Positions 1-64,000 of a DNA stretch of 64,000 nucleotides are shown piece after piece. The position numbers were made by a program, and so were the translations under genes. The notes beneath the pieces were generated by a model that saw only the letters and a program-made list of their open reading frames with translations, was not told the origin of the DNA and made no database searches. How positions within the stretch are numbered: the first letter of the stretch is position 1; every line of letters starts with the position of its first letter. Source of the DNA: Lentisphaeria bacterium (lineage in GTDB: Bacteria > Verrucomicrobiota > Lentisphaeria > JABSQK01 > JAWLHB01); the NCBI GenBank assembly GCA_041690595.1, contig JAWLHB010000037.1, positions 1-64,000 of the forward strand, in the 5' to 3' direction.

Positions 1-12
1 GCTCATCCTCAT
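1..12 (-). CDS. Probable 5' end of a gene running off the left edge (ATG AGG ATG AGC)
   Basis: Minus strand reads AGGAG-atc-ATG at 20..10, a good RBS and start; only 4 codons lie inside the window. Confidence 0.4.
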
Positions 13-96
13 GATCTCCTGTAGGGGGTTCAAGTCACAGGAGATACTGTGCGCACGAGCAAGCGAATATTCACCATGGGGTATTTTTGACGCTTA

Positions 97-120
97 CGCG
101 ATCTCTGCGATCTCTGTGGC
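97..120 (-). repeat. Short intergenic 9-nt-period repeat (GCCACAGAGATCGCAGAGATCGCG)
   Basis: Same pattern as ACCACAAAGAACGCAGAGATCGCAAAG at 16004-16030, in the opposite orientation. Confidence 0.5.
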
Positions 121-272
121 AGAATCTGCCCGTTCCCGCTTGGGGCATCGGCTCCAGTCGCGGCGGCTCCAAAAGCTTCTTCCAGGCTGCCGGGCCAGCC
201 AAGGAATTGAGCTCAATACGGGTCATGGTTCGAATGTTGTTTGAACCATGTTCATTTGCAAAGTAGGCAACT

Positions 273-288
273 TGGCCTTAAATTTGCA
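273..288 (+). promoter_or_regulatory. Candidate sigma54 (-24/-12) promoter
   Basis: TGGC-cttaaat-TTGCA: GG at 274-275 and GC at 286-287 give the exact canonical spacing; about 45 nt upstream of the kinase start. Confidence 0.55.
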
Positions 289-332
289 CCGGATAATCGT
301 CAGATTAATTGAAATAATCCGCTAACGGCCAG

Positions 333-2555
<2,223 letters not shown>

Positions 2556-2573
2556 TCCTCATCCCGAGCACTG

Positions 2574-3839
2574 ATGACGATACTGGACCCCACCATTTCG
2601 CAGCATCGGGCACCGACTGTCCTGGTCGTCGATGACGAGGAAGGCGTCCGCATGACCCTGGAGGACTTCCTCTCCGCGCTCGGCTACCTCGTCCTGACCG
2701 CCAACGACGGCCGCGAAGGGCTCGACATGCTCTCTGCCGCCGAGGTCGATATCGTCATCACCGACATTCACATGCCCGTCATGACGGGACTGGAGATGCT
2801 GCGCCATGCCAGCGAGGCCTATCCCTATCTGCCGATCATCCTGATCACCGGTCAGCCGTCCGTCGACGCCGCCGTCCAGTGCCTGCGTCATGGCGCGGCC
2901 GACTTCATCACCAAGCCCTTCGACCTGAGCAGGATCGAGACCGCGTTGCAGACGGCGCTCGAGAAGCGCCGAAATGTCGAACTTGCGGCCGCCCCGGCCG
3001 TTCGCGACGAGCTGCGTTTGCCCCCCGGGTACACCTATGTACGCACGCTGGGGGAGGGCAGCATGGGCATTGTCTATCTCGTGGCGGAACTCCGGCCGCC
3101 GCAACGCTTTCTCGCCCTCAAGATCCTGCGCACCGACGACCTCTCCTATGACGAACGGCGCGAGCGCGTCTTCCGCTTCGGCCATGAGATCCGCGCCGCC
3201 GGCATGGTCGATCATCCCAACATCGTCAAGGTCTATGAGTGCGGGCCGGGCGGGGACGGGTATGGCAGCTTTGTCGCGATGGAGTATGTCCCCGGGCAGC
3301 CACTCACCTTCTTTGTGCGCCATGATGACCTGACGCTCCCGCACAAGCTCGTGATCCTTCGGCAGGTGGCCGACGCACTGCGTGCCATCCATGAGGTTGG
3401 CGTCTGTCACCGGGACATCAAGCCCGCCAATGTTCTGGTGAATGAGGAGCTGGTTCCCAAGCTGACTGATTTTGGCGTGGCACGAGTCCCGAATTCCGAT
3501 CTCACGCAGACGCGGCAGTTGCTGGGATCCCCCTCCTACATGGCCCCCGAAGCCTTCCTCGAAGCCGGCTCCGATCCCCGGTCCGATATCTTCTCGCTCG
3601 GCGTCGTCGCCTGGGAATTGCTGCATGGCAAACGCCTGTTCACCGGTGACAGCCTCATGGCGATCATGCACAGGATCTGCGCCGAAGACTCCCTCCAGAA
3701 GGTGAAGTTCGACCGGCGTCTGCCCGAGGAGGTGCACCATGTCATACGCACCTGCCTCGCCCGCAATCCCGACGACCGCTGGCAGGATTGCGCCCAGCTT
3801 GTCGCCGCCCTCGACTCGCTCCTCGAAATCTGCGCTTGA
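2574..3839 (+). CDS. Response-regulator receiver domain fused to a Hanks-type Ser/Thr protein kinase
   Basis: REC: VVDDE, ITDIHMP, ITG, TKPF; kinase: LGEGSMGIVY, ALK, HRDIKPANVL, DFG, YMAPE, DIFSLG; no TM segment. Confidence 0.93.
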   Translation: MTILDPTISQHRAPTVLVVDDEEGVRMTLEDFLSALGYLVLTANDGREGLDMLSAAEVDIVITDIHMPVMTGLEMLRHASEAYPYLPIILITGQPSVDAAVQCLRHGAADFITKPFDLSRIETALQTALEKRRNVELAAAPAVRDELRLPPGYTYVRTLGEGSMGIVYLVAELRPPQRFLALKILRTDDLSYDERRERVFRFGHEIRAAGMVDHPNIVKVYECGPGGDGYGSFVAMEYVPGQPLTFFVRHDDLTLPHKLVILRQVADALRAIHEVGVCHRDIKPANVLVNEELVPKLTDFGVARVPNSDLTQTRQLLGSPSYMAPEAFLEAGSDPRSDIFSLGVVAWELLHGKRLFTGDSLMAIMHRICAEDSLQKVKFDRRLPEEVHHVIRTCLARNPDDRWQDCAQLVAALDSLLEICA

Positions 3840-3862
3840 GCTGTCCCGGAATGGCGGCCGGT

Positions 3863-3893
3863 TTGGAACTTAGCGCTGCCGCGGGGGTATAAT
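3863..3893 (+). promoter_or_regulatory. Candidate sigma70 promoter for prfB
   Basis: Perfect TATAAT at 3888-3893; only a weak, over-spaced -35 (TTGGAA, 19 nt). Confidence 0.4.
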
Positions 3894-4023
3894 TCACTAC
3901 CCACGTCAAAAGCCGACCCAGCCCGGTTGTAATCGCGCGCTGCCGGTCGCATACTAATAGCTCCTTTCACGGGCTCAACGCCCTCATTTTTCATTCACTC
4001 CGGACACGAAAGGCCTCTCGCCA

Positions 4024-5140
4024 ATGCACCTGGAAGATCTACAAGAGCACGCACAGAACGCACGCCAGCGTCTGGAAATGCTCAGGGGGTTTCTTTGACG
4101 TCGAGACACGACGCGAGAAACTCACTGAGCTTGAACAGCGGATGCTTGATCCCACATTCTGGGACCACAAGGAACGCGCTCAGACTACCGTGACGCAGCT
4201 CAGTGCCGCAAGGAGCATCATCGAGCCCTTTGACGAGGTCGTCGCCAAGGTCGATGATCTCGACGTCATGGTCGAATTTGCCCGCGAGGAAGGCGACGAG
4301 TCCGAAGTCCTCCAGGAGGCGGATCACCTCTGGCCCCGCATCGATGCCATGCTGGAGAAGCTGGAGATGGTCAGCTACCTCGGCGGCCGCTTCGACCGTA
4401 AGAATGCCATCATCACCCTGCACGCCGGCAGCGGCGGCACGGAATCCTGCGACTGGGCCGACATGCTCTTCCGCATGTACATGCGATGGATCGAGCGCAA
4501 CGACTTCAAGGCCGAAGTCACCCATGTGCAGCCCGGTGAAGTCGCCGGTATCAAGAGCGCCACCATCATGGTCAAAGGTGAATACGCCTATGGCTATCTC
4601 CAGGCCGAAAACGGCGTCCACCGCCTGGTGCGCATCTCCCCGTTCGACTCCAACAAGCGTCGCCATACCTCCTTCGCCGCTCTCGAAGTCTCACCCGAAA
4701 TCGATGACGATATCGAGATTGACATCGACGACAAGGATCTGCGCGTCGACGTCTTCCGGTCGAGCGGTGCGGGCGGCCAGCACGTCAACACCACGGACAG
4801 TGCCGTGCGCATCACCCATATTCCGACCGGCATTGTCGTCTCCTGTCAGAACCAGCGTTCCCAGCACCAGAATCGGGCCACCTGTATGACCATCCTGCGA
4901 TCCAAGCTGTACGAGCGTCAGCTCGCCGCCATCGATCAGGTCAGGGAGCAGCAGGTTGGACCCAAGGAAGAGAATGCCTGGGGCAGCCAGATTCGTTCGT
5001 ACGTGTTGCAGCCTTACCAGATGGTGAAGGACCTGCGCACGGGCGAGGAAACCAGCAATACCGGCGCGGTGCTCGATGGCGAGATCGACTCGTTCATCGA
5101 GGCATGGCTCAAGAACTGCAAACCAAAGCATGTCAGCTAA
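4024..5140 (+). CDS. prfB: Peptide chain release factor 2 with programmed +1 frameshift
   Basis: ATG 4024 reads MHLEDL...LRGFL to CTT TGA (4093-4098); the +1 frame GAC at 4097 continues into the 4142 ORF; SPF and GGQ motifs present. Confidence 0.97.
4084..4099 (+). promoter_or_regulatory. prfB frameshift cassette (internal SD plus slippery site)
   Basis: AGGGGG-ttt-CTTTGAC matches the canonical RF2 autoregulatory signal. Confidence 0.96.
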
Positions 5141-8100
5141 TCCTCACCACATGTTGCGGCGCCTCCAGCACGAAGGGCGTCTCTGGCGACGGCGTCAGCG
5201 CCTTGAACTCATCCTCAAGGCGTTGCTGATCTTTGCCCTTCCGGTGCTGCTGCTGGCGCTGATGGATGTGGTATGGACATTGCGCGAGACGGCGGCCAGC
5301 GTGATCGTCGCCCTGGCTGCCGCCGCTGCCGTGCTCTACGCCCTGGCCGGCTGGTGGCGACTGCGAAGGCGAGCCCCCGATGCCTATGCCGTGGCCCTGG
5401 CCGTCGAGGCCGACAAGCCTGCCTACATGGACTCCCTCGCCTGCGCCGTCGAGCTGCTCACCAAGCCCCGCGAGCGCTGGGGCCCCCTCGATGAAGCATT
5501 GGTCACCAATGTCTCCGCGCGCCTGGCCGGCGACGATGTCCATGATGTCGTGCGGCGACGGACCATGAGCACGCCAAGGCTCGCCCTGCTCCTTGGGGCG
5601 GGGGCGGCAATGGTGGCCGCGCTCCTCTTTCTCCCACTGTCGACCAAGGCCTGGCACCAGGCGCGTGACTGGATGACCGGCGTCAACACCGGTCTCACCA
5701 TCGAGCCCGGCAATGTCGAGATCGCCAGAGGGGACGATATCCAACTGCGCGCCACCATCGCTCGCGGGCCACGGCAGGCACGTCTGCTCATGTGGACGGA
5801 CCAGGGTGAACTCTCCTACGACATGTATCCGGCCGCCAACGGGCACTTCAGCCTCGACATCTATGCCGTCGACGGCGATTTCACCTATCAGGTCGTCACG
5901 CCGACCCTGCGCAGCCGGCGCTACCGCGTCACCACCTTCCGGCGCCCCGAACTCGAAAGCTTCGCCATCCATGTCACCCCGCCCGCCTATACCGGGTTGA
6001 AAACCGACAGCGTCAGCCAACTGGCCGATCTCTCCGCTCCGGTCGGTTCCAGCATTCGCATGCTGGCCCGGATCAACATGAAGGCGGACCTCCAGCTGGA
6101 GCCTCTCGAAGCGTCCCCTATGCCCTTCAAGCAACTCGCCGGCGACAGCGCCGAACTCGCTTTTACCTTGGAGCATTCCCTCAACTACCGGCTCAAGCTG
6201 GACGATCGGCGTGGCCATATCGTCATGGTGCCCGGCGCCTATCGCCTCAACGCGGTGCCGGATGGACCACCCGTCGTGCAGATCCTTTCACCCGAAGAGG
6301 ATGCCGTCTACGACACCACGGAGAGTGTCCCCTTTGCCATCGATGCGGCGGACGATTATGGCGTCGGCGCGGTGCGACTTCATTACTCGATCAACGGCGG
6401 CGACTTCACGACGGAGATCCTCTATGAAGCCGGTGATGGCGAGCGGCTCAATGAGTACAGCGTCAGTCATGTCCTCGCGCTCACCGACAAGGTCCGGCAT
6501 GGCGATGTCATCTACTACTACGCGTCGGCGCTCGACAATCAGGAGCCCCAGGCAAACGAAGGGCGGAGCGATATCCGCTTCATCGAGATCCGTCCCAAGA
6601 AGCAGGAGTTGGAGCCCATGGAGCCCATGGAGGGTGCCGGTGGGGGCGAAAACGAGTCTCTTTCCCTCAGTGTCAGCGACCTGATCATGGCCCAGAAGGA
6701 TCTGATCCGCCAGACCTGGCGTCACCAGTTGAGCGAATCCAGCAACGAACAGGAGCGGATGATCCAGGAACTGCGGATCGCCGCCGCCGATCTCCTTCTC
6801 AACTCACGCAAGCGGCTGGAGGACATCCGCGAAAAGGCTCAGGGTATGCCGCTGGGCAAGATCGGTGACCTCTTCGACGGCGCCATCGCCGCCATGCGCT
6901 CCGCCGATACCATGCTGCAGAGCGGTGATGCCGCGTCCTCGCTTCCCTTTCAGCAGTCCGCCCTGTCGAAGCTGATCCAGTTGGAGATCGAGCTGCTCCA
7001 GAACGCGCAGCAGATGCAGGGCAAGGGGCAGAAGCAGCAGCAGTCCGACCGCCCCCCGGAAGAGCCGCAGCACAGTGAAGAGGAGAAGGATGAGCAGCGT
7101 CAGGAGCAGGTCGCCGGTCTCAAGAAGACTCTCGACAAACTCCGCGACCTGGTGCAGCGCCAGCAGAATCTCAACAGCGGCCTCGAACAGAACAGCGTCG
7201 ACGGCAAGTTCAGGGAGGGCACCCGTGATGGCGCGATTCGCCAGCAGCACGAGATCCTGACCGGCACCTGGGATGTTCGCAATGATATCTCCCAGGCTCG
7301 CGAGGCGCGCGGTGTCATCGAAGAATTGACCAAGGCCGCCCAGCAGATGACCCAGTCCCGGCAGAGCGTGCAGTTGAACAGCGCCGATCGCGCCCTCAAG
7401 CAGGCGCACCTGGCCGAAGGCTTTCTGGAGCGCGCCGAAGAGTTGCTCAGCGAGCTCATCGAAGACATGTCCGGCAATGAGCTGAAGCTGGCCGAACGCA
7501 TGCTCGAGCAGCTTCGCCAGCGTCAGGAGCGGGTTCGCCAGGAAACCGAGCGCACCGCCCGCGGCGAGGAAGGAAGCCCCGGCACCGAGCAACTGGGCAA
7601 AGCGCAGGCGGAGCTGGGCAAGGAGTTCGACGAAATCATGAAGCGCATGGCCGAGACCGCCAGTGAGCTGGAATCCCAGAACCCAGTCGCCGCCAAGTCA
7701 CTGAGCGACGCCCTCCAGCAGGCCCGCTCCGGCAATGTCGGCGGCAAGATGAAGCGCGCCGAGAATGCCTTGCGCTACAAGCAGGCGGAGCGCTCGGTCG
7801 AGTATCAGCGGCAGGTCGAGGAAGAACTCGCCAAACTTGCCGAAAACCTTAAGAACGCTTCCGAGGCCGCCGGAGGCCCAGGCAAGGAGCAGCTCACCCA
7901 GATGCTCGAGAAGACCCTCGAAGATCTGGCCGAGATGCAGCGCCTCGCCGAGGAGAATGCCGATGACGCCGCCAAGCAGGCACAGATCGAAGCCATGAAG
8001 CGGCACGCGCGCGAACTCGATCAAGCCTTGCGAGATCCCCGCATGGAGCAGCTCGCCGGTGAGATGCAGAAGCTCGGCGCCAGCGCCGAAGGGACCGCGC

Positions 8101-8279
8101 AGCAGGTGCAGCAGGCCATGAATCTCACCATGCAGACCGCGCGACTGCTGGAGTTGAAGCTCCTCGAAAAGGAACTTGCGCAACGCGTCGACTTTTCGCG
8201 CCTCGCCGGACGTCAGCCTCCCGAGGAATACCGGAAGCTGGTCAACGAATACTTCAAGAAGCTGAGCGAGGAGTATTGA
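5130..8279 (+). CDS. Large membrane-anchored protein, DUF4175-like (N-terminal TMs, Ig-like middle, long Q/E-rich coiled coil)
   Basis: About 3 N-terminal hydrophobic segments; VTPPAYTG, PDGPPVVQI, AADDYGV, YASALDN motifs; ends PPEEYRKLVNEYFKKL; ATG overlaps the prfB end. Confidence 0.72.
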   Translation: MSANPHHMLRRLQHEGRLWRRRQRLELILKALLIFALPVLLLALMDVVWTLRETAASVIVALAAAAAVLYALAGWWRLRRRAPDAYAVALAVEADKPAYMDSLACAVELLTKPRERWGPLDEALVTNVSARLAGDDVHDVVRRRTMSTPRLALLLGAGAAMVAALLFLPLSTKAWHQARDWMTGVNTGLTIEPGNVEIARGDDIQLRATIARGPRQARLLMWTDQGELSYDMYPAANGHFSLDIYAVDGDFTYQVVTPTLRSRRYRVTTFRRPELESFAIHVTPPAYTGLKTDSVSQLADLSAPVGSSIRMLARINMKADLQLEPLEASPMPFKQLAGDSAELAFTLEHSLNYRLKLDDRRGHIVMVPGAYRLNAVPDGPPVVQILSPEEDAVYDTTESVPFAIDAADDYGVGAVRLHYSINGGDFTTEILYEAGDGERLNEYSVSHVLALTDKVRHGDVIYYYASALDNQEPQANEGRSDIRFIEIRPKKQELEPMEPMEGAGGGENESLSLSVSDLIMAQKDLIRQTWRHQLSESSNEQERMIQELRIAAADLLLNSRKRLEDIREKAQGMPLGKIGDLFDGAIAAMRSADTMLQSGDAASSLPFQQSALSKLIQLEIELLQNAQQMQGKGQKQQQSDRPPEEPQHSEEEKDEQRQEQVAGLKKTLDKLRDLVQRQQNLNSGLEQNSVDGKFREGTRDGAIRQQHEILTGTWDVRNDISQAREARGVIEELTKAAQQMTQSRQSVQLNSADRALKQAHLAEGFLERAEELLSELIEDMSGNELKLAERMLEQLRQRQERVRQETERTARGEEGSPGTEQLGKAQAELGKEFDEIMKRMAETASELESQNPVAAKSLSDALQQARSGNVGGKMKRAENALRYKQAERSVEYQRQVEEELAKLAENLKNASEAAGGPGKEQLTQMLEKTLEDLAEMQRLAEENADDAAKQAQIEAMKRHARELDQALRDPRMEQLAGEMQKLGASAEGTAQQVQQAMNLTMQTARLLELKLLEKELAQRVDFSRLAGRQPPEEYRKLVNEYFKKLSEEY

Positions 8280-8348
8280 TGCAACGTTCAACCGGCTGGC
8301 AGCGCCACTTCGGCCGGCCCGCGTTCGCCTCTTACCTGTTATTTGCCC

Positions 8349-10529
8349 ATGCATGTTGACCCACTCGTCTCTCCCATCCTCATCGCGCTCTTCGCCCTCC
8401 TCTACGTCGGGCTCACGGTCCTCTTCTACTGGCCGCTGAGGCGCATCCTCTCCCGGGGATACTGGCAGCTTCTTCTCGCCCTCAAGGCACTCGCGCTGGC
8501 CCTGGCCCTGGCCGTCCTGCTCAATCCCTATCGTCTCGAACGCCGACCCGATCCGGCCGCGTTCCAGGTCGTCTATCTGGTCGATGCCAGTGGCAGCATG
8601 CAGACGCGCGACATCCCCGGCGAGCGACAGCGCATTGATGTCGTCAAGGAGAAGGCTCTCGACGCCAGCCCCTTCTTTGCCAGCCTGCGGAGCCAGTTCA
8701 ACAACCTCGCCACCTACATCTTCAGCAGCGACGAGCTGCGGCGAAGCGACGGCACCACGACCTTCGGCATCCTTCCCGGCGACACGGATATCGACGGCGT
8801 CCTCAAGAAGGTGCTCACCGCCCATGGCGACCGCCTCAAGCTTGGCGCTGTCGTCCTCGTCACCGATGGCCTCGACAATCGGGGCGTCTCCCTCCTCGAG
8901 GCTGCCGCTCCCTACAAGAATGCCGGCGTCCCCATCCATGTCATCGGTGTCGGTGACAGCGCCGAGAGTCGCGATATCTCCATCGAGTGGACAACGCTGC
9001 CGCGCAAGGCCATCAAGGCCAAGCCCATGACTCTGGCCGCCCAAGTGAACCGGAACTTCACCGGCGACCATACCGCGCGCGTCGAGATCCATGAAAGCGG
9101 ACGCCTTATCGAGAGCCGCACGGTCAACTTCCGCGGCGACGCCACCGCCATGCCCATACAGATCGAGCATACCTCCTTCACCACCGGCTTCAAGACCTTC
9201 AAGTTGCGCGTCGAACCCATGCCCGGAGAAGAGAATCAGGTCAATAATATCGATTACGCGGGGCTCCAGGTCAGCGATCCCGACATCTTTCGCGTCCTCT
9301 ACTTCAGCACCATGCTCGACTGGGAGTACAAGTACCTCAACCTGCTCGCCAGCCGCGAAGAACGCTTTCGCCTCGATGCCGTTGTCCAGCTTGGCAAGGA
9401 GCAGTGGTTCGTGCGCGGGCTGAGCGACGATGTCGAGATTCGGGGCCTTCCCGAGGCCGACCTCCTCCACGATTACGATGCCCTGCTCATCAGCCTGCAG
9501 AGCCTGCAGTCGCTGACCAGTGAGGAGCTGGCGCGTCTCGTCTCCTTTGTCGAAAATCGTGGCGGCGGCTTGTTGCTGACCGGCGTCACGGACGTCCTGC
9601 CGGAGTCCATGAACAAGGTGCTTCCCCTGCGCAGCCTGCCGGAAGACGTCTCGGTGGCTCAGCGCACCGAGCTTGACTTCAAGGCGGGGCGGCTGCTGGC
9701 AAAGCCGGGTGAGACCGACTTTGGCAAAGTCCTTCGCCAGCTCTATCTGCCTGCCGGTTCGCCCTATTACAGAATCCCGCCCGAGGAGCTGAAGCCGGGA
9801 GCGATCGACCTCGCCTCCACCCGCGAGGATCCATGGGTCGTTCTCGCCGCGCAGCAGTATGGCGCCGGCAAGATTGTCCTGCTCAACCTCGGCCTGACCT
9901 GGCAGTGGGCCATGACCTCCCCCAACGGCCCCATGTGGTACGGCAACTTCTGGGCCCACCTCATCTCCTGGTCCGCCTCTTCCCTGCAGGAGCGCCTGCG
10001 CCTGCGGCCGGCCGGCGCCAAGCTGGCGCTCGGCGAAGAACAGATCCTCACCCTCGACCTGCTCGATGCCTCTTATCGGCCGGACAACCAGGCGACCATT
10101 ACCGCCAGCTTCTTTGCGCCGTCGGGACGCGAGGAAAGCGTCAACTTCATTCAGGATGCCAGGATCGATGGCCGCTATGTCGCCAAGTTCGTGCCTCGGG
10201 AGATGGGCGAGTACCGTTGGGTCATCGACGCCAAGTTGAGCGACGGCAGCACCCTCGCCACCCGCACCGACCATGTCGTGATGGATTCCTCGCCCGAATC
10301 CCAGCCGGCGCCCATGGCCGAGGAACGCCTCAACAGCCTCGCCCGCATCACCGGCGGCACGTACTGGAACTACCGCGATCTTGACCGTATCGGCCAGATT
10401 CCCATCGCTCCTCAGCAGCGATTTCTCGATTCCCGGCACTACTGGCTGAACTCGTGGTGGTTCCTCGTGGTAGCGGTGCTCGCCTTCCTTCCCGACTGGA
10501 TCTTCCGCAGGCGTATCGGCCTGCGCTGA
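8349..10529 (+). CDS. vWA-domain / class I glutamine amidotransferase-like membrane protein
   Basis: MIDAS VDASGSM, DTDI, LVTDG; FVENRGGGLLL, QYGAGK, TWQW; LARITGG and a C-terminal TM ending DWIFRRRIGL. Confidence 0.8.
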   Translation: MHVDPLVSPILIALFALLYVGLTVLFYWPLRRILSRGYWQLLLALKALALALALAVLLNPYRLERRPDPAAFQVVYLVDASGSMQTRDIPGERQRIDVVKEKALDASPFFASLRSQFNNLATYIFSSDELRRSDGTTTFGILPGDTDIDGVLKKVLTAHGDRLKLGAVVLVTDGLDNRGVSLLEAAAPYKNAGVPIHVIGVGDSAESRDISIEWTTLPRKAIKAKPMTLAAQVNRNFTGDHTARVEIHESGRLIESRTVNFRGDATAMPIQIEHTSFTTGFKTFKLRVEPMPGEENQVNNIDYAGLQVSDPDIFRVLYFSTMLDWEYKYLNLLASREERFRLDAVVQLGKEQWFVRGLSDDVEIRGLPEADLLHDYDALLISLQSLQSLTSEELARLVSFVENRGGGLLLTGVTDVLPESMNKVLPLRSLPEDVSVAQRTELDFKAGRLLAKPGETDFGKVLRQLYLPAGSPYYRIPPEELKPGAIDLASTREDPWVVLAAQQYGAGKIVLLNLGLTWQWAMTSPNGPMWYGNFWAHLISWSASSLQERLRLRPAGAKLALGEEQILTLDLLDASYRPDNQATITASFFAPSGREESVNFIQDARIDGRYVAKFVPREMGEYRWVIDAKLSDGSTLATRTDHVVMDSSPESQPAPMAEERLNSLARITGGTYWNYRDLDRIGQIPIAPQQRFLDSRHYWLNSWWFLVVAVLAFLPDWIFRRRIGLR

Positions 10530-10554
10530 CAAACGACTTAGCTGGAGTCACGGC

Positions 10555-11838
10555 ATGGCAGATGGTTTGGCTCGGAAACGCGTGTGGGCATGGGCGCTCT
10601 ACGACTGGGGCAACTCGGCATTCGCCACGACCATCATTGCCGGCTTCTTTCCCGTCTTCTTCGGCCGCTACTGGTATCAGCCCGAGCTTGTCGACGGCGT
10701 CGTGCGCGATCTGACGACGCTGCGCCTCGGCCAGGCCAACTCCATCGCCAGCATTGTTGTCTGCGTCCTGGCGCCCATGCTCGGCGCCGTTGCCGACCGC
10801 TCCGGCGGCAAGAAGAAGCTGCTCGCCACCTTTGCCGGGCTGGGTGTCGTGATGACGGCCTCGCTCTTCTGGGTGGCCCAGGGCTCCTGGGTCATTGCCG
10901 CCCTCTTCTACGCGGTCGCCAGCATCGGCTTCGCCGGCGGCAACATCTTCTACGATGCCCTCATTGTCGACGTGGCGCCGGTGGATCGGCGGGATCGCAT
11001 CTCCGCCCTTGGCTACGCCCTCGGCTATCTGGGTGGCGGGGTGCTCTTCGCCCTCAACGTCTGGATGGTCACCTCGCCCCAGACCTTCGGCATTGCCGAC
11101 GCATCGACCGCCATCCGCCTCTCTTTCCTCAGCGTCTCGATCTGGTGGCTCGTCTTTACGTTGCCCCTGCTCTTCATCGTCAAGGAACGCAGCGGTCCCG
11201 ACAAGCTCAATCTCGGTGCGTTCTGGCATGGATTGCGGCAGATGCGTGGGACCTTCCGCGAGATCCGGCGCTTCCGCCATGTCTTCTACTTTCTGCTGGC
11301 CTACTGGCTTTACATCGACGGCGTCGATACCGTCATCCGCATGGCCGTCAGCTATGGTCAGTCCCTTGGCTTTCCGGACAACAGCCTGATACTCGCCCTG
11401 CTCATCACGCAGTTCGTCGGTTTTCCGGCGGCGCTTGCTTACGGCTATCTGGGGGAACGCATTGGCGCCAAACGCGGGCTGCTCATCGGCATTTGCGTCT
11501 ATATTGGCGCGACCATCTATGCGGTCTTCATGAACCATGTCAGCGAGTTCTATGTGCTGGCGGTGGTGGTCGGCCTCGTGCAGGGGGGCGTCCAGGCGCT
11601 CAGCCGTTCCTACTTCAGCCGACTCATCCCCCCGGAAAAGGCCGGCGAATTCTTCGGTTTCTACAATATGTTAGGGAAGTTTGCCGCCGTCATCGGTCCG
11701 CTCCTCATGGGCTATGCGTCGGCCTTCGTCGGTACGCGTCTCTCCATTCTCTCCATCATCCTCCTCTTTGTCGGCGGCGGCGCCATCCTGCTCGTGGTCC
11801 ACGAGCCAAAGACGCAAACAGCGGTTACTTCCGCATGA
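10555..11838 (+). CDS. MFS transporter, UMF1/YxiO-like
   Basis: WALYDWGNSAF, LGAVADRSG, GYALGYLGG, YIDGVDT, QALSRS, EFFGFY; about 12 TM. Confidence 0.92.
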   Translation: MADGLARKRVWAWALYDWGNSAFATTIIAGFFPVFFGRYWYQPELVDGVVRDLTTLRLGQANSIASIVVCVLAPMLGAVADRSGGKKKLLATFAGLGVVMTASLFWVAQGSWVIAALFYAVASIGFAGGNIFYDALIVDVAPVDRRDRISALGYALGYLGGGVLFALNVWMVTSPQTFGIADASTAIRLSFLSVSIWWLVFTLPLLFIVKERSGPDKLNLGAFWHGLRQMRGTFREIRRFRHVFYFLLAYWLYIDGVDTVIRMAVSYGQSLGFPDNSLILALLITQFVGFPAALAYGYLGERIGAKRGLLIGICVYIGATIYAVFMNHVSEFYVLAVVVGLVQGGVQALSRSYFSRLIPPEKAGEFFGFYNMLGKFAAVIGPLLMGYASAFVGTRLSILSIILLFVGGGAILLVVHEPKTQTAVTSA

Positions 11839-11862
11839 TCTGAGAATCTCCTGGGAGCCACC

Positions 11863-12666
11863 ATGAAAGCTGGAATCTACACCTCCTTCGACAACGCCCT
11901 GCCCATCTCGCGCTCCATTCCCATGATCCGCGAGGCCGGATTCGAGGTCGTCTCGCTCGGCGCCAGGGATTCGGGCTACACCACCCGCGAAGGCAGGCGC
12001 TCGACCGCCTCCCTCCTTCAGCAACATGGCATGACAATCGAGTCCGTGCATGCCCCCTTTCCCGAGGGCGACCGCCTCTTCTCGCCCGATGAAGCCGAGC
12101 GCCTGGAATCGCTCCGCCAGTGCAAGCTCGCCATTGACGCCGCCGCGGAGCTGGATGGCAAGGTGGTCGTCATCCACCTGATCCAGCCCTATGGCATCCC
12201 GCCCGGCGAGCTTCGCGATCGCATGATCGATCAGGGGCGCCGCAGTGTCGAATCCCTGGTTGACTACTGTGCCCATCAGCGTATCAGGCTCGCCCTGGAA
12301 AATGGGCAGCGCCTTGAATACGATGAGGTCCTGATCGACCTGCTGACCGAGTTCAACGACGTGCACGTCGGCTTCTGCTACGACTCCGGCCACGAGAACG
12401 TCCAGGGAACCTGCTTCAACCTTCTCGAACGCTTCGGCCATCGCCTCTTTACCCTGCACATCCACGACAACCATGGCGCCGACACCCACATTCTCCCCTA
12501 TGAAGGGACCATCGACTGGGAACGCTTTCGCGCGGTCATCCACGGTCTCGCCTTCACCGGAAGCATGCTCCTCGAAGTGCATACCGACCATTCCGAGTTC
12601 AAGGATCACGCCCACTTCCTGGCTGAGGCCAGAGCGCGCGCCGGCAGGCTCATTCAGCCCCTTTGA
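11863..12666 (+). CDS. Sugar phosphate isomerase/epimerase (xylose-isomerase-like TIM barrel)
   Basis: SVHAPF, LALEN, CYDSGH, LHIHDN, HILPYEGTIDW, LLE motifs. Confidence 0.88.
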   Translation: MKAGIYTSFDNALPISRSIPMIREAGFEVVSLGARDSGYTTREGRRSTASLLQQHGMTIESVHAPFPEGDRLFSPDEAERLESLRQCKLAIDAAAELDGKVVVIHLIQPYGIPPGELRDRMIDQGRRSVESLVDYCAHQRIRLALENGQRLEYDEVLIDLLTEFNDVHVGFCYDSGHENVQGTCFNLLERFGHRLFTLHIHDNHGADTHILPYEGTIDWERFRAVIHGLAFTGSMLLEVHTDHSEFKDHAHFLAEARARAGRLIQPL

Positions 12667-12686
12667 ACCTTTCTGCCTCGTCGACT

Positions 12687-13718
12687 TCAGCGCACCGGGC
12701 AGAGGTTGTTCAGGAACTGTTCGGTGCACCGTTCCCATGTGAAACCGCGGGCGTGATCACGGCAGGCCCCGCGATTCAGTCTGAGCGCGGCGATCGCGGC
12801 TTCTCGCAAATCGTCCCGCATCACGCCGCTCACCCCCTCCACCAGCACGTCGGCCGGTCCGCGTACAGGAAAGGCGGCGACCGGCAGGCCACAGGCGTTC
12901 GCTTCGATGAGGACCCGGCCGAAGGTGTCGGTGAGGCTGGGAAAGACGAAAACATCGCCGGCCGCAAGGAGACCGGCCAGTTCTTCTCCCCGCTTGCAGC
13001 CGGTGAAGCGTACCCGCGGGTACTCGCGTTCGTATCTGGCCAGCTCCGGTCCATCGCCGATGATCATCTTGCTGCCCGGCAGATCGAGTTTGAGGAAGGC
13101 CTCCAGGTTCTTCTCGACGGCAACGCGGCCCATATAGGTGAAGATGGGGCGCGGGCAGTCGATGTCGATTCGCGCTTCCGGGCGAAAAAGATCGAGGTTG
13201 ACGCCGCGGCTCCAGATCGCCATGTTGCGCAGTCCCTTCTCCTCCAGCTCGTGGATCAGGTTGTCGGTGGCCACCATGGTGGTGTGGGCGGCCCCGTGGA
13301 ACCAGCGCAGAAAGGTATATCCCCAGCTCACCGGGGTCTTGAGACGCAGGTTGACGTACTCGGGGAAACGCGTGTGCAGCGAGGTGCTGAAGGCGAGCTT
13401 GCGCTTCACGCAGTAGCGCCGCGCGGCAAGCCCCAGTGGCCCTTCGGTGCAGATGTGGATGGCGTCCGGCTGGAAGGCGTCCAGGTCCTGGGCAACGCTC
13501 CGGCCGGCGAAGAGCGCGAGACGGATCTCCGGGTAGGTGGGGCAGGGGATCGTGCGGAAGCGGGCAGGCGTGACCGTCAGGACGTCGTGCCCCATCTGGC
13601 GCAGCAGGTCGATGGTGCCCTGGATGGTCACTACCACGCCGTTAACCTGTGGCGACCAGGCGTCCGAGACGAGCGCCAGGCGCAGCTTCTTCTTCGCCTT
13701 GGCGTCGGCCCATCTCAT
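12687..13718 (-). CDS. GT4 glycosyltransferase, Agt-like (diacylglycerol glycosyltransferase candidate)
   Basis: SDAWSPQVNGVV, HICTEGPLG, HTRFPEY, GRVAVEKN, FPSLTDTFG..LIEANACG; exact start uncertain. Confidence 0.85.
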   Translation of the reverse strand: MRWADAKAKKKLRLALVSDAWSPQVNGVVVTIQGTIDLLRQMGHDVLTVTPARFRTIPCPTYPEIRLALFAGRSVAQDLDAFQPDAIHICTEGPLGLAARRYCVKRKLAFSTSLHTRFPEYVNLRLKTPVSWGYTFLRWFHGAAHTTMVATDNLIHELEEKGLRNMAIWSRGVNLDLFRPEARIDIDCPRPIFTYMGRVAVEKNLEAFLKLDLPGSKMIIGDGPELARYEREYPRVRFTGCKRGEELAGLLAAGDVFVFPSLTDTFGRVLIEANACGLPVAAFPVRGPADVLVEGVSGVMRDDLREAAIAALRLNRGACRDHARGFTWERCTEQFLNNLCPVR

Positions 13719-14526
13719 CGAGCCAGTTGATGATGGCGAGAGATCCATCCTCGTACTCGACGAGCGCGGTGCAGCTTTCGACCCAGTCGCCGTCGTTGCA
13801 GTAGGCGATGTCTTCGAATCGGCCGAGCGAGGCGCGGTGGATATGTCCGCAGATAAGGCCATCGAGTTTGCGTTTGCGAGCTTCCCGAGCCACGGCTTGT
13901 TCGAAGTTGTCCATGAACTTGACTGCATTCTTCACCTTGTGTTTGAGGTACGCGGAGAGTGACCAATAGGGGAAGCCGAGACGACGCCGCACGGCATTGA
14001 ACCAGCGATTGACCTTCAGCGAGACTTCATAGGCCGTGCTGCCGATCAGCGCCAGCCAGCGCTGGTGCCTGACGATGCTGTCGAACTCATCGCCATGCAT
14101 GACCAGCATGCGCCGCCCGTCGGCCGTGGTGTGGATGGAGTCGCGGAGTATCTGGATATCGCCGAAGCGCATCCCCGTGAACTCGCGGAAGAGTTCGTCG
14201 TGGTTGCCGGGAATGTAGGTGACGCTGGTGCCGTTCTTCGCTTTGCCCAGCACCGTGCGGATGACGTTGTTGTAGATCTGCGGCCAGTACCAGCCTTTGC
14301 GCAGGCGCCAGCAGTCGACAATGTCGCCGACCAGGTAGAGGTAGTCGGATTCGGTATGTTTGAGGAAATCGTAGAGGATATCCGCCTTGGATTCTGGAAT
14401 GCCCAGATGGGTGTCCGAGATCCAGATGGAGCGGAAGTACTGCTTCTGCCGCGGCGAGGCGAAGCCGATCGCGTCCTCCGCGGTGGGCACTGTGGCGTTT
14501 CGCAGCCGGAGAAAACCCAGCGTCAT
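13642..14526 (-). CDS. Metallophosphoesterase of the LpxH2/PlcP type (phospholipase C candidate)
   Basis: ISDTHLG, LVGDIVD, IPGNHD, MHGD, CGHIH, NDGDWVES; RBS GAGGAG upstream of ATG 14526. Confidence 0.85.
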   Translation of the reverse strand: MTLGFLRLRNATVPTAEDAIGFASPRQKQYFRSIWISDTHLGIPESKADILYDFLKHTESDYLYLVGDIVDCWRLRKGWYWPQIYNNVIRTVLGKAKNGTSVTYIPGNHDELFREFTGMRFGDIQILRDSIHTTADGRRMLVMHGDEFDSIVRHQRWLALIGSTAYEVSLKVNRWFNAVRRRLGFPYWSLSAYLKHKVKNAVKFMDNFEQAVAREARKRKLDGLICGHIHRASLGRFEDIAYCNDGDWVESCTALVEYEDGSLAIINWLDEMGRRQGEEEAAPGARLGRLVATG

Positions 14527-14725
14527 CCTGTTTTGCTCCTCTGAAGTGTTGACATGGCAGCTCGAACACACCATTAATATAGGAATCATCAACAGTCGGC
14601 CGGGCGCTTACCGGCTAGCGTTGGATTAGCTTTCAGCGAAAGTCCGGTAAGGGCATCGATAACAGCATTTTCATGAACTTGGACGGGGCGTCGGTGGCGC
14701 CTCCACTTCACCTCAAGAGGGCAGA

Positions 14726-15898
14726 ATGAGCAAGCGCTTCACCAATGTACAGGTCGTCACCCCCACGCATATTGCACCACTTGACATGCGGGTCGACGAC
14801 GGCGGGCGTATCGTCGCCCTGGTCGCTCCTGGCGCCCCGGCCCTGCCCGGCGAAGAGGTGATCGACTGCGGAGGCGCCCACGCCTTTCCCGGCATGATCG
14901 ACGTGCTCACCCATGGCTACGGCAACTACCTCTACACCGATGTCGAAGAGGGTGGGGTGGCCGCCAACTCCCGCGCCCTGCCCAAGCACGGCGTCACCGC
15001 CTTCGCGCCCTCCGTCGTCTCACACTCCACCGACAAGCTCTTCGATGTCCTGTCGCGGCTGAGCGCCCAGTTGGAAGCACCGGCGGCACGCGTACTCGGC
15101 ATTCACAGCGAGGGACCCTGCATCTCCTCGCCCGGCGCGCACAAGAAGGATTCCCTCGTGGCCCCCAGCGCCAGGCTGGCCGAGCAGATGATCGAAGCGG
15201 CCAACCACCGCCTCGCTTTCGTCACCCTCGCGCCCGAGATGGAAGGTGCCGATGGCTACTGCAAGGTCATGCGTGAGGCCGGCGTGGGCATGCATCTCGG
15301 CCATTCCAATGCCAAGCCCCTCGATGTCGGCCGCTTTCTCGACTATGGCGTCACCGGGGTCACCCACATGTACGATGTCATGTTCCCCGCCACCGTGGTC
15401 GAGGGCGGCGCCTATCCCCTTTCCCTCGCCGATGCGTTGCTCGCGGAAGAGGGGCTCGCCCTTGGGCTGATCTGCGACGGCGTCCACGTACAGCCCGTTC
15501 AGGTGAAGCTCCTCGCCCAGCAGGCCCCGCATCGCCTCTTCCTCGAAACCGATTCCATGAAGTTCACCGGCTTCCCCAGCGGCCGCTTCGAACTGTACGA
15601 AGGCATGTTCGTCACGACCTCCGAAGACAATGCCGCCCGCGGCGAAGAGGGTGGCCTGGCCGGTTCCTGCCTCACCAGCGACCGCGCGTTGCGCAATCTG
15701 ATTACCTTCGCCGGCGTCGATCTGCCCCGCGCCTCCCTCGCCGCCAGCCTCGTCCCTGCCCGCCTGGCCGGACGCGCCGCCGATCTCGGCAGCCTCGAGC
15801 CCGGCAAGCTTGCTGACATTGTCCTGCTCGACGAGTCCATCGAGGTCATCGCCACCTACGTCGCCGGCCGCGAAGTCTACCGCCGCACTACCGCCTAA
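14726..15898 (+). CDS. N-acetylglucosamine-6-phosphate deacetylase-like amidohydrolase (divergent)
   Basis: PGMID..HG, HSEGP, GAH, TLAPE, GHSNA, TH, CDGVHV, TDSM, LAGS, GSLEPGKLAD. Confidence 0.8.
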   Translation: MSKRFTNVQVVTPTHIAPLDMRVDDGGRIVALVAPGAPALPGEEVIDCGGAHAFPGMIDVLTHGYGNYLYTDVEEGGVAANSRALPKHGVTAFAPSVVSHSTDKLFDVLSRLSAQLEAPAARVLGIHSEGPCISSPGAHKKDSLVAPSARLAEQMIEAANHRLAFVTLAPEMEGADGYCKVMREAGVGMHLGHSNAKPLDVGRFLDYGVTGVTHMYDVMFPATVVEGGAYPLSLADALLAEEGLALGLICDGVHVQPVQVKLLAQQAPHRLFLETDSMKFTGFPSGRFELYEGMFVTTSEDNAARGEEGGLAGSCLTSDRALRNLITFAGVDLPRASLAASLVPARLAGRAADLGSLEPGKLADIVLLDESIEVIATYVAGREVYRRTTA

Positions 15899-15911
15899 AG
15901 GGGAACGCGGC

Positions 15912-16181
15912 GACGGAAGCGGGGCGCTGCCCCGAACCCCGCTGGGGAGGCGCACCTCCCCAGACCCCTCATTGCTTCTTGTCGGATGGGAGACGGGGGA
16001 TTAACCACAAAGAACGCAGAGATCGCAAAGATCGAGCGGGGGCCGGAACCGGATAAGAGTGGGGAGGGCAGGGAACCACGGAGTCACGGAGACACGGAGA
16101 GGCGGAGACGGAAGCGGGGCGCTGCCCCGGACCCCGCTGGGGAGGCAGCACCTCCCCAGACCCCTCATTGCTTCTTGTCGG
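15912..16181 (+). repeat. Two near-identical copies of an approximately 75-bp palindrome-rich intergenic element (15912-15985 and 16107-16181)
   Basis: GACGGAAGCGGGGCGCTGCCCCG(A/G)ACCCCGCTGGGGAGGC(A)GCACCTCCCCAGACCCCTCATTGCTTCTTGTCGG; copies differ by one substitution and one indel. Confidence 0.92.
16004..16099 (+). repeat. Two short triple-repeat elements between the 75-bp copies
   Basis: ACCACAAAGAACGCAGAGATCGCAAAG (16004-16030) and ACCACGGAGTCACGGAGACACGGAG (16075-16099). Confidence 0.7.
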
Positions 16182-16229
16182 GGGGAGGACTCCCACATTG
16201 CCGGGCCTGTCGAGGCTGAGCTTGAAGCC

Positions 16230-16256
16230 GCGGTTCGGAGAACCGCTCCCACATTG
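16230..16256 (-). repeat. REP-like palindrome (GTGG-type)
   Basis: Minus strand GTGGGA-GCGGTTC-tcc-GAACCGC; CTCCCACATTG also occurs at 16190-16200. Confidence 0.65.
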
Positions 16257-16404
16257 AGTTCACACAGAGGGCGGCAAGGGCTTGTTGCTGTGATGAAAAA
16301 TGTTCAGGCAACGATTGGCCGAGTTCTTCCACGTTGCAGGAGGTAGCGCGGCAGGTTATATGTACTACTAACATAGCTTATGCTGACCACGAAAGGGAGT
16401 AGAT

Positions 16405-17232
16405 ATGGCAGCGACTGAGAGATTGCCGAGGCGCGTGTTGGCCATCGCCGCGCACCCGGATGATATCGAGTTCGTGATGTCGGGGACACTGGCTCGCCTC
16501 AAGCAGGAGGCCGGCGCCGAGATCCACATGTGGAACCTCTGCACCGGCAACTGCGGTACCGAGGATTATTCGCACGATGAGATTGTGGCCATGCGCGCTC
16601 AGGAAGCGCGGGACTCCGCGGCAGTGCTGGGAGCCATTATCCATGCCCCGGTGGCGGACGATCTGGAGCTGCTCTACGAGGTCTCCCACCTTCGGCGCAT
16701 TGCCGCGGTGGTGCGCGAGGTCAAGCCGACCATCGTGCTGACCCATTCGCCCGCCGACTACATGGAAGATCACATGAATGCCTGTCGGCTGGCGGTGACG
16801 GGATTGTTTTCGCGCGGCATGCGCAACTTCATCTCGGAGCCACCGGTGGAGGCGTGGAATGCACCCGTGGCCCTCTATCACGCCATGCCTCATGGGCTGC
16901 GTGATGGCCTTCGCCGGCTGGTATGGCCCGAACTCTATGTGGAGGTGGGGCAGGTTCTGGAGATCAAGCGCCAGATGCTGCGCCAGCATCGCTCGCAGAA
17001 GGATTGGCTGGACGCTTCCCAGGGCATGGGCTCCTATGTTGCCGAAATGGAGAAGCTGCTCGCCGAAATGGGCCGGATGTCGGGCCATTTCGACTACGCC
17101 GAGGCATGGCGGCGGCACAGCCACCTGGGATTTGCCGCGGAGGCGGCCTTCGACCCGCTGAGCGACTGGCTGGGTGATGGCGTCTATCGCGACCCGCGGA
17201 ACGATAACAAGATTCAGGAAGAAGGAAACTAA
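16405..17232 (+). CDS. PIG-L/LmbE family deacetylase
   Basis: [28 protein letters not shown] motifs; RBS GGGAG. Confidence 0.92.
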
Positions 17233-17236
17233 GAGC

Positions 17237-18166
17237 ATGGCACGAGCAATCAGCAAGATCGCCCCGGAATGGTGGGACTACACGACTCTGGACCAGGAGC
17301 TGCTTGACGATGCGGCGGCGTTGACCGCCGAGCAGATGCTCCAGCTCTCCCGCCCGGGCTTCACCATCAATGTCTACGACAATCTGGCCGAGTTCTACCT
17401 CGCGGAAGCCCTCGAATACATCGACGCCTGGAAGCAATCCACCGCTGACAATCCCGTTGGCATCTGCGGCCCGATCGGCCCGACGGAGCAGCTGCCGCTG
17501 GTGGCCCGCGTCGTCAACAGCCTGGGGCTGAACCTCAAGGACGCGCACTTCTGGGGGATGGATGAGTGGGTGTTGGACGGCAAGCCCGTCGGCATCGATC
17601 ATCCTCTCTCCTTTGCCAAGGCCGATCTGGAGCTCTGCTTCAACCGCATCGACTCCAAGCTTCGTCTGCCCCAGAAGCAGATGCATTTTCCGACTGCCGA
17701 TCTGAGCGGCTACAGCAAGAGCTACGACACGGTTCGCTGCGCCGTCATGCAGGGGGGGCAGGGCGAAGTGAAGCATTGGGCCTTCAACGACCCGCTCAAG
17801 CGCCAGGGTCCCTATCGCGATGAGCCGCCGCCCGTGGCCGAATATCGCCGCCTGCCGACCCGTGTCGTCGATCTGCATCCGATGACGATCATCCAGAATG
17901 CCCGTACCTCGGGTGGCGGCAATCTCTCTCTGGTGCCGCTGAAGGCCGCCACTGTCGGCCCGCTGGAAACCTGGAAGGCGGACAAGGTCTCCATCTGGCA
18001 GGCCGGCAACCACGACAATCCCTTCGGGATGCGCCTGACGACACTGATGATCTCCAAGGGCATCGCCGACTCCTCCGTTCCCATGTCGCTATTGGCTGAG
18101 CATCCCAATGTTCAGTTCAGCTTCTATCGGCCGGGGATCGGCGAAGTCCAGACTGAAATGCATTGA
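17237..18166 (+). CDS. Glucosamine-6-phosphate isomerase/deaminase-like protein (NagB fold)
   Basis: [43 protein letters not shown]; follows the deacetylase directly. Confidence 0.8.
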
Positions 18167-18233
18167 TCTCCAGGGTGGGCCGGCGGCTGCATGGTCGCCG
18201 GTCCACCCGACACAACGTAATCAGGACCACATC

Positions 18234-19610
18234 GTGGATTTTCGTTTCATAGGCAGGAAGCTGCATCGGTTCCGCGAGTTCATGATGACCGACATCTGGT
18301 CGGTGGACCTCATGGATGACCTGTCGCGCCGGCGTCGTTCTCTCTATGAGACGCTGCGAGTGGGGCATATTGTCGTTCGCGACTGCCACCGCAATGAGGT
18401 GGGCCTGCAGGCCTCGGCGCTGACCTTCATCACGCTGCTGTCGATGATCCCGATGCTGGCCATGGGCTTTGCCGTGGCCAAGGGGCTGGGGGCGGAGAAG
18501 GCGCTGCAGGATGTCATCGACGTGAGCAAGGACCGGATACCCGTGCAGGTCGCCGAGATGCTCGATTCCGTGCTCGAGCTGGTCGACACCACCAACTTCC
18601 TTGCCTTGGGTATGGTCGGCCTCGTCTTTCTGGTCGGCACCCTGATCCAGGTCATGGGGCGCATCGAATTGTCACTCAACAAGATCTGGGGCGTGCAGGA
18701 AGCACGATCCCTGGTCCGGAAGCTGGCCGATTACATCTTCATCGTGGTCAGCGTGCCCTTGCTCGCGATCGTCGCCTTTGCCTTGAATGGCTGGCTCACC
18801 GGTACCTCGGTCTCGGAGGTGATGATCGGGCCCATCCAGGTCTTGTACAATCTCGGCATGCGAGCCCTCGGCCTGGTCGGCATATCGCTGGCATTCACGC
18901 TGCTCTACATTTTTCTGCCGAACACTCGGGTGAAATGGTTGCCGGGCGTGATCGGGGGCATTGCCGCCGGCTGCATGTGGGTGCTCTGGCAGTGGCTCTG
19001 TATCCGCTTTCAGATCGGCATTGCCAGCTATAACAAGATCTACGGCGCCTTTGCCGCCATTCCGATCTCCCTCTTCTGGCTCAACATCAACTGGGTCATC
19101 ACCCTGCTTGGCGCCGAAATCAGTTTTGCGGTGCAGAATCGGAGCACGTATGCACGGGAGTCCGACATGCGCAACATCTCGATTGTCTCGCGGCGTCACT
19201 TCACCTATCTGGTGACGCTGGATATCTGTCGCTGCTTCATGCGGGGCGAAACTCACTGGAACATGGAGAGCTATCAGAAGCGCTACGGGATGCCGATTCG
19301 CCTGCTGCAGGAGATTCTGCATGATCTGGAGAAGGAGAACGTGGTCGTGCGTGCCGCGGATGGCTCCCATCTCCCCTCGCGGGGCATGAACCTGCTGACT
19401 CTGGATGATGTGGATCGAGCGGTCGAGGGGCGTATCGACAAGCGCACCAGTCGGCTCTGTGAGCGGTCTGGCGCCAACTTTGCAAAAAAACTGCAAGCGC
19501 TGGAAGAGAACCGGCATGGTCAACTCGAAACCCTGACTCTCGAACAGATGGTTGAGGAGATGGACGATGGAAAAGAGTGTCCGGAAGCGGCGCCTGCCCC
19601 GCGCGCATAG
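18234..19610 (+). CDS. YihY/BrkB family inner-membrane protein with C-terminal HTH-like extension
   Basis: ASALTFITLLSMIP, IE..LNKIWGV, YIFLPN, YNKIYGAFAAIP, LGAEIS; start uncertain (GTG 18234). Confidence 0.9.
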   Translation: MDFRFIGRKLHRFREFMMTDIWSVDLMDDLSRRRRSLYETLRVGHIVVRDCHRNEVGLQASALTFITLLSMIPMLAMGFAVAKGLGAEKALQDVIDVSKDRIPVQVAEMLDSVLELVDTTNFLALGMVGLVFLVGTLIQVMGRIELSLNKIWGVQEARSLVRKLADYIFIVVSVPLLAIVAFALNGWLTGTSVSEVMIGPIQVLYNLGMRALGLVGISLAFTLLYIFLPNTRVKWLPGVIGGIAAGCMWVLWQWLCIRFQIGIASYNKIYGAFAAIPISLFWLNINWVITLLGAEISFAVQNRSTYARESDMRNISIVSRRHFTYLVTLDICRCFMRGETHWNMESYQKRYGMPIRLLQEILHDLEKENVVVRAADGSHLPSRGMNLLTLDDVDRAVEGRIDKRTSRLCERSGANFAKKLQALEENRHGQLETLTLEQMVEEMDDGKECPEAAPAPRA

Positions 19611-21207
19611 CCTGGTGCTCCTGATGGTGGCCCTCCTGCTCGCGGGCGCCGAGCGGGTCACCCTTGTGCTCGACAACTCCGTCGAGCTGCCGGCCGCTGG
19701 ATTGAAGCTTCGTCCACTCAAGGACTTTGCCCTCCGGCCCCTTCCGGCAGACGAAACTTTCACGTACGAAAACCGCGCGACTGGCGAGCGAATCGAGGGC
19801 TATAACCCCTTGGCGCTCTGGCGCCGTGACCAACATGAAGCACTCTTCATGGGTGAAGTCGGGCTCCTGCGGATTGCCACGGTTCGCCATGCGCCCCTCG
19901 GTGACCTCCAACCCGATGTCGGCAACCATGTGACGAATGCCGCCTACCAGGCGCATCTGAAGCCGTTCGACGAGGCTAACTGGAAAGACGAGACCTTTAC
20001 GGCCTGGGTGGAAGGCTATTCCGGCATGAAGGTGCGCGATGTCCAATCGGAACTGCGCGGTGTGAATCTGCGGTACCCTTACCGCTTCTACCGATTCGAG
20101 GGCAAGAATCCCAACCAGACGACGGCCTTCCTCCTGAAGCTTCCGGACGGAAACGGAACGCGCTACGTGATGATGCTTTTCCAGATTGTGGAGCACTATG
20201 AGGTACGCAATGCCGCGCGTATCATGGTCAGCTGCGTCGACAGCCTGCGGGCGATGCGGCAGAGCGAGGTCAATCAGGATCCCCATCGTCGCTTTCAGAA
20301 TCGTCCTTCCGGCGATGCCGAGAGCGGCAGGAGCGCTGCATTCGAAGAGACGCGCCAGAAAGTGATCGCCAACATTCGCAACCTGGAGGAGTGGTGGTAC
20401 GTCGAGACCGAGAACTTCGTCATCTGTTCCAATATGAGCCGCGGCAGCCATCGTCTGGTTGACGCCATTCAATCCGACATCGAGATTGTGCGCAAGGCTT
20501 ATGAGGAGCTCCTGCCGCCCGCCAAGCCGATCGACGAGGTGAGCGTCGTGCGCGTCTTTGCCGAGCGCGAGGAGTACCTCGGTTACATTCCCGCTCACAT
20601 GGCCTGGAGCGGGGGCGCCTGGATTCCGATGCGCAAGGAGCTGGTCATCTCGCCATTGGACCTGAACGATCGCTCCCTCAGCCGCGAGCTGCTGCTCGGC
20701 GTCGTCTACCATGAAGCCTTGCACCAGTACGCCCACTATGCCTTCGACCAGCGCCGGCTACCCACCTGGTTCGATGAAGGGCATGCCGCCTTCTTCGAGA
20801 CGGCCGAGGTCGATCGTCGCCGGAAGAGCCTGGAGATTCTGGAAAACAAGCGCTGGGGACCGTATGTCGACGACTTGGTCAAGCGGAATCAGCACAAGTT
20901 CGAGGTCGTGGTTCGTCTCTCTCCGCAAGCCTTTTATGACGAGGGACGCGAAGCTCACTATGCCCTCTCCTGGGCGCTTGTTTACTTCCTGCGCAAGGCG
21001 GCTCCTCTTTATGCTGACCGCGGTTATGCCGAGGCACTCGATGTCGTGGCAACCAGTGTTCGCGCTGGAAAGAGCCCCGACGCTGCCAGCGAGGCTTTCC
21101 TGAAGGCCCTCGACATGCCACGCCTGCAGCAGGATTTTGCCGATTTCTGGGGAAGCAAGACCAAACGCCGTCGGGCCGAACGCCAACCACACACCGTTTC
21201 CCGCTAA
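19567..21207 (+). CDS. Secreted protein with C-terminal gluzincin-like metallopeptidase domain (DUF1570/peptidase MA-like)
   Basis: Signal-like N-terminus; HEALHQY plus PTWFDEGHA and YALSWALVYFL. Confidence 0.7.
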   Translation: MEKSVRKRRLPRAHSLVLLMVALLLAGAERVTLVLDNSVELPAAGLKLRPLKDFALRPLPADETFTYENRATGERIEGYNPLALWRRDQHEALFMGEVGLLRIATVRHAPLGDLQPDVGNHVTNAAYQAHLKPFDEANWKDETFTAWVEGYSGMKVRDVQSELRGVNLRYPYRFYRFEGKNPNQTTAFLLKLPDGNGTRYVMMLFQIVEHYEVRNAARIMVSCVDSLRAMRQSEVNQDPHRRFQNRPSGDAESGRSAAFEETRQKVIANIRNLEEWWYVETENFVICSNMSRGSHRLVDAIQSDIEIVRKAYEELLPPAKPIDEVSVVRVFAEREEYLGYIPAHMAWSGGAWIPMRKELVISPLDLNDRSLSRELLLGVVYHEALHQYAHYAFDQRRLPTWFDEGHAAFFETAEVDRRRKSLEILENKRWGPYVDDLVKRNQHKFEVVVRLSPQAFYDEGREAHYALSWALVYFLRKAAPLYADRGYAEALDVVATSVRAGKSPDAASEAFLKALDMPRLQQDFADFWGSKTKRRRAERQPHTVSR

Positions 21208-21237
21208 GCAATCGCTTGCGAGTTATGGCTGAACCGG

Positions 21238-21267
21238 TTGTCATTCTGGGCTCAGTGGTACTATGTT
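21238..21267 (+). promoter_or_regulatory. Candidate promoter of the Mrp operon
   Basis: TTGTCA (21238-21243) and extended -10 TGgTACTAT (21256-21264) overlapping TATGTT (21262-21267). Confidence 0.4.
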
Positions 21268-21305
21268 CTGTGCCAATCGGGCACATGGCTAACTGAGGAA
21301 CGATA

Positions 21306-21596
21306 GTGGATGACGTAACGATTTTTACCTACAGGGCGGCTTTTGCGATTCTCTCGCTGGCCCTTATCCTGACGCTTCGCCGTCTCCTGTGGGGGCCGAG
21401 CCTGGCCGACCGCGTCGTGGCCCTCGACCTTGTGGCGTATCTGGCCATGGGCTACGCCGCCATTCATGCGCTCTCCACCGGCGAGTACGGTTTTCTCTCC
21501 ATTGCGTTGGTGATCGGCATCTTTGTCTTTCTGGGGACGATCGCTTTTGCGCGCTATCTGGAGCGTGCCACCAAGAAAGGGAAACTCGCCGAATGA
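21306..21596 (+). CDS. mrpF: Na+/H+ antiporter subunit F
   Basis: GPSLADRVVALD, FLGTIAFARYL; RBS GAGGA. Confidence 0.93.
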   Translation: MDDVTIFTYRAAFAILSLALILTLRRLLWGPSLADRVVALDLVAYLAMGYAAIHALSTGEYGFLSIALVIGIFVFLGTIAFARYLERATKKGKLAE

Positions 21597-21967
21597 ACGA
21601 GATAATCGGGGTCGTCTGCATCTGGGCGGGATCGCTCTTCATGCTGCTGGCGGCGGTCGGCGCTGTACGGCTGCCGGACATCTATATGCGGCTGCATGCG
21701 ACCACCAAGGCGGCTACGGCCGGCATCGGCCTGATCATCGTGGCCGTCATGCTCTTCAATCATCGCATGGATATACTCGCCCGTTCGGTGGGGGTGCTCT
21801 TCTTCGTCGCCTTGACCGCACCGATTTCCGCCCATCTGATCAGCCGCGCGGCCTATTACTCCGGCGTCAAGAAGTGGAAGCGTACCTTTATCGACGAGCT
21901 GGGCGAGTACTACGACAAGCGCGACCAGATGCCCAAGGACGATGACGATTCCGGAGTGGCCAGGTAA
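21593..21967 (+). CDS. mrpG: Na+/H+ antiporter subunit G
   Basis: RLPDIYMRLHATTKA, LTAPISAHLISRAAY; ATGA overlap with mrpF. Confidence 0.93.
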   Translation: MNEIIGVVCIWAGSLFMLLAAVGAVRLPDIYMRLHATTKAATAGIGLIIVAVMLFNHRMDILARSVGVLFFVALTAPISAHLISRAAYYSGVKKWKRTFIDELGEYYDKRDQMPKDDDDSGVAR

Positions 21968-21972
21968 TCGTC

Positions 21973-24306
21973 ATGAGTATTGTCCTCGCCATCCTGATTG
22001 GTTATGCTGTCGGTGCAATCGCGCCGTGGGTGCACCGCCGCGGGCCGTCCTGGAGCGGTTGGCTTCTCGCGCTGGCGCCGGTTGCGGCCGGGACACTTCT
22101 GGTCACGCATGGCGGCAAGCTTATGGCGGGGGAGACGGTGCAGCTCTCCTATGCATGGCTGCCCGAGCTCGATGTGAGCCTGACCTTCAGGCTCGACGGG
22201 CTCAGTCTGCTCTTTGCATCGCTGGTCTGCCTCATCGGCGCCTGCATCATCGTCTATTCCAGCAGCTACATGCGCGACCACCAGTATGCCGGCCGATTCT
22301 ATTGCTTCATGCTCATGTTCATGGCCTCCATGCTGGGACTGGTCCTTGCCGACGACATCTTCCTCGTCTATATCTTCTTCGAGCTGACCAGCCTCTTTTC
22401 CTTCTTCCTGATCGGGCTCGACGGGGAATCCGCACAGGCACGACGTGCTGCTCGACAGGCGATTCTGGTCACCAACCTTGGCGGACTTGGCCTCCTGGCC
22501 GGCCTCCTGCTGATGGGCAAGCTGACCGGCAACTACACCATCTCCGGCATGGCCGGCGCGGCGGAAACGATTCGCCAAAGCTCACTCTATTTGCCCATCC
22601 TCCTGCTGGTTCTCCTGGCCGCCTTCACCAAGTCCGCGCAATTCCCCTTTTATTTCTGGCTGCCGAACGCGATGGCGGCCCCCACGCCGGTCAGCGCCTA
22701 TCTCCATTCCGCCACCATGGTCAAGGCCGGTGTTTATCTGCTGGCGCGCTTCCACCCCATTCTTGGCGAGACGATCCCGTGGCAGAACATCCTCACCGGA
22801 GTGGGCGCCTTCACCATGCTGGTGAGCGCCTGGCTGGCGCTCCGGCATTACGATCTGAAAGGCATTCTGGCCTACACCACCATCATGGCACTGGGCCTGA
22901 TCACCATGCTGCTCGGTGTCGGCACCACCGCCGCCGTGACCGCCGCGCTGCTCTACGTCGCCATTCACGCCTGCTATAAGGCCGCACTCTTCATGGTTGC
23001 CGGCGCCATCGATCATGGCACGCATACTCGTGATGTTCGCCGCCTTGGAGGGTTGCGCCGGGCGATGCCGTACACCTTCATTGCGACCTTGCTGGCCACC
23101 GTCTCCATGGCCGGGCTGCCCCCTTTCATCGGCTTCATAGGCAAAGAGGGGGCTTACGGGGCCCTGCTGGTGCCGGGTGAGCTTCGCCTGGTCCTGCTGA
23201 CGGCCTCCGTGCTTGCCAATGTCGCCGTGGTCGCCATCGCGGCTGTACTCCTGATAAGGCTCTTTCTCGGCAAGCCGACCGAGACGGCCAGCCATGCTCA
23301 CGCGGCGCCTCCGGCTCTCTGGTTGGGACCGATTCTGCTGGGCGCGATCGGGCTGATCGCCGGGCTCTTCCCCAAGCTGATCAGTGGACCGCTGCTGGCA
23401 GGCGCCGTCGATGCCACGCTCGGCCGCCACGGCGACGTGCACCTCCTCCTCTGGCATGGCTGGAACATCGCCCTTGCCGTCAGTGTGGTGACCGTGCTGG
23501 CGGGTGTGGCCGTCTTCCTGGCATGGCCGCGCCTGCGCGACTCCCGCGCCATGGCCATCTTTGCGAACCTCTTCGACAAAGGCCCTGACGAGGGCTTCGA
23601 ATGGTCTCTCAAGCAGGTCATGGCTTTCGCCTCCTGGCAGACGCGGCTGCTGCAGAACGGTCGCCTCACCTGGTATATCGGCGCCATCCTCCTTACTGGC
23701 GTGCTACTCACCACGGCGAGCATGACGCGCTGGAGCAGCCTTTCGCTGCACCTGGTGCTGCCGACTGATCTCTCGATCCGCGATGGCCTGCTGCTGCTCA
23801 CGATTGTGATCGCCTCGCTGGTCGTGTTGACGTTGACCTCGCGTCTCGCCACGATTCTCGCCTTGAGCCTGATCTCCTACTGCATCGCCCTCGTCTTTCT
23901 TCTGCATGGCGCGCCGGATCTGGCCATCACCCAATTTCTGGTGGAGACCCTGATGGCCATTCTGCTCGTCCTGGCTTTCTATCATCTGCCGCGGCTGCGC
24001 CAGATCTCCTCACGCGGAGCGAGATTCCGCGGCGCCTGCGTCGCCATCCTGACGGGGATGACGGTGACGGTCATGATGCTGGCCGTCCTCCACGTGCCCT
24101 TCGATCCCTACCTGAGCGATTTCTTTGCCGCCAACAGCTACGTGAAAGCGCATGGCAGGAACATCGTGAACGTCATCCTCGTGGATTTCCGGGCTTTGGA
24201 TACGCTGGGCGAGATCACCGTTATCTGCGTGGCGGGTTTGAGCATCTATGCGCTTATCCGGCGCCAGGCGGCAAGCCTCGACTCTGCCGAGGGAGGTGAG
24301 AAATGA
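21973..24306 (+). CDS. mrpA: Na+/H+ antiporter subunit A
   Basis: [65 protein letters not shown]. Confidence 0.96.
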
Positions 24307-24755
24307 CACCTTCCCTGATTCTGAGGACGGCGACGCGGCTGCTCATCCCGGTGATGCTGCTCTTTTCCGCGCATCTGCTGGTGGAAGGCCACCACAGCCC
24401 CGGAGGCGGCTTTGCCGGCGGCTTGCTGGCCGCGGGAGCCTTCTCCCTGTATGCGATCGCCTATGGCATTCGTGAAGCAAGGCGGGGACTGCCGGTGCAT
24501 CCGCTGACGTTGCTCGGCATCGGGCTGGCACTTGCCGTGGCGAGCGGGCTGCTGCCGCTGCTGGCCGGCAAGGCCTTCCTCGAAGGCATGTGGGGAGCGC
24601 CCACCCGCCTGCTGGGGCTGCAACTGGAACTCGGTACACCACTCGTCTTCGACCTTGGCGTCTACTTCATCGTCGTCGGCACCAGCCTCACCGCGATTTT
24701 CGAGCTCGAAGATACTTTTGACGAGGACGATCCGAACCCCACGCCCCCGAACTGA
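24303..24755 (+). CDS. mrpB: Na+/H+ antiporter subunit B
   Basis: [19 protein letters not shown]. Confidence 0.95.
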
Positions 24756-24759
24756 GGCC

Positions 24760-25133
24760 ATGGAAACGATTCTTGCCATCATAACCGGTCTGCTCTTTGC
24801 CGTCAGCACCTATCTGCTGCAGCAGCGGCATATTCTGCGCGTCTTCTTCGGTCTGGTCCTCCTGTCGAACGCCGTGAACGTCGTGATTTTTACCATGGGA
24901 CGGCTGGGATCCTCTGCCTCGCCGCTGATTCCAGAAGGTGAAACGGTTCTGCTTGCTCCATCCGCGAACCCGCTTCCCCAGGCGCTCATCCTGACGGCCA
25001 TCGTCATCGGCTTCGGTTTGCTCGCCTTCATGCTGGTCCTGATCTTCCGCACCGAGAAGGCTCTGCAAACGGTCGATACGAATGAGATGGCCGAGGCGGA
25101 ACTCAACGAGGAATCAGCGGAGGAGGCTGCCTC

Positions 25134-25137
<4 letters not shown>
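24760..25137 (+). CDS. mrpC: Na+/H+ antiporter subunit C
   Basis: NPLPQALILTAIVIGF. Confidence 0.95.
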
Positions 25138-26625
<1,488 letters not shown>

Positions 26626-26633
<8 letters not shown>

Positions 26634-27120
26634 AAGCTTGCTGATCAACGTCATGCTGGCGCTGGTATGGACCGCGGTAAGCGGCACGGTCAACAGCACC
26701 AATCTGCTGGTGGGACTGGTGCTGGGCTATGTGATCCTCCTGATCGCGCAGCCGCTGATCGAAGTGGCCAACTACGTGGAGCGGGTATGGGCGCTGACGG
26801 ATCTGCTGCTGACCTTCATCCGCGAGCTGTTGCTCTCCAGCTTTCGCGTGGCCAAGGATGTCATCATGCCCTCGCATGCGCATCTCGATCCCGGCGTCAT
26901 CGCCGTTCCGGTCGATCTGGAAACAGAGCTGGAACTGACCGTCTTCGCCAATCTCATCTCCTTGACGCCGGGCACCTTGACCCTCGACCACTCGGCGGAC
27001 AAGCGCTTCCTCTACATCCACGTCATGGATATCCAGGACCGGGACGTGGAGGCAGTGCGCCGCAATCTCAAGGAGCTGTTCGAGGAGCGTGTGCGTCGTG
27101 CCTTTGGCAAGGGACCTTAG
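26626..27120 (+). CDS. mrpE: Na+/H+ antiporter subunit E
   Basis: ANLISLTPGTL, LYIHVMD, FEERV. Confidence 0.94.
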
Positions 27121-27917
27121 ACTTCGGGTTCACCTCTGGTGTCCAGGATGCCGAGCCGCCAGTCGATGAGTTCGCCCTTCTGGAGGACAGGTTCGGCGGC
27201 GCCCTTGCGGGTCATGCCGTCGCTGCTGGTGATGATCTCGCTGGAGTACTGCGCCAGGTAGACGCGGCGCATCTTGTCGGTGGTGTTGGCGCCGCTGCGA
27301 TGGAAGACGAGACTGCTGAAGCAGACGATGCTGCCGGCCGGAGCGGAGATGGCGATGCCCGGATCGCTGCCGAAATAGCCAACCATGTCGTTACTTCCGG
27401 GCTCCTGCGTATGGTGGACATAAGTACGTATGCCGCTGCGCGAATAGGGAAGCAGGTGAACCGTTCCGTTCTTCTCGGAGACGTCGTCGAGCGGAATCCA
27501 GCAGGTCAGGTAGGCCGGATGCTCCGGGTAGCCGACGTAGCCGGAATCCTGGTGCCAGGAAAACTTCATGCCGGTGTCAGCGGCCTTGATCACATACTGC
27601 TCCCAGAAGAGATACGCATCTTCTCCAATGGTGGCGCGGCAGATGTCGCCCATCAGCGGGCTCTTGATAAAGCGAAGAAGCTCGGGACGCTCCCGCCAGA
27701 CATGCGCGCTGAAATAGCGCTTGCCGCGGTGGCAGATGCCGATACTGTCGACCCTCTCCCTATCCATTTGCTGGTGAATGCGGTCGATCGCATAATCTGC
27801 CTCATGTCGCAACAGATCCAGATGTTCCTCGGGAAGTGCGGATTTGAGAACGAAGTATCCTTCATCGCGGTACTGCTGAACATCTTTCTGGGTAACGAGG
27901 GGGGTATCGGTTGCCAT
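27117..27917 (-). CDS. Phytanoyl-CoA dioxygenase (PhyH) family Fe(II)/2OG oxygenase
   Basis: WHQD, CWIPLDD..NG, FHRSGAN, MRR. Confidence 0.9.
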   Translation of the reverse strand: MATDTPLVTQKDVQQYRDEGYFVLKSALPEEHLDLLRHEADYAIDRIHQQMDRERVDSIGICHRGKRYFSAHVWRERPELLRFIKSPLMGDICRATIGEDAYLFWEQYVIKAADTGMKFSWHQDSGYVGYPEHPAYLTCWIPLDDVSEKNGTVHLLPYSRSGIRTYVHHTQEPGSNDMVGYFGSDPGIAISAPAGSIVCFSSLVFHRSGANTTDKMRRVYLAQYSSEIITSSDGMTRKGAAEPVLQKGELIDWRLGILDTRGEPEV

Positions 27918-28053
27918 GGCCAGTTCTCCTTCCGTGGTGGCTTGGGGGACGTGTGTGTTTCCCTTAAGATAAAGGCAGTCTGGTAGCGGCTGCCACTTGG
28001 TGGTACGTTTCGTGTGTTGGCAGATTCATAAATCGTCTTTGCAAGGAAGTCCC

Positions 28054-29046
28054 ATGATCCAGACCCGACGCCTGCCCGACAATCCGATCATCACTCCTGA
28101 CATGCTGCCGGGAGCAGATGGTGCCAACATCAATGGTCCCTCCATGATCCGCGTCCCGTCCTGGGTCGATCGGCCATTGGGCCGCTACTACCTCTATTTT
28201 GCACATCATGGCGGCACCTATATTCGCCTGGCGTATGCCGAGGCGGTGGAGGGGCCCTGGCGGATCCATCCGGGAGGGGTGCTTCGTCTGGATGATGCAC
28301 CGACGCTGCGCGGTCATATTGCCAGCCCCGATGTTCTTGTCGACGATCGCGAGCAGACGATGCGGTTGTACTATCATGGGCCGTCGGATCACCCGGATTA
28401 CCCGCAGGCCTCGGCCCTGGCCATCAGCCGGGATGGGCTCAGCTTCACGACGGACGGTCGCCTTCTTGCTCCCTATTACCTGCGGGTCTTCCAGTATGGC
28501 GACGCCTGGTACGGCTTTGTCTGGGGCGGGCATCTCTTTCGCTCGCCGGATGGCATCGAGCCCTTCGAGTCGGTCTATGGTGAGGAGCTTCGTTTCCGGC
28601 GCTACCTTCAGGAGAGTGAGCTGTCACCCGCGGCGGTCACTCAGCCATCGCCCTTCGATCATCTCTTCTTCGGGCGGGTGGCGGAAGAAGGAGGGGGGCA
28701 CCTGCGGATCCGGCACCTGGCCCTCGACCTGCAAGCAGAGGAACAGCGGCTGGTCGCCTACTTCACCTGCACGGGCGGGCAACCGGAGCGGGTGCAGCGT
28801 GCAAGCATCGACCTGCGGCCCGACTGGCATGCGTGGGAGGCCACGGAGTTGGAGGAGGTTCTGGGGCCGGAGGAGCCGTGGGAAGGGGCAAATTTGCCGC
28901 TCACCAAGTCATGCAACGGCTCCGCCAAGCCGGAAGGGGAGCAGGCGCTGCGCGATCCAGCCATCTATCGTGAAGGTGAGCGCGCCTGGCTCCTCTACTG
29001 CGTTCGCGGCGAGAGGGGCATTGCCATCGCCGAATTGAACGAGTAG
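28054..29046 (+). CDS. Five-bladed beta-propeller glycosidase-like protein
   Basis: NPII, NGPS, YYLYFAHH, ASPDV, YYHG, LRDPAIY blade motifs; no signal peptide. Confidence 0.6.
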   Translation: MIQTRRLPDNPIITPDMLPGADGANINGPSMIRVPSWVDRPLGRYYLYFAHHGGTYIRLAYAEAVEGPWRIHPGGVLRLDDAPTLRGHIASPDVLVDDREQTMRLYYHGPSDHPDYPQASALAISRDGLSFTTDGRLLAPYYLRVFQYGDAWYGFVWGGHLFRSPDGIEPFESVYGEELRFRRYLQESELSPAAVTQPSPFDHLFFGRVAEEGGGHLRIRHLALDLQAEEQRLVAYFTCTGGQPERVQRASIDLRPDWHAWEATELEEVLGPEEPWEGANLPLTKSCNGSAKPEGEQALRDPAIYREGERAWLLYCVRGERGIAIAELNE

Positions 29047-29071
29047 AGGAGACGCAAGTTCCTGATCGGGG

Positions 29072-32000
29072 CTAATAGTAGTAGCCCTCGCGTGTGTATG
29101 TGCCTGGCACCAGGTTTTGCTCTACCCAGTCCATTGCCGCATCGATGCTCATTGGCGTGGCATTGAGCAGCAGGGTTTCACCGCGCACGTTGGCCTGCAA
29201 CTTGAGCTGGGAGACATTGCCGCAATCCTGATAATGATTAGAGATGTCGCCGGCAAGGGTCAGTGGTATGCTTACCTGCGTATTGGGCCGGATGGTAACG
29301 ATTGTCCTTCGCCCATTTGCGAGCCAGAAACGTGAGCTTTGCTCGTCATTGTATTGGCTGCCCAGGAAGCGATAGCTGGTTGTGCCAAGCTGCAGAGTAT
29401 AGCGAATGCGGTTGCCATGCATCAGATCATCGATGGTGTAGGTTCGCTCGGACACCTTCGCCTTCAGCAATCGCACCTCGCTGGTCCCGAAGTCGACAAG
29501 CAGATAGCCTGGATAGTTGACTTGGCGATAGATTCCGTCAACAACCTCGTAGCCGGTAATGGTCGAGTTGTAGAGGACCAGCGGACCGCCGGGGTAGGAG
29601 CTTTCCTCCGTCATTAGCTCGGGCGCTGAGGCGGTGGCGGTGATCGTGATGCCGGCTTCAGCAGCAAGCTGCTCGACCAACTGGGCATGGGAGAGGATGG
29701 CGGAATTGGCCGCGCGGGTTCTCGCCAAGTCGATTCGCGCCTGGGCGTTTGCGCTGGCAAAGCTGGTTGGCCCGATGGCGCGCCCCGCCGTCCAGAGACC
29801 GCTCAGCATCTGGGGAGCGAGGCCGGTGGCTGCACCGCCCAGATCGAGGAGCGACGGCGAGACGACGCCGACCATCGCAAGATGCGCGTACTCGGCGATC
29901 TGGCCCGGTCCAAGCATGGTTACCGCACAACGATTGGTGAGAGACCAGAAGTCGCTCGGCTGCGTGCCGGTGTTGAACCAGATGGCGTCTCCATCAGCAT
30001 AGGTGACGTTGGTCTGGCTGCCATCCATCCCCTTGGCGAGGATCGTCACTGCCTGATTATCGAGGTCGAAGATCAGGTATCCCGCGATATCGACGGGGCC
30101 GGCATAGCCGCCATGGCGATTGCCTCGCACGTTGAAGGTGTAGACGATGTTGTGTGGCTGGTCGTCGCTGGTCACCGTGACGGCAAAGACCGCATTGAGA
30201 TAGGACGTTGCCGACGCGACAATGGTCACCTGCTGCTCCCCGTCGATCAGCGTATCGTCCTGGGCGGAAATGGCGAAGGTGGCAGAAGTCTGGTTCGCGG
30301 CAAAGAGGAGGGTCGATGGCACTGTTGCCTCGCTGGTGTCGCTGCTGGCAAGGGTGCAGGTGAGAGGTTCAAGGCTGTTGCGGGTCACCGTGCCGATTGC
30401 CGCCTGGGGGCCGTCCGCCTCACTGAAGGTCGTGGGGGCGATGACCAGTTGCAGGCGCGGCGTGTCGTTGTCCAGAATGGTGCAGGTCGCGGCATCATCG
30501 TCGAGCGACGCATTGACCGCGTTGGTGAGGACGAGGTCGAACTGCTCGTCACCTTCGACCCATGTGTCATGCAGAATCCGAACGGTAACGGTCACCGTCA
30601 TGGCGTAAGGAGCGAAGGTGAGTGTGCCGCTGGTGCTTTCGTAGTCTTCGTCAGGCGTTGCCGTGCCCTCTACCGAATGGTAGCTGACGGTAACGGGCAA
30701 TGGACTCGGTTCGCTCAACATCAGCACGAATTCGCCATCGGGAAGTGTGCCGCTGCCCGGCTCCCAGACGCTGATGTCTTCGACCAGGATAGTCGGCACG
30801 TCATTGTCGACGATGGTGACAATGGCGGTTGTTGTCCCCGCGATGGCATTGACGGGCGTGCCGAGCTGTACCAGGAAGCTCTCGTCTCCTTCGACGGTGT
30901 CGTCGTCGACGATGGTCAAGGTGATCTCCTTGCTGGTCTCACCGGGGGCAAAGATCAGGGTGCCATTGGCGGCGCTATAGTCCTGTGGCGCCACCGCGGC
31001 TTGTGTGCCGTTACCGTCGAGCGTCTGCCAGGGGACGGTGACGGTGAAGCTGCTGACGAGGGAGAGCTCGACAGTGACGGTGCCGCTGCCGGTCGATTCG
31101 TAGGCGCGTGCATTGGCGGTGCTGACGATGGCTATGTCGTCATTCAAGATGGTAACCGTAGCCATTGCGGTGCCGATTGCCGCGCTCACCGGCGAGTGCA
31201 GCTCGACAAAGAAGGTTTCATCCGCCTCGTCCACCTCGTCGGTAATGATGGAAAGATCCAGCAGATGACTGGTGCTTCCGGGCGGGAAGGTAATCATGCC
31301 GGCGGCATCGATGTAATCCTCTCCGGCCGTAGCGGTGCCCGGGAGAAGGCGGTAGCTCACTGTCGTCGTCAACACGTTGGGTTCATCAAGGGTAATGGCT
31401 ATGGTGGCGATGGTGACGCCGATATCACCTTCGGTAACGGAGGTGCCCGCGATGCTCAGGCTTGGCAAGGCGTCATCGATGGTGACGGTGGCGGCAGTTG
31501 ACGAACCCAGGTCGTATGCGGGGTCGGGAAGCAGGGCCAGGATGACTGTCTCCAGCGGATCATAGACGCCATCCTCCAGGGGGCTGACGACAAGGTCCAC
31601 CGTCCACGCGCCGGCGGGGATGATTGCCGGAGAACTCAGGGTTGCGTAATCGACGCCATTGTCCGCTGATCCGCCAAGGGAGAAGAGGACGGTGAGGGGG
31701 AGCGAATTGGTGCCGGTGCGGGTGATGCGGAAGGTGCCGCTCTCGCCATTCTCGTGGGCGCTGTCATCGATCGCGGTGACGGAGACGACTTCGCGGATGT
31801 CGGTGACCGTTATGGTGACGGTGGCCGGGGCGGAATAGGCCTGGCCATCGAAGGCGCGATAGGTAAAGGTGACGATGCCGTCAAAGCCGGCAGCGGGCAC
31901 GTAGGTGAAGCTGCCGTTCGCGGAGAGAGTGAGAGTCCCGGTGGTGACACCGGTGACCAAGCTGACCGTGAGGTTCTGCCCCTGGTTGTCCCAATCGTTG

Positions 32001-35000
32001 GAGAGCACACCCGGTTCGGCCACGACGAGAGTGACATCCTCATCGACGGTGTAGCTGTCATCTACGGCCACTGGCGGATCGTTGGTCTCGATCTGGTTGT
32101 ACTGGGCCGACTTGACGCTGCTCGGGTTCCATGGCGTACGCCAGGCTCGAGCCTTGAGCTGGCCAGGCAGATCCACGGAGATTGTTCCGCCGGAGGCGAC
32201 GCTTGGCGACGCTTCGGTCGGCTCGCTGCCGTCGGTCGTATAGTGAATGACTGCACCAGGCGTCGCACAAGTAACGACGACATCCAGGGCGACCCCCGCA
32301 TAACTGCCGCCATCCGGCAGGAAGGTTGGCGTGGCGACGGTACTGCGCACGGCGTACTCGGCCGTGCAAAGGGTATCTTCCGCCAGTGCCAGGTTGAGTG
32401 ATCTAACCGCTTCGGGCTGCGAGGTCTCGTTGACGATCCAGCGGACAAAGTCGTAGTCTGTCTCATCTATCAGCAGGGAGGCCGGGGCCTCCAGATTCAC
32501 CGTGGCGCCATCGGCGACGATGACGCTGTAGGCGGTGGCGCCGGGGTGGGTGCCGGAAATCGCCACACCGGAGACGGGCAGCGACTCCACGGTCAGCAGG
32601 CGGGTCGGTGCATAATGAGCTACCGCCGCAATGTCGTCCGCCATGACCAGGTTAACAGTCTGCTGGCCGGTGGTCCATTCGCCGGCGATCTCCCAGTGGC
32701 TGAAGGCGTAGCCGTCAATGACCGCCGGTACGCTGAGCTTCACGGGGAAGCCGATGTCATAGGTACGGGTGAAGCTGGTGGGCGCACCGAGCAGCTCGGT
32801 ATTGTCGGCGGGCGAAACGGTGACCGGCACCTCGGTGATGGGGAATGAGGAAACAGCAAGCTCGCGGACTGGCGGCACAATAGTGACTCCGCTGACCAGC
32901 AGGAAATCGTCGAACCAGGCAGTGCTTGGGCCAACGGTACTGGCGGTCGACCACCCGTTCAGATAGACGACGAACGCCTGGGTGGCGGGGTCGAAGGGGC
33001 TCTGCAGAAGGTTCTGCAGCACCCAGTCACCATTGTCTGGATCGGCGGTGCGCCAGTAGCCGTTGACGCTGAGATAGAGGCTGTCCGTGCTCGCGTCGTA
33101 ACCCATGTAGAGCGTACCGCCGGTGGTGGAACGCGCGATGGCGGTACCGGTCGGTTCATTGCCGGCCGTCTGGGTGATGACCTTGTAGATGGCTCCGTCA
33201 CCAGAAGTCTGGCCGACGGCCAGCTCGACGCTGTCACTGGCGCCGGCGGCGATGCCGAAGCTGAGGCCGGCATCGTTGGCGTTGGGCGCATCCAGATGCC
33301 AGTCCACCTGCATCATGAAGGATTGCTCCGCATTCAGCATCCAGCCGCGGGAGACGTAGCGGGCATCGTTGTCCGCCTCGGCCGTGGCGCGCAGTTCGAG
33401 ACGCTCATCGGTCTCAAGGAGATGGATGGGATCGGCCGGATCGGTGTAGCCGTACCACATGGCGCCGCGCGCATTATCGGTGAAGAGGTCATGCTTCAAG
33501 GTGTAGCGGGCCAGCAATCTGCTGTCGGCGCGCGCAGTGAAGGCGATGGATGCCGAAGGATCGATAATCGAGTGCGAAGCGTTTTCCCACCAGAGAAAGA
33601 TCTCGTCGTTTGCCGTGGAAGGCGCGGTCAGCGAGACGCTGGTTCCATCGGCGATCGTTCTGGCGTAAGGGGTCGTGCCTGGATGGGTGCCGGTGATCTC
33701 GATGACGCTCCATGGTGCGGAATCGACTTGCAGCAAGTGCGTGACGATCTCATACTGGGCGGTTACGGTGACATCCTCTTCAATGTTGAAGGTCAGCGAG
33801 GTGACGCCGACGTCCTGCGCCTGGCCGTCAAACAGCCACCCGACGAAGCGATGGGCGTTGCCGCTGAAGGTGGCGGTCAACGGAGCGGAGAGGCTGACGC
33901 TGCCATGATCGTCCATGACGGCCAAATAGGGAGTTGAGCCACCGGGCGTGCCGGTGATGATAACCCCTCCTCCCGGTGAACTCTGCACCGTCAGTTGCCG
34001 CGGAACGATACCGTATACGGCGACGCAGGCGTGTGGCTGGAGCATCTGGAAGGAGATCGAGGTTTGGCCCGCGGTCATGTCGGCACCGTCGAGCTGCCAA
34101 TGGAGGAAGCGGTAGTCGACAAGGCCGCTGGCGGCATATTCAGGGGCGGTCAGGGTCACTGTCTCCTGGTCATGTACGCGGACGCTGTAGCCGGTGGTGC
34201 CGCTTTGGCTGCCGCTGATGAGAAGCCCACTGACGGGTGTGGAGGAGACGGTGAGGAGATGATTCGGCAGGACGGTGACGGTGGTCGTCTCGGTGTTGGC
34301 CAGAACGCTGTCGGAGACGGCGAGTGTGAGGGTGTAGATGCCGGCTTCCGTCCAGGTGTGGGCAAAGGAAGCGGTGGCGACGTCGGTGACGGAATCGTCA
34401 TCGAGATCCCAGGCAAAGGAGAGGCTGTCGCCATTGGGGTCGGAGGAGGCAGAGCCATCGACGGTCAGCGGTTCGTACGCATAGGTCAGGTAGGGGCCTC
34501 CCGGTCGCGAAACGGGGGCCAGGTTGCCGCTGACCTGGACGCGCAGGTACTCCCATTCAGAGACCAGTGGAACGTCATCATTCAGGACGCCGTTGTCGGT
34601 GACGCGCAAGGCGATGCTGGCGAAGCCGATGGTGGAGAAGGCATGGCCGATCCGCGACATGTCGGCACCGCTCCATTCCGCGACGCCGTCGTTATTCACG
34701 TCCCATTCGTAGAGGGTGATCCGGTCACCGGGATCGATATCGAAGGAGGCGGAACCATCGAAGGAGCGGGTAATACCTTGCGTCACGGCGTCCGGTCCGG
34801 AGATCCTGGCATAGGGAGCATGAGGCGGTTCCGCTACGACCAGTTGGAACTCGATCGTGTCAGTCTGTGGAGGCAGATTGTCGTCGGTGACGCGCAGGCG
34901 GACGAGGAAGGTCGTCGGGAGGTCGCCCCCGACCTCTGGATTGGGATCGGGATAGGTGTAGGTGGCGCCGGGATCGGTTGCCTGAGAAGTGGTAAAGTCC

Positions 35001-38000
35001 CAGGTACCGTTGCCGTCGAAGTCCCACTCGTAGCGGATGATCGCGCGGGTACTGTCGGTGTGATACGATCTGGAGCCGTTGAAGTGGAGGGGCTGACCGT
35101 AGCCCCAGATGGGCGGCGCGTCGATGACGGCGACGGGAGGCTGCACGAAGAGGGTCGGCGTCAGCATGACGATGGCCCATGCGGTACTGAGGTCATAGCC
35201 GATGTAGCTGGAACTGCCGTCCCAAGTGCGATACCACTTGCCATCGGCTTGTTGTTCGCGGACCACCTTGGCACGAACGCCGACATCGGGATCGTTGTAC
35301 CAGTCGACGCCGGTGTGGCGGAAGACGGGGATGGCGTTCGGCCGGGCGGTTCGCATGGTTTTCACAAAAGCATAGAGGTAGTAGTAGTTGTTGTAGTCAT
35401 TACCGCCGAGCGGCCAGGCCGCGGCGATGTAGTCTTCGCTTGCCCGCCAGCGGCTGGTGGTATGCCAGACGCCGTTGAAGGCAAGCTGAACCATGCCGGA
35501 AACAGTCGGCGCGTACCAACCGGAAGAGGAATAGCTGTTGGCGCCCGAGTAGCCGTAGAGCGTGCCGTTCGAGGAGTTTGTGAGCCAGATGTCATTCTCA
35601 GTGCGGACAAAGTCGGGGGCGCGGATGCCGAAGTTCTCCTCCGCGGCGAGCAGTCCGATGGCGCCCCACTGGGCGGCCGAATTGTCTGCGTCGCTGTTCC
35701 AACTGTAGCGCCAGCCGCCGCGTTTGGTGCCGCTGTCGGTCTGCCCCCAGGCATACATGTCGACCATGTCGGTAAGGATGTCGAAGAAGAGGCGTCCCTT
35801 GACCACGCCGGTGCGCGCCACGGCAAGGGGACTTTGCGAGGAGGCGATGGCGTCCATCAACTGCCCCAACTCGTAGATCTGGCGACTGCTGTTGACACTG
35901 ACACCGATGCCGTTGCCGTTGGTGTCGGGATTGCCGGCGGTCTGCATGCCAATGGTTACATCGATCAGTTTGGTAAAGAGAAAATCAAAACCCCTGTTGA
36001 CGGTTTCGACGTAGGGATCGTCGTGCCAGTCGCCCCGGATGCCATGACCATTGATCTCGAAAGCATGGAGGACGGAGGCCGTGCAGCTTGCATGGTAGGA
36101 GCTGTAGGTGCTGGTCCAGGCACCGGTGCTCTGCTGGCTCTTGTGCAGGTACCAGAGCCCCTCGTCGACGGCAATATCGCCGCGGGTCGACGAGGTATCC
36201 GGCTGCAGGCGCAGGTAATAGTTGTCCGAGACGGCAACGCCTGATGGATCCCAGACAGTGAGGACAGCAGTGAATGGCTTACCCGCCGAGCCTGTGTAAG
36301 CATGTGTCGCCTGGATGGCGCGCCGATTGGTGACGGCGGCCGGCGTCAGCGGGTACGGATCGCTGCCGTCGCCGAAATCCCACTGATAGGTGTAGTTGAC
36401 CCCTTGGGAGCCGCGCACCATGCCCTTGAGGGTAGCGGTGTTGCCGCTGATGGCGGCATGGGCGGCATTGGGATCGCCGCGCCACGGTACGCACAGCACC
36501 TCGTGCGTGGCGGTTGGATCGATGACGGCAGTCGTCAAATCGGTGGCGCTTTGACCGGCGCCGTCCACGACGGTGAGTTGGACCTGGTAGGTGCCGGCGG
36601 CGGCGTAGGTAAACGCGGTGCGCATGCCGCTGGCGTCGAGATCATTGGCCGGATCGCCGTCACTGTCGCTGTCGACGGTTACATCCATGTCCCAGAGATA
36701 CTTGACGATGCCCTGTTGTACAGTTGGATCGAGGTTGTCGTGCGAAGCGGAAGCGTCGAGATAGACGGGTGGCCCGCCTTGCCCGCCGGTATACGGGCCT
36801 CCCGCGCTGGCGACGGGGATGGTGCTGGTGACGACGCTGACGGTCAGGGTATCGGGTGCCGATTCCTGCCCGGCTCCATCATAGACGGTCAGCGAAACTT
36901 CGTAATCGCCGGTAGTGCGATAGATGTGGCTCGGCCGGCGACCGCTGCCGAGACTGCCATCGCCAAAGTCCCATTCAAACCGCGAGACGCCTTCATCGTC
37001 GGTGGATTGCCCGCCATCGAAGAGGGTCAGCCAGCCAATTTCGGTGGAAAAGTCGGATCCGGCGATGGCGACAGGCGTCTGCCCAGCCGTGAGGGTGACG
37101 GTGGCCGTATCGATGTCCGTCTGGTTGAGGTGGTCGGTGACGCGCAGAGCCACGACGCGGCTTCCTGCGCCGAGGAAGGTGTGCGCGGCGATACTGCCGC
37201 TGTCGCCGCTGGGCTGGAAGCCGTTCTCGGGGAGGTAGTTCCAGTCCCAGTCGTATTTCCAGATGCCGTTGTCGTCGGTACTGCCGGCGGCCGAGAAGGT
37301 GATTGTCCACGTGTTCTGGACTGCCCCGGTCTCGTCCGCGGTGCGGTCGGGGCCGACATCGGCGACGGGGGGCTGACCATAAGAGAGTTGCACGGTCGTG
37401 GCAGTGGTGTGGGTGTTGAGCCCCTGGTCGGTCACCGTGAGGGAGATCTGGCGAATGCCGGCAGGTTCGTACATGCGAACGATGGGCGTGGCGCCGACGG
37501 CAATTTCGCTGATGTCGTCAATGAGGGTAGTTCCACGGATGTTGCAGACGCCCCGGCGGAAGGTCGCATCGGTAAAGCGCGTGGAATTGACCAGCGGCAC
37601 CCACGGCCCGTCGCCGGTGGCGCGGTAGGAATAGAGGGCGCCGGCGCCGCTCTTGAGTTCCACGCGGAAATCGTACCATGTATCATAGGTGAGGGTGACG
37701 CCGGTGTTCGTCTGAGTACCGCGCTCGTACACGTAGAGGATGCCATTGTTGATGCGGAAGCTGTAGGTCCATTGGGCGTAGGCATAGTCGGTGCTGTCAG
37801 TCTTGAAGCCAGTGAAGACATCGGCGGCGCCTGGAACCTTCTGGCGCCATTCCATGGCCATGGCGCGGCCGCGGCTGTAGCTGTCGTGGCTGACGAGATA
37901 ATGCGTCCCATTGGTGTTAGCGGTGTTGACGATGGTCACCATGTCGCCGCCGGTGGTGCCGCTACCGACGGCCCATTTGGTCTCATTGATGGAACTGCCC

Positions 38001-41000
38001 GCAAAGTCGTCCACGCCCAGATACCAGAGATGATTGACGATCGAGGAATCGGGGTCGGAAGAGGCACTGCCATCGAGACTGACGGTCCAGGCGCCACGTT
38101 CAGCTGGGGCGCCCACCTCCGTAAAGAGATAAGGGCCGCCGGGGCGCGCAACGGGAGGCACGCCATTGGTGAGGGTGACGGTAAGGGGGTCGAGATGCTG
38201 AAGCCCGGCGTGATCGGTAACGCGAAGGGCTACCGTGTAGACGCCCTCCTGCGTCCACTGGTGACTGCCTGAGACGCCGGAGTGGAGGGGATGGAAGACG
38301 GCGTCATCATAGTCCCAGTCCCATTCGTACATCCAGATGCCATGATCGTCGGACGAGGCGCTGGCGGAGACGTTGACGGTCCAGACGCTGTCGGTGGCGT
38401 CCGCCTCGTCCTGCACGACGTCGCTTCCCGCATTGGCCACGGGCGGGGCGTTACTGGCGGTCGTGATGGTGACGGTATCGCTGTCTTGATTGCCCGATGG
38501 ATCGGTGACAGCAAGCTCGATGAGATGCTGGCCTGCGCCGTAGAGCCGCACCACGGGTTGCGCTCCCGCGGCGATGTCACTGAAGCTGGTGAGGGTGAAG
38601 GTGCTGCGATAGACATCGATGCTGCGGCGCAAGGGGGAGGTCGTGCCGGTGCTGGTTTCCTTGAGCAGGGTCCATTCGGCGGTGCCCGCCGGTCTTATCA
38701 GGTAGCGTGCACCACCACCCGGCTTCACCTCGATGCGGATATCGTAGACGGTATCGTAGGCGTAGGTGCCGGCGGTGCCGCGATTGCTGCCCGCTTCATA
38801 GATTTCGATGCGGCCGGTGTTGAAGTAGATGCAGTGGGCCAGGTTGTTGTAGTAGTAGGTGTCCGTGTCGTTCTTGAAACCGATCATGCCCATGGAACTG
38901 GTCGTGGAGGATAGGGTGGCCTCCAGGACCAGCCCATCGGCCCGCGCGTAGGCGGCGCGCGAGCCAAACCAAGTGGCTCCCCAGGAATTGTTTCCGGTGA
39001 TCGACAGGCCGTTGTTCTGGGCAACGCCGACGGGACTGATACTCCATTTGCCGTGGTCCAACTCCGTACCGGCGAAGGTGTCGGTTCCCATGTCCCATTG
39101 CCAGATCAGCTCATTCGAGGCTGTATCCAGATCCGTGCTTGCGGTGCCATCGAGGGTGACTGCATAGCCGGTGAACTGCACATTGCCGCTGATTTCGTCG
39201 ACACTCTGGGGAGGGCCGGCATCGGCCACGGGCGCCGTAGTGGCCAGGCTGGAGAAGGTGACGGTGCCAACGGCGCTTTGCTCAACGGCATCCTGAACGG
39301 ATACCGTTGCCGTAGTCGTTCCGGGATTGAAGCGGCGCAGAAGTGGCGGGGGGCCAATCTTGAGGTTGTCGACCTGCCAGGACGAATCATAGGTGGCAAT
39401 GCCGACCTTGCCGCCTTGGAAGAAGCTCTCATGAAGGAAGCCGATCGCCTGATCGTCGATGTAGAACTCAAGGAAGCCGTTGCGGCGGACAACCTGGGCG
39501 CGATAGGTCGCGCCTTCGATGATGTTGACGGGGAGCGGGAAGGTGCCGAGGTTCGTGTTCGAATTATTGACTTTGCGGTAGATGATAACGTCATTGATGC
39601 CGCGGCCACGATAATGCACCTCCAGAAGGTTGGTGCTGTTCTGGTAGTCGAGCAGAAAGATGAACTCATCTCCGTATCCAGCGAGATTGCGAATGTCGGC
39701 GCTCACCGCGTAATCGCCCGCCTGCACGACGTTGCCGACGATGGCAGCGCGGTCGTGGGTGAGGTTACTCTGGAGGAGATTGAAGCTGCCTGTAAGAGGG
39801 TTCGACGAACTGATGGTCCATTCCCCGGTTTCCGGCGTGAAGTCGGCGAGGGTGCCGTCTTCAAAGGAGTAGGTGCGGAAGTTGTTGGGTTGAACCCGGG
39901 TGGAGAATCCGCGCGTGACGCTGAGGTTGTCGAACTTTGCTGAGCCGCTGTAGGTGGTCAAGCCAATCCGGCCTTCAGGATAGTCGTAAAGCAGCGCCTC
40001 GCCGATGAGCCGGCCATCGACGTAGACCGTACACCGTTGACCGACCAGCTCGACCCGCAGGCGGTAGGTGACTCCCTTCTGCACGTCGAAGCCGAGTGGC
40101 CAGTCCGCATACTGGCGGCTTGAATTGTACCAGGTGGTGCGGATCAGCAGATCGTCTTCCGTGCGGCCGCGAAAGATAATTTCGTGGCTGGCCCATTCAT
40201 CGATTCCGCCAAGGAGCAGGATGGCCTCTTCGCCGGTGCCCGCGATCAATTGCAGATCCACTTCGATGGTGACATCCTGGCCCATGTGGCCGATAGGTTC
40301 GTTGAACATGATGTCGGTGCGTGCCAGGGTCGTGTTGGTCTGGAGGAGGGAAGCACTGCCGCTGATGGGACTGACGGTGTCGACGGTCCATTCGCCTGCA
40401 AAGGGATACCATCCGTCGAGGGCGGTGGCCGATTCGAAGTCGAAGGCCAGGTCGTCGTCAAAGCTCCAGGAATAGGTGGCAATGCCTTCATCGTCGCCGG
40501 CAAAGTCGTCAACCTGCAGGAGCCGTGGCCAGGAGCCGTTGACAATGGAGGCTTCGTCAAGGGGCACGTTGGCGGCGGGGACGGTGGGGGATTGATTGGT
40601 AACGCGGACGATCGCGGCGGCGGTGTGCCGCGTGCCGTTGCCGTCGGTGACGGTGAGAGTGGGGTGGTAGATGCCTTCGGCGATATAGGTATGGACGGCG
40701 TTGCCTGGTGCGGTTTCGGCAGTCTGGTCCGCCGTGCCGTCGCCAAAAGACCAGATGTGACTGACGATGGCAACATCATCATCAGAGTCATTGCCGGCGA
40801 AGGTGGCTGCCGTGCCGGCCAGGATGGTTTGGGTCGCCGGAGAGATGACCGCCAGCGGGGCACCTTCGGCTCGAATGGCTGGTGGTGCCGCGACTCCAAG
40901 TGCATACGCGTCCAGTGTGCCGAGCTGAAGTGGCGCCGCGAAGGTCGGGTTGCCGTCCACGTCGAGGCCGGTACCGGCAAAGAAGTGGAGGGTACCGTTG

Positions 41001-41866
41001 GAGGAATATCGCGTCATGACGATATCGAGGATGCCATCGCCGTTGTAATCGGTGGCATCCAGAGCGGCATGGGAGTCGAGGTCCAGAACGGGCAGGAGAA
41101 CACCCGGCGCGAAGGTGCCGTCACCGTTGCCGGCGAACCATGTGCTGGTGCCGCTGCTGCCGCCGTTGGTAAGGATGTCATGGAAGCCGTCGCGATTGAA
41201 GTCGCCGGCCACCAGCCCATAGGGATCGTCACCGACATCGGCAACAAAAACAGGGCTGGTAAAGGTGCCGTCCCCATTCCCCTGAAAATACTCGAGAAAG
41301 CCGTCGGAATAGCGGGTTCGGACCAGATCGAGATGGCCATCGCCATCGAAGTCGGCAAGATCGACGGCCCTTCCCTGGCCACCGAGGCCGGTGATTGGCC
41401 AGTGGGAGAAAGAGCCGTCGCCATGGTTGAGCATGACGGTGCAGGCGCCGAAGGTCCACGAGACAACGACATCGAGAAAGCCGTCGTTGTTGAGGTCGCC
41501 GGTGGCCAGCCCCCGGCAGTGTCCACCGTAGGACTCGACGCCGCTTATCGGTGGGACCAACTGGCGGGAGAAGAGGTTGGCGCCATCATTGAGGTAAAGG
41601 ATCGGGAAGGCGCGGTTGTACAGCCAGCCCATCGCCATGACGTCGAGGTGACCATCGTTGTTGAAATCGCCGGCGCAGATGGTGCGCGGGTTACTGTAGG
41701 CGTGCCGGTCGATCATCAGGATCGGCCCGAAGGCGTTGGTGTCGCTGCTCCACTCGGCGGCAAAGATTCCGCCGTTATCGGTGCCGGCGATGACCAGGTT
41801 GTCGGCGTTGATGGCAGAGGAGATCGTCATCGACAAGGTGGCTACTATCCATAGTACTCTTTTCAT
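29072..41866 (-). CDS. Giant (4264 aa) secreted modular protein: FG-GAP/VCBS repeats, PKD, ConA/lectin-like, terpene-cyclase/prenyltransferase-like barrel, Ig-like repeats, Fn3-associated, Big_9, Calx-beta
   Basis: Signal peptide; five (G/A/T)D(F/L/Y)N/D.DG..D repeats; many WDFGDG/LRVTD PKD motifs; GGWRY and QQ..G.W motifs; IHYTTDGSEP; PVAVDDSY..GSFTY; GTLIFAPGET..E.DE.F. Confidence 0.9.
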   Translation of the reverse strand: MKRVLWIVATLSMTISSAINADNLVIAGTDNGGIFAAEWSSDTNAFGPILMIDRHAYSNPRTICAGDFNNDGHLDVMAMGWLYNRAFPILYLNDGANLFSRQLVPPISGVESYGGHCRGLATGDLNNDGFLDVVVSWTFGACTVMLNHGDGSFSHWPITGLGGQGRAVDLADFDGDGHLDLVRTRYSDGFLEYFQGNGDGTFTSPVFVADVGDDPYGLVAGDFNRDGFHDILTNGGSSGTSTWFAGNGDGTFAPGVLLPVLDLDSHAALDATDYNGDGILDIVMTRYSSNGTLHFFAGTGLDVDGNPTFAAPLQLGTLDAYALGVAAPPAIRAEGAPLAVISPATQTILAGTAATFAGNDSDDDVAIVSHIWSFGDGTADQTAETAPGNAVHTYIAEGIYHPTLTVTDGNGTRHTAAAIVRVTNQSPTVPAANVPLDEASIVNGSWPRLLQVDDFAGDDEGIATYSWSFDDDLAFDFESATALDGWYPFAGEWTVDTVSPISGSASLLQTNTTLARTDIMFNEPIGHMGQDVTIEVDLQLIAGTGEEAILLLGGIDEWASHEIIFRGRTEDDLLIRTTWYNSSRQYADWPLGFDVQKGVTYRLRVELVGQRCTVYVDGRLIGEALLYDYPEGRIGLTTYSGSAKFDNLSVTRGFSTRVQPNNFRTYSFEDGTLADFTPETGEWTISSSNPLTGSFNLLQSNLTHDRAAIVGNVVQAGDYAVSADIRNLAGYGDEFIFLLDYQNSTNLLEVHYRGRGINDVIIYRKVNNSNTNLGTFPLPVNIIEGATYRAQVVRRNGFLEFYIDDQAIGFLHESFFQGGKVGIATYDSSWQVDNLKIGPPPLLRRFNPGTTTATVSVQDAVEQSAVGTVTFSSLATTAPVADAGPPQSVDEISGNVQFTGYAVTLDGTASTDLDTASNELIWQWDMGTDTFAGTELDHGKWSISPVGVAQNNGLSITGNNSWGATWFGSRAAYARADGLVLEATLSSTTSSMGMIGFKNDTDTYYYNNLAHCIYFNTGRIEIYEAGSNRGTAGTYAYDTVYDIRIEVKPGGGARYLIRPAGTAEWTLLKETSTGTTSPLRRSIDVYRSTFTLTSFSDIAAGAQPVVRLYGAGQHLIELAVTDPSGNQDSDTVTITTASNAPPVANAGSDVVQDEADATDSVWTVNVSASASSDDHGIWMYEWDWDYDDAVFHPLHSGVSGSHQWTQEGVYTVALRVTDHAGLQHLDPLTVTLTNGVPPVARPGGPYLFTEVGAPAERGAWTVSLDGSASSDPDSSIVNHLWYLGVDDFAGSSINETKWAVGSGTTGGDMVTIVNTANTNGTHYLVSHDSYSRGRAMAMEWRQKVPGAADVFTGFKTDSTDYAYAQWTYSFRINNGILYVYERGTQTNTGVTLTYDTWYDFRVELKSGAGALYSYRATGDGPWVPLVNSTRFTDATFRRGVCNIRGTTLIDDISEIAVGATPIVRMYEPAGIRQISLTVTDQGLNTHTTATTVQLSYGQPPVADVGPDRTADETGAVQNTWTITFSAAGSTDDNGIWKYDWDWNYLPENGFQPSGDSGSIAAHTFLGAGSRVVALRVTDHLNQTDIDTATVTLTAGQTPVAIAGSDFSTEIGWLTLFDGGQSTDDEGVSRFEWDFGDGSLGSGRRPSHIYRTTGDYEVSLTVYDGAGQESAPDTLTVSVVTSTIPVASAGGPYTGGQGGPPVYLDASASHDNLDPTVQQGIVKYLWDMDVTVDSDSDGDPANDLDASGMRTAFTYAAAGTYQVQLTVVDGAGQSATDLTTAVIDPTATHEVLCVPWRGDPNAAHAAISGNTATLKGMVRGSQGVNYTYQWDFGDGSDPYPLTPAAVTNRRAIQATHAYTGSAGKPFTAVLTVWDPSGVAVSDNYYLRLQPDTSSTRGDIAVDEGLWYLHKSQQSTGAWTSTYSSYHASCTASVLHAFEINGHGIRGDWHDDPYVETVNRGFDFLFTKLIDVTIGMQTAGNPDTNGNGIGVSVNSSRQIYELGQLMDAIASSQSPLAVARTGVVKGRLFFDILTDMVDMYAWGQTDSGTKRGGWRYSWNSDADNSAAQWGAIGLLAAEENFGIRAPDFVRTENDIWLTNSSNGTLYGYSGANSYSSSGWYAPTVSGMVQLAFNGVWHTTSRWRASEDYIAAAWPLGGNDYNNYYYLYAFVKTMRTARPNAIPVFRHTGVDWYNDPDVGVRAKVVREQQADGKWYRTWDGSSSYIGYDLSTAWAIVMLTPTLFVQPPVAVIDAPPIWGYGQPLHFNGSRSYHTDSTRAIIRYEWDFDGNGTWDFTTSQATDPGATYTYPDPNPEVGGDLPTTFLVRLRVTDDNLPPQTDTIEFQLVVAEPPHAPYARISGPDAVTQGITRSFDGSASFDIDPGDRITLYEWDVNNDGVAEWSGADMSRIGHAFSTIGFASIALRVTDNGVLNDDVPLVSEWEYLRVQVSGNLAPVSRPGGPYLTYAYEPLTVDGSASSDPNGDSLSFAWDLDDDSVTDVATASFAHTWTEAGIYTLTLAVSDSVLANTETTTVTVLPNHLLTVSSTPVSGLLISGSQSGTTGYSVRVHDQETVTLTAPEYAASGLVDYRFLHWQLDGADMTAGQTSISFQMLQPHACVAVYGIVPRQLTVQSSPGGGVIITGTPGGSTPYLAVMDDHGSVSLSAPLTATFSGNAHRFVGWLFDGQAQDVGVTSLTFNIEEDVTVTAQYEIVTHLLQVDSAPWSVIEITGTHPGTTPYARTIADGTSVSLTAPSTANDEIFLWWENASHSIIDPSASIAFTARADSRLLARYTLKHDLFTDNARGAMWYGYTDPADPIHLLETDERLELRATAEADNDARYVSRGWMLNAEQSFMMQVDWHLDAPNANDAGLSFGIAAGASDSVELAVGQTSGDGAIYKVITQTAGNEPTGTAIARSTTGGTLYMGYDASTDSLYLSVNGYWRTADPDNGDWVLQNLLQSPFDPATQAFVVYLNGWSTASTVGPSTAWFDDFLLVSGVTIVPPVRELAVSSFPITEVPVTVSPADNTELLGAPTSFTRTYDIGFPVKLSVPAVIDGYAFSHWEIAGEWTTGQQTVNLVMADDIAAVAHYAPTRLLTVESLPVSGVAISGTHPGATAYSVIVADGATVNLEAPASLLIDETDYDFVRWIVNETSQPEAVRSLNLALAEDTLCTAEYAVRSTVATPTFLPDGGSYAGVALDVVVTCATPGAVIHYTTDGSEPTEASPSVASGGTISVDLPGQLKARAWRTPWNPSSVKSAQYNQIETNDPPVAVDDSYTVDEDVTLVVAEPGVLSNDWDNQGQNLTVSLVTGVTTGTLTLSANGSFTYVPAAGFDGIVTFTYRAFDGQAYSAPATVTITVTDIREVVSVTAIDDSAHENGESGTFRITRTGTNSLPLTVLFSLGGSADNGVDYATLSSPAIIPAGAWTVDLVVSPLEDGVYDPLETVILALLPDPAYDLGSSTAATVTIDDALPSLSIAGTSVTEGDIGVTIATIAITLDEPNVLTTTVSYRLLPGTATAGEDYIDAAGMITFPPGSTSHLLDLSIITDEVDEADETFFVELHSPVSAAIGTAMATVTILNDDIAIVSTANARAYESTGSGTVTVELSLVSSFTVTVPWQTLDGNGTQAAVAPQDYSAANGTLIFAPGETSKEITLTIVDDDTVEGDESFLVQLGTPVNAIAGTTTAIVTIVDNDVPTILVEDISVWEPGSGTLPDGEFVLMLSEPSPLPVTVSYHSVEGTATPDEDYESTSGTLTFAPYAMTVTVTVRILHDTWVEGDEQFDLVLTNAVNASLDDDAATCTILDNDTPRLQLVIAPTTFSEADGPQAAIGTVTRNSLEPLTCTLASSDTSEATVPSTLLFAANQTSATFAISAQDDTLIDGEQQVTIVASATSYLNAVFAVTVTSDDQPHNIVYTFNVRGNRHGGYAGPVDIAGYLIFDLDNQAVTILAKGMDGSQTNVTYADGDAIWFNTGTQPSDFWSLTNRCAVTMLGPGQIAEYAHLAMVGVVSPSLLDLGGAATGLAPQMLSGLWTAGRAIGPTSFASANAQARIDLARTRAANSAILSHAQLVEQLAAEAGITITATASAPELMTEESSYPGGPLVLYNSTITGYEVVDGIYRQVNYPGYLLVDFGTSEVRLLKAKVSERTYTIDDLMHGNRIRYTLQLGTTSYRFLGSQYNDEQSSRFWLANGRRTIVTIRPNTQVSIPLTLAGDISNHYQDCGNVSQLKLQANVRGETLLLNATPMSIDAAMDWVEQNLVPGTYTREGYYY

Positions 41867-42128
41867 GCTTAGGTCCCTCTTCTATTTTCCCCTTCAACAG
41901 CGGGCATGTATCGCCTCACCGGCGCTGGCTTGCCGGCTGTGTCGTCGAAGAGACATTCGCTATTCAGGCAGAATGCAACACCTCACTATTGGTACACACC
42001 CCCTCGGTATGCCCGTGAGACGCCGCCTAACCTATATCGTGGAAATGCCCGCACTTTTGCCTCACTTGAAGAATAGCGAAGCGATGCCCCATTTGCAAGA
42101 AGTCACCGAGAGAATTCTGACGGCGCAA

Positions 42129-42914
42129 CTAGCGGGCCGTGTAGCCGCCGTCGACCGGGAGGTTGGCGCCGGTAATGTACGAGGCGGCATCGCTCGCCAG
42201 GAAAACCACCGCGCCTTTGAGATCATCGTCGCCGGCCAGACGATGGAGCATCGTATGACGGCTGTAGTTTTCCAGAAAGCGCGGATCGTGCGCTTCAGTC
42301 TGGTACCCACCGGGGCTGACGCAGTTACAGCGCACCCCGCGACTGCCGTAATAGCTGGCTATGAAGCGGGTAAAGTTGATCAAGCCGCCCTTGTGGAAGA
42401 AGTAGTCGGGATACCAACCGCTCATCCCGGTGCCTTCGTAGATCCATGGATCCGGGGCGATCATGCCGTGTATGGAGCCGATGTTGACGATCGCTCCGCG
42501 CCCACGTTCCGCCATGGCATCGCCAAAGGCGCGGGTAATGCAGAAAAGGCCGGTGGCATTGACGTGCATGCTCAGGTCGAAGCTCTCCACCGCGTCCGCG
42601 TACGCGTTCTTCATCGGCCGAAGGACTGCATTGTTGACCAGGATGTCGCAACAGCCCGCCTTCTCCAGAACGTTGTCGCGCAGGGCCAGAATGGAGGATT
42701 CGTCGCCTTGATCGAAGGCGAGAGCTTCCACCTGGTGGCCCAGCTGCTGGTGAGCGTTGGCGATTTCCTGCAGTGGCGCGAGTTGGCGCGAGGCCATGAA
42801 AACACGGGCGCCGGCTTCCGCCAGGCCTGCCACCAGTTGCCGTCCGTAAAGCCCGGCGCCGCCCGTGATCAGTGCAACTCTGCCGCTCAATGAGAACAAC
42901 TCGGTGACGTGCAT
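42129..42914 (-). CDS. Short-chain dehydrogenase/reductase
   Basis: TGGAGLYG, VNNA, catalytic S and YFFHK, PGG, ITGANLPVDGG. Confidence 0.93.
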   Translation of the reverse strand: MHVTELFSLSGRVALITGGAGLYGRQLVAGLAEAGARVFMASRQLAPLQEIANAHQQLGHQVEALAFDQGDESSILALRDNVLEKAGCCDILVNNAVLRPMKNAYADAVESFDLSMHVNATGLFCITRAFGDAMAERGRGAIVNIGSIHGMIAPDPWIYEGTGMSGWYPDYFFHKGGLINFTRFIASYYGSRGVRCNCVSPGGYQTEAHDPRFLENYSRHTMLHRLAGDDDLKGAVVFLASDAASYITGANLPVDGGYTAR

Positions 42915-43139
42915 GAAGGGAAGACTCCTGGGTAGCTGAAGGGATATGAATGATTTCGGCGATTACCTTACCCCCGGTTCCCAGAATTGACCAGACGAAA
43001 TCCGAGCTTGTGCGGGCGAGGCTTGGTGTGGACGCCGTTTGTTTTGTTCCCCGAAGAGCCCAAGCGCGTTGTGTCTGAGCCGCCAGACACCTATATTGGC
43101 TCTCTGCGTATTCACGGAACCTGGCGAGGCGAGCTGTCG

Positions 43140-44267
43140 ATGACGAACAAGACAAGTGCAAGAATCCTGGTGGTCGATGACGACAACCTGGTACGGCTGA
43201 CGACGGCGCGTCTGCTCCGGAATTGCGGGTATACTGTTGAGGTGGCGGAGAATGGCAGGGATGCCTTGAGTCTGATGAACGCCTTCCGACCGGATCTGGT
43301 GCTTTGCGATGTGATGATGCCTGACATGGAGGGGCCGGAAGTCTGCCGGCGCATCAAGAGCAATCCCGCGTGGGCGGGAACCTATGTCATACTTCTGTCC
43401 AATCTGCGGACCGATTCGGACACCGTCTCGAAGGCGCTCGAGGAAACGGCGGACAGCTATATCGGCAGGCCGATCGCGGCTCGGGAACTGCAGGCTCGGG
43501 TAAAGGCAGCGCTACGGGTCCGTGAGGCCGAGTCCAAGCTGGCCAAGGCCGAGAAGATGGCCGCGCTCGGCCGGGTGATCGGCGGCATCGCACACCAGTT
43601 CAACAACATCAATACCGTGTTGGCGGGACAACTCGAGCTGCTGAAGCTCGATCCAGAGCTCTCTGCCAAGTCGCTGACTCGCGTCGAGCACATGCGCAAA
43701 GCGCTCAATCGCGAGATCGATATTACGGAAAAACTGCTGCTGTACGCGCAAAAGCAGTCATTCGAGCCGGTCGAGGTGGATCTTGCTGACGCGATCGACC
43801 AGTGCATACTGGCACAGCTGCAGCGTATTGCGCAGGACGGCATCGCGGTCAGCCTTGACTTGGAGCCTGGAGTGGTGGTAGTGGTCGATCAGGTGATGCT
43901 GGATCATGTGCTGGAAGGGCTCATTGACAATGCCTGCCATGCCTGCATCGGCAGGGATGTTCGGGAACTGGTGATCTGGGCGCGCGCCGAGGATGACATG
44001 GGGGTAGTCAGCGTTCGTGACAGCGGGCATGGCATTGCCGACCGCGATCGCGACATCATCTTCCAGCCCTTCTTCAGCCGTAAGGGAGAGCATGCCGACG
44101 CGGATTCGCCATGGATGGAGCTGAAAGGGCTTGGGTTGACCCTCAGTGTTTCCCTCATGGTGATACAGGCGCAAGGCGGCAGCATGGACTTCGCCTCCCA
44201 GGTAGGCGCGGGTACTACCTTCACCTTCCGACTGCCGCTGGCTGTTCCATCGCCAGAGGCGGACTAA
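43140..44267 (+). CDS. Hybrid REC-histidine kinase without sensor domain
   Basis: ILVVDDD, LCDVMMP; GIAHQFNN, IDNA, DSGHGI, FQPFFS, GLGL, GTTF. Confidence 0.88.
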   Translation: MTNKTSARILVVDDDNLVRLTTARLLRNCGYTVEVAENGRDALSLMNAFRPDLVLCDVMMPDMEGPEVCRRIKSNPAWAGTYVILLSNLRTDSDTVSKALEETADSYIGRPIAARELQARVKAALRVREAESKLAKAEKMAALGRVIGGIAHQFNNINTVLAGQLELLKLDPELSAKSLTRVEHMRKALNREIDITEKLLLYAQKQSFEPVEVDLADAIDQCILAQLQRIAQDGIAVSLDLEPGVVVVVDQVMLDHVLEGLIDNACHACIGRDVRELVIWARAEDDMGVVSVRDSGHGIADRDRDIIFQPFFSRKGEHADADSPWMELKGLGLTLSVSLMVIQAQGGSMDFASQVGAGTTFTFRLPLAVPSPEAD

Positions 44268-44366
44268 TCGGGCAGCCCTTTTTTGCGGCAGCATTTGTAC
44301 TCGGCTTGCTTTGACGGCACCTGTATGCGTGGATCCAAGATGAACCGGCCACCGACTGGAGTACGC

Positions 44367-45800
44367 ATGAGCACCTATTTGCAGGAAATTCTTGCTGATT
44401 TCGAACTGCCGCAACCCCGCGACTACACCCCCGCCTTTCGCGTTTGCGCGGAGGACGGCGCGTGGCTGGTCCATGACGGCGAACGGCCGATTGCCCGCTT
44501 CTATCCGCTTCATGTGGATATCTGGGCATTCTCTCCTTTCGAGCCCGATATCAAGTTCAATGTTGAACCGGCCGGGAAGGTGGTGGATCTGCACACGTTG
44601 CACAACACCACGATCAATCTGGGGGCTCACGGCTGGCCGGCCAACTGGGCCAGGTCCGTGTCGAATATCGAAGCCGCGCTGGAATGGCGGTGGGAGATGG
44701 AGGAGGGTGACGCGCTGGCGGCGGACATTCGCTTCAAAGGACCCGAGGGGGAATGGGGGCACTGGCGCTGGCATCTGCGCTATGACGCGGTTTGGGGGCG
44801 GTATCGCCTCACCTGCGAGATTCATGCGCGCAAGATGGATCCCGCTGGCTTTGAGCCATTCAACATGATGACAGCCGGTGCTCTGGGCTGCCGGGCGGAG
44901 GATCGCCGATGGAGCCATTCCCTGTGGGAGAGCATGGACAACCAGCTCCGGCGAATCGTCCATTCCAATGTGCTCTTCTCATGCACCGACTATGGCGGTT
45001 TTCGCGATGGCGGCGGGCCGTGGCGGCGACGCTACAGCGCCTATCCGCGCGGATGGATCGGCTATGCCGCCCATGACGTGTTCAACCCGGTCACCCTGGT
45101 TCACCACACCAACACGCCCATTTATTTCGCCACCTGCAGCCAGCTTTTCGACGAGCACCTGGTCTGGTCGAACGGTGGTCAGGACATCCTGGAGGAGGAT
45201 GGCTATTTCCACTTTCGCATGGATGTGGAGGTGGTGAACCTGCGGGCCGCGCTGGCGCGTGAGCTGCTGGCGCAGGCCACGGATCCGGTCAAGCCGGCGC
45301 GCTGGCACCAGCAGGCTACGGCACTCGCCTTTCACATGGATGTCGTCAACGATTTCGAGGAACCCGTGGATCCATGGGTGGCAGAAGATTGCCCGTTCTT
45401 CATGGTCGGCCCGACAGACGCACGGATTGCATGGGGCGACGATCAGTCGCACAGTGGCACCCATGCGATACGCATGACGGCGGAGAAGCCGCACGAACGG
45501 GTGGAGCTTTTCCCTGTTGGCGCCGTCTGCAGGGTGGATCTGCACACGCGATATCGCTTCAGCGCCTGGGTCAAGACAGAGGCCGCCTTCCGCTTTGCGC
45601 GGCTGGAACTGGATGGCATCGAATATACCTTCCACAACAAGATCATGAGCGCCACGTCGGCACCCCTGAGCGGCACGAGCGAATGGACGAAGCTGGAAGT
45701 GGAGCTGGACAGCGGCGACCAGCCATACCTCCTGCCGCGCCTGGTGCTCTATGGTGCGGGCCGTGCCTGGTTTGACGACGCCATGCTCGAGAAGGCATAA
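44367..45800 (+). CDS. Hypothetical protein with C-terminal CBM4/9-like carbohydrate-binding domain
   Basis: HSGTHAIR, YRFSAWVKT, GTSEWTKL, AWFDD motifs; RBS GGAG. Confidence 0.55.
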   Translation: MSTYLQEILADFELPQPRDYTPAFRVCAEDGAWLVHDGERPIARFYPLHVDIWAFSPFEPDIKFNVEPAGKVVDLHTLHNTTINLGAHGWPANWARSVSNIEAALEWRWEMEEGDALAADIRFKGPEGEWGHWRWHLRYDAVWGRYRLTCEIHARKMDPAGFEPFNMMTAGALGCRAEDRRWSHSLWESMDNQLRRIVHSNVLFSCTDYGGFRDGGGPWRRRYSAYPRGWIGYAAHDVFNPVTLVHHTNTPIYFATCSQLFDEHLVWSNGGQDILEEDGYFHFRMDVEVVNLRAALARELLAQATDPVKPARWHQQATALAFHMDVVNDFEEPVDPWVAEDCPFFMVGPTDARIAWGDDQSHSGTHAIRMTAEKPHERVELFPVGAVCRVDLHTRYRFSAWVKTEAAFRFARLELDGIEYTFHNKIMSATSAPLSGTSEWTKLEVELDSGDQPYLLPRLVLYGAGRAWFDDAMLEKA

Positions 45801-46283
45801 TCACTTGACGGCAAATCGATACTTGACGGCGGCATCATTCCATTTGTGGTTGTGAATGACGAGGATGTAGCGCCCCGGCCCGGGAAGGGGAATCTCCTCT
45901 TCAACCAGTACCTTGACTTCCTTCTTGCTCCAGATGGGTACGATCTCCCGGGGCTCTTTCGCCTTGCCCTCGATCATCTCGTACCAGTGGTTGTACTCTT
46001 CGGGCGTGAAGATAAAGACATTGGCCGTCTGCACCTCGCCAAAGACTTCCACTTCTACCCTGGCCAACGGGGCTTCCTGCTCGATGTCGAAGCCGTCGGT
46101 AGTGTAGGGTGGTGTCCAACCGATGCTGTGCAGCCCCACGGTGGTGGAGACGAGGGTGCGATAGCTCCCTGGAACGCCCCGGAATAGAAGCCAGAGCACC
46201 ACGACCAGAAGCGCCGCGCCAGCAAGTATGAGCGGCTTCTTCGAGCGCTTCGCAGGTCGTTTGCGTGGACGATAGGCTGCCAT
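45801..46283 (-). CDS. Small single-TM hypothetical protein with beta-sandwich domain
   Basis: Basic N-terminus, one hydrophobic helix, typical codon use; alternative start 46310. Confidence 0.6.
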   Translation of the reverse strand: MAAYRPRKRPAKRSKKPLILAGAALLVVVLWLLFRGVPGSYRTLVSTTVGLHSIGWTPPYTTDGFDIEQEAPLARVEVEVFGEVQTANVFIFTPEEYNHWYEMIEGKAKEPREIVPIWSKKEVKVLVEEEIPLPGPGRYILVIHNHKWNDAAVKYRFAVK

Positions 46284-46290
46284 GAAAGGC

Positions 46291-46318
46291 AAGATAGTTG
46301 CGCTTGGCATTCATGCAA
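46291..46318 (-). promoter_or_regulatory. Candidate promoter, possibly leaderless transcript
   Basis: TTGCAT-16nt-TATCTT ending 7 nt before ATG 46283; no SD. Confidence 0.45.
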
Positions 46319-46332
46319 GCGCAAGATGCCGG

Positions 46333-46908
46333 CTACTCCTTGATCGCTTCGGCGTGCAGACGAATGTTCACCTCATGCGCGACGGCCGGACCCACGCCAG
46401 GGATATCCATGCCGTAGGTCATGCCGTAATCCATGCGATTGATGGTGACGGCGCCGTTGATGCCAATACGCACCTTACCGGTTGGATCCGTGATCGGCCC
46501 CTTTACCGTAACCGGCAGGCGAAGCTCTTTCGTCACGCCAAGAAGGGTGAAGTCGCCGATCAGGAGCTGCTTGTCACCGTCCGTTTCGATGCGTTTGGCG
46601 ACGAAGGTCATGGTAGGGTATTTCTCGACATCGAAGAAGTCGGCGGTGCGCAGGTGGTCGTCGCGTTTCTGGACATCCGTGTTGATCGACCCTGTCTGGA
46701 TGGTGAAGTCGGCGCTGGCGAGCTGATCGTTCTGGAGGGTGAGCGTACCGGCGAAGGAGGTGAAGCGCCCATGAACTTCCGTGAGGCCCATGTGGCCGAT
46801 CGAGAAGCCGATGTGACTGTGGGCCGGATCCAGGTTGTAGGTATCCTGTGCGGCAGCGTTCAGGCCGAGAGCGAGCATGGCAAGAGAGAGGGTGAGGGCA
46901 CGAATCAT
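46333..46908 (-). CDS. YceI family polyisoprenoid-binding protein
   Basis: Signal peptide; LDPAHS, RDDHLRTADFFDVEKYP, GDFTLLGVTK, INRMDYG. Confidence 0.93.
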   Translation of the reverse strand: MIRALTLSLAMLALGLNAAAQDTYNLDPAHSHIGFSIGHMGLTEVHGRFTSFAGTLTLQNDQLASADFTIQTGSINTDVQKRDDHLRTADFFDVEKYPTMTFVAKRIETDGDKQLLIGDFTLLGVTKELRLPVTVKGPITDPTGKVRIGINGAVTINRMDYGMTYGMDIPGVGPAVAHEVNIRLHAEAIKE

Positions 46909-46998
46909 GGTGAGATCTCCAATAAAGGGTGATGTGATAAGGAGCAGCCACTATACAGCAACTCTGTCGCGAGTGGAAAGCATTGGGCGCTTGAAGGA

Positions 46999-49900
46999 TC
47001 AGTGGCTGGTCATGGTGAGCCGCTCGATGTCGAGATGGAGGTCGCCGGTGAGGGTGCGACTGGTGCGGAGTCCAAAGGCGGTGCCGGAGTGGGGGGTGTC
47101 GGGGAAGGTAGCCAGGAGGGCACCGCCGATGTGGAGGAGGGTCTGGTCGCCATCGAGGGTAAGCGAGAGTTCCTGCCAGCCGGGGGTGAAGGGCCACTCG
47201 GCGCGGGCGGTGGCGGTGCGTTTTCCATCGGTGTCGACGGCAAAGCGGAGGAGGCGGTAGCTGCCGGTGGCGGGATCGAGGGAGATTTCGATCATCTGGC
47301 CGTCGACGAGGTGTCCGCCGGGTGCTGGCGTGGCGGCGCGAGTGAGGATGGTGAAGAGGCTCCATGCCTTGTCGTCGGGGAGCGTGGAGGCGCGAAAACG
47401 GAGGTATAGGCGGGCATCTTCCGGGCCGGTCCACTTCTCCAGCCTGTAGGTGTGGCCATGGCCGCGGCGGGGGCGGGAATCGCCGCCGAGGCGCAGGAGG
47501 TGACCGGCATCGTCCGGATCGGCATGGACGATGGCTCCCGGAGAGAGGAAATCCCATTGCAGGGAGGGACCGTCGGTGAAGGCTTCATGGAAGAGAACGC
47601 CCTCTTCGCGGGGCTCGTTGCCGAGGCGGAGCAGCTCGATGGCATAGGGGGTACGCAAGGCGATTTCGAAATATTCATCCGTCATGGGATCGAGGAGCTG
47701 GCCGCTCTGAAGGTCGACGATGTCTTGGCGGGGGGTGAAGCCGATCACCTCCGGGTGGAGGCGGATCCGCGTGCGACCGGGGCTTCGCGACCAGCTCTGG
47801 AGGACCAGCAGGAGGCTGCGATCGCGGGGGCGGGCCAGCAACAGCCACTTGACGGATTCGTCGTCGATGGCGAGGGCGGGTTGGTCGGCCCAGTAGTTGT
47901 GAACGGCGACCTGATCGGTGCCATAGCCGAAGCCGCGGAGCGCCTTTTCGAAGGCAGCCATGGGCAGCCGGTAGTCGGTGGGGGAGCGCGGGATCTCGTG
48001 TACCGCAAGCATGCCCCACTCCCGTTTGCGGGCATAGATGGAGGTGGCGAGGTCGCCGGCGATCTCGGTCGGCGGCAGATCGGCGGGGTCGAGGTGGAAC
48101 TCTTCGGCGCGGAAGATGGGATGGACGAGGGTGGCGTAGTTGCCGCACTGGCGGCCGAGGGAGACGGCGCGCAGGTAGCCGGGTGGATACGGTTCGCGCG
48201 GATCGTGGTGCTCGGGGAAGGCCTGGCCGAAGCGGCTGGCGCTGTATTCATTGTCGAGCGACGTTGTCGCCCAGGCGAGGATGGGCAGGAGGTTGGTGTT
48301 GGTCATGTGCTGTACGAAGCGCATGGGCTCGCCGTGGATGCGGCTCCAGTGCTGCATGAGGTTCCAGGCGCGCTGGGCATAGGCGCGCTGCTCCCAGAGC
48401 GCCAGGGAGGGCTGGATGTTGCCGTCTTCCGTGCGATAGGCGCCGGAGGTCAGTGGGTTGGTCCGCGGGGTCAAGTAGGTATTGTCCCAATAGACGCCGA
48501 TGCCCCGCTTGTTCCACTCGTTCATGTACCAGGCGCCATAGTCGCGATAGCTGGGGCCGAAGCTGGAGCGGTAGGCGGGATTGACCGCGAGCCCCTCGCG
48601 GAAGATCTCCACGGTTGGCCATTGGCGGCGGGGGCTGAGCAGATCGCGGCTCCATTCGTCCTTGTAGACGTGCCACTCCGGCCGGTCGGTGGGGGCGGCC
48701 ATCTCCTCGAAATAGGTCTGTTGCGGACGACCGCTACGGGCGGCAAAGACGCTCTGGAGTCGAACCCAGTCGCCGGTGCCGCCCAAAGGGGGTATCCGAT
48801 GCGTGTCGCGGTAGGTCTTGAACCAGTCGACATCGACCTGGCCGGCATTCTGGAACTCGATGATCTTGTCGACGATCTCCCAGCGATCCTCGAAGGGGAA
48901 CTTGTAAGCGCAGCAGAGGCCGCCAAAGGGGACGACGGGCAGGCCGCCACCCGGCCGTTCGACCGTCCGCCAATCGTCCGGCATCGGTTTGACGGGGGAA
49001 GCCTGCAGGCCGAAGACCAGCTCGCGCTCGCCTTCGAGGATGGTCGGCAGGTTGACCAGATTGACCCGCAGGAGGATGGCGGCATCGGTGCGGACGATCT
49101 CCTGCAGGGGGCGGTCGCTCAGTTCCTTTTCGGTGATCCAGCCACGGTCGTTGGCGGCGAACCAGGCGATGCCGCGCTCGACTCCCCCCATCCAGACGTA
49201 GCCGGCAAAGGCGTTGCGCCATGGCTCCTTGCGCCGGGATTGCCAGACGAGACCGTCACCGGCGGGAATCGACCCGGCGTAGTTGCGGCGCAGGCTGCCG
49301 GTATCCTCATGCATCAGCGATGCCTCGTCCGGGCGCATGGGCACTTCGAGCCAGAGGCGGCGGATACCCGCTTCGGGCGAGACGCCCGGCCGCCAGCGCA
49401 TGGTGACCTTCATCATGCCGTCCATCTCGATCTCGGAGAGGGTCTCCACGTCGAGCGCGGGGCTGCTTGCCCGCGCGAGATGGCGGGCACGGTGGTCGGC
49501 GCTCTCCAGCCACTCGCCTTGCGAGAAGGTCCAGGCGCCTTCGTCGCCGGCCATGGTCTCATGGCGCAGGCGAATGGGCGCGGCGAGGAGTTCGCGGCCT
49601 TGCGCCCGAACCGAGTCCCAGAGGCCGAAGCCGTTCATGCGGTAGTCGCGCTGAACGATGCTGACGGTATCGTCGGCGACGCGCACGGGTTCGAAGGGGG
49701 GAAAGACCTCGTCGGTGAGACCGAGGGTGTTTCCTTTCCACGGGAACTCCTGGAGGCGGAAGCTCCATGGCTCGCTGAGCAGCCGCGTCTCGCCCGCCTC
49801 GGCAACGGCGAGGAGCTGGTAAATCCCATCGGGCAGGGCTCCTGTTTGCAGCTCGGCGAAGCTCTCCGGGTCGTGGGTCCAGGTGGCCTGCGTACGGTTG

Positions 49901-51489
49901 ATCAGGTCGCCCCGTTCGTTGCGCAGCTCGAGGAAGGGGGTGGCGCCGGGAGGCAGCTCGATGGCGGAGGAGAGCTGGTAGCGGATCAGGCGTGAGGAGG
50001 GAAAGCTCCAGGCTTCGAGGGTCAGCGGGGCGCTGCTGAGGCCGAAGCGCACCTTCTCCGGATCGACATAGCTCCAGTAGCGGTTGGCCGCCTCGTTGGC
50101 GCTCAGGCCGCGGGGATAGATGGCCAGTTCGTCGACGATCACGCCGCGCTGGGCCGACCCGTGTTGATTGAGTTTCAGGGAATCGAATGGGCTGTCGCTC
50201 TGGTCGGCCTTGTAGTTGGGGCCGCTTGCGGCCAGGCTGCCATCGACGTAGAGCGAGATGGAGCCAGGATTCCAGGAGAGGACGAGGTGGTACCAGCGTC
50301 CCGGATGGTAGAGGGTGCGTTGGGAATCCGCGTACGCCTGGCGCCGTCCATCGGCAGTGTGGGTGGTGATTCCGGCAAACTTGAAGACGCGCCCGGTGTG
50401 CGCGATGTGCATGGCAAAGCCGGCCGACGAAAAGAAGCCGACGCCGGAATCGGAGAGGTTGTTCCAACCTTTGGGTTTTGCCCACAGTTCGATGGCGCCA
50501 GCTCGCCAGTCGGTCAGTGGAAAGCCATCGATGAGGATGGGGCCGTCAGCCGCCATACCCTTCACGCCGGGAACGAAGTCGCCTTTGAAGTTGACGCGGT
50601 ACCGTTCGACGATCGCCGGATCGCGGGCCGCCAGTTCGGCGCCGGCCACGGGCTCCGTATCATCGTCGAAGGAGAAGGTGAGGCGAGGCTGGCTTTCGGG
50701 GGGGAGGACGCGCTCCGTGGGCAGCATGCCTTCGGCCGCGATGCGGTCGACCCATGGGGTGGGCTCCAACTCCCAGAAGGCGTGGATGTTGGTGTGAAGG
50801 CGGACCTCGTCGATCACACCGGCCAGCCCGTTCGCGCCATCGGGGGCGGCCCCGATCACCAGTGGCGCGGCCGCGTCGTCGGCATCGTCCTGCAGGCTGG
50901 CGCTGCCGACGGCGTCAACGGCCGCCAGTTCCCGGCCGTTGACGAAGATGGAGAGCTTGCCGTGCGTGAGCAGGCCGGTGCGAACAACGGCGGCGATGTG
51001 CGCCCATTCGCCGGGGCGAAGCGCGGCGGGGGAGGTGCGGGCCTGAAGGGGGCGGCCGGCGGGATTGGTGAATCGAGCCTGTATGGCGCCATCCGTCAGG
51101 ATCTCGATAGCGAAGCCGGTATTGCGCGCGGGATGGTGGTCGCGGGCGACCAGAGTTGCCGGCTGTTCGGCGCCGGGATAGCGGTCGAGCTTCACCCAGG
51201 CTTCGACCGAGAGGGCTCGACGGCGGGAATCGCTATCCAGGCGCAGGGGCGGCAGGTTGAGGGTGGCAAAGCCATTGCCGGCGAGCCGAAGCGCTCCGCC
51301 AAAGCGCCCGTCGTCGACCAGAGCGGCATCGCCTTGCAGGCTCCATGCCGGTGGCTCCATGGGTGGCTTCTGGAGGTCGAAATGGAGGAGCGCCGGGGTA
51401 CGGTCGTCCGGCATGTAGGGCTTCCAGAAGGCGACGTCGGTGGCGGTGGCGGTGGCGCAAAGGAGTGAGAGGAGGAGGGGGAATCTCAT
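46999..51489 (-). CDS. Secreted multidomain putative glycoside hydrolase (2x LamG/ConA plus DUF6067-like core)
   Basis: Signal peptide; GRFGGAL, SVEAWVK, WAHIA, IDEVR; GAIELW, WYHLV, VDELAIY; core GVYWDN and HMTN. Confidence 0.72.
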   Translation of the reverse strand: MRFPLLLSLLCATATATDVAFWKPYMPDDRTPALLHFDLQKPPMEPPAWSLQGDAALVDDGRFGGALRLAGNGFATLNLPPLRLDSDSRRRALSVEAWVKLDRYPGAEQPATLVARDHHPARNTGFAIEILTDGAIQARFTNPAGRPLQARTSPAALRPGEWAHIAAVVRTGLLTHGKLSIFVNGRELAAVDAVGSASLQDDADDAAAPLVIGAAPDGANGLAGVIDEVRLHTNIHAFWELEPTPWVDRIAAEGMLPTERVLPPESQPRLTFSFDDDTEPVAGAELAARDPAIVERYRVNFKGDFVPGVKGMAADGPILIDGFPLTDWRAGAIELWAKPKGWNNLSDSGVGFFSSAGFAMHIAHTGRVFKFAGITTHTADGRRQAYADSQRTLYHPGRWYHLVLSWNPGSISLYVDGSLAASGPNYKADQSDSPFDSLKLNQHGSAQRGVIVDELAIYPRGLSANEAANRYWSYVDPEKVRFGLSSAPLTLEAWSFPSSRLIRYQLSSAIELPPGATPFLELRNERGDLINRTQATWTHDPESFAELQTGALPDGIYQLLAVAEAGETRLLSEPWSFRLQEFPWKGNTLGLTDEVFPPFEPVRVADDTVSIVQRDYRMNGFGLWDSVRAQGRELLAAPIRLRHETMAGDEGAWTFSQGEWLESADHRARHLARASSPALDVETLSEIEMDGMMKVTMRWRPGVSPEAGIRRLWLEVPMRPDEASLMHEDTGSLRRNYAGSIPAGDGLVWQSRRKEPWRNAFAGYVWMGGVERGIAWFAANDRGWITEKELSDRPLQEIVRTDAAILLRVNLVNLPTILEGERELVFGLQASPVKPMPDDWRTVERPGGGLPVVPFGGLCCAYKFPFEDRWEIVDKIIEFQNAGQVDVDWFKTYRDTHRIPPLGGTGDWVRLQSVFAARSGRPQQTYFEEMAAPTDRPEWHVYKDEWSRDLLSPRRQWPTVEIFREGLAVNPAYRSSFGPSYRDYGAWYMNEWNKRGIGVYWDNTYLTPRTNPLTSGAYRTEDGNIQPSLALWEQRAYAQRAWNLMQHWSRIHGEPMRFVQHMTNTNLLPILAWATTSLDNEYSASRFGQAFPEHHDPREPYPPGYLRAVSLGRQCGNYATLVHPIFRAEEFHLDPADLPPTEIAGDLATSIYARKREWGMLAVHEIPRSPTDYRLPMAAFEKALRGFGYGTDQVAVHNYWADQPALAIDDESVKWLLLARPRDRSLLLVLQSWSRSPGRTRIRLHPEVIGFTPRQDIVDLQSGQLLDPMTDEYFEIALRTPYAIELLRLGNEPREEGVLFHEAFTDGPSLQWDFLSPGAIVHADPDDAGHLLRLGGDSRPRRGHGHTYRLEKWTGPEDARLYLRFRASTLPDDKAWSLFTILTRAATPAPGGHLVDGQMIEISLDPATGSYRLLRFAVDTDGKRTATARAEWPFTPGWQELSLTLDGDQTLLHIGGALLATFPDTPHSGTAFGLRTSRTLTGDLHLDIERLTMTSH

Positions 51490-54400
51490 CTGGCGGTCAC
51501 CGGTGTCTGGCGGGCATAGGGGGCGCCGTTCTGCTGGCGGCCGTTGGGCCAGGCATACTGGATGAAGAGGAAGCCTTCGATCGTGTTCGGTTCGAGGCGG
51601 GCACGCCAGGTCGGCAAGGCATCCGGAAGCTTGCGCAAGGCGGTGGAGGTACCCGTACGGCGACTCCGATCCGTACCGTAGTCGAGCAGATTCTGAATCT
51701 CGTATTCACCGTCGAGGTTGAAGCCGAGGCCAAACCAGTCGGGAGAGATGGTAGTGTTGAGGGGTTTGTCGCTCCAGTTGGCCAGGTAGAAGAGCATCCG
51801 GCGTTCCGACTTCCAAGCGATAATGCGCAGGTCGGGATGCTGATTGCCGAACCATCTGGGCGCCCGCCAGGGGGGAATCAGGGTCCAGCTCTTTTCTGGG
51901 TCGAGGGTGCGCCGATGGGCGAAGTGGAAGGCACCGAGGTGCTCGTCATTGCCATAGCCGGTGGTTCCGCCGGGAATAGCGCCTGCCGCACTGGTGATAC
52001 GCCACATGGCCAGCTCGGCCATGTCGGTCTTTCGCCGGTCTTCCGGGTCGGGGACACCCGGGGCCCACTCGTTGTTGAGCTGGATGGTGACGGGGACGCC
52101 CCAGGCCAGGCTGCGGTTGAGCATCATTTTCTCACCGAGGCGCGCGATGACGGGGGCGGGTCCTTCCGGGGGAATGGGCACGCGGCTGTGTTCGCCCTCG
52201 ATGCGTTCCTCGACGAAGGGATAGCAGTGGATGTACTGGTGGGGGCCGGAGGTGTGGAAGGTGTTGGCGGATGGCCGCCCAAGCTCGACCGGAACCATCG
52301 CCGCGCGCTTGAAGTAGTCGCGCAGGTCGAACATGGCAAACTCGGGCTGGATGCGGCCGTCGGGCAGCTCATAGCCGAGGCCGCTGTCCACATCGTGGCA
52401 GGGAGTCGAGACGGAGACACAGTCGAAATAGTAGGCGTCGATGCCGTAGGGGATGGTGAGCCATTTTTGCATGTGCCAGGCCATGAAGCGGAGGTAGGAC
52501 TCGGGGAACTCGCGCGTGTTCCAGTCGGGGAAGCCGGCGGGGACGTTACGCTTGGAGCCGGTCTCGATATGGATGGCGCCGTGATCGTAGCGGCGGCCGT
52601 TCGGGTCATATTCGGCGGTGGTGTGGTTGCGCGGCAGGGAAGCGAACTGCGACCACTTCTCGTAGTCCATGCAGTCGACGGTGCGGGCGGCGCCGCGGTT
52701 GGGGCCGCGGCCGGACTTGACCATGTCGACCATCGACCAGCCGCGCACCTTGTGCTCGGGGCTCTTGCCTTTGGTGGCGGGTGGATGGGGGCGGGCGGGG
52801 GTTGCCTCGAAGGCCATTTCGAAGGTACGCGCGGCGGTGAGCGTATAGGGTTCGCTGACGATGTTGAAGACGAGGTCGCGGCGGCTGCGATCCTCGCTGC
52901 CGATGACGGCGATGGCGGCTTTGGCCTCGGAGGGCACCCAGCCGCGATCGCCGTCGGCCCAGTAGACCAGGCCATTTTCGGGGGTGCCCAGCCAGAGCAT
53001 GGGAACGAAGGAGCCGACGGTCATGGGCACCTTGGCCATGGGGTCGGTGCTCTCCCACTGTACGCCGGGTGCCTGGTCGAGGAGCTTGCTGGTGTGCGGC
53101 TTGCCATTCATGACGGGATGCGTGACGCGCTCGGCCATGGCCCATTGCAGGGGGGCGATCAGGCGCATGCCGCGAATCTCTACCGGCGCCTCGCCCGCCG
53201 GCTGGTAGGTGACCGTCATCCTGAGCATGCCGTCGGGTTCGAAGCGGCTGGAGATGTCAACGCGCAGGCCGTTCAGCTCGAAGCCCCCTTTGCCGAGGAT
53301 GAAGGCTTCGTTCAGGGCGGTGACGACAAAGCCGTCGCCTTCGATCCGGTCTGAGCGCTGGGTGCCGTTGGCATCGTCGATCTCGATACGCATCGGCGAG
53401 ACGAGGTGATCGACCTCCTGCCAGCCGCCGATGATGACGGGCTGGCGGTCTGGGTCGGTGTTGGCCGTGATCCGGACGGGGAGGCCGGTGTCGGCCATGC
53501 GATAGGCGCGGTTCCAGCAGACGAGGGTGGCCGGCTCGGTCAGGTAGCGACATGGTTCGAACCAGGGGAGAAGGCGGTCGGAGGTGCCGAGGGTGCACGT
53601 CTCCCATGGATGATCTTCGAGGGTGAAGGCATAGGTGTCGGTGGCCAGGACCGCGCCTGCCTCGTCGAGGACCTCGACTCGGGCGGCGTAGGCGCCGGCG
53701 GGCAGCTTGCGGTCTTCGTGGGCGGTGGTGAAATACTCCACGAAGGGGGGCATGTCGAAGGTGGCGATGCTCTTTTCGCCGCCGTCGCGGATGGTGACTC
53801 TGGCGCGATGGGCGCGATCGCGTTCCGGCATGGTAAAGCTGTCGACATTGACGCGCAGGCGTTCGCGGGACTTATAGTAGGCGACCTCATAGTTGAACTT
53901 GCGGGGGTTGCCGGTGAACTCCCGTTCGGCGGCACGCTCCAGAGGCGACACTTCGATGCGGCGGCGGTAGTAGACCTCCGTGCCGGCGGCGTCGGTGACG
54001 GCCAACTCCAGCACATAGGGATCGAAGATCTTCTCCGCTCTGGGGGCTCGCTTTTCCTGCTCGGCCAGGCTCTTCTCGTGGGAGGTGATCACCATCTGGG
54101 AGGTCGGGTCGTAAGGAATGGTATGAAAGGTTTTGGATTCGCCGGGAGCGAGTGAGATGGTCTCGGTGGTGTGGGCAAGGAGGGTGGTGACCGGCGGCGG
54201 GTCGCCCCGCTTCTGCGAGCCTTCGCGATGAACGATGTAATGGAGCCTGGCGTCGAGGGGTTCGGAGGCGATGTTGCGAACGATCAGTTCCTGGCTGTTG
54301 GTGCCGTCGTAGAGGCCGGCGACGGTGCCCATGGAGACGGCGGCCGGGGAGGCGCCCAAGCGCATCTCGAGGGGGGCGCGGAAGGGAATGCGCAGCGCCG

Positions 54401-55058
54401 CCTGATCCCACGGATCATGCCAATTGCGGGCCAGCATCAGCCCCCAGGCTTCGCCGTCGCGATAGCCACCGGGCAGCATGGAGTCAAGGTCGACGGCGAA
54501 CTCCAGCTCCCAGAGACCATCGCGAAAGGTGCTGGCCGAGTCGACCTCGGTATTCCAGTCCCAGAAGGTCTGACCGATTTCGAGGGCTTCAAGCGCGTCG
54601 GTCACGGCTCCGCGGGCGTTGGCCACGAAGAGGTAAGGGCCGATCTCCTGGCCGGCATCCGCCTGGCGCCGGCGAGGCACGGTCAGGCGCATCTCGAGGG
54701 AACTGTCGGTGACCTGCGCCTGGTCGCGGCGGCGATCTCGATAGATGGGCAGTTCGCCGTCGCGCATTCGCAGGCGCATGGCGATGTAGAGCCTCTTGCC
54801 GTCGGCGCCAACCATGAAGGCCGCCTGGCGTGGGCTCAGGCCGGAGAGGTGGGTATGGACGCCGGCGAGCCCAATGGCCTGGTCGTATTCGCCATCGGCA
54901 ATCACGCCGTTGACGGTGGGTGGGGTCTGCATGCGTGGCACGCGGATCTGCTCGGGCAAGGCGAGGATAGCGGCGGCTTCAGGCGTCACGTCGGCGCTGG
55001 AAAAGGCGGAGATCCAGAGGGCGCAGCAGAGGGCGAGGGACGGAAGGGCTTTGGTCAT
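51486..55058 (-). CDS. Secreted multidomain putative glycoside hydrolase (CBM9-like plus DUF6067-like core)
   Basis: Real start MTKALPSLALCC (signal peptide); PTVNGVIADGEY, LYIAM, WELEFAV; core paralogous to the neighbour (AYYFDC, PDGRIQP, EGEH). Confidence 0.7.
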   Translation of the reverse strand: MTKALPSLALCCALWISAFSSADVTPEAAAILALPEQIRVPRMQTPPTVNGVIADGEYDQAIGLAGVHTHLSGLSPRQAAFMVGADGKRLYIAMRLRMRDGELPIYRDRRRDQAQVTDSSLEMRLTVPRRRQADAGQEIGPYLFVANARGAVTDALEALEIGQTFWDWNTEVDSASTFRDGLWELEFAVDLDSMLPGGYRDGEAWGLMLARNWHDPWDQAALRIPFRAPLEMRLGASPAAVSMGTVAGLYDGTNSQELIVRNIASEPLDARLHYIVHREGSQKRGDPPPVTTLLAHTTETISLAPGESKTFHTIPYDPTSQMVITSHEKSLAEQEKRAPRAEKIFDPYVLELAVTDAAGTEVYYRRRIEVSPLERAAEREFTGNPRKFNYEVAYYKSRERLRVNVDSFTMPERDRAHRARVTIRDGGEKSIATFDMPPFVEYFTTAHEDRKLPAGAYAARVEVLDEAGAVLATDTYAFTLEDHPWETCTLGTSDRLLPWFEPCRYLTEPATLVCWNRAYRMADTGLPVRITANTDPDRQPVIIGGWQEVDHLVSPMRIEIDDANGTQRSDRIEGDGFVVTALNEAFILGKGGFELNGLRVDISSRFEPDGMLRMTVTYQPAGEAPVEIRGMRLIAPLQWAMAERVTHPVMNGKPHTSKLLDQAPGVQWESTDPMAKVPMTVGSFVPMLWLGTPENGLVYWADGDRGWVPSEAKAAIAVIGSEDRSRRDLVFNIVSEPYTLTAARTFEMAFEATPARPHPPATKGKSPEHKVRGWSMVDMVKSGRGPNRGAARTVDCMDYEKWSQFASLPRNHTTAEYDPNGRRYDHGAIHIETGSKRNVPAGFPDWNTREFPESYLRFMAWHMQKWLTIPYGIDAYYFDCVSVSTPCHDVDSGLGYELPDGRIQPEFAMFDLRDYFKRAAMVPVELGRPSANTFHTSGPHQYIHCYPFVEERIEGEHSRVPIPPEGPAPVIARLGEKMMLNRSLAWGVPVTIQLNNEWAPGVPDPEDRRKTDMAELAMWRITSAAGAIPGGTTGYGNDEHLGAFHFAHRRTLDPEKSWTLIPPWRAPRWFGNQHPDLRIIAWKSERRMLFYLANWSDKPLNTTISPDWFGLGFNLDGEYEIQNLLDYGTDRSRRTGTSTALRKLPDALPTWRARLEPNTIEGFLFIQYAWPNGRQQNGAPYARQTPVTAR

Positions 55059-55101
55059 GGTCGAGTGTCCTTTACGTTTAGCCTGATTTGGAGGGGGGAG
55101 G

Positions 55102-55962
55102 TCAGTAGTTGTTGTCGGCCCAGAGCCATATTTTGCATGTCCATCCGGAGAAGCGATTTCGAGCCATGTAGGTGGCGTCGCCATAGCCTGGCCGGGGGAG
55201 CCAGCCAAGCGGCATGCGGGGGGGCTGCTTGGCGTTGCCTTCGAAATAGAGGACGTTGGGGCGGCCCTGGTGGTAGTTCTGGTCGGGGGCGATGCTGGCC
55301 TGTTCGCACATGGCGAAGCCGCGCTGCACCTCGCCTGTCGAGGTATTCTGCTTGCGCCCGAAGGAGATCTGGCGGACGGTGCCGTCGAGAAGCACCTGCG
55401 GGATGGTGCCGGAGCCCTGACCGAGATCGATGAGCTTCTGGTAGCCATGCTCGTTGGAGGCGGCGGCGAAGAAATAGGTGGGATTGGAGCCGGTGAACTT
55501 TCCCGCGTTGCGGCAGAGGTCGGTGAAGTGGTTGGTGCCGCCCATGAGGTAGATGTCCGGCAGGCGTTTGGCCAGGTAGTCGGCGGAGATACGACCGTTG
55601 GGGGTGGACGGGCAATAGAGGTTGTTTGTAGAGGCTTCCTGATCGATTTCACCGCTGGCCAGCAGGCAGCCCAGGGCGTTGGCGATCTTGCCGGTATCAT
55701 CGGTATAGAAGCCGCGGGAGCCGCCCCGCATGAGCCAGCCGTCCTGATTATCCGTGTAGCTGAAGATGTGCATGCCGAGTTGACGGATGTTTCCGAGGCA
55801 ATTGCTGGAGCGGGCCTTCTCGCGGGCCTGCGTCAAGGCGGGGAGAAGCATGGAGGCGAGCACGGCGATAATTGCGATAACGACTAGAAGTTCGATCAAG
55901 GTAAAGGTCTGGAGGGGCAGTCGGGTCGATGTCCAGCGGTTGATGGGTCTGGCATTCATCAT
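55102..55962 (-). CDS. Prepilin-type N-terminal cleavage/methylation protein (DUF1559 / H-X9-DG-like)
   Basis: [50 protein letters not shown]. Confidence 0.92.
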
Positions 55963-56999
55963 GCGGGTCCTTTCCTGATGATCAGGGTTGGCGGTATGTA
56001 GACGACGCTGTCGTCCGCCGGGGCAAAGGCTCGGGCGAGAGCCCGCGGCCAGAGGGTGGCGAAGGGCAGGTGAACGGAGGAAAACTCGTGGCCGGGCAGG
56101 CGCGAATAGTGTTGATCGTAGAAGCCGACGCGATCCAGTTCCGCCGCCGCTACCGGCGCGACATGTGCGAGAGCCTGGAAGAAGCGGTGGACGAGGTAGT
56201 CGGCCTGGCCGAAGACCGCGGTGGCCTGGCTCTCGCGGAGCAGCTCAGTCAACATGGCGTGGGGATAGTCGTGCAAGGCATGCACCAGATGGAGATCCTC
56301 GGCTGGGGCGAGTCCGACGGCCTCAGCGGCCTGCTCGATGCGCGTTCGCAGATACGGCTGGGGTTGCTGGTGATTGGTCAGCATCAGGATGCGGCGATGG
56401 CCGCGCTCGCGCAGGTAGTTCAGCGCCTGGACATAGCCGCCCAGATAATCGAAGAGCACGGCGTGGCGGGGGGTCATGCCGTGCCATTCCCAACGGTTGA
56501 CGACACAACACGGCACCCGGCCCACCAGGGTGAGCAGTTCATCCAGGTCGAAGCGGCGAGCTTCGACATCGAGCAGCGCCAGGTTCGGTTGCCGCTCCAG
56601 CGAGTCGCGCATGATGCGCTGCCAGTTTGTCTCCGCCGACAGTGCCCCGATCATCGGCACCACGCTGCCTTCCCCCGTCGCCTGAAGCAGCGACTCGAAG
56701 TAGCCTTCGTGGTGGCCTCGTCGAACGTCGGTGAAAAGGGCGGCCAGACGGCTCGCGCCCAATGGCAGATCCGGGTTTACAAAGGTGCCGCTGCGATCGC
56801 GCCGGACGATGAGGCGCTCTCGCTCCAGCACGGCGCAGGCGGATCTGACCACGGAAAAGCTGGCGCCAAAGTGTTCGCCCAGCTCCCGCATTCCCAGCAT
56901 CCGGGCGCCGGGGAGGAGCGCGCCGCTGGTGATCTGCGCCTTGATGCCATCAATCACCTGCTGCGTCTTGGTGGGGGCGGTGGTCAGACTGTGCTGCAT
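55959..56999 (-). CDS. GntR-family regulator with LacI-type ligand-binding domain
   Basis: wHTH I.SG.L.PG.RM..RELG.HFG.S..VR...GTFV; C-terminal [27 protein letters not shown]. Confidence 0.9.
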
Positions 57000-57030
57000 G
57001 AGCCATTCTCCAATAGATCAGATTGACTCA

Positions 57031-57059
57031 CAGATAAATCAGTAAAGATCTCGGTGCAA
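57031..57059 (-). promoter_or_regulatory. Candidate promoter of the GntR-pilin-glycosidase operon
   Basis: TTGCAC-17nt-TATCTG; repeated ATCAG/CAGAT words at 57015-57042 could be an operator. Confidence 0.45.
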
Positions 57060-57261
57060 GCGCAAATCGAAGAAAAAGAAGCAGATGGGGGCCTAAGGCC
57101 GCACTGAATTGGCGTCGGTGTTGCAATGCCAGCGCTTCGCCTCATTGTAAACCTTGCTCATATGCATCACAACCGGCATGGCGACGATGCCGGATGTCGA
57201 ACAGAAGCGTACGCGTGAAGCAAAAATGCTTGGGCCAGAATTGGAGATCTGACTTTTTTCG

Positions 57262-58062
57262 ATGACAAAGCCTTCTCTGCACACGGATGGCGTTTATCAG
57301 GGCATGCTCCTGCTGAATGTCGTGGATTCCACCAACAGCTGGCTTCTGGAACGCATGCACCTGCTGGATTCCGGCACGATTGTCATTGCGGCGGAGCAGA
57401 CGGCGGGGCGCGGTCGTCATGGCCGCCAATGGCAGTCGCCGCCGGGCTGCAACCTGTATACGTCCATCCTGCTGAAGCCTCCCTTTCTGCGTGTGGATCT
57501 GGCTCTGCTGCCGCAGATCGCCTCGCTGGCCATCTACGATGCATTGCGCGACGTGGGGGTGAAAGGAGCCTGGATCAAGTGGCCGAACGACGTCTTTGTG
57601 GAACACGCGAAGATCGCCGGTGTCCTTTGTGAAAGCAAGTTGCGAGCAGGAAAAGTAGACGCGCTTGTGGTTGGCATGGGTGTGAATCTGAACATGAGCC
57701 CGGAGGCGCTGGCGGGAATCGGTCAGCCGGCAACGTCGGTCTTGAGGGAGACCGGAGGCGGAATCGATGGTCTTGAGATGGCGTCGCGTGTTTACTGCTA
57801 TTTCAATGATGGCTATCGGCAAACGCAACAGTCAGGATTCGAAGCGTTGTATGAGCGTTGGCGCGACGCGAGCCGGCTGGTGGGACAACGCGTGCGTCTG
57901 GACCAGCCTTCACAGAGTATACACGGCCGGGTGACCGGGCTGCTGCCGGATGGCGGTTTGCAGGTGGAACTGGCGGATGGCGAACAGAGGACGTTTTATC
58001 ATGGGGAAGTCTCCTTGCGACTGGCGCCAGAAGATTCCGGATCGGCGGATGGCCGGGGCTGA
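57262..58062 (+). CDS. birA: Biotin--[acetyl-CoA-carboxylase] ligase (no N-terminal HTH)
   Basis: DSTN, AEQTAGRGRHGRQW, KWPND, KIAGVLCE, GMGVNLN. Confidence 0.95.
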   Translation: MTKPSLHTDGVYQGMLLLNVVDSTNSWLLERMHLLDSGTIVIAAEQTAGRGRHGRQWQSPPGCNLYTSILLKPPFLRVDLALLPQIASLAIYDALRDVGVKGAWIKWPNDVFVEHAKIAGVLCESKLRAGKVDALVVGMGVNLNMSPEALAGIGQPATSVLRETGGGIDGLEMASRVYCYFNDGYRQTQQSGFEALYERWRDASRLVGQRVRLDQPSQSIHGRVTGLLPDGGLQVELADGEQRTFYHGEVSLRLAPEDSGSADGRG

Positions 58063-58251
58063 TGGTATCTTTCGGGTGGTTGTAATTGTGGTGCTTGGGG
58101 ATATGTTTAGCGCTTTGTCAGAGTCGCTTGCGACTCAATGGGTTGTGATGGTGAAGGTTGCTGGTTGGCAGTCACGGGTGACCGTGGCTGTATCGCCAGG
58201 CGGGGAGGAGCACCTTTTCATCCGCACGGTTCCTTCCAAACTGGTGCTGGA

Positions 58252-59841
58252 ATGATCTTTTTTCGCGAAAAACGGTGCATGAGTTTCTCCTGGGACAGCC
58301 AGGGCGGGTACTATGGTGTGCTGGCGCAGCGGCGTGGCGAACGGGTGGCGATTCGCCGCACCTGGCATGAGCAGGCGAGCGATCAGGCGACGATCAGCGA
58401 GATGCTCGCCAAGGGCATCGCGACGCTGGGCGAGAATCGGGACATCCCCCTGATTGTCGGCGGCAACGTGAGCCGCGTCTTCTTCCATGAGCTGGTCCTC
58501 CCGGCGATGTCGCCGGAGAACCTCGCGCGGGCGCTCGAATTTGAGATTGCCAAGTTGACCCCCTCGCGGCTGGAGGATATTCACTGGAATTATCGCGATG
58601 TTGGCCCCGCGGAGGGAGAACAGCGGCTGATACGGCTCCTCTGCATGCCGGCTGATGAATGGCAGAGGTGGATAGAGGGCGCCAGCGGCCTTGGGCGTGG
58701 CGTCGATGTTTTCATGCCTGCCAGCGCGGCCCTCGACCCGATTCTCGCCGAACGCCAAGTCTGTCTCAGCCCCGAGGGTGACGATGCCCTCTATCTGCTG
58801 GAGCCACGCGACGGGGGCGGGCGAAGCGTTCGCCTGGTGAAGTCGCCGATGGAGGTTCAGGATGCGTTTGGCCTCGGTCCCCGGCCGTTGGCTTGCGAGC
58901 GACTGACGTTGGGCGAGCTTGACTCTGCAAGCCCGGAGCAAGCGCGGGGATTTGCGCCAGCGGTGGTGCTTGCCATGTACGGGCTGAGCCGTCGCTTTGC
59001 GAGCGATCGCAAGCAGACGGCTGATGTACCGCGCGAATTGCGGCCTCGGCGTCATGGCATGCTGAAGGCGGTGGCGGCCATGCTGGTTCTCTACCTGATT
59101 GCGGCCCTGGCATTCATGACCATCCGCTCCATACATCGCAGCAATCGCCAGATCGGTGAATGGAAGAATTACGACCGACAGTTGAAGGCGGAGTTGGCGC
59201 GGTACAGTGCCGGTGGTGACGTGGACGCACGTCTGGTTGAGCTGAAGACGGCTCTCCTGCAGGCGATTCTCTCCCGCAAATCAGTGCCGGATGCTTTGGT
59301 GGAGCTTACCACCTCCCTTGATCACCGTGTTTTTGCTCGACGGTTGAGCTGGAGCGACGGGAAACTTAATGTCTACCTGACGGCAAAGACCGATAGCCCT
59401 GACACGCTCCTGGCGCTCAGTCAATCCGATTTTTTTGACAAATATACCCTTGTGAAACGCGAAAGTACCGGCAATATGCTGACCTACCAGGTCGATCTCG
59501 AGCAGAAGGATTATTTCACCCGGGGTGAAGAAGTCCTGAATCAGCAGCGCAGCGGTGAGGCGGGCATTCTTGTGCCCCCACCACGAAAGATCCAGAAGTC
59601 GCCGCCACGCTCGCGTACGCCATCAACATCCTTCCCGGATGGGGGCGACCTGCCAGACTTGGACAATCCGCCCCGGCTTCCGGTCGGCGACGATCCATTC
59701 CGGTTACCGAGTGGGGGCTTTGGCAGCTTGCCGCTGCCGCCTGCCCAGTTGCCCGCGGAAATGGCACCATTGGGGGATCCACCGCTATCCGATCTGGAGA
59801 AGATGCCGATTCCGGAAGATACGCCGCGGGAGGAGCGCTGA
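58252..59841 (+). CDS. T2SS GspL / PilM-PilN-like inner-membrane platform protein with Pro-rich tail
   Basis: LPAMS.ENL..AL.FEI..LTP..LED..W.Y; one TM then coiled coil and L.ELT..L; first gene before the secretin. Confidence 0.65.
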   Translation: MIFFREKRCMSFSWDSQGGYYGVLAQRRGERVAIRRTWHEQASDQATISEMLAKGIATLGENRDIPLIVGGNVSRVFFHELVLPAMSPENLARALEFEIAKLTPSRLEDIHWNYRDVGPAEGEQRLIRLLCMPADEWQRWIEGASGLGRGVDVFMPASAALDPILAERQVCLSPEGDDALYLLEPRDGGGRSVRLVKSPMEVQDAFGLGPRPLACERLTLGELDSASPEQARGFAPAVVLAMYGLSRRFASDRKQTADVPRELRPRRHGMLKAVAAMLVLYLIAALAFMTIRSIHRSNRQIGEWKNYDRQLKAELARYSAGGDVDARLVELKTALLQAILSRKSVPDALVELTTSLDHRVFARRLSWSDGKLNVYLTAKTDSPDTLLALSQSDFFDKYTLVKRESTGNMLTYQVDLEQKDYFTRGEEVLNQQRSGEAGILVPPPRKIQKSPPRSRTPSTSFPDGGDLPDLDNPPRLPVGDDPFRLPSGGFGSLPLPPAQLPAEMAPLGDPPLSDLEKMPIPEDTPREER

Positions 59842-59843
59842 TC

Positions 59844-60434
59844 ATGGCCAGTGAGACCACATCCGGTCGCCGCTATCTGCTCTATGGCCTGCTCATTGTC
59901 GGCCTGGGGATCGGCTATCTCTTCATGTTTTCGAATATGGGCTTTCCAAGCATCCCGTTTGGCGGCGACATCGCCAGTGAGTCCTCCAGAGCAGAGGCGA
60001 CGCGTGCCGAACTGGTGAAGCAGCAGAAGCTCTATCGCCATCGGCTGGAAGAGCTGGCGCAGGTGCGCCAGTTGGCGTCGTTCGTCTATCCTGCCGATAC
60101 CGATGCCAATGCGATCGTGCGCCAGATCGAGAAGCTGGCCTATGATTCCGGAATGAGTTATTCCAGTCTGCGCCGCATCGGTGGGCGGAGCGAGGAGAAC
60201 AGCTTCCTGCGGACGGAGGAGGTCACCATCAATGGCCAGGTCGACATCAAGCAGTTGGCGATCTTTCTGAAGGAGATCGAGAACAGCCGGCCGCTGCTGG
60301 AGTGGAGCATGTTCAGCGTAACGCCGCGGCCGAATCAGCCGTCTCCGAACCTGATCTACATATCGGGCCGCATCAAGGCATACCTGCTGACCGACGAGGC
60401 CGGAGCACTGCTCTCAGGGGAGGTCATGCAATGA
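59844..60434 (+). CDS. T2SS GspM / PilO-like protein
   Basis: N-terminal TM, coiled coil, QL..FL.EIENS.PLL; position in operon. Confidence 0.65.
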   Translation: MASETTSGRRYLLYGLLIVGLGIGYLFMFSNMGFPSIPFGGDIASESSRAEATRAELVKQQKLYRHRLEELAQVRQLASFVYPADTDANAIVRQIEKLAYDSGMSYSSLRRIGGRSEENSFLRTEEVTINGQVDIKQLAIFLKEIENSRPLLEWSMFSVTPRPNQPSPNLIYISGRIKAYLLTDEAGALLSGEVMQ

Positions 60435-61435
60435 AGCGATTTCTGCTGATTTTCAACGTGGTGTTGCTGGCGGTTGCGATCGGTGTGACGGCTCGCCTGT
60501 TGCGGCCGGAGTCGTCGAATGCGCTGGCCGGGATGGATGTGCCGGAAGTTGACTTGGTGAATAACCCGATCGAGCGGTCGGATGTGCGGCTGCCCTGGAG
60601 CCCGATCCGTGAGGAAACGGTGCTGATGATTGCCAACGAGAATCTCTTCAGCGAAGGGCGTGCCTATATTGAACCTGTGAGCGATACCGAGCCCGCTGAT
60701 GCGACGGAGGCGGCCGAAGAGCCACCGAAGCCTACTGAAGAGTACGAACTGGTCGGTGTGGTTCGTGTTGGCGGGCGGGCGGTGGCAAGCATGATTGTGC
60801 GCAGTTCCACCGTTGCCGAACAGCAGCCGGCACCCGCCATGAGGCGTCGTGGAGGACCCGGAGGGCTGCTCCGCCAGCAGGAACAGCCGCTGCCGGCGGC
60901 AGGTGCGGATGGGGCAAGCAAGAAGGATATCTATGCTGTCGGCGATGCTGTTGGGGCTCTTGGTTATACGTTGCGCGAAATCGGCTCGGACCATGTGATC
61001 CTGGTCAAGACCCGAGATGACGGCAGCGAGGAGGAAGAGGAGCTGCGCGTCGACATGGATCTCGATGATGACAGCAGCAAGGAGCGACAGCAGGCTGCCC
61101 TTGCCGATGAAGAGAAACGCTTGGAAGATTCCCGACGCGCCGTCATGATTCGTCCGCTGGATGAAAACCTGCAACGGGGCGCTGATGGTGAATTGACCGA
61201 TATTGTACCGGCCCAGCCGCCTTCTGGAAGACTGGAAGATTTTGTCGATGGAGCCTTGGAGACTGAAGTAGAGAACGCGGCACGCCGCCCCTTTCGCGGC
61301 GGTCGCCGCGGATCCGCTGATGCCGGCGGCAGACCCGGTGTGGGCGAAGCGCCCGCCGCTCCCGAACCCACTCGTGAAGGGGATGCTCCCGGCATTCCGC
61401 CGCCCATACCCACACCACCTGGCCTTCCCCAGTGA
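60431..61435 (+). CDS. T2SS GspC/PilP-like protein
   Basis: N-terminal TM, NLFSEGR, ELVGVV, YAVGD.V..YTL.EI..DHVIL; ATGA overlap; directly upstream of the secretin. Confidence 0.55.
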   Translation: MKRFLLIFNVVLLAVAIGVTARLLRPESSNALAGMDVPEVDLVNNPIERSDVRLPWSPIREETVLMIANENLFSEGRAYIEPVSDTEPADATEAAEEPPKPTEEYELVGVVRVGGRAVASMIVRSSTVAEQQPAPAMRRRGGPGGLLRQQEQPLPAAGADGASKKDIYAVGDAVGALGYTLREIGSDHVILVKTRDDGSEEEEELRVDMDLDDDSSKERQQAALADEEKRLEDSRRAVMIRPLDENLQRGADGELTDIVPAQPPSGRLEDFVDGALETEVENAARRPFRGGRRGSADAGGRPGVGEAPAAPEPTREGDAPGIPPPIPTPPGLPQ

Positions 61436-63699
61436 ACGCAATAAGGATGACACTGCTTATGACTATAATGAAGCGCCTCGCGCCGATACTATCGCGCCTT
61501 CTGCTACCGACGGTCACTCTCTGCCTGTTGCTGGTGAGCCATGGCTGCAAGAGTCTGGAGGAGAGACAGGCGGAAGAATATGCTGAAGCTGACGTGGCGG
61601 ATATCCTGCGCATCGATGCTGGCGTAAGTAACCGCGAGGCAAAAAGCAGCAGAGGAGCCAGCGCTGAAACGCCGATCACGAATCTGAAGCCGAGCTATGA
61701 GGCGGAATCGGCAGCCGGTACCTTGCCGACGCGCAACCTGAGCGAGCGACCGGGCAGCGGCATCGAGCTGCCATATAATTTTGCGCTGGACATGATCAAG
61801 GGACTGGAGAATCCCGAGGAAATGATCGAGGTGACGGTGAAGTTCGACAACGACGAGATCCCCTACGTGGTGAAGCAGATGGCGCTGACGCTTGGCTTTG
61901 AGTTTTACCTGGATCCCGCCGTCTCCGGCACCGTGACCTTCTCGATCGACAGTCAGATGACGAGGGCGCAGGTTTGGGAGCTTTTTGCCAAGATTCTCTG
62001 GTTCAACGACGCTTACATCACGAGGGATCATGGTTTCGTGCGGATCATGAGCATGGAGAAGATGCCGCGCGAACAGCGACTGCTGGCCAAGGACGCGCCA
62101 CGCACCAATATCGCTGTCGAGCTGGTGCGCTTCAGTGAGACGCTGGCCTCGGATATGGCGCCACTTATCGCCCCCTACCTCTCTCCGAAGGCGACCATTA
62201 CGCCGGTGCCGCACCTGAATGCGCTGCTGATCGTCGATACCCCGGCGAACGTGGACAAGCTGCAGGAGCTGGTGAGTCGTCTCGACCGCATGGGCGAAAC
62301 CACCTGGCCCCAGGACAGTATCGGCGTGCACTACATTTCGCCGACGGTGATCGCGGAAGAACTCAAGCAGGTGCTCCCGATTCTCGGCTTCAGGGTGAGC
62401 GTCGGTGAGAAGTCGGACAATCTGAGCATTCGGCTGATGCCGATCGATCGGCTGCAGGCACTGGTGGTGACGGCACCGCATATCGACATCATTCAGGAGA
62501 TTCGGCGCTGGGTGCAGGTCCTGGATCGCCAGGATACGGGTGAGGAAGAGCAGATCTATTTCTATGAGGCCAAGCACACCAAGGCGGAGGATCTTGCCGA
62601 TGCGGTGAATTTCTTTTTCAATTCGTCGGTGGGGCGCAGTCGTCGCCCGACAGCATCTGGCGGTGACGATGCCGCCACGTCAACCGCTGAGCCGGCGGCA
62701 ACCAGCCGTACCGGCGGTGCGGGGAGAGGCACCGAGTCGACCTCGATTCGCGAGAGCGTATTCGAGATTCCCGCGAGTGTGTTTGTCGATGGGAAGCACA
62801 ATCGCATGGTCATTCGAACGACCCCGCGCGCCCATGCCACCATGCTGGCGCTGCTGCAGAGCCTGGATACTCCCCCCTTCCAGGTCCTCATCCAGATGTC
62901 GATCGCGGAGATTCAGCTCAACGAAGACACGCGCCTCGGCTTCAAGTACAGCGCTCTGTCGAAGATACAGGGCGGGGAGTATGAGTTTCTCAGCCGCTTT
63001 GCATATGGCGACGATCTCAGCGCCACCGCCTCTCCTGGCCTCAATCTGGTGCTCAACAAGGTCTCGGATCCCACCAAGGTCTTCGGCTTCATCGAAGCCG
63101 TCGCGGGCAAGGGCAACACGCGGGTGCTCTTCTCGCCGCAGGTTCTGGCGATCAGCGATGAAGAGGCGATCATCAACGTGGGTGACAAGGTGCCGATCAT
63201 CACCCAGGAAAACAATGCGACGGACTCGACCAATATCACCCGTGAGATCCAGTATCAGGACACCGGTATCATCATGACGGTGACCCCGCACGTCACGGCC
63301 AGCCGCATGGTCACACTCAAGATCAAGCAGGAAGTCTCCGATGCCGTCACCACGACTTCATCCGATATCGATTCACCCACCATCCAGACGCGTATTGTCC
63401 AGACTTCCCTGATCGTCGACGATAACTCGACAATCCTCCTCGGCGGCCTTATCCGCACGCGTGACATCAAGAACGAAACCGGCATTCCCTTTCTCAAGGA
63501 CATTCCCGGCGTCGGCAACCTTTTCGCGCTCAATGTTCGGGAGAATCAGCGGCTGGAACTGCTTATCCTGATGACGGTGAATGTCATCGAGATGGATGCC
63601 GATGTGGAGCGCCTGGCGCGTCGTTACAAGAGTGCCTTGCAGGCGATCAAGGAGCAACTCGGGCCGGCGAATCTCGAGCGGCAGGTGGATGCGCCATGA
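61432..63699 (+). CDS. gspD: Type II secretion secretin
   Basis: N0 plus three N repeats (NALLIVD, QALVVT, NRMVIRT); QVLIQ..IAEI, A.INVGDKVP, YQDTGI.M.VTP, GIPFLKDIP; start may be 61447 or 61468. Confidence 0.92.
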   Translation: MNAIRMTLLMTIMKRLAPILSRLLLPTVTLCLLLVSHGCKSLEERQAEEYAEADVADILRIDAGVSNREAKSSRGASAETPITNLKPSYEAESAAGTLPTRNLSERPGSGIELPYNFALDMIKGLENPEEMIEVTVKFDNDEIPYVVKQMALTLGFEFYLDPAVSGTVTFSIDSQMTRAQVWELFAKILWFNDAYITRDHGFVRIMSMEKMPREQRLLAKDAPRTNIAVELVRFSETLASDMAPLIAPYLSPKATITPVPHLNALLIVDTPANVDKLQELVSRLDRMGETTWPQDSIGVHYISPTVIAEELKQVLPILGFRVSVGEKSDNLSIRLMPIDRLQALVVTAPHIDIIQEIRRWVQVLDRQDTGEEEQIYFYEAKHTKAEDLADAVNFFFNSSVGRSRRPTASGGDDAATSTAEPAATSRTGGAGRGTESTSIRESVFEIPASVFVDGKHNRMVIRTTPRAHATMLALLQSLDTPPFQVLIQMSIAEIQLNEDTRLGFKYSALSKIQGGEYEFLSRFAYGDDLSATASPGLNLVLNKVSDPTKVFGFIEAVAGKGNTRVLFSPQVLAISDEEAIINVGDKVPIITQENNATDSTNITREIQYQDTGIIMTVTPHVTASRMVTLKIKQEVSDAVTTTSSDIDSPTIQTRIVQTSLIVDDNSTILLGGLIRTRDIKNETGIPFLKDIPGVGNLFALNVRENQRLELLILMTVNVIEMDADVERLARRYKSALQAIKEQLGPANLERQVDAP

Positions 63700-64000
63700 T
63701 CGACGGAGCAGAGGAACGCGTGGTGGAATCGACCATGACAGCGAGCGCCAAGAGCAGCTCCGGACGAGAGCCGGATGGCTACATCACCATGGCGAAGCCT
63801 GCCCAGACTTGTGACGTGACGCGGATTGCGGTCGCGGTGGCGGAGCGCTTGGGCCAGTCGCTTGGCGACAAGGATCTGCTGGCGGATTTCGAGCCGGAGG
63901 TGGAGTGGAAGCTGGCCGCGCAGGGACGCCTTTCCGAGACGGACATCCTGCAGGCGTACAGCGCTGCCTCGGGGCTGACGGTGATCGAGGACGAGGATGT
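63696..64000 (+). CDS. Probable T2SS ATPase GspE/PilB N-terminus (truncated at window edge)
   Basis: ATGA overlap with gspD; open to the edge; L...G.LSE.DIL.A helix motif; ATPase motifs not in window. Confidence 0.55.
   Translation, partial: MIDGAEERVVESTMTASAKSSSGREPDGYITMAKPAQTCDVTRIAVAVAERLGQSLGDKDLLADFEPEVEWKLAAQGRLSETDILQAYSAASGLTVIEDED

Follow-up and report, generated by a model that had tools for sequence, protein, structure and literature searches.

A regulator/pilin-like/DUF6067 gene unit of a Lentisphaeria bacterium as one of a proposed set of about 60 carbohydrate-enzyme operons in a SusD-free genome

Results

The four-gene unit described here lies in a 64,000-nucleotide stretch of Lentisphaeria bacterium DNA (the window). 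Judged by gene order and domain content, it is one of about 60 similarly organized operons of regulator, pilin-like and carbohydrate-enzyme genes in a SusD-free genome. With a probability that we put at about one-half, the locus represents one copy of a modular, sugar-responsive polysaccharide-utilization operon that replaces the SusCD-type polysaccharide-utilization loci (PULs), and its pilin-like protein is most likely a glycan-binding accessory. Observed are the architecture of the unit, the enrichment of its regulator/pilin-like gene order in the genome, the carbohydrate-enzyme domains encoded in sister cassettes and the fold of the BIG4 core, which is of the glycosidase type.

Locus Organization

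ORF calls on the window give four minus-strand genes in the order REG > PIL > BIG3 > BIG4, spanning positions 46999–56999 (Table 1), with the same coordinates and lengths as in the initial annotation. The two 4-nt overlaps noted there, at 55959–55962 and 51486–51489, are both ATGA and can be read directly in the sequence; PIL and BIG3 are separated by 43 nt. The start of BIG3 is an ATG that follows an AAGGA Shine-Dalgarno-like site; the longest ORF, which extends to 55700, was not taken as the gene start because it would overlap PIL. The signal peptides ascribed to BIG3 and BIG4 are also apparent when the sequences are judged by eye. The 262-bp region between REG and a divergent birA-like gene contains a promoter-like site, TTGTGA-17-TACAAT, in which 9 of 12 consensus positions are matched; the scan returned 3 sites versus 1.6 expected, and the site is a consensus match only. 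A terminator scan gave 4 sites versus 5.9 expected, which is not above chance. The next gene downstream (46333–46908) is YceI-like and has its own promoter-like site. As proposed initially, the domain search found no TonB receptor, SusD or ABC transporter domain in the four-gene unit, and it found no SusC/SusD-type domain in the four cassette proteins or their neighbors.

REG has the arrangement of a GntR/LacI hybrid one-component regulator, with an N-terminal GntR helix-turn-helix (HTH) domain (46.6 bits, cut-off 27) and a C-terminal effector domain of periplasmic-binding-protein fold (Peripla_BP_3; 29.1 bits, cut-off 26.5), and its description as a sugar-type GntR/LacI regulator was correct. 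All 52 cassette regulators that were scanned contain an HTH (38 GntR and 14 LacI), and 45 of them contain Peripla_BP_3/1.

Table 1. Positions of genes, domains and sites in and around the four-gene unit
Feature	Positions	Strand	Description
REG	55959-56999	-	346 aa; GGAGA 9 nt before ATG
REG GntR domain		-	residues 12-74; winged-helix HTH; above cut-off
REG Peripla_BP_3 domain		-	residues 194-342; LacI-type sugar-binding; above cut-off
PIL	55102-55962	-	286 aa; DUF1559/H-X9-DG kind; start overlaps REG stop by ATGA; 19-aa leader ending in Thr
PIL class-III-type (pilin α1) hydrophobic segment	55834-55905	-	residues 20-43 (24 residues); Glu at +5
BIG3	51486-55058	-	1190 aa; divergent PF19543/DUF6067 member with signal peptide
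BIG3 CBM9-like N-terminal module	54423-54923	-	residues 46-212; weak pairwise match to CBM9_1 region of a paralog
BIG4	46999-51489	-	1496 aa; start overlaps BIG3 stop by ATGA; signal peptide
BIG4 best Laminin_G_3 stretch	50794-51222	-	residues 90-232; one of two such modules beside the DUF6067 core
BIG4 core	47590-49812	-	residues 560-1300; β-supersandwich, (β/α)8 barrel, C-terminal β-sandwich (model)
Promoter-like site	57144-57172	-	TTGTGA-17-TACAAT, between REG and birA-like gene
T2SS-like operon	58138-65423		secretin 61432-63699; GspE homologue from 63696

Recurrence of the Gene Order

The genome (8.1 Mb) was surveyed with gene calls from our own crude GC3-based caller and with a set of 188 pilin-like genes collected by a regular expression that demands Glu at +5. 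REG is one of 132 family genes, and 63 of these GntR/LacI-type regulators have a pilin-like gene directly after them on the same strand. In 1000 label permutations this adjacency occurred on average 2.7 times and at most 10 times, and the analytic expectation is 4.3; the observed number exceeds chance, with an enrichment of approximately 20-fold. A gene of at least 700 aa lies within 250 nt on the same strand after 74 of the 188 pilin-like genes versus 439 of 5536 other genes (odds ratio 7.5). Among the 105 genes downstream in 50 cassettes, 43 have GH, PL, CE, CBM or sulfatase domains as compared with 6 of 100 random genes (41% versus 6%, approximately 7-fold; odds ratio 10.9, p = 2e-9), and 29 of the 50 cassettes contain at least one carbohydrate-enzyme gene. 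The downstream domains comprise GH2, 4, 20, 32, 38, 42, 71, 78, 95, 116 and 123, PL8, heparinase, CBM9, esterase and sulfatase; 39 of the 105 genes have no Pfam domain, and none has a transporter domain at E ≤ 1e-5. The association of prepilin genes with sugar-type regulators and CAZymes, which the initial annotation had anticipated from this one locus, is thus borne out across the genome. The term SusCD-free is also appropriate: the 97% complete genome has no match to PF07980 (SusD), and none of its four TonB-dependent receptors is encoded on this contig.

The Two Large Proteins

BIG4 combines two Laminin_G_3 stretches (E = 1.2e-34) with a core that matches PF19543 (41.9 bits, cut-off 22) and whose relatives are named DUF6067. 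In BIG3 the same profile scores 21.0 bits, slightly below the cut-off of 22; three BIG3 relatives carry PF19543, and BIG3 has all the invariant columns of a 68-sequence alignment. On the basis of these alignments, BIG3 and BIG4 are assigned as distant paralogs within PF19543/DUF6067. The lectin/CBM modules originally attributed to both proteins are present in BIG4 as Laminin_G_3, but in BIG3 they are limited to the weak pairwise CBM9_1 match (E = 5e-5), in a region that gives no Pfam match at E ≤ 0.5.

The BIG4 core was modeled with a pLDDT of 94, and at the level of fold its (β/α)8 barrel with flanking β domains is of the clan GH-D-like type, an assignment that applies to BIG4 directly and to BIG3 via the alignment. 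Structural matches to the whole core include GH36, GH97 and GH101, and those to the barrel include GH27, GH36, GH13, GH66 and GH168; the matches are spread across many GH families at 6–13% identity with rmsd values of 4–6 Å, and none stands out. The language-model neighbors of the core are the Melibiase and GH31 clusters. Residues D1002, R1040, H1061, E1081 and W1200 of BIG4 are invariant in the 68 sequences, and the candidate catalytic residues D1002 and E1081 are placed at strand ends by the DSSP string; in clan GH-D the Asp nucleophile and the Asp acid/base occupy the ends of barrel strands 4 and 6. Sequence and profile searches of the PDB with BIG3, BIG4 and the DUF6067 alignment gave best E values of 0.79, 0.046 and 0.09, respectively, which are not meaningful.

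Membership in GH123 was considered and rejected. Neither BIG3 nor BIG4 matches PF13320 (GH123_cat) at E ≤ 0.01, a profile that does match two other proteins of the same genome; hhalign of the DUF6067 alignment against these two proteins, a thin 2-sequence profile, gave a probability of 0.5%, and GH123 is in none of the top structural-match lists for the BIG4 core. No enzymatic activity is reported for any PF19543/DUF6067 protein in the literature searched. The expectation of a glycosidase fold is upheld by the BIG4 core model, but to call the pair two giant glycosidases was an overstatement. According to the model, the BIG4 core resembles GH36, GH27, GH97 and GH13 glycosidases and matches no characterized family, and DUF6067 is likely to be an uncharacterized glycosidase family.

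It is unlikely that BIG3 and BIG4 instead have a degenerate glycosidase-like scaffold and serve as glycan-binding or surface proteins without catalytic activity, or as a different class of enzyme. Proteins of this kind would be consistent with the lack of a sequence match to any characterized GH family and of GH123_cat, with the presence among the barrel matches of CD98/4F2hc heavy chains, GH13-like proteins that lack catalytic activity, and with the isolation of BIG3, for which only 3 distant relatives were found among 5.8 billion proteins. However, the strand ends of the barrel carry acidic and basic residues that do not vary among the 68 sequences, which come from several phyla, the family is broad as well as conserved (137 relatives at E ≤ 1e-3 and, separately, 552 confirmed stretches), and bona fide GH families occupy the same slot in sister cassettes.

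The Pilin-like Protein

The N-terminal part of PIL has the hydrophobic α1 helix with Glu at +5 (FTLIELLVV) that characterizes pilins and pseudopilins, and a 12-residue stretch near its C terminus has the form H-X9-EG; the strict H-X9-DG form is present near the C terminus in 72 of the 188 pilin-like paralogs. PIL scores 20.3 bits with N_methyl, slightly below the cut-off of 21.2, and 20.8 bits with TIGR02532, above the cut-off of 16.3; neither PF07596 nor TIGR04294 gives a match at E ≤ 0.01. In the language-model comparison PIL is closest to N_methyl/DUF1559 clusters (0.98), and of the 56 cassette pilins aligned with PIL, 51 match N_methyl and 44 match SBP_bac_10/DUF1559 (PF07596). Pilins in the PDB align with PIL only over the N-terminal helix (residues 20 to approximately 75), and the PDB and annotation comparison found no solved or annotated relative of the head.

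Cleavage by prepilin peptidase, as established for type IV pilins, needs a Gly at position -1. In PIL the residue preceding FTLIE is Thr, and of the 188 pilin-like genes only 15 have retained the Gly, the other 173 being without it; the designation of PIL as a pseudopilin is therefore doubtful. The genome has one Peptidase_A24 gene. Because the Gly is replaced, both the cleavage of PIL by prepilin peptidase and its polymerization into a filament are improbable.

These features bear on the suggestion that PIL is a secretion-specificity factor, a pseudopilin-like adaptor that would hand Sec-exported enzymes to a T2SS-type machine or cap a pseudopilus. The conserved helix with its Glu, the signal peptides of the co-encoded enzymes, the frequent position of a large gene after pilin-like genes and the presence in the genome of 6 secretins and about 8 full-length GspE/PilB ATPases are all in keeping with such a factor. 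We nevertheless regard it as improbable, since short pseudopilins that are encoded beside secretion machinery genes keep the Gly (KKG/FTLIE) that most of the 188 have lost, and 11 of the 63 regulator/pilin-like pairs have no downstream enzyme; in addition, we know of no T2SS that uses substrate-specific pseudopilins. The T2SS-like operon at a distance of 1.1 kb, in which T2SSM_b and T2SSC are matched weakly, was dropped as evidence because, by our estimate, chance alone would place one of the 63 cassettes near one of the approximately 6 secretin loci.

Coupling of Regulator and Pilin-like Genes

The median gap is 5 nt between regulator and pilin-like genes and 23 nt between pilin-like and enzyme genes, and ATGA overlaps of 4 nt occur in 18 of 63 pairs of the first kind versus 6 of 52 of the second. 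In 11 of the 63 pairs there is no same-strand gene within 250 nt downstream, and behind the closest paralogous pair (C25) lies another gene, of 489 aa and unannotated; the bond of the pilin with the regulator is therefore closer than that with any particular enzyme. This coupling, together with the pairs that stand alone, the occurrence of such pairs in other PVC genomes (see below) and two duplications of recent date (C25/C37 and the C20 pair) in which the regulator and pilin-like genes were retained and the enzymes were not, could mean that the functional unit proper consists of REG and PIL, with PIL as the main target or partner of the regulator (a modulator or an envelope glycan reporter) and the enzymes as optional cargo. 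Such a unit is quite unlikely: the regulator has its own sugar-binding domain, so that an extra sensor is unneeded, and the cytoplasmic leader of the pilin-like proteins, at approximately 6–35 residues, offers little contact surface. The divergence of the regulators is also barely correlated with that of the pilin heads (Spearman 0.07; Mantel 57/1000; nearest paralogs coincide in 4 of 62), although this co-divergence test is weak and does not discriminate between the readings.

Among the 25 regulator ORFs present in 78 loci of other PVC genomes, 11 have a pilin-like ORF directly after them, and the full order of REG, PIL, BIG3-like and BIG4-like genes is found again in two Victivallales records (L060 and L078). 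That the adjacency is a by-product of the abundance of pilin-like genes, with no functional link, is already contradicted: with 188 such genes in 8.1 Mb some adjacency is bound to arise by chance, but no permutation approached the observed count, the genes keep their order and strand and show ATGA overlaps, and the pattern is seen again in these other genomes. The nearest relatives of the source genome are labeled Victivallales/Lentisphaerota, and among 12 searched relatives of the same order the number of DUF1559 pilin-like genes per genome ranges from 3 to at least 150.

Discussion

PVC bacteria rank among the main degraders of complex and sulfated polysaccharides and, to our knowledge, have no SusCD; their genomes contain tens to hundreds of DUF1559 pilin-like genes each. 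No description of the regulator/pilin/CAZyme cassette architecture was found in the literature searched, which covers little of the subscription journals. In the publications found that join DUF1559 with glycoside hydrolases, it is named only as an expanded family.

In the proposed operon, REG would sense a sugar breakdown product in the cytoplasm and, acting at the 262-bp region upstream, control the transcription of the whole four-gene unit. BIG3 and BIG4 would exit the cytoplasm via Sec and may act as a pair on one glycan by means of a clan-GH-D-like barrel, with D1002 and E1081 (BIG4 numbering) as candidate catalytic residues and with the LamG and CBM9-like modules responsible for targeting. 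PIL would be anchored in the inner membrane by its pilin-type helix, placing its variable head of approximately 190 aa outside the cytoplasm. This head is proposed to have a cassette-specific, non-catalytic role, most likely the binding of the glycan or oligosaccharides of the cassette, by analogy with SusD-like proteins or with the class-III-signal sugar-binding proteins of the Sulfolobus bindosome.

A broader extension, which we offer as tentative and rather doubtful, is that in PVC bacteria the DUF1559/H-X9-DG proteins act as glycan-capture modules with substrate specificity, one for each sugar-regulated CAZyme operon, located on the inner membrane or on T2SS/T4P-type machines, a bacterial counterpart of the bindosome, and that DUF6067 is a new GH family. 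If true, glycan capture of this type would supply a molecular basis for the SusCD-independent, fibre- or periplasm-based uptake of polysaccharides in Planctomycetota, Lentisphaerota and Verrucomicrobiota. The recurrent gene order by itself already ties the large family of DUF1559 pilin-like proteins to polysaccharide use in a way that can be tested. It also provides a simple rule for finding polysaccharide-utilization operons in these phyla, namely a pilin-like gene directly behind a GntR/LacI regulator, and the same rule marks the large downstream proteins without a Pfam domain (39 of 105) as candidate new carbohydrate enzymes.

Comparison with Known Systems

The BIG4 core shares with clan GH-D-like enzymes (GH36, GH27 and GH31, and also GH97) the order of β-supersandwich, (β/α)8 barrel and C-terminal β-sandwich. 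With 6–13% identity, a TM-score of approximately 0.4 and no sequence or profile match, this likeness is at the fold level only, and the family, in contrast to clan GH-D, is catalogued only as PF19543 (GH123_N, formerly DUF6067). PIL is similar to T2SS pseudopilins and type IV pilins such as GspG and PilA in its FTLIELLVV helix with Glu at +5, its TIGR02532 match and the aligned residues 20 to approximately 75. It differs from them in the Thr at -1, its length of 286 aa, its DUF1559-type head with H-X9-EG and in being one of 188 paralogs, encoded behind a sugar regulator and not in a secretion operon.

In Planctomycetes, pili-like fibres of crateriform structures bind dextran (PMC5394234), and this is also a SusCD-independent polysaccharide uptake in the PVC clade that involves pili-like fibres; the fibre subunits are not named there, and neither that paper nor the present data link them to DUF1559 genes. 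For the present genome, the loss of Gly at -1 argues against filament assembly. The Sulfolobus bindosome (Bas system) contains sugar-binding proteins with class III pilin-type signal peptides (PMC3047682), and it resembles the proposed system in that a type-IV-pilin-type N terminus serves sugar utilization and not a classical pilus, with many substrate-specific paralogs. However, the bindosome is archaeal, and its components are true ABC-transporter substrate-binding proteins that are encoded with their transporters and cleaved by PibD, whereas the cassette has no transporter in cis, none of the tests run relates the DUF1559 head to these proteins, and most of the pilin-like proteins have lost the Gly of the cleavage site.

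In comparison with the SusC/SusD PULs of Bacteroidota, adjacent susC and susD genes are absent here, no transporter domain is present in the cassette genes examined, and a pilin-like protein takes the place of the accessory. Regulation is by a GntR/LacI hybrid of the cytoplasmic one-component type, whereas PULs have a hybrid two-component system or an ECF/anti-sigma pair. In both systems, however, the gene of a substrate-dedicated regulator lies beside those of secreted CAZymes and of a non-catalytic accessory, in the same orientation, and in both there are many paralogous loci per genome, with enzyme families that differ from one locus to another.

Recurrence of the Cassette in the Genome

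In the source genome (8.1 Mb in 99 contigs, 97% complete), genes for GntR/LacI-type regulators have a gene for a pilin-like protein directly after them, on the same strand, far more often than expected by chance, and the genes downstream of such pairs are enriched in CAZyme domains. Genes were called with a home-made GC3-based caller that gave 5724 genes. The regulator family, found by an iterated HMM search seeded with the regulator of the window, REG, has 132 members, and the pilin-like set, defined genome-wide by a regular expression on the pilin N terminus, has 188 (median length, 248 aa), the same number of ORFs as found by phmmer with the pilin-like protein of the window, PIL. Sixty-three of the 132 regulator genes are directly followed by a pilin-like gene, as compared with an analytic expectation of 4.3 and a mean of 2.7 (maximum 10) in 1000 label shuffles, and 18 of the 63 pairs overlap at ATGA. 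Of the 188 pilin-like genes, 74 have a gene of 700 aa or more within 250 nt downstream, versus 439 of the 5536 other genes.

Fifty of the 63 cassettes were fetched. Of the other 13, 11 have no gene on the same strand in the next 250 nt, one is the cassette of the window itself, and one is a fragment on contig C64. No more than three downstream genes per cassette, 105 in total, were scored for domains at E ≤ 1e-5. GH, PL, CE, CBM, or sulfatase domains occur in 43 of these (GH2, 4, 20, 32, 38, 42, 71, 78, 95, 116, and 123, GHL6, PL8, heparinase II/III, CBM9, AXE1, sulfatase, and PF19543, the DUF6067 or GH123_N family); the other 62 have DUF4838 only (8), other domains (15), or no domain (39). 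The control was a set of 100 genes from 20 five-gene regions chosen at random: such carbohydrate domains occur in six of them and DUF4838 alone in one, and three of these seven are themselves downstream of pilin-like genes. The comparison of 43/105 with 6/100 gives an odds ratio of 10.9 (Fisher, p = 2.4e-9); the enrichment of prepilin-like genes beside CAZymes, which the initial annotation named as a check, is borne out. No transporter domain was found in the 105 downstream genes at the same threshold, and the genome, at 97% completeness, lacks SusD and encodes four TonB-dependent receptors, in agreement with the earlier description of the cassette as SusCD-free. All 52 cassette regulators have a helix-turn-helix domain (GntR in 38, LacI in 14), accompanied in 45 of the 52 by Peripla_BP_3 or Peripla_BP_1; matches to N_methyl and to SBP_bac_10/DUF1559 are found in 51 and 44, respectively, of 56 cassette pilins.

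The single family found most often behind pilin-like genes is DUF4838, present in 13 of the 105; it is frequently joined by a GH2_N-like domain at the C terminus and arranged in tandem (loci L009, L019, L023, L026, L028, L042, L044, L049, and L129). Genes with a uroporphyrinogen decarboxylase (URO-D)-like fold, an unexpected family for sugar operons, lie within 3 of the 50 CAZyme cassettes. Tandem arrays of three to four pilin-like genes between a regulator gene and a single large gene indicate that some cassettes hold several pilin-like paralogs. One random control region contains a gene for a Gp13-like major capsid protein (E = 2e-72) and is probably a prophage.

Features of the window and of other loci of the genome (window coordinates unless a contig or locus is named)
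Feature	Position	Strand	Remarks
REG, regulator	55959-56999	-	346 aa
PIL, pilin-like protein	55102-55962	-	286 aa
BIG3, large protein	51486-55058	-	1190 aa; start at ATG after AAGGA site
BIG4, large protein	46999-51489	-	1496 aa
Promoter-like site	57172-57144	-	9/12 consensus positions; within 262-bp region upstream of REG
YceI-like gene	46333-46908	-	E = 3e-45; next minus-strand gene after BIG4
T2SS-like operon	58138-64000, on to C37:65423	+	1.1 kb from cassette, opposite strand
GspD-type secretin	61432-63699	+	in T2SS-like operon
GspE-type ATPase	from 63696	+	in T2SS-like operon
4264-aa protein	29072-41866	-	probable giant surface adhesin
Mrp-type Na+/H+ antiporter cluster	21389-27120	+
URO-D-like genes	L006:4-1068, L013:2050-3084, L017:6119-7195, L141:545-1732
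Tandem pilin-like arrays	G000:C2:127681-130726, C1:82163-84424
Gp13-like capsid gene region	L135 (G000:C4:110720-116631)		probable prophage

Organization of the Cassette in the Window and in Other Genomes

The window corresponds to positions 1-64000 of contig C37, and its ORFs at 46999-56999 form four co-directional genes. Both of the 4-nt overlaps described earlier were seen as ATGA stop/start junctions by direct reading of the sequence, and PIL and BIG3 are separated by 43 nt, the start of BIG3 having been placed at the ATG preceded by AAGGA; the longest ORF would overlap PIL. REG has a GntR helix-turn-helix and a LacI-type Peripla_BP_3 domain, each above the Pfam cut-off. The region that holds the promoter-like site is common to REG and a divergent birA-like gene; in a scan, terminator-like sites were no more frequent than expected by chance. 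The YceI-like gene was left out of the unit because it has a promoter-like site of its own. The GC content of the cassette is 0.657 as compared with 0.615 for the genome and ∼0.60 for the flanks, and that of BIG4 (0.668) is above the 90th percentile of genes; pilin-like genes are, as a class, GC-poor (median, 0.586). Elsewhere in the window, the 4264-aa protein has PKD, Calx-beta, FG-GAP, cadherin-like, and CHB_HEX_C domains, and the antiporter cluster has MnhG, Proton_antipo_M, MbhD/E, and Oxidored_q2 domains.

In other genomes, 78 loci that surround DUF6067 relatives were examined; of their 25 regulator-family ORFs, 11 have a pilin-like ORF directly after them, in records labeled Victivallales, Lentisphaerota, Phycisphaerales/Phycisphaeraceae, "Planctomycetes bacterium," and "uncultured bacterium." The gene order of the window is repeated in L060 and L078, with BIG3-like and BIG4-like genes, and L092 has the order REG, PIL, BIG4 orthologue, BIG3-like. 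Records from Kiritimatiellia, Lentisphaeraceae, Ratteibacteria, and Brocadiia again have a BIG3-like gene immediately 5' of a BIG4-like gene, so that the two paralogs look like a conserved gene pair. Most Planctomycetia loci among the 78 have no REG or PIL nearby.

Domains and Predicted Fold of BIG3 and BIG4

In Pfam, BIG4 matches Laminin_G_3 in two stretches (E = 1.2e-34) and also matches PF19543. Its relatives reach 58% identity, carry the name "DUF6067 family protein" or "glycoside hydrolase domain-containing protein," and belong to Victivallales, Kiritimatiellia, Phycisphaerae, Planctomycetota, Armatimonadota, and Ratteibacteria. BIG3 is a paralog of BIG4 (25% identity over the core) with a PF19543 score just under the cut-off; a search of 5.8 billion proteins gave only three relatives, all distant (24–25% identity) and all with PF19543. 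Residues 46–212 of BIG3 are similar to a CBM9_1 region in one paralog (E = 5e-5); the lectin/CBM modules previously ascribed to both proteins are found in BIG4 but in BIG3 are limited to this weak pairwise match. Signal peptides were judged by eye from the sequence. The genome has about 31 DUF6067 paralogs, 11 of them directly after a pilin-like gene, and of the 71 members of a CBM9-like domain family built from BIG3 as seed, 24 occupy that position.

Alignment of BIG3, BIG4, and DUF6067 with solved structures by sequence revealed no relative. An AlphaFold model of the BIG4 core (residues 560–1300; 68-sequence alignment; pLDDT 94.4, pTM 0.93) comprises a β-supersandwich, a (β/α)8 barrel, and a C-terminal β-sandwich. 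The top Foldseek matches of the core are GH36 α-galactosidases/galactosaminidase, GH97, and GH101 (E ∼1e-13, TM ∼0.35–0.4), and that of the barrel alone is GH27 (7.7e-8); language-model neighbors beyond PF19543 are DUF6259, Melibiase/GH31, and GH66. Asp1002, Arg1040, His1061, Glu1081, and Trp1200, numbered as in BIG4, do not vary among the 68 aligned sequences, which include BIG3, and the invariant acidic residues are located at or just past the ends of barrel strands in the model. The BIG4 core is therefore predicted to have a fold of the glycosidase type, in which the conserved residues are catalytic candidates, and is regarded as a putative enzyme only. Membership of BIG3 and BIG4 in GH123 was rejected, as there is no PF13320 match and hhalign against the genome's own GH123_cat proteins gave a probability of 0.5%; the label "two giant glycosidases" used at the outset goes too far for what are putative enzymes of the DUF6067 family.

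Pilin-like Proteins and Secretion Machinery

PIL starts with a 19-residue leader followed by [24 protein letters not shown]. It scores above the cut-off for TIGR02532 and just below that for N_methyl, its alignment with solved pilins is confined to the N-terminal helix, and its language-model neighbors are N_methyl/DUF1559 clusters (0.98). Near its C terminus the H-X9-DG motif is represented by the variant H-X9-EG, and conserved features of the pilin-like head are Cys55, Gln61, Tyr69, Cys117-Pro118, His231, and Gly242. The residue ahead of Phe+1 is Thr (window 55906-55908) rather than Gly. This Gly(-1) is kept in only 15 of the 188 pilin-like genes and absent from 173, with Arg the commonest replacement (57) and Ser, Thr, Ala, Pro, His, and Cys also common; in relatives, the position is Lys, Cys, Ser, Val, or Asn in Victivallales/Lentisphaerota records and Gly or Ala in Planctomycetota. 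Short pilin-like genes that adjoin GspE/secretin genes (146 aa on contig C53, 172 and 189 aa on C28) keep the (K)KG/FT... form. Cleavage by prepilin peptidase requires Gly(-1), and we infer from its loss that most proteins of the set stay anchored in the membrane through the pilin helix. The earlier designation of PIL as a pseudopilin is consequently doubtful, and, judged by these residues, it is probably not a classical one. Twelve genomes of the same order have from 3 to at least 150 pilin-profile matches each.

The genome has one Peptidase_A24 gene, six secretins, and about eight full-length GspE/PilB ATPases. In addition to its secretin and ATPase, the T2SS-like operon near the cassette encodes a 567-aa protein of no assigned family and weak matches to T2SSM_b (E = 7e-4) and T2SSC (E = 7e-4). 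Given 63 cassettes, its location beside one of them is about what chance predicts.

Proposed Roles and Comparison with Known Systems

GntR/LacI regulators, DUF1559/H-X9-DG proteins, and PF19543 are already catalogued. The literature searched, of incomplete coverage, yielded no description of a recurrent regulator/pilin-like/CAZyme operon, of lineage-wide Gly(-1) loss, or of a GH-like fold of DUF6067, and no mention of DUF6067; one paper describes Planctomycetota CAZyme clusters as not functionally characterized (PMC11131199).

In the proposed mechanism, REG would sense a sugar and control the operon, BIG3 and BIG4 would be exported via Sec and act on one glycan, and the pilin-like protein would have a cassette-specific, noncatalytic role, for which we favor binding of a glycan or oligosaccharide. 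Three results argue against a role specific to one enzyme: 11 of the 63 pairs have no downstream enzyme, the paralog pair closest to that of the window, on contig C25 (pilin 62% identical), has a different gene downstream, and the divergence of REG is nearly uncorrelated with that of the PIL head. The same results leave room for two less favored readings of the pilin-like protein, as a secretion adaptor and as a partner of the regulator.

In the favored reading, binding of a glycan or oligosaccharide, the pilin-like protein may be an analogue of SusD. Pili-like fibers of Planctomycetes bind dextran (PMC5394234), and the sugar-binding proteins of Sulfolobus that have class III signal peptides (PMC3047682) offer a second possible analogue.
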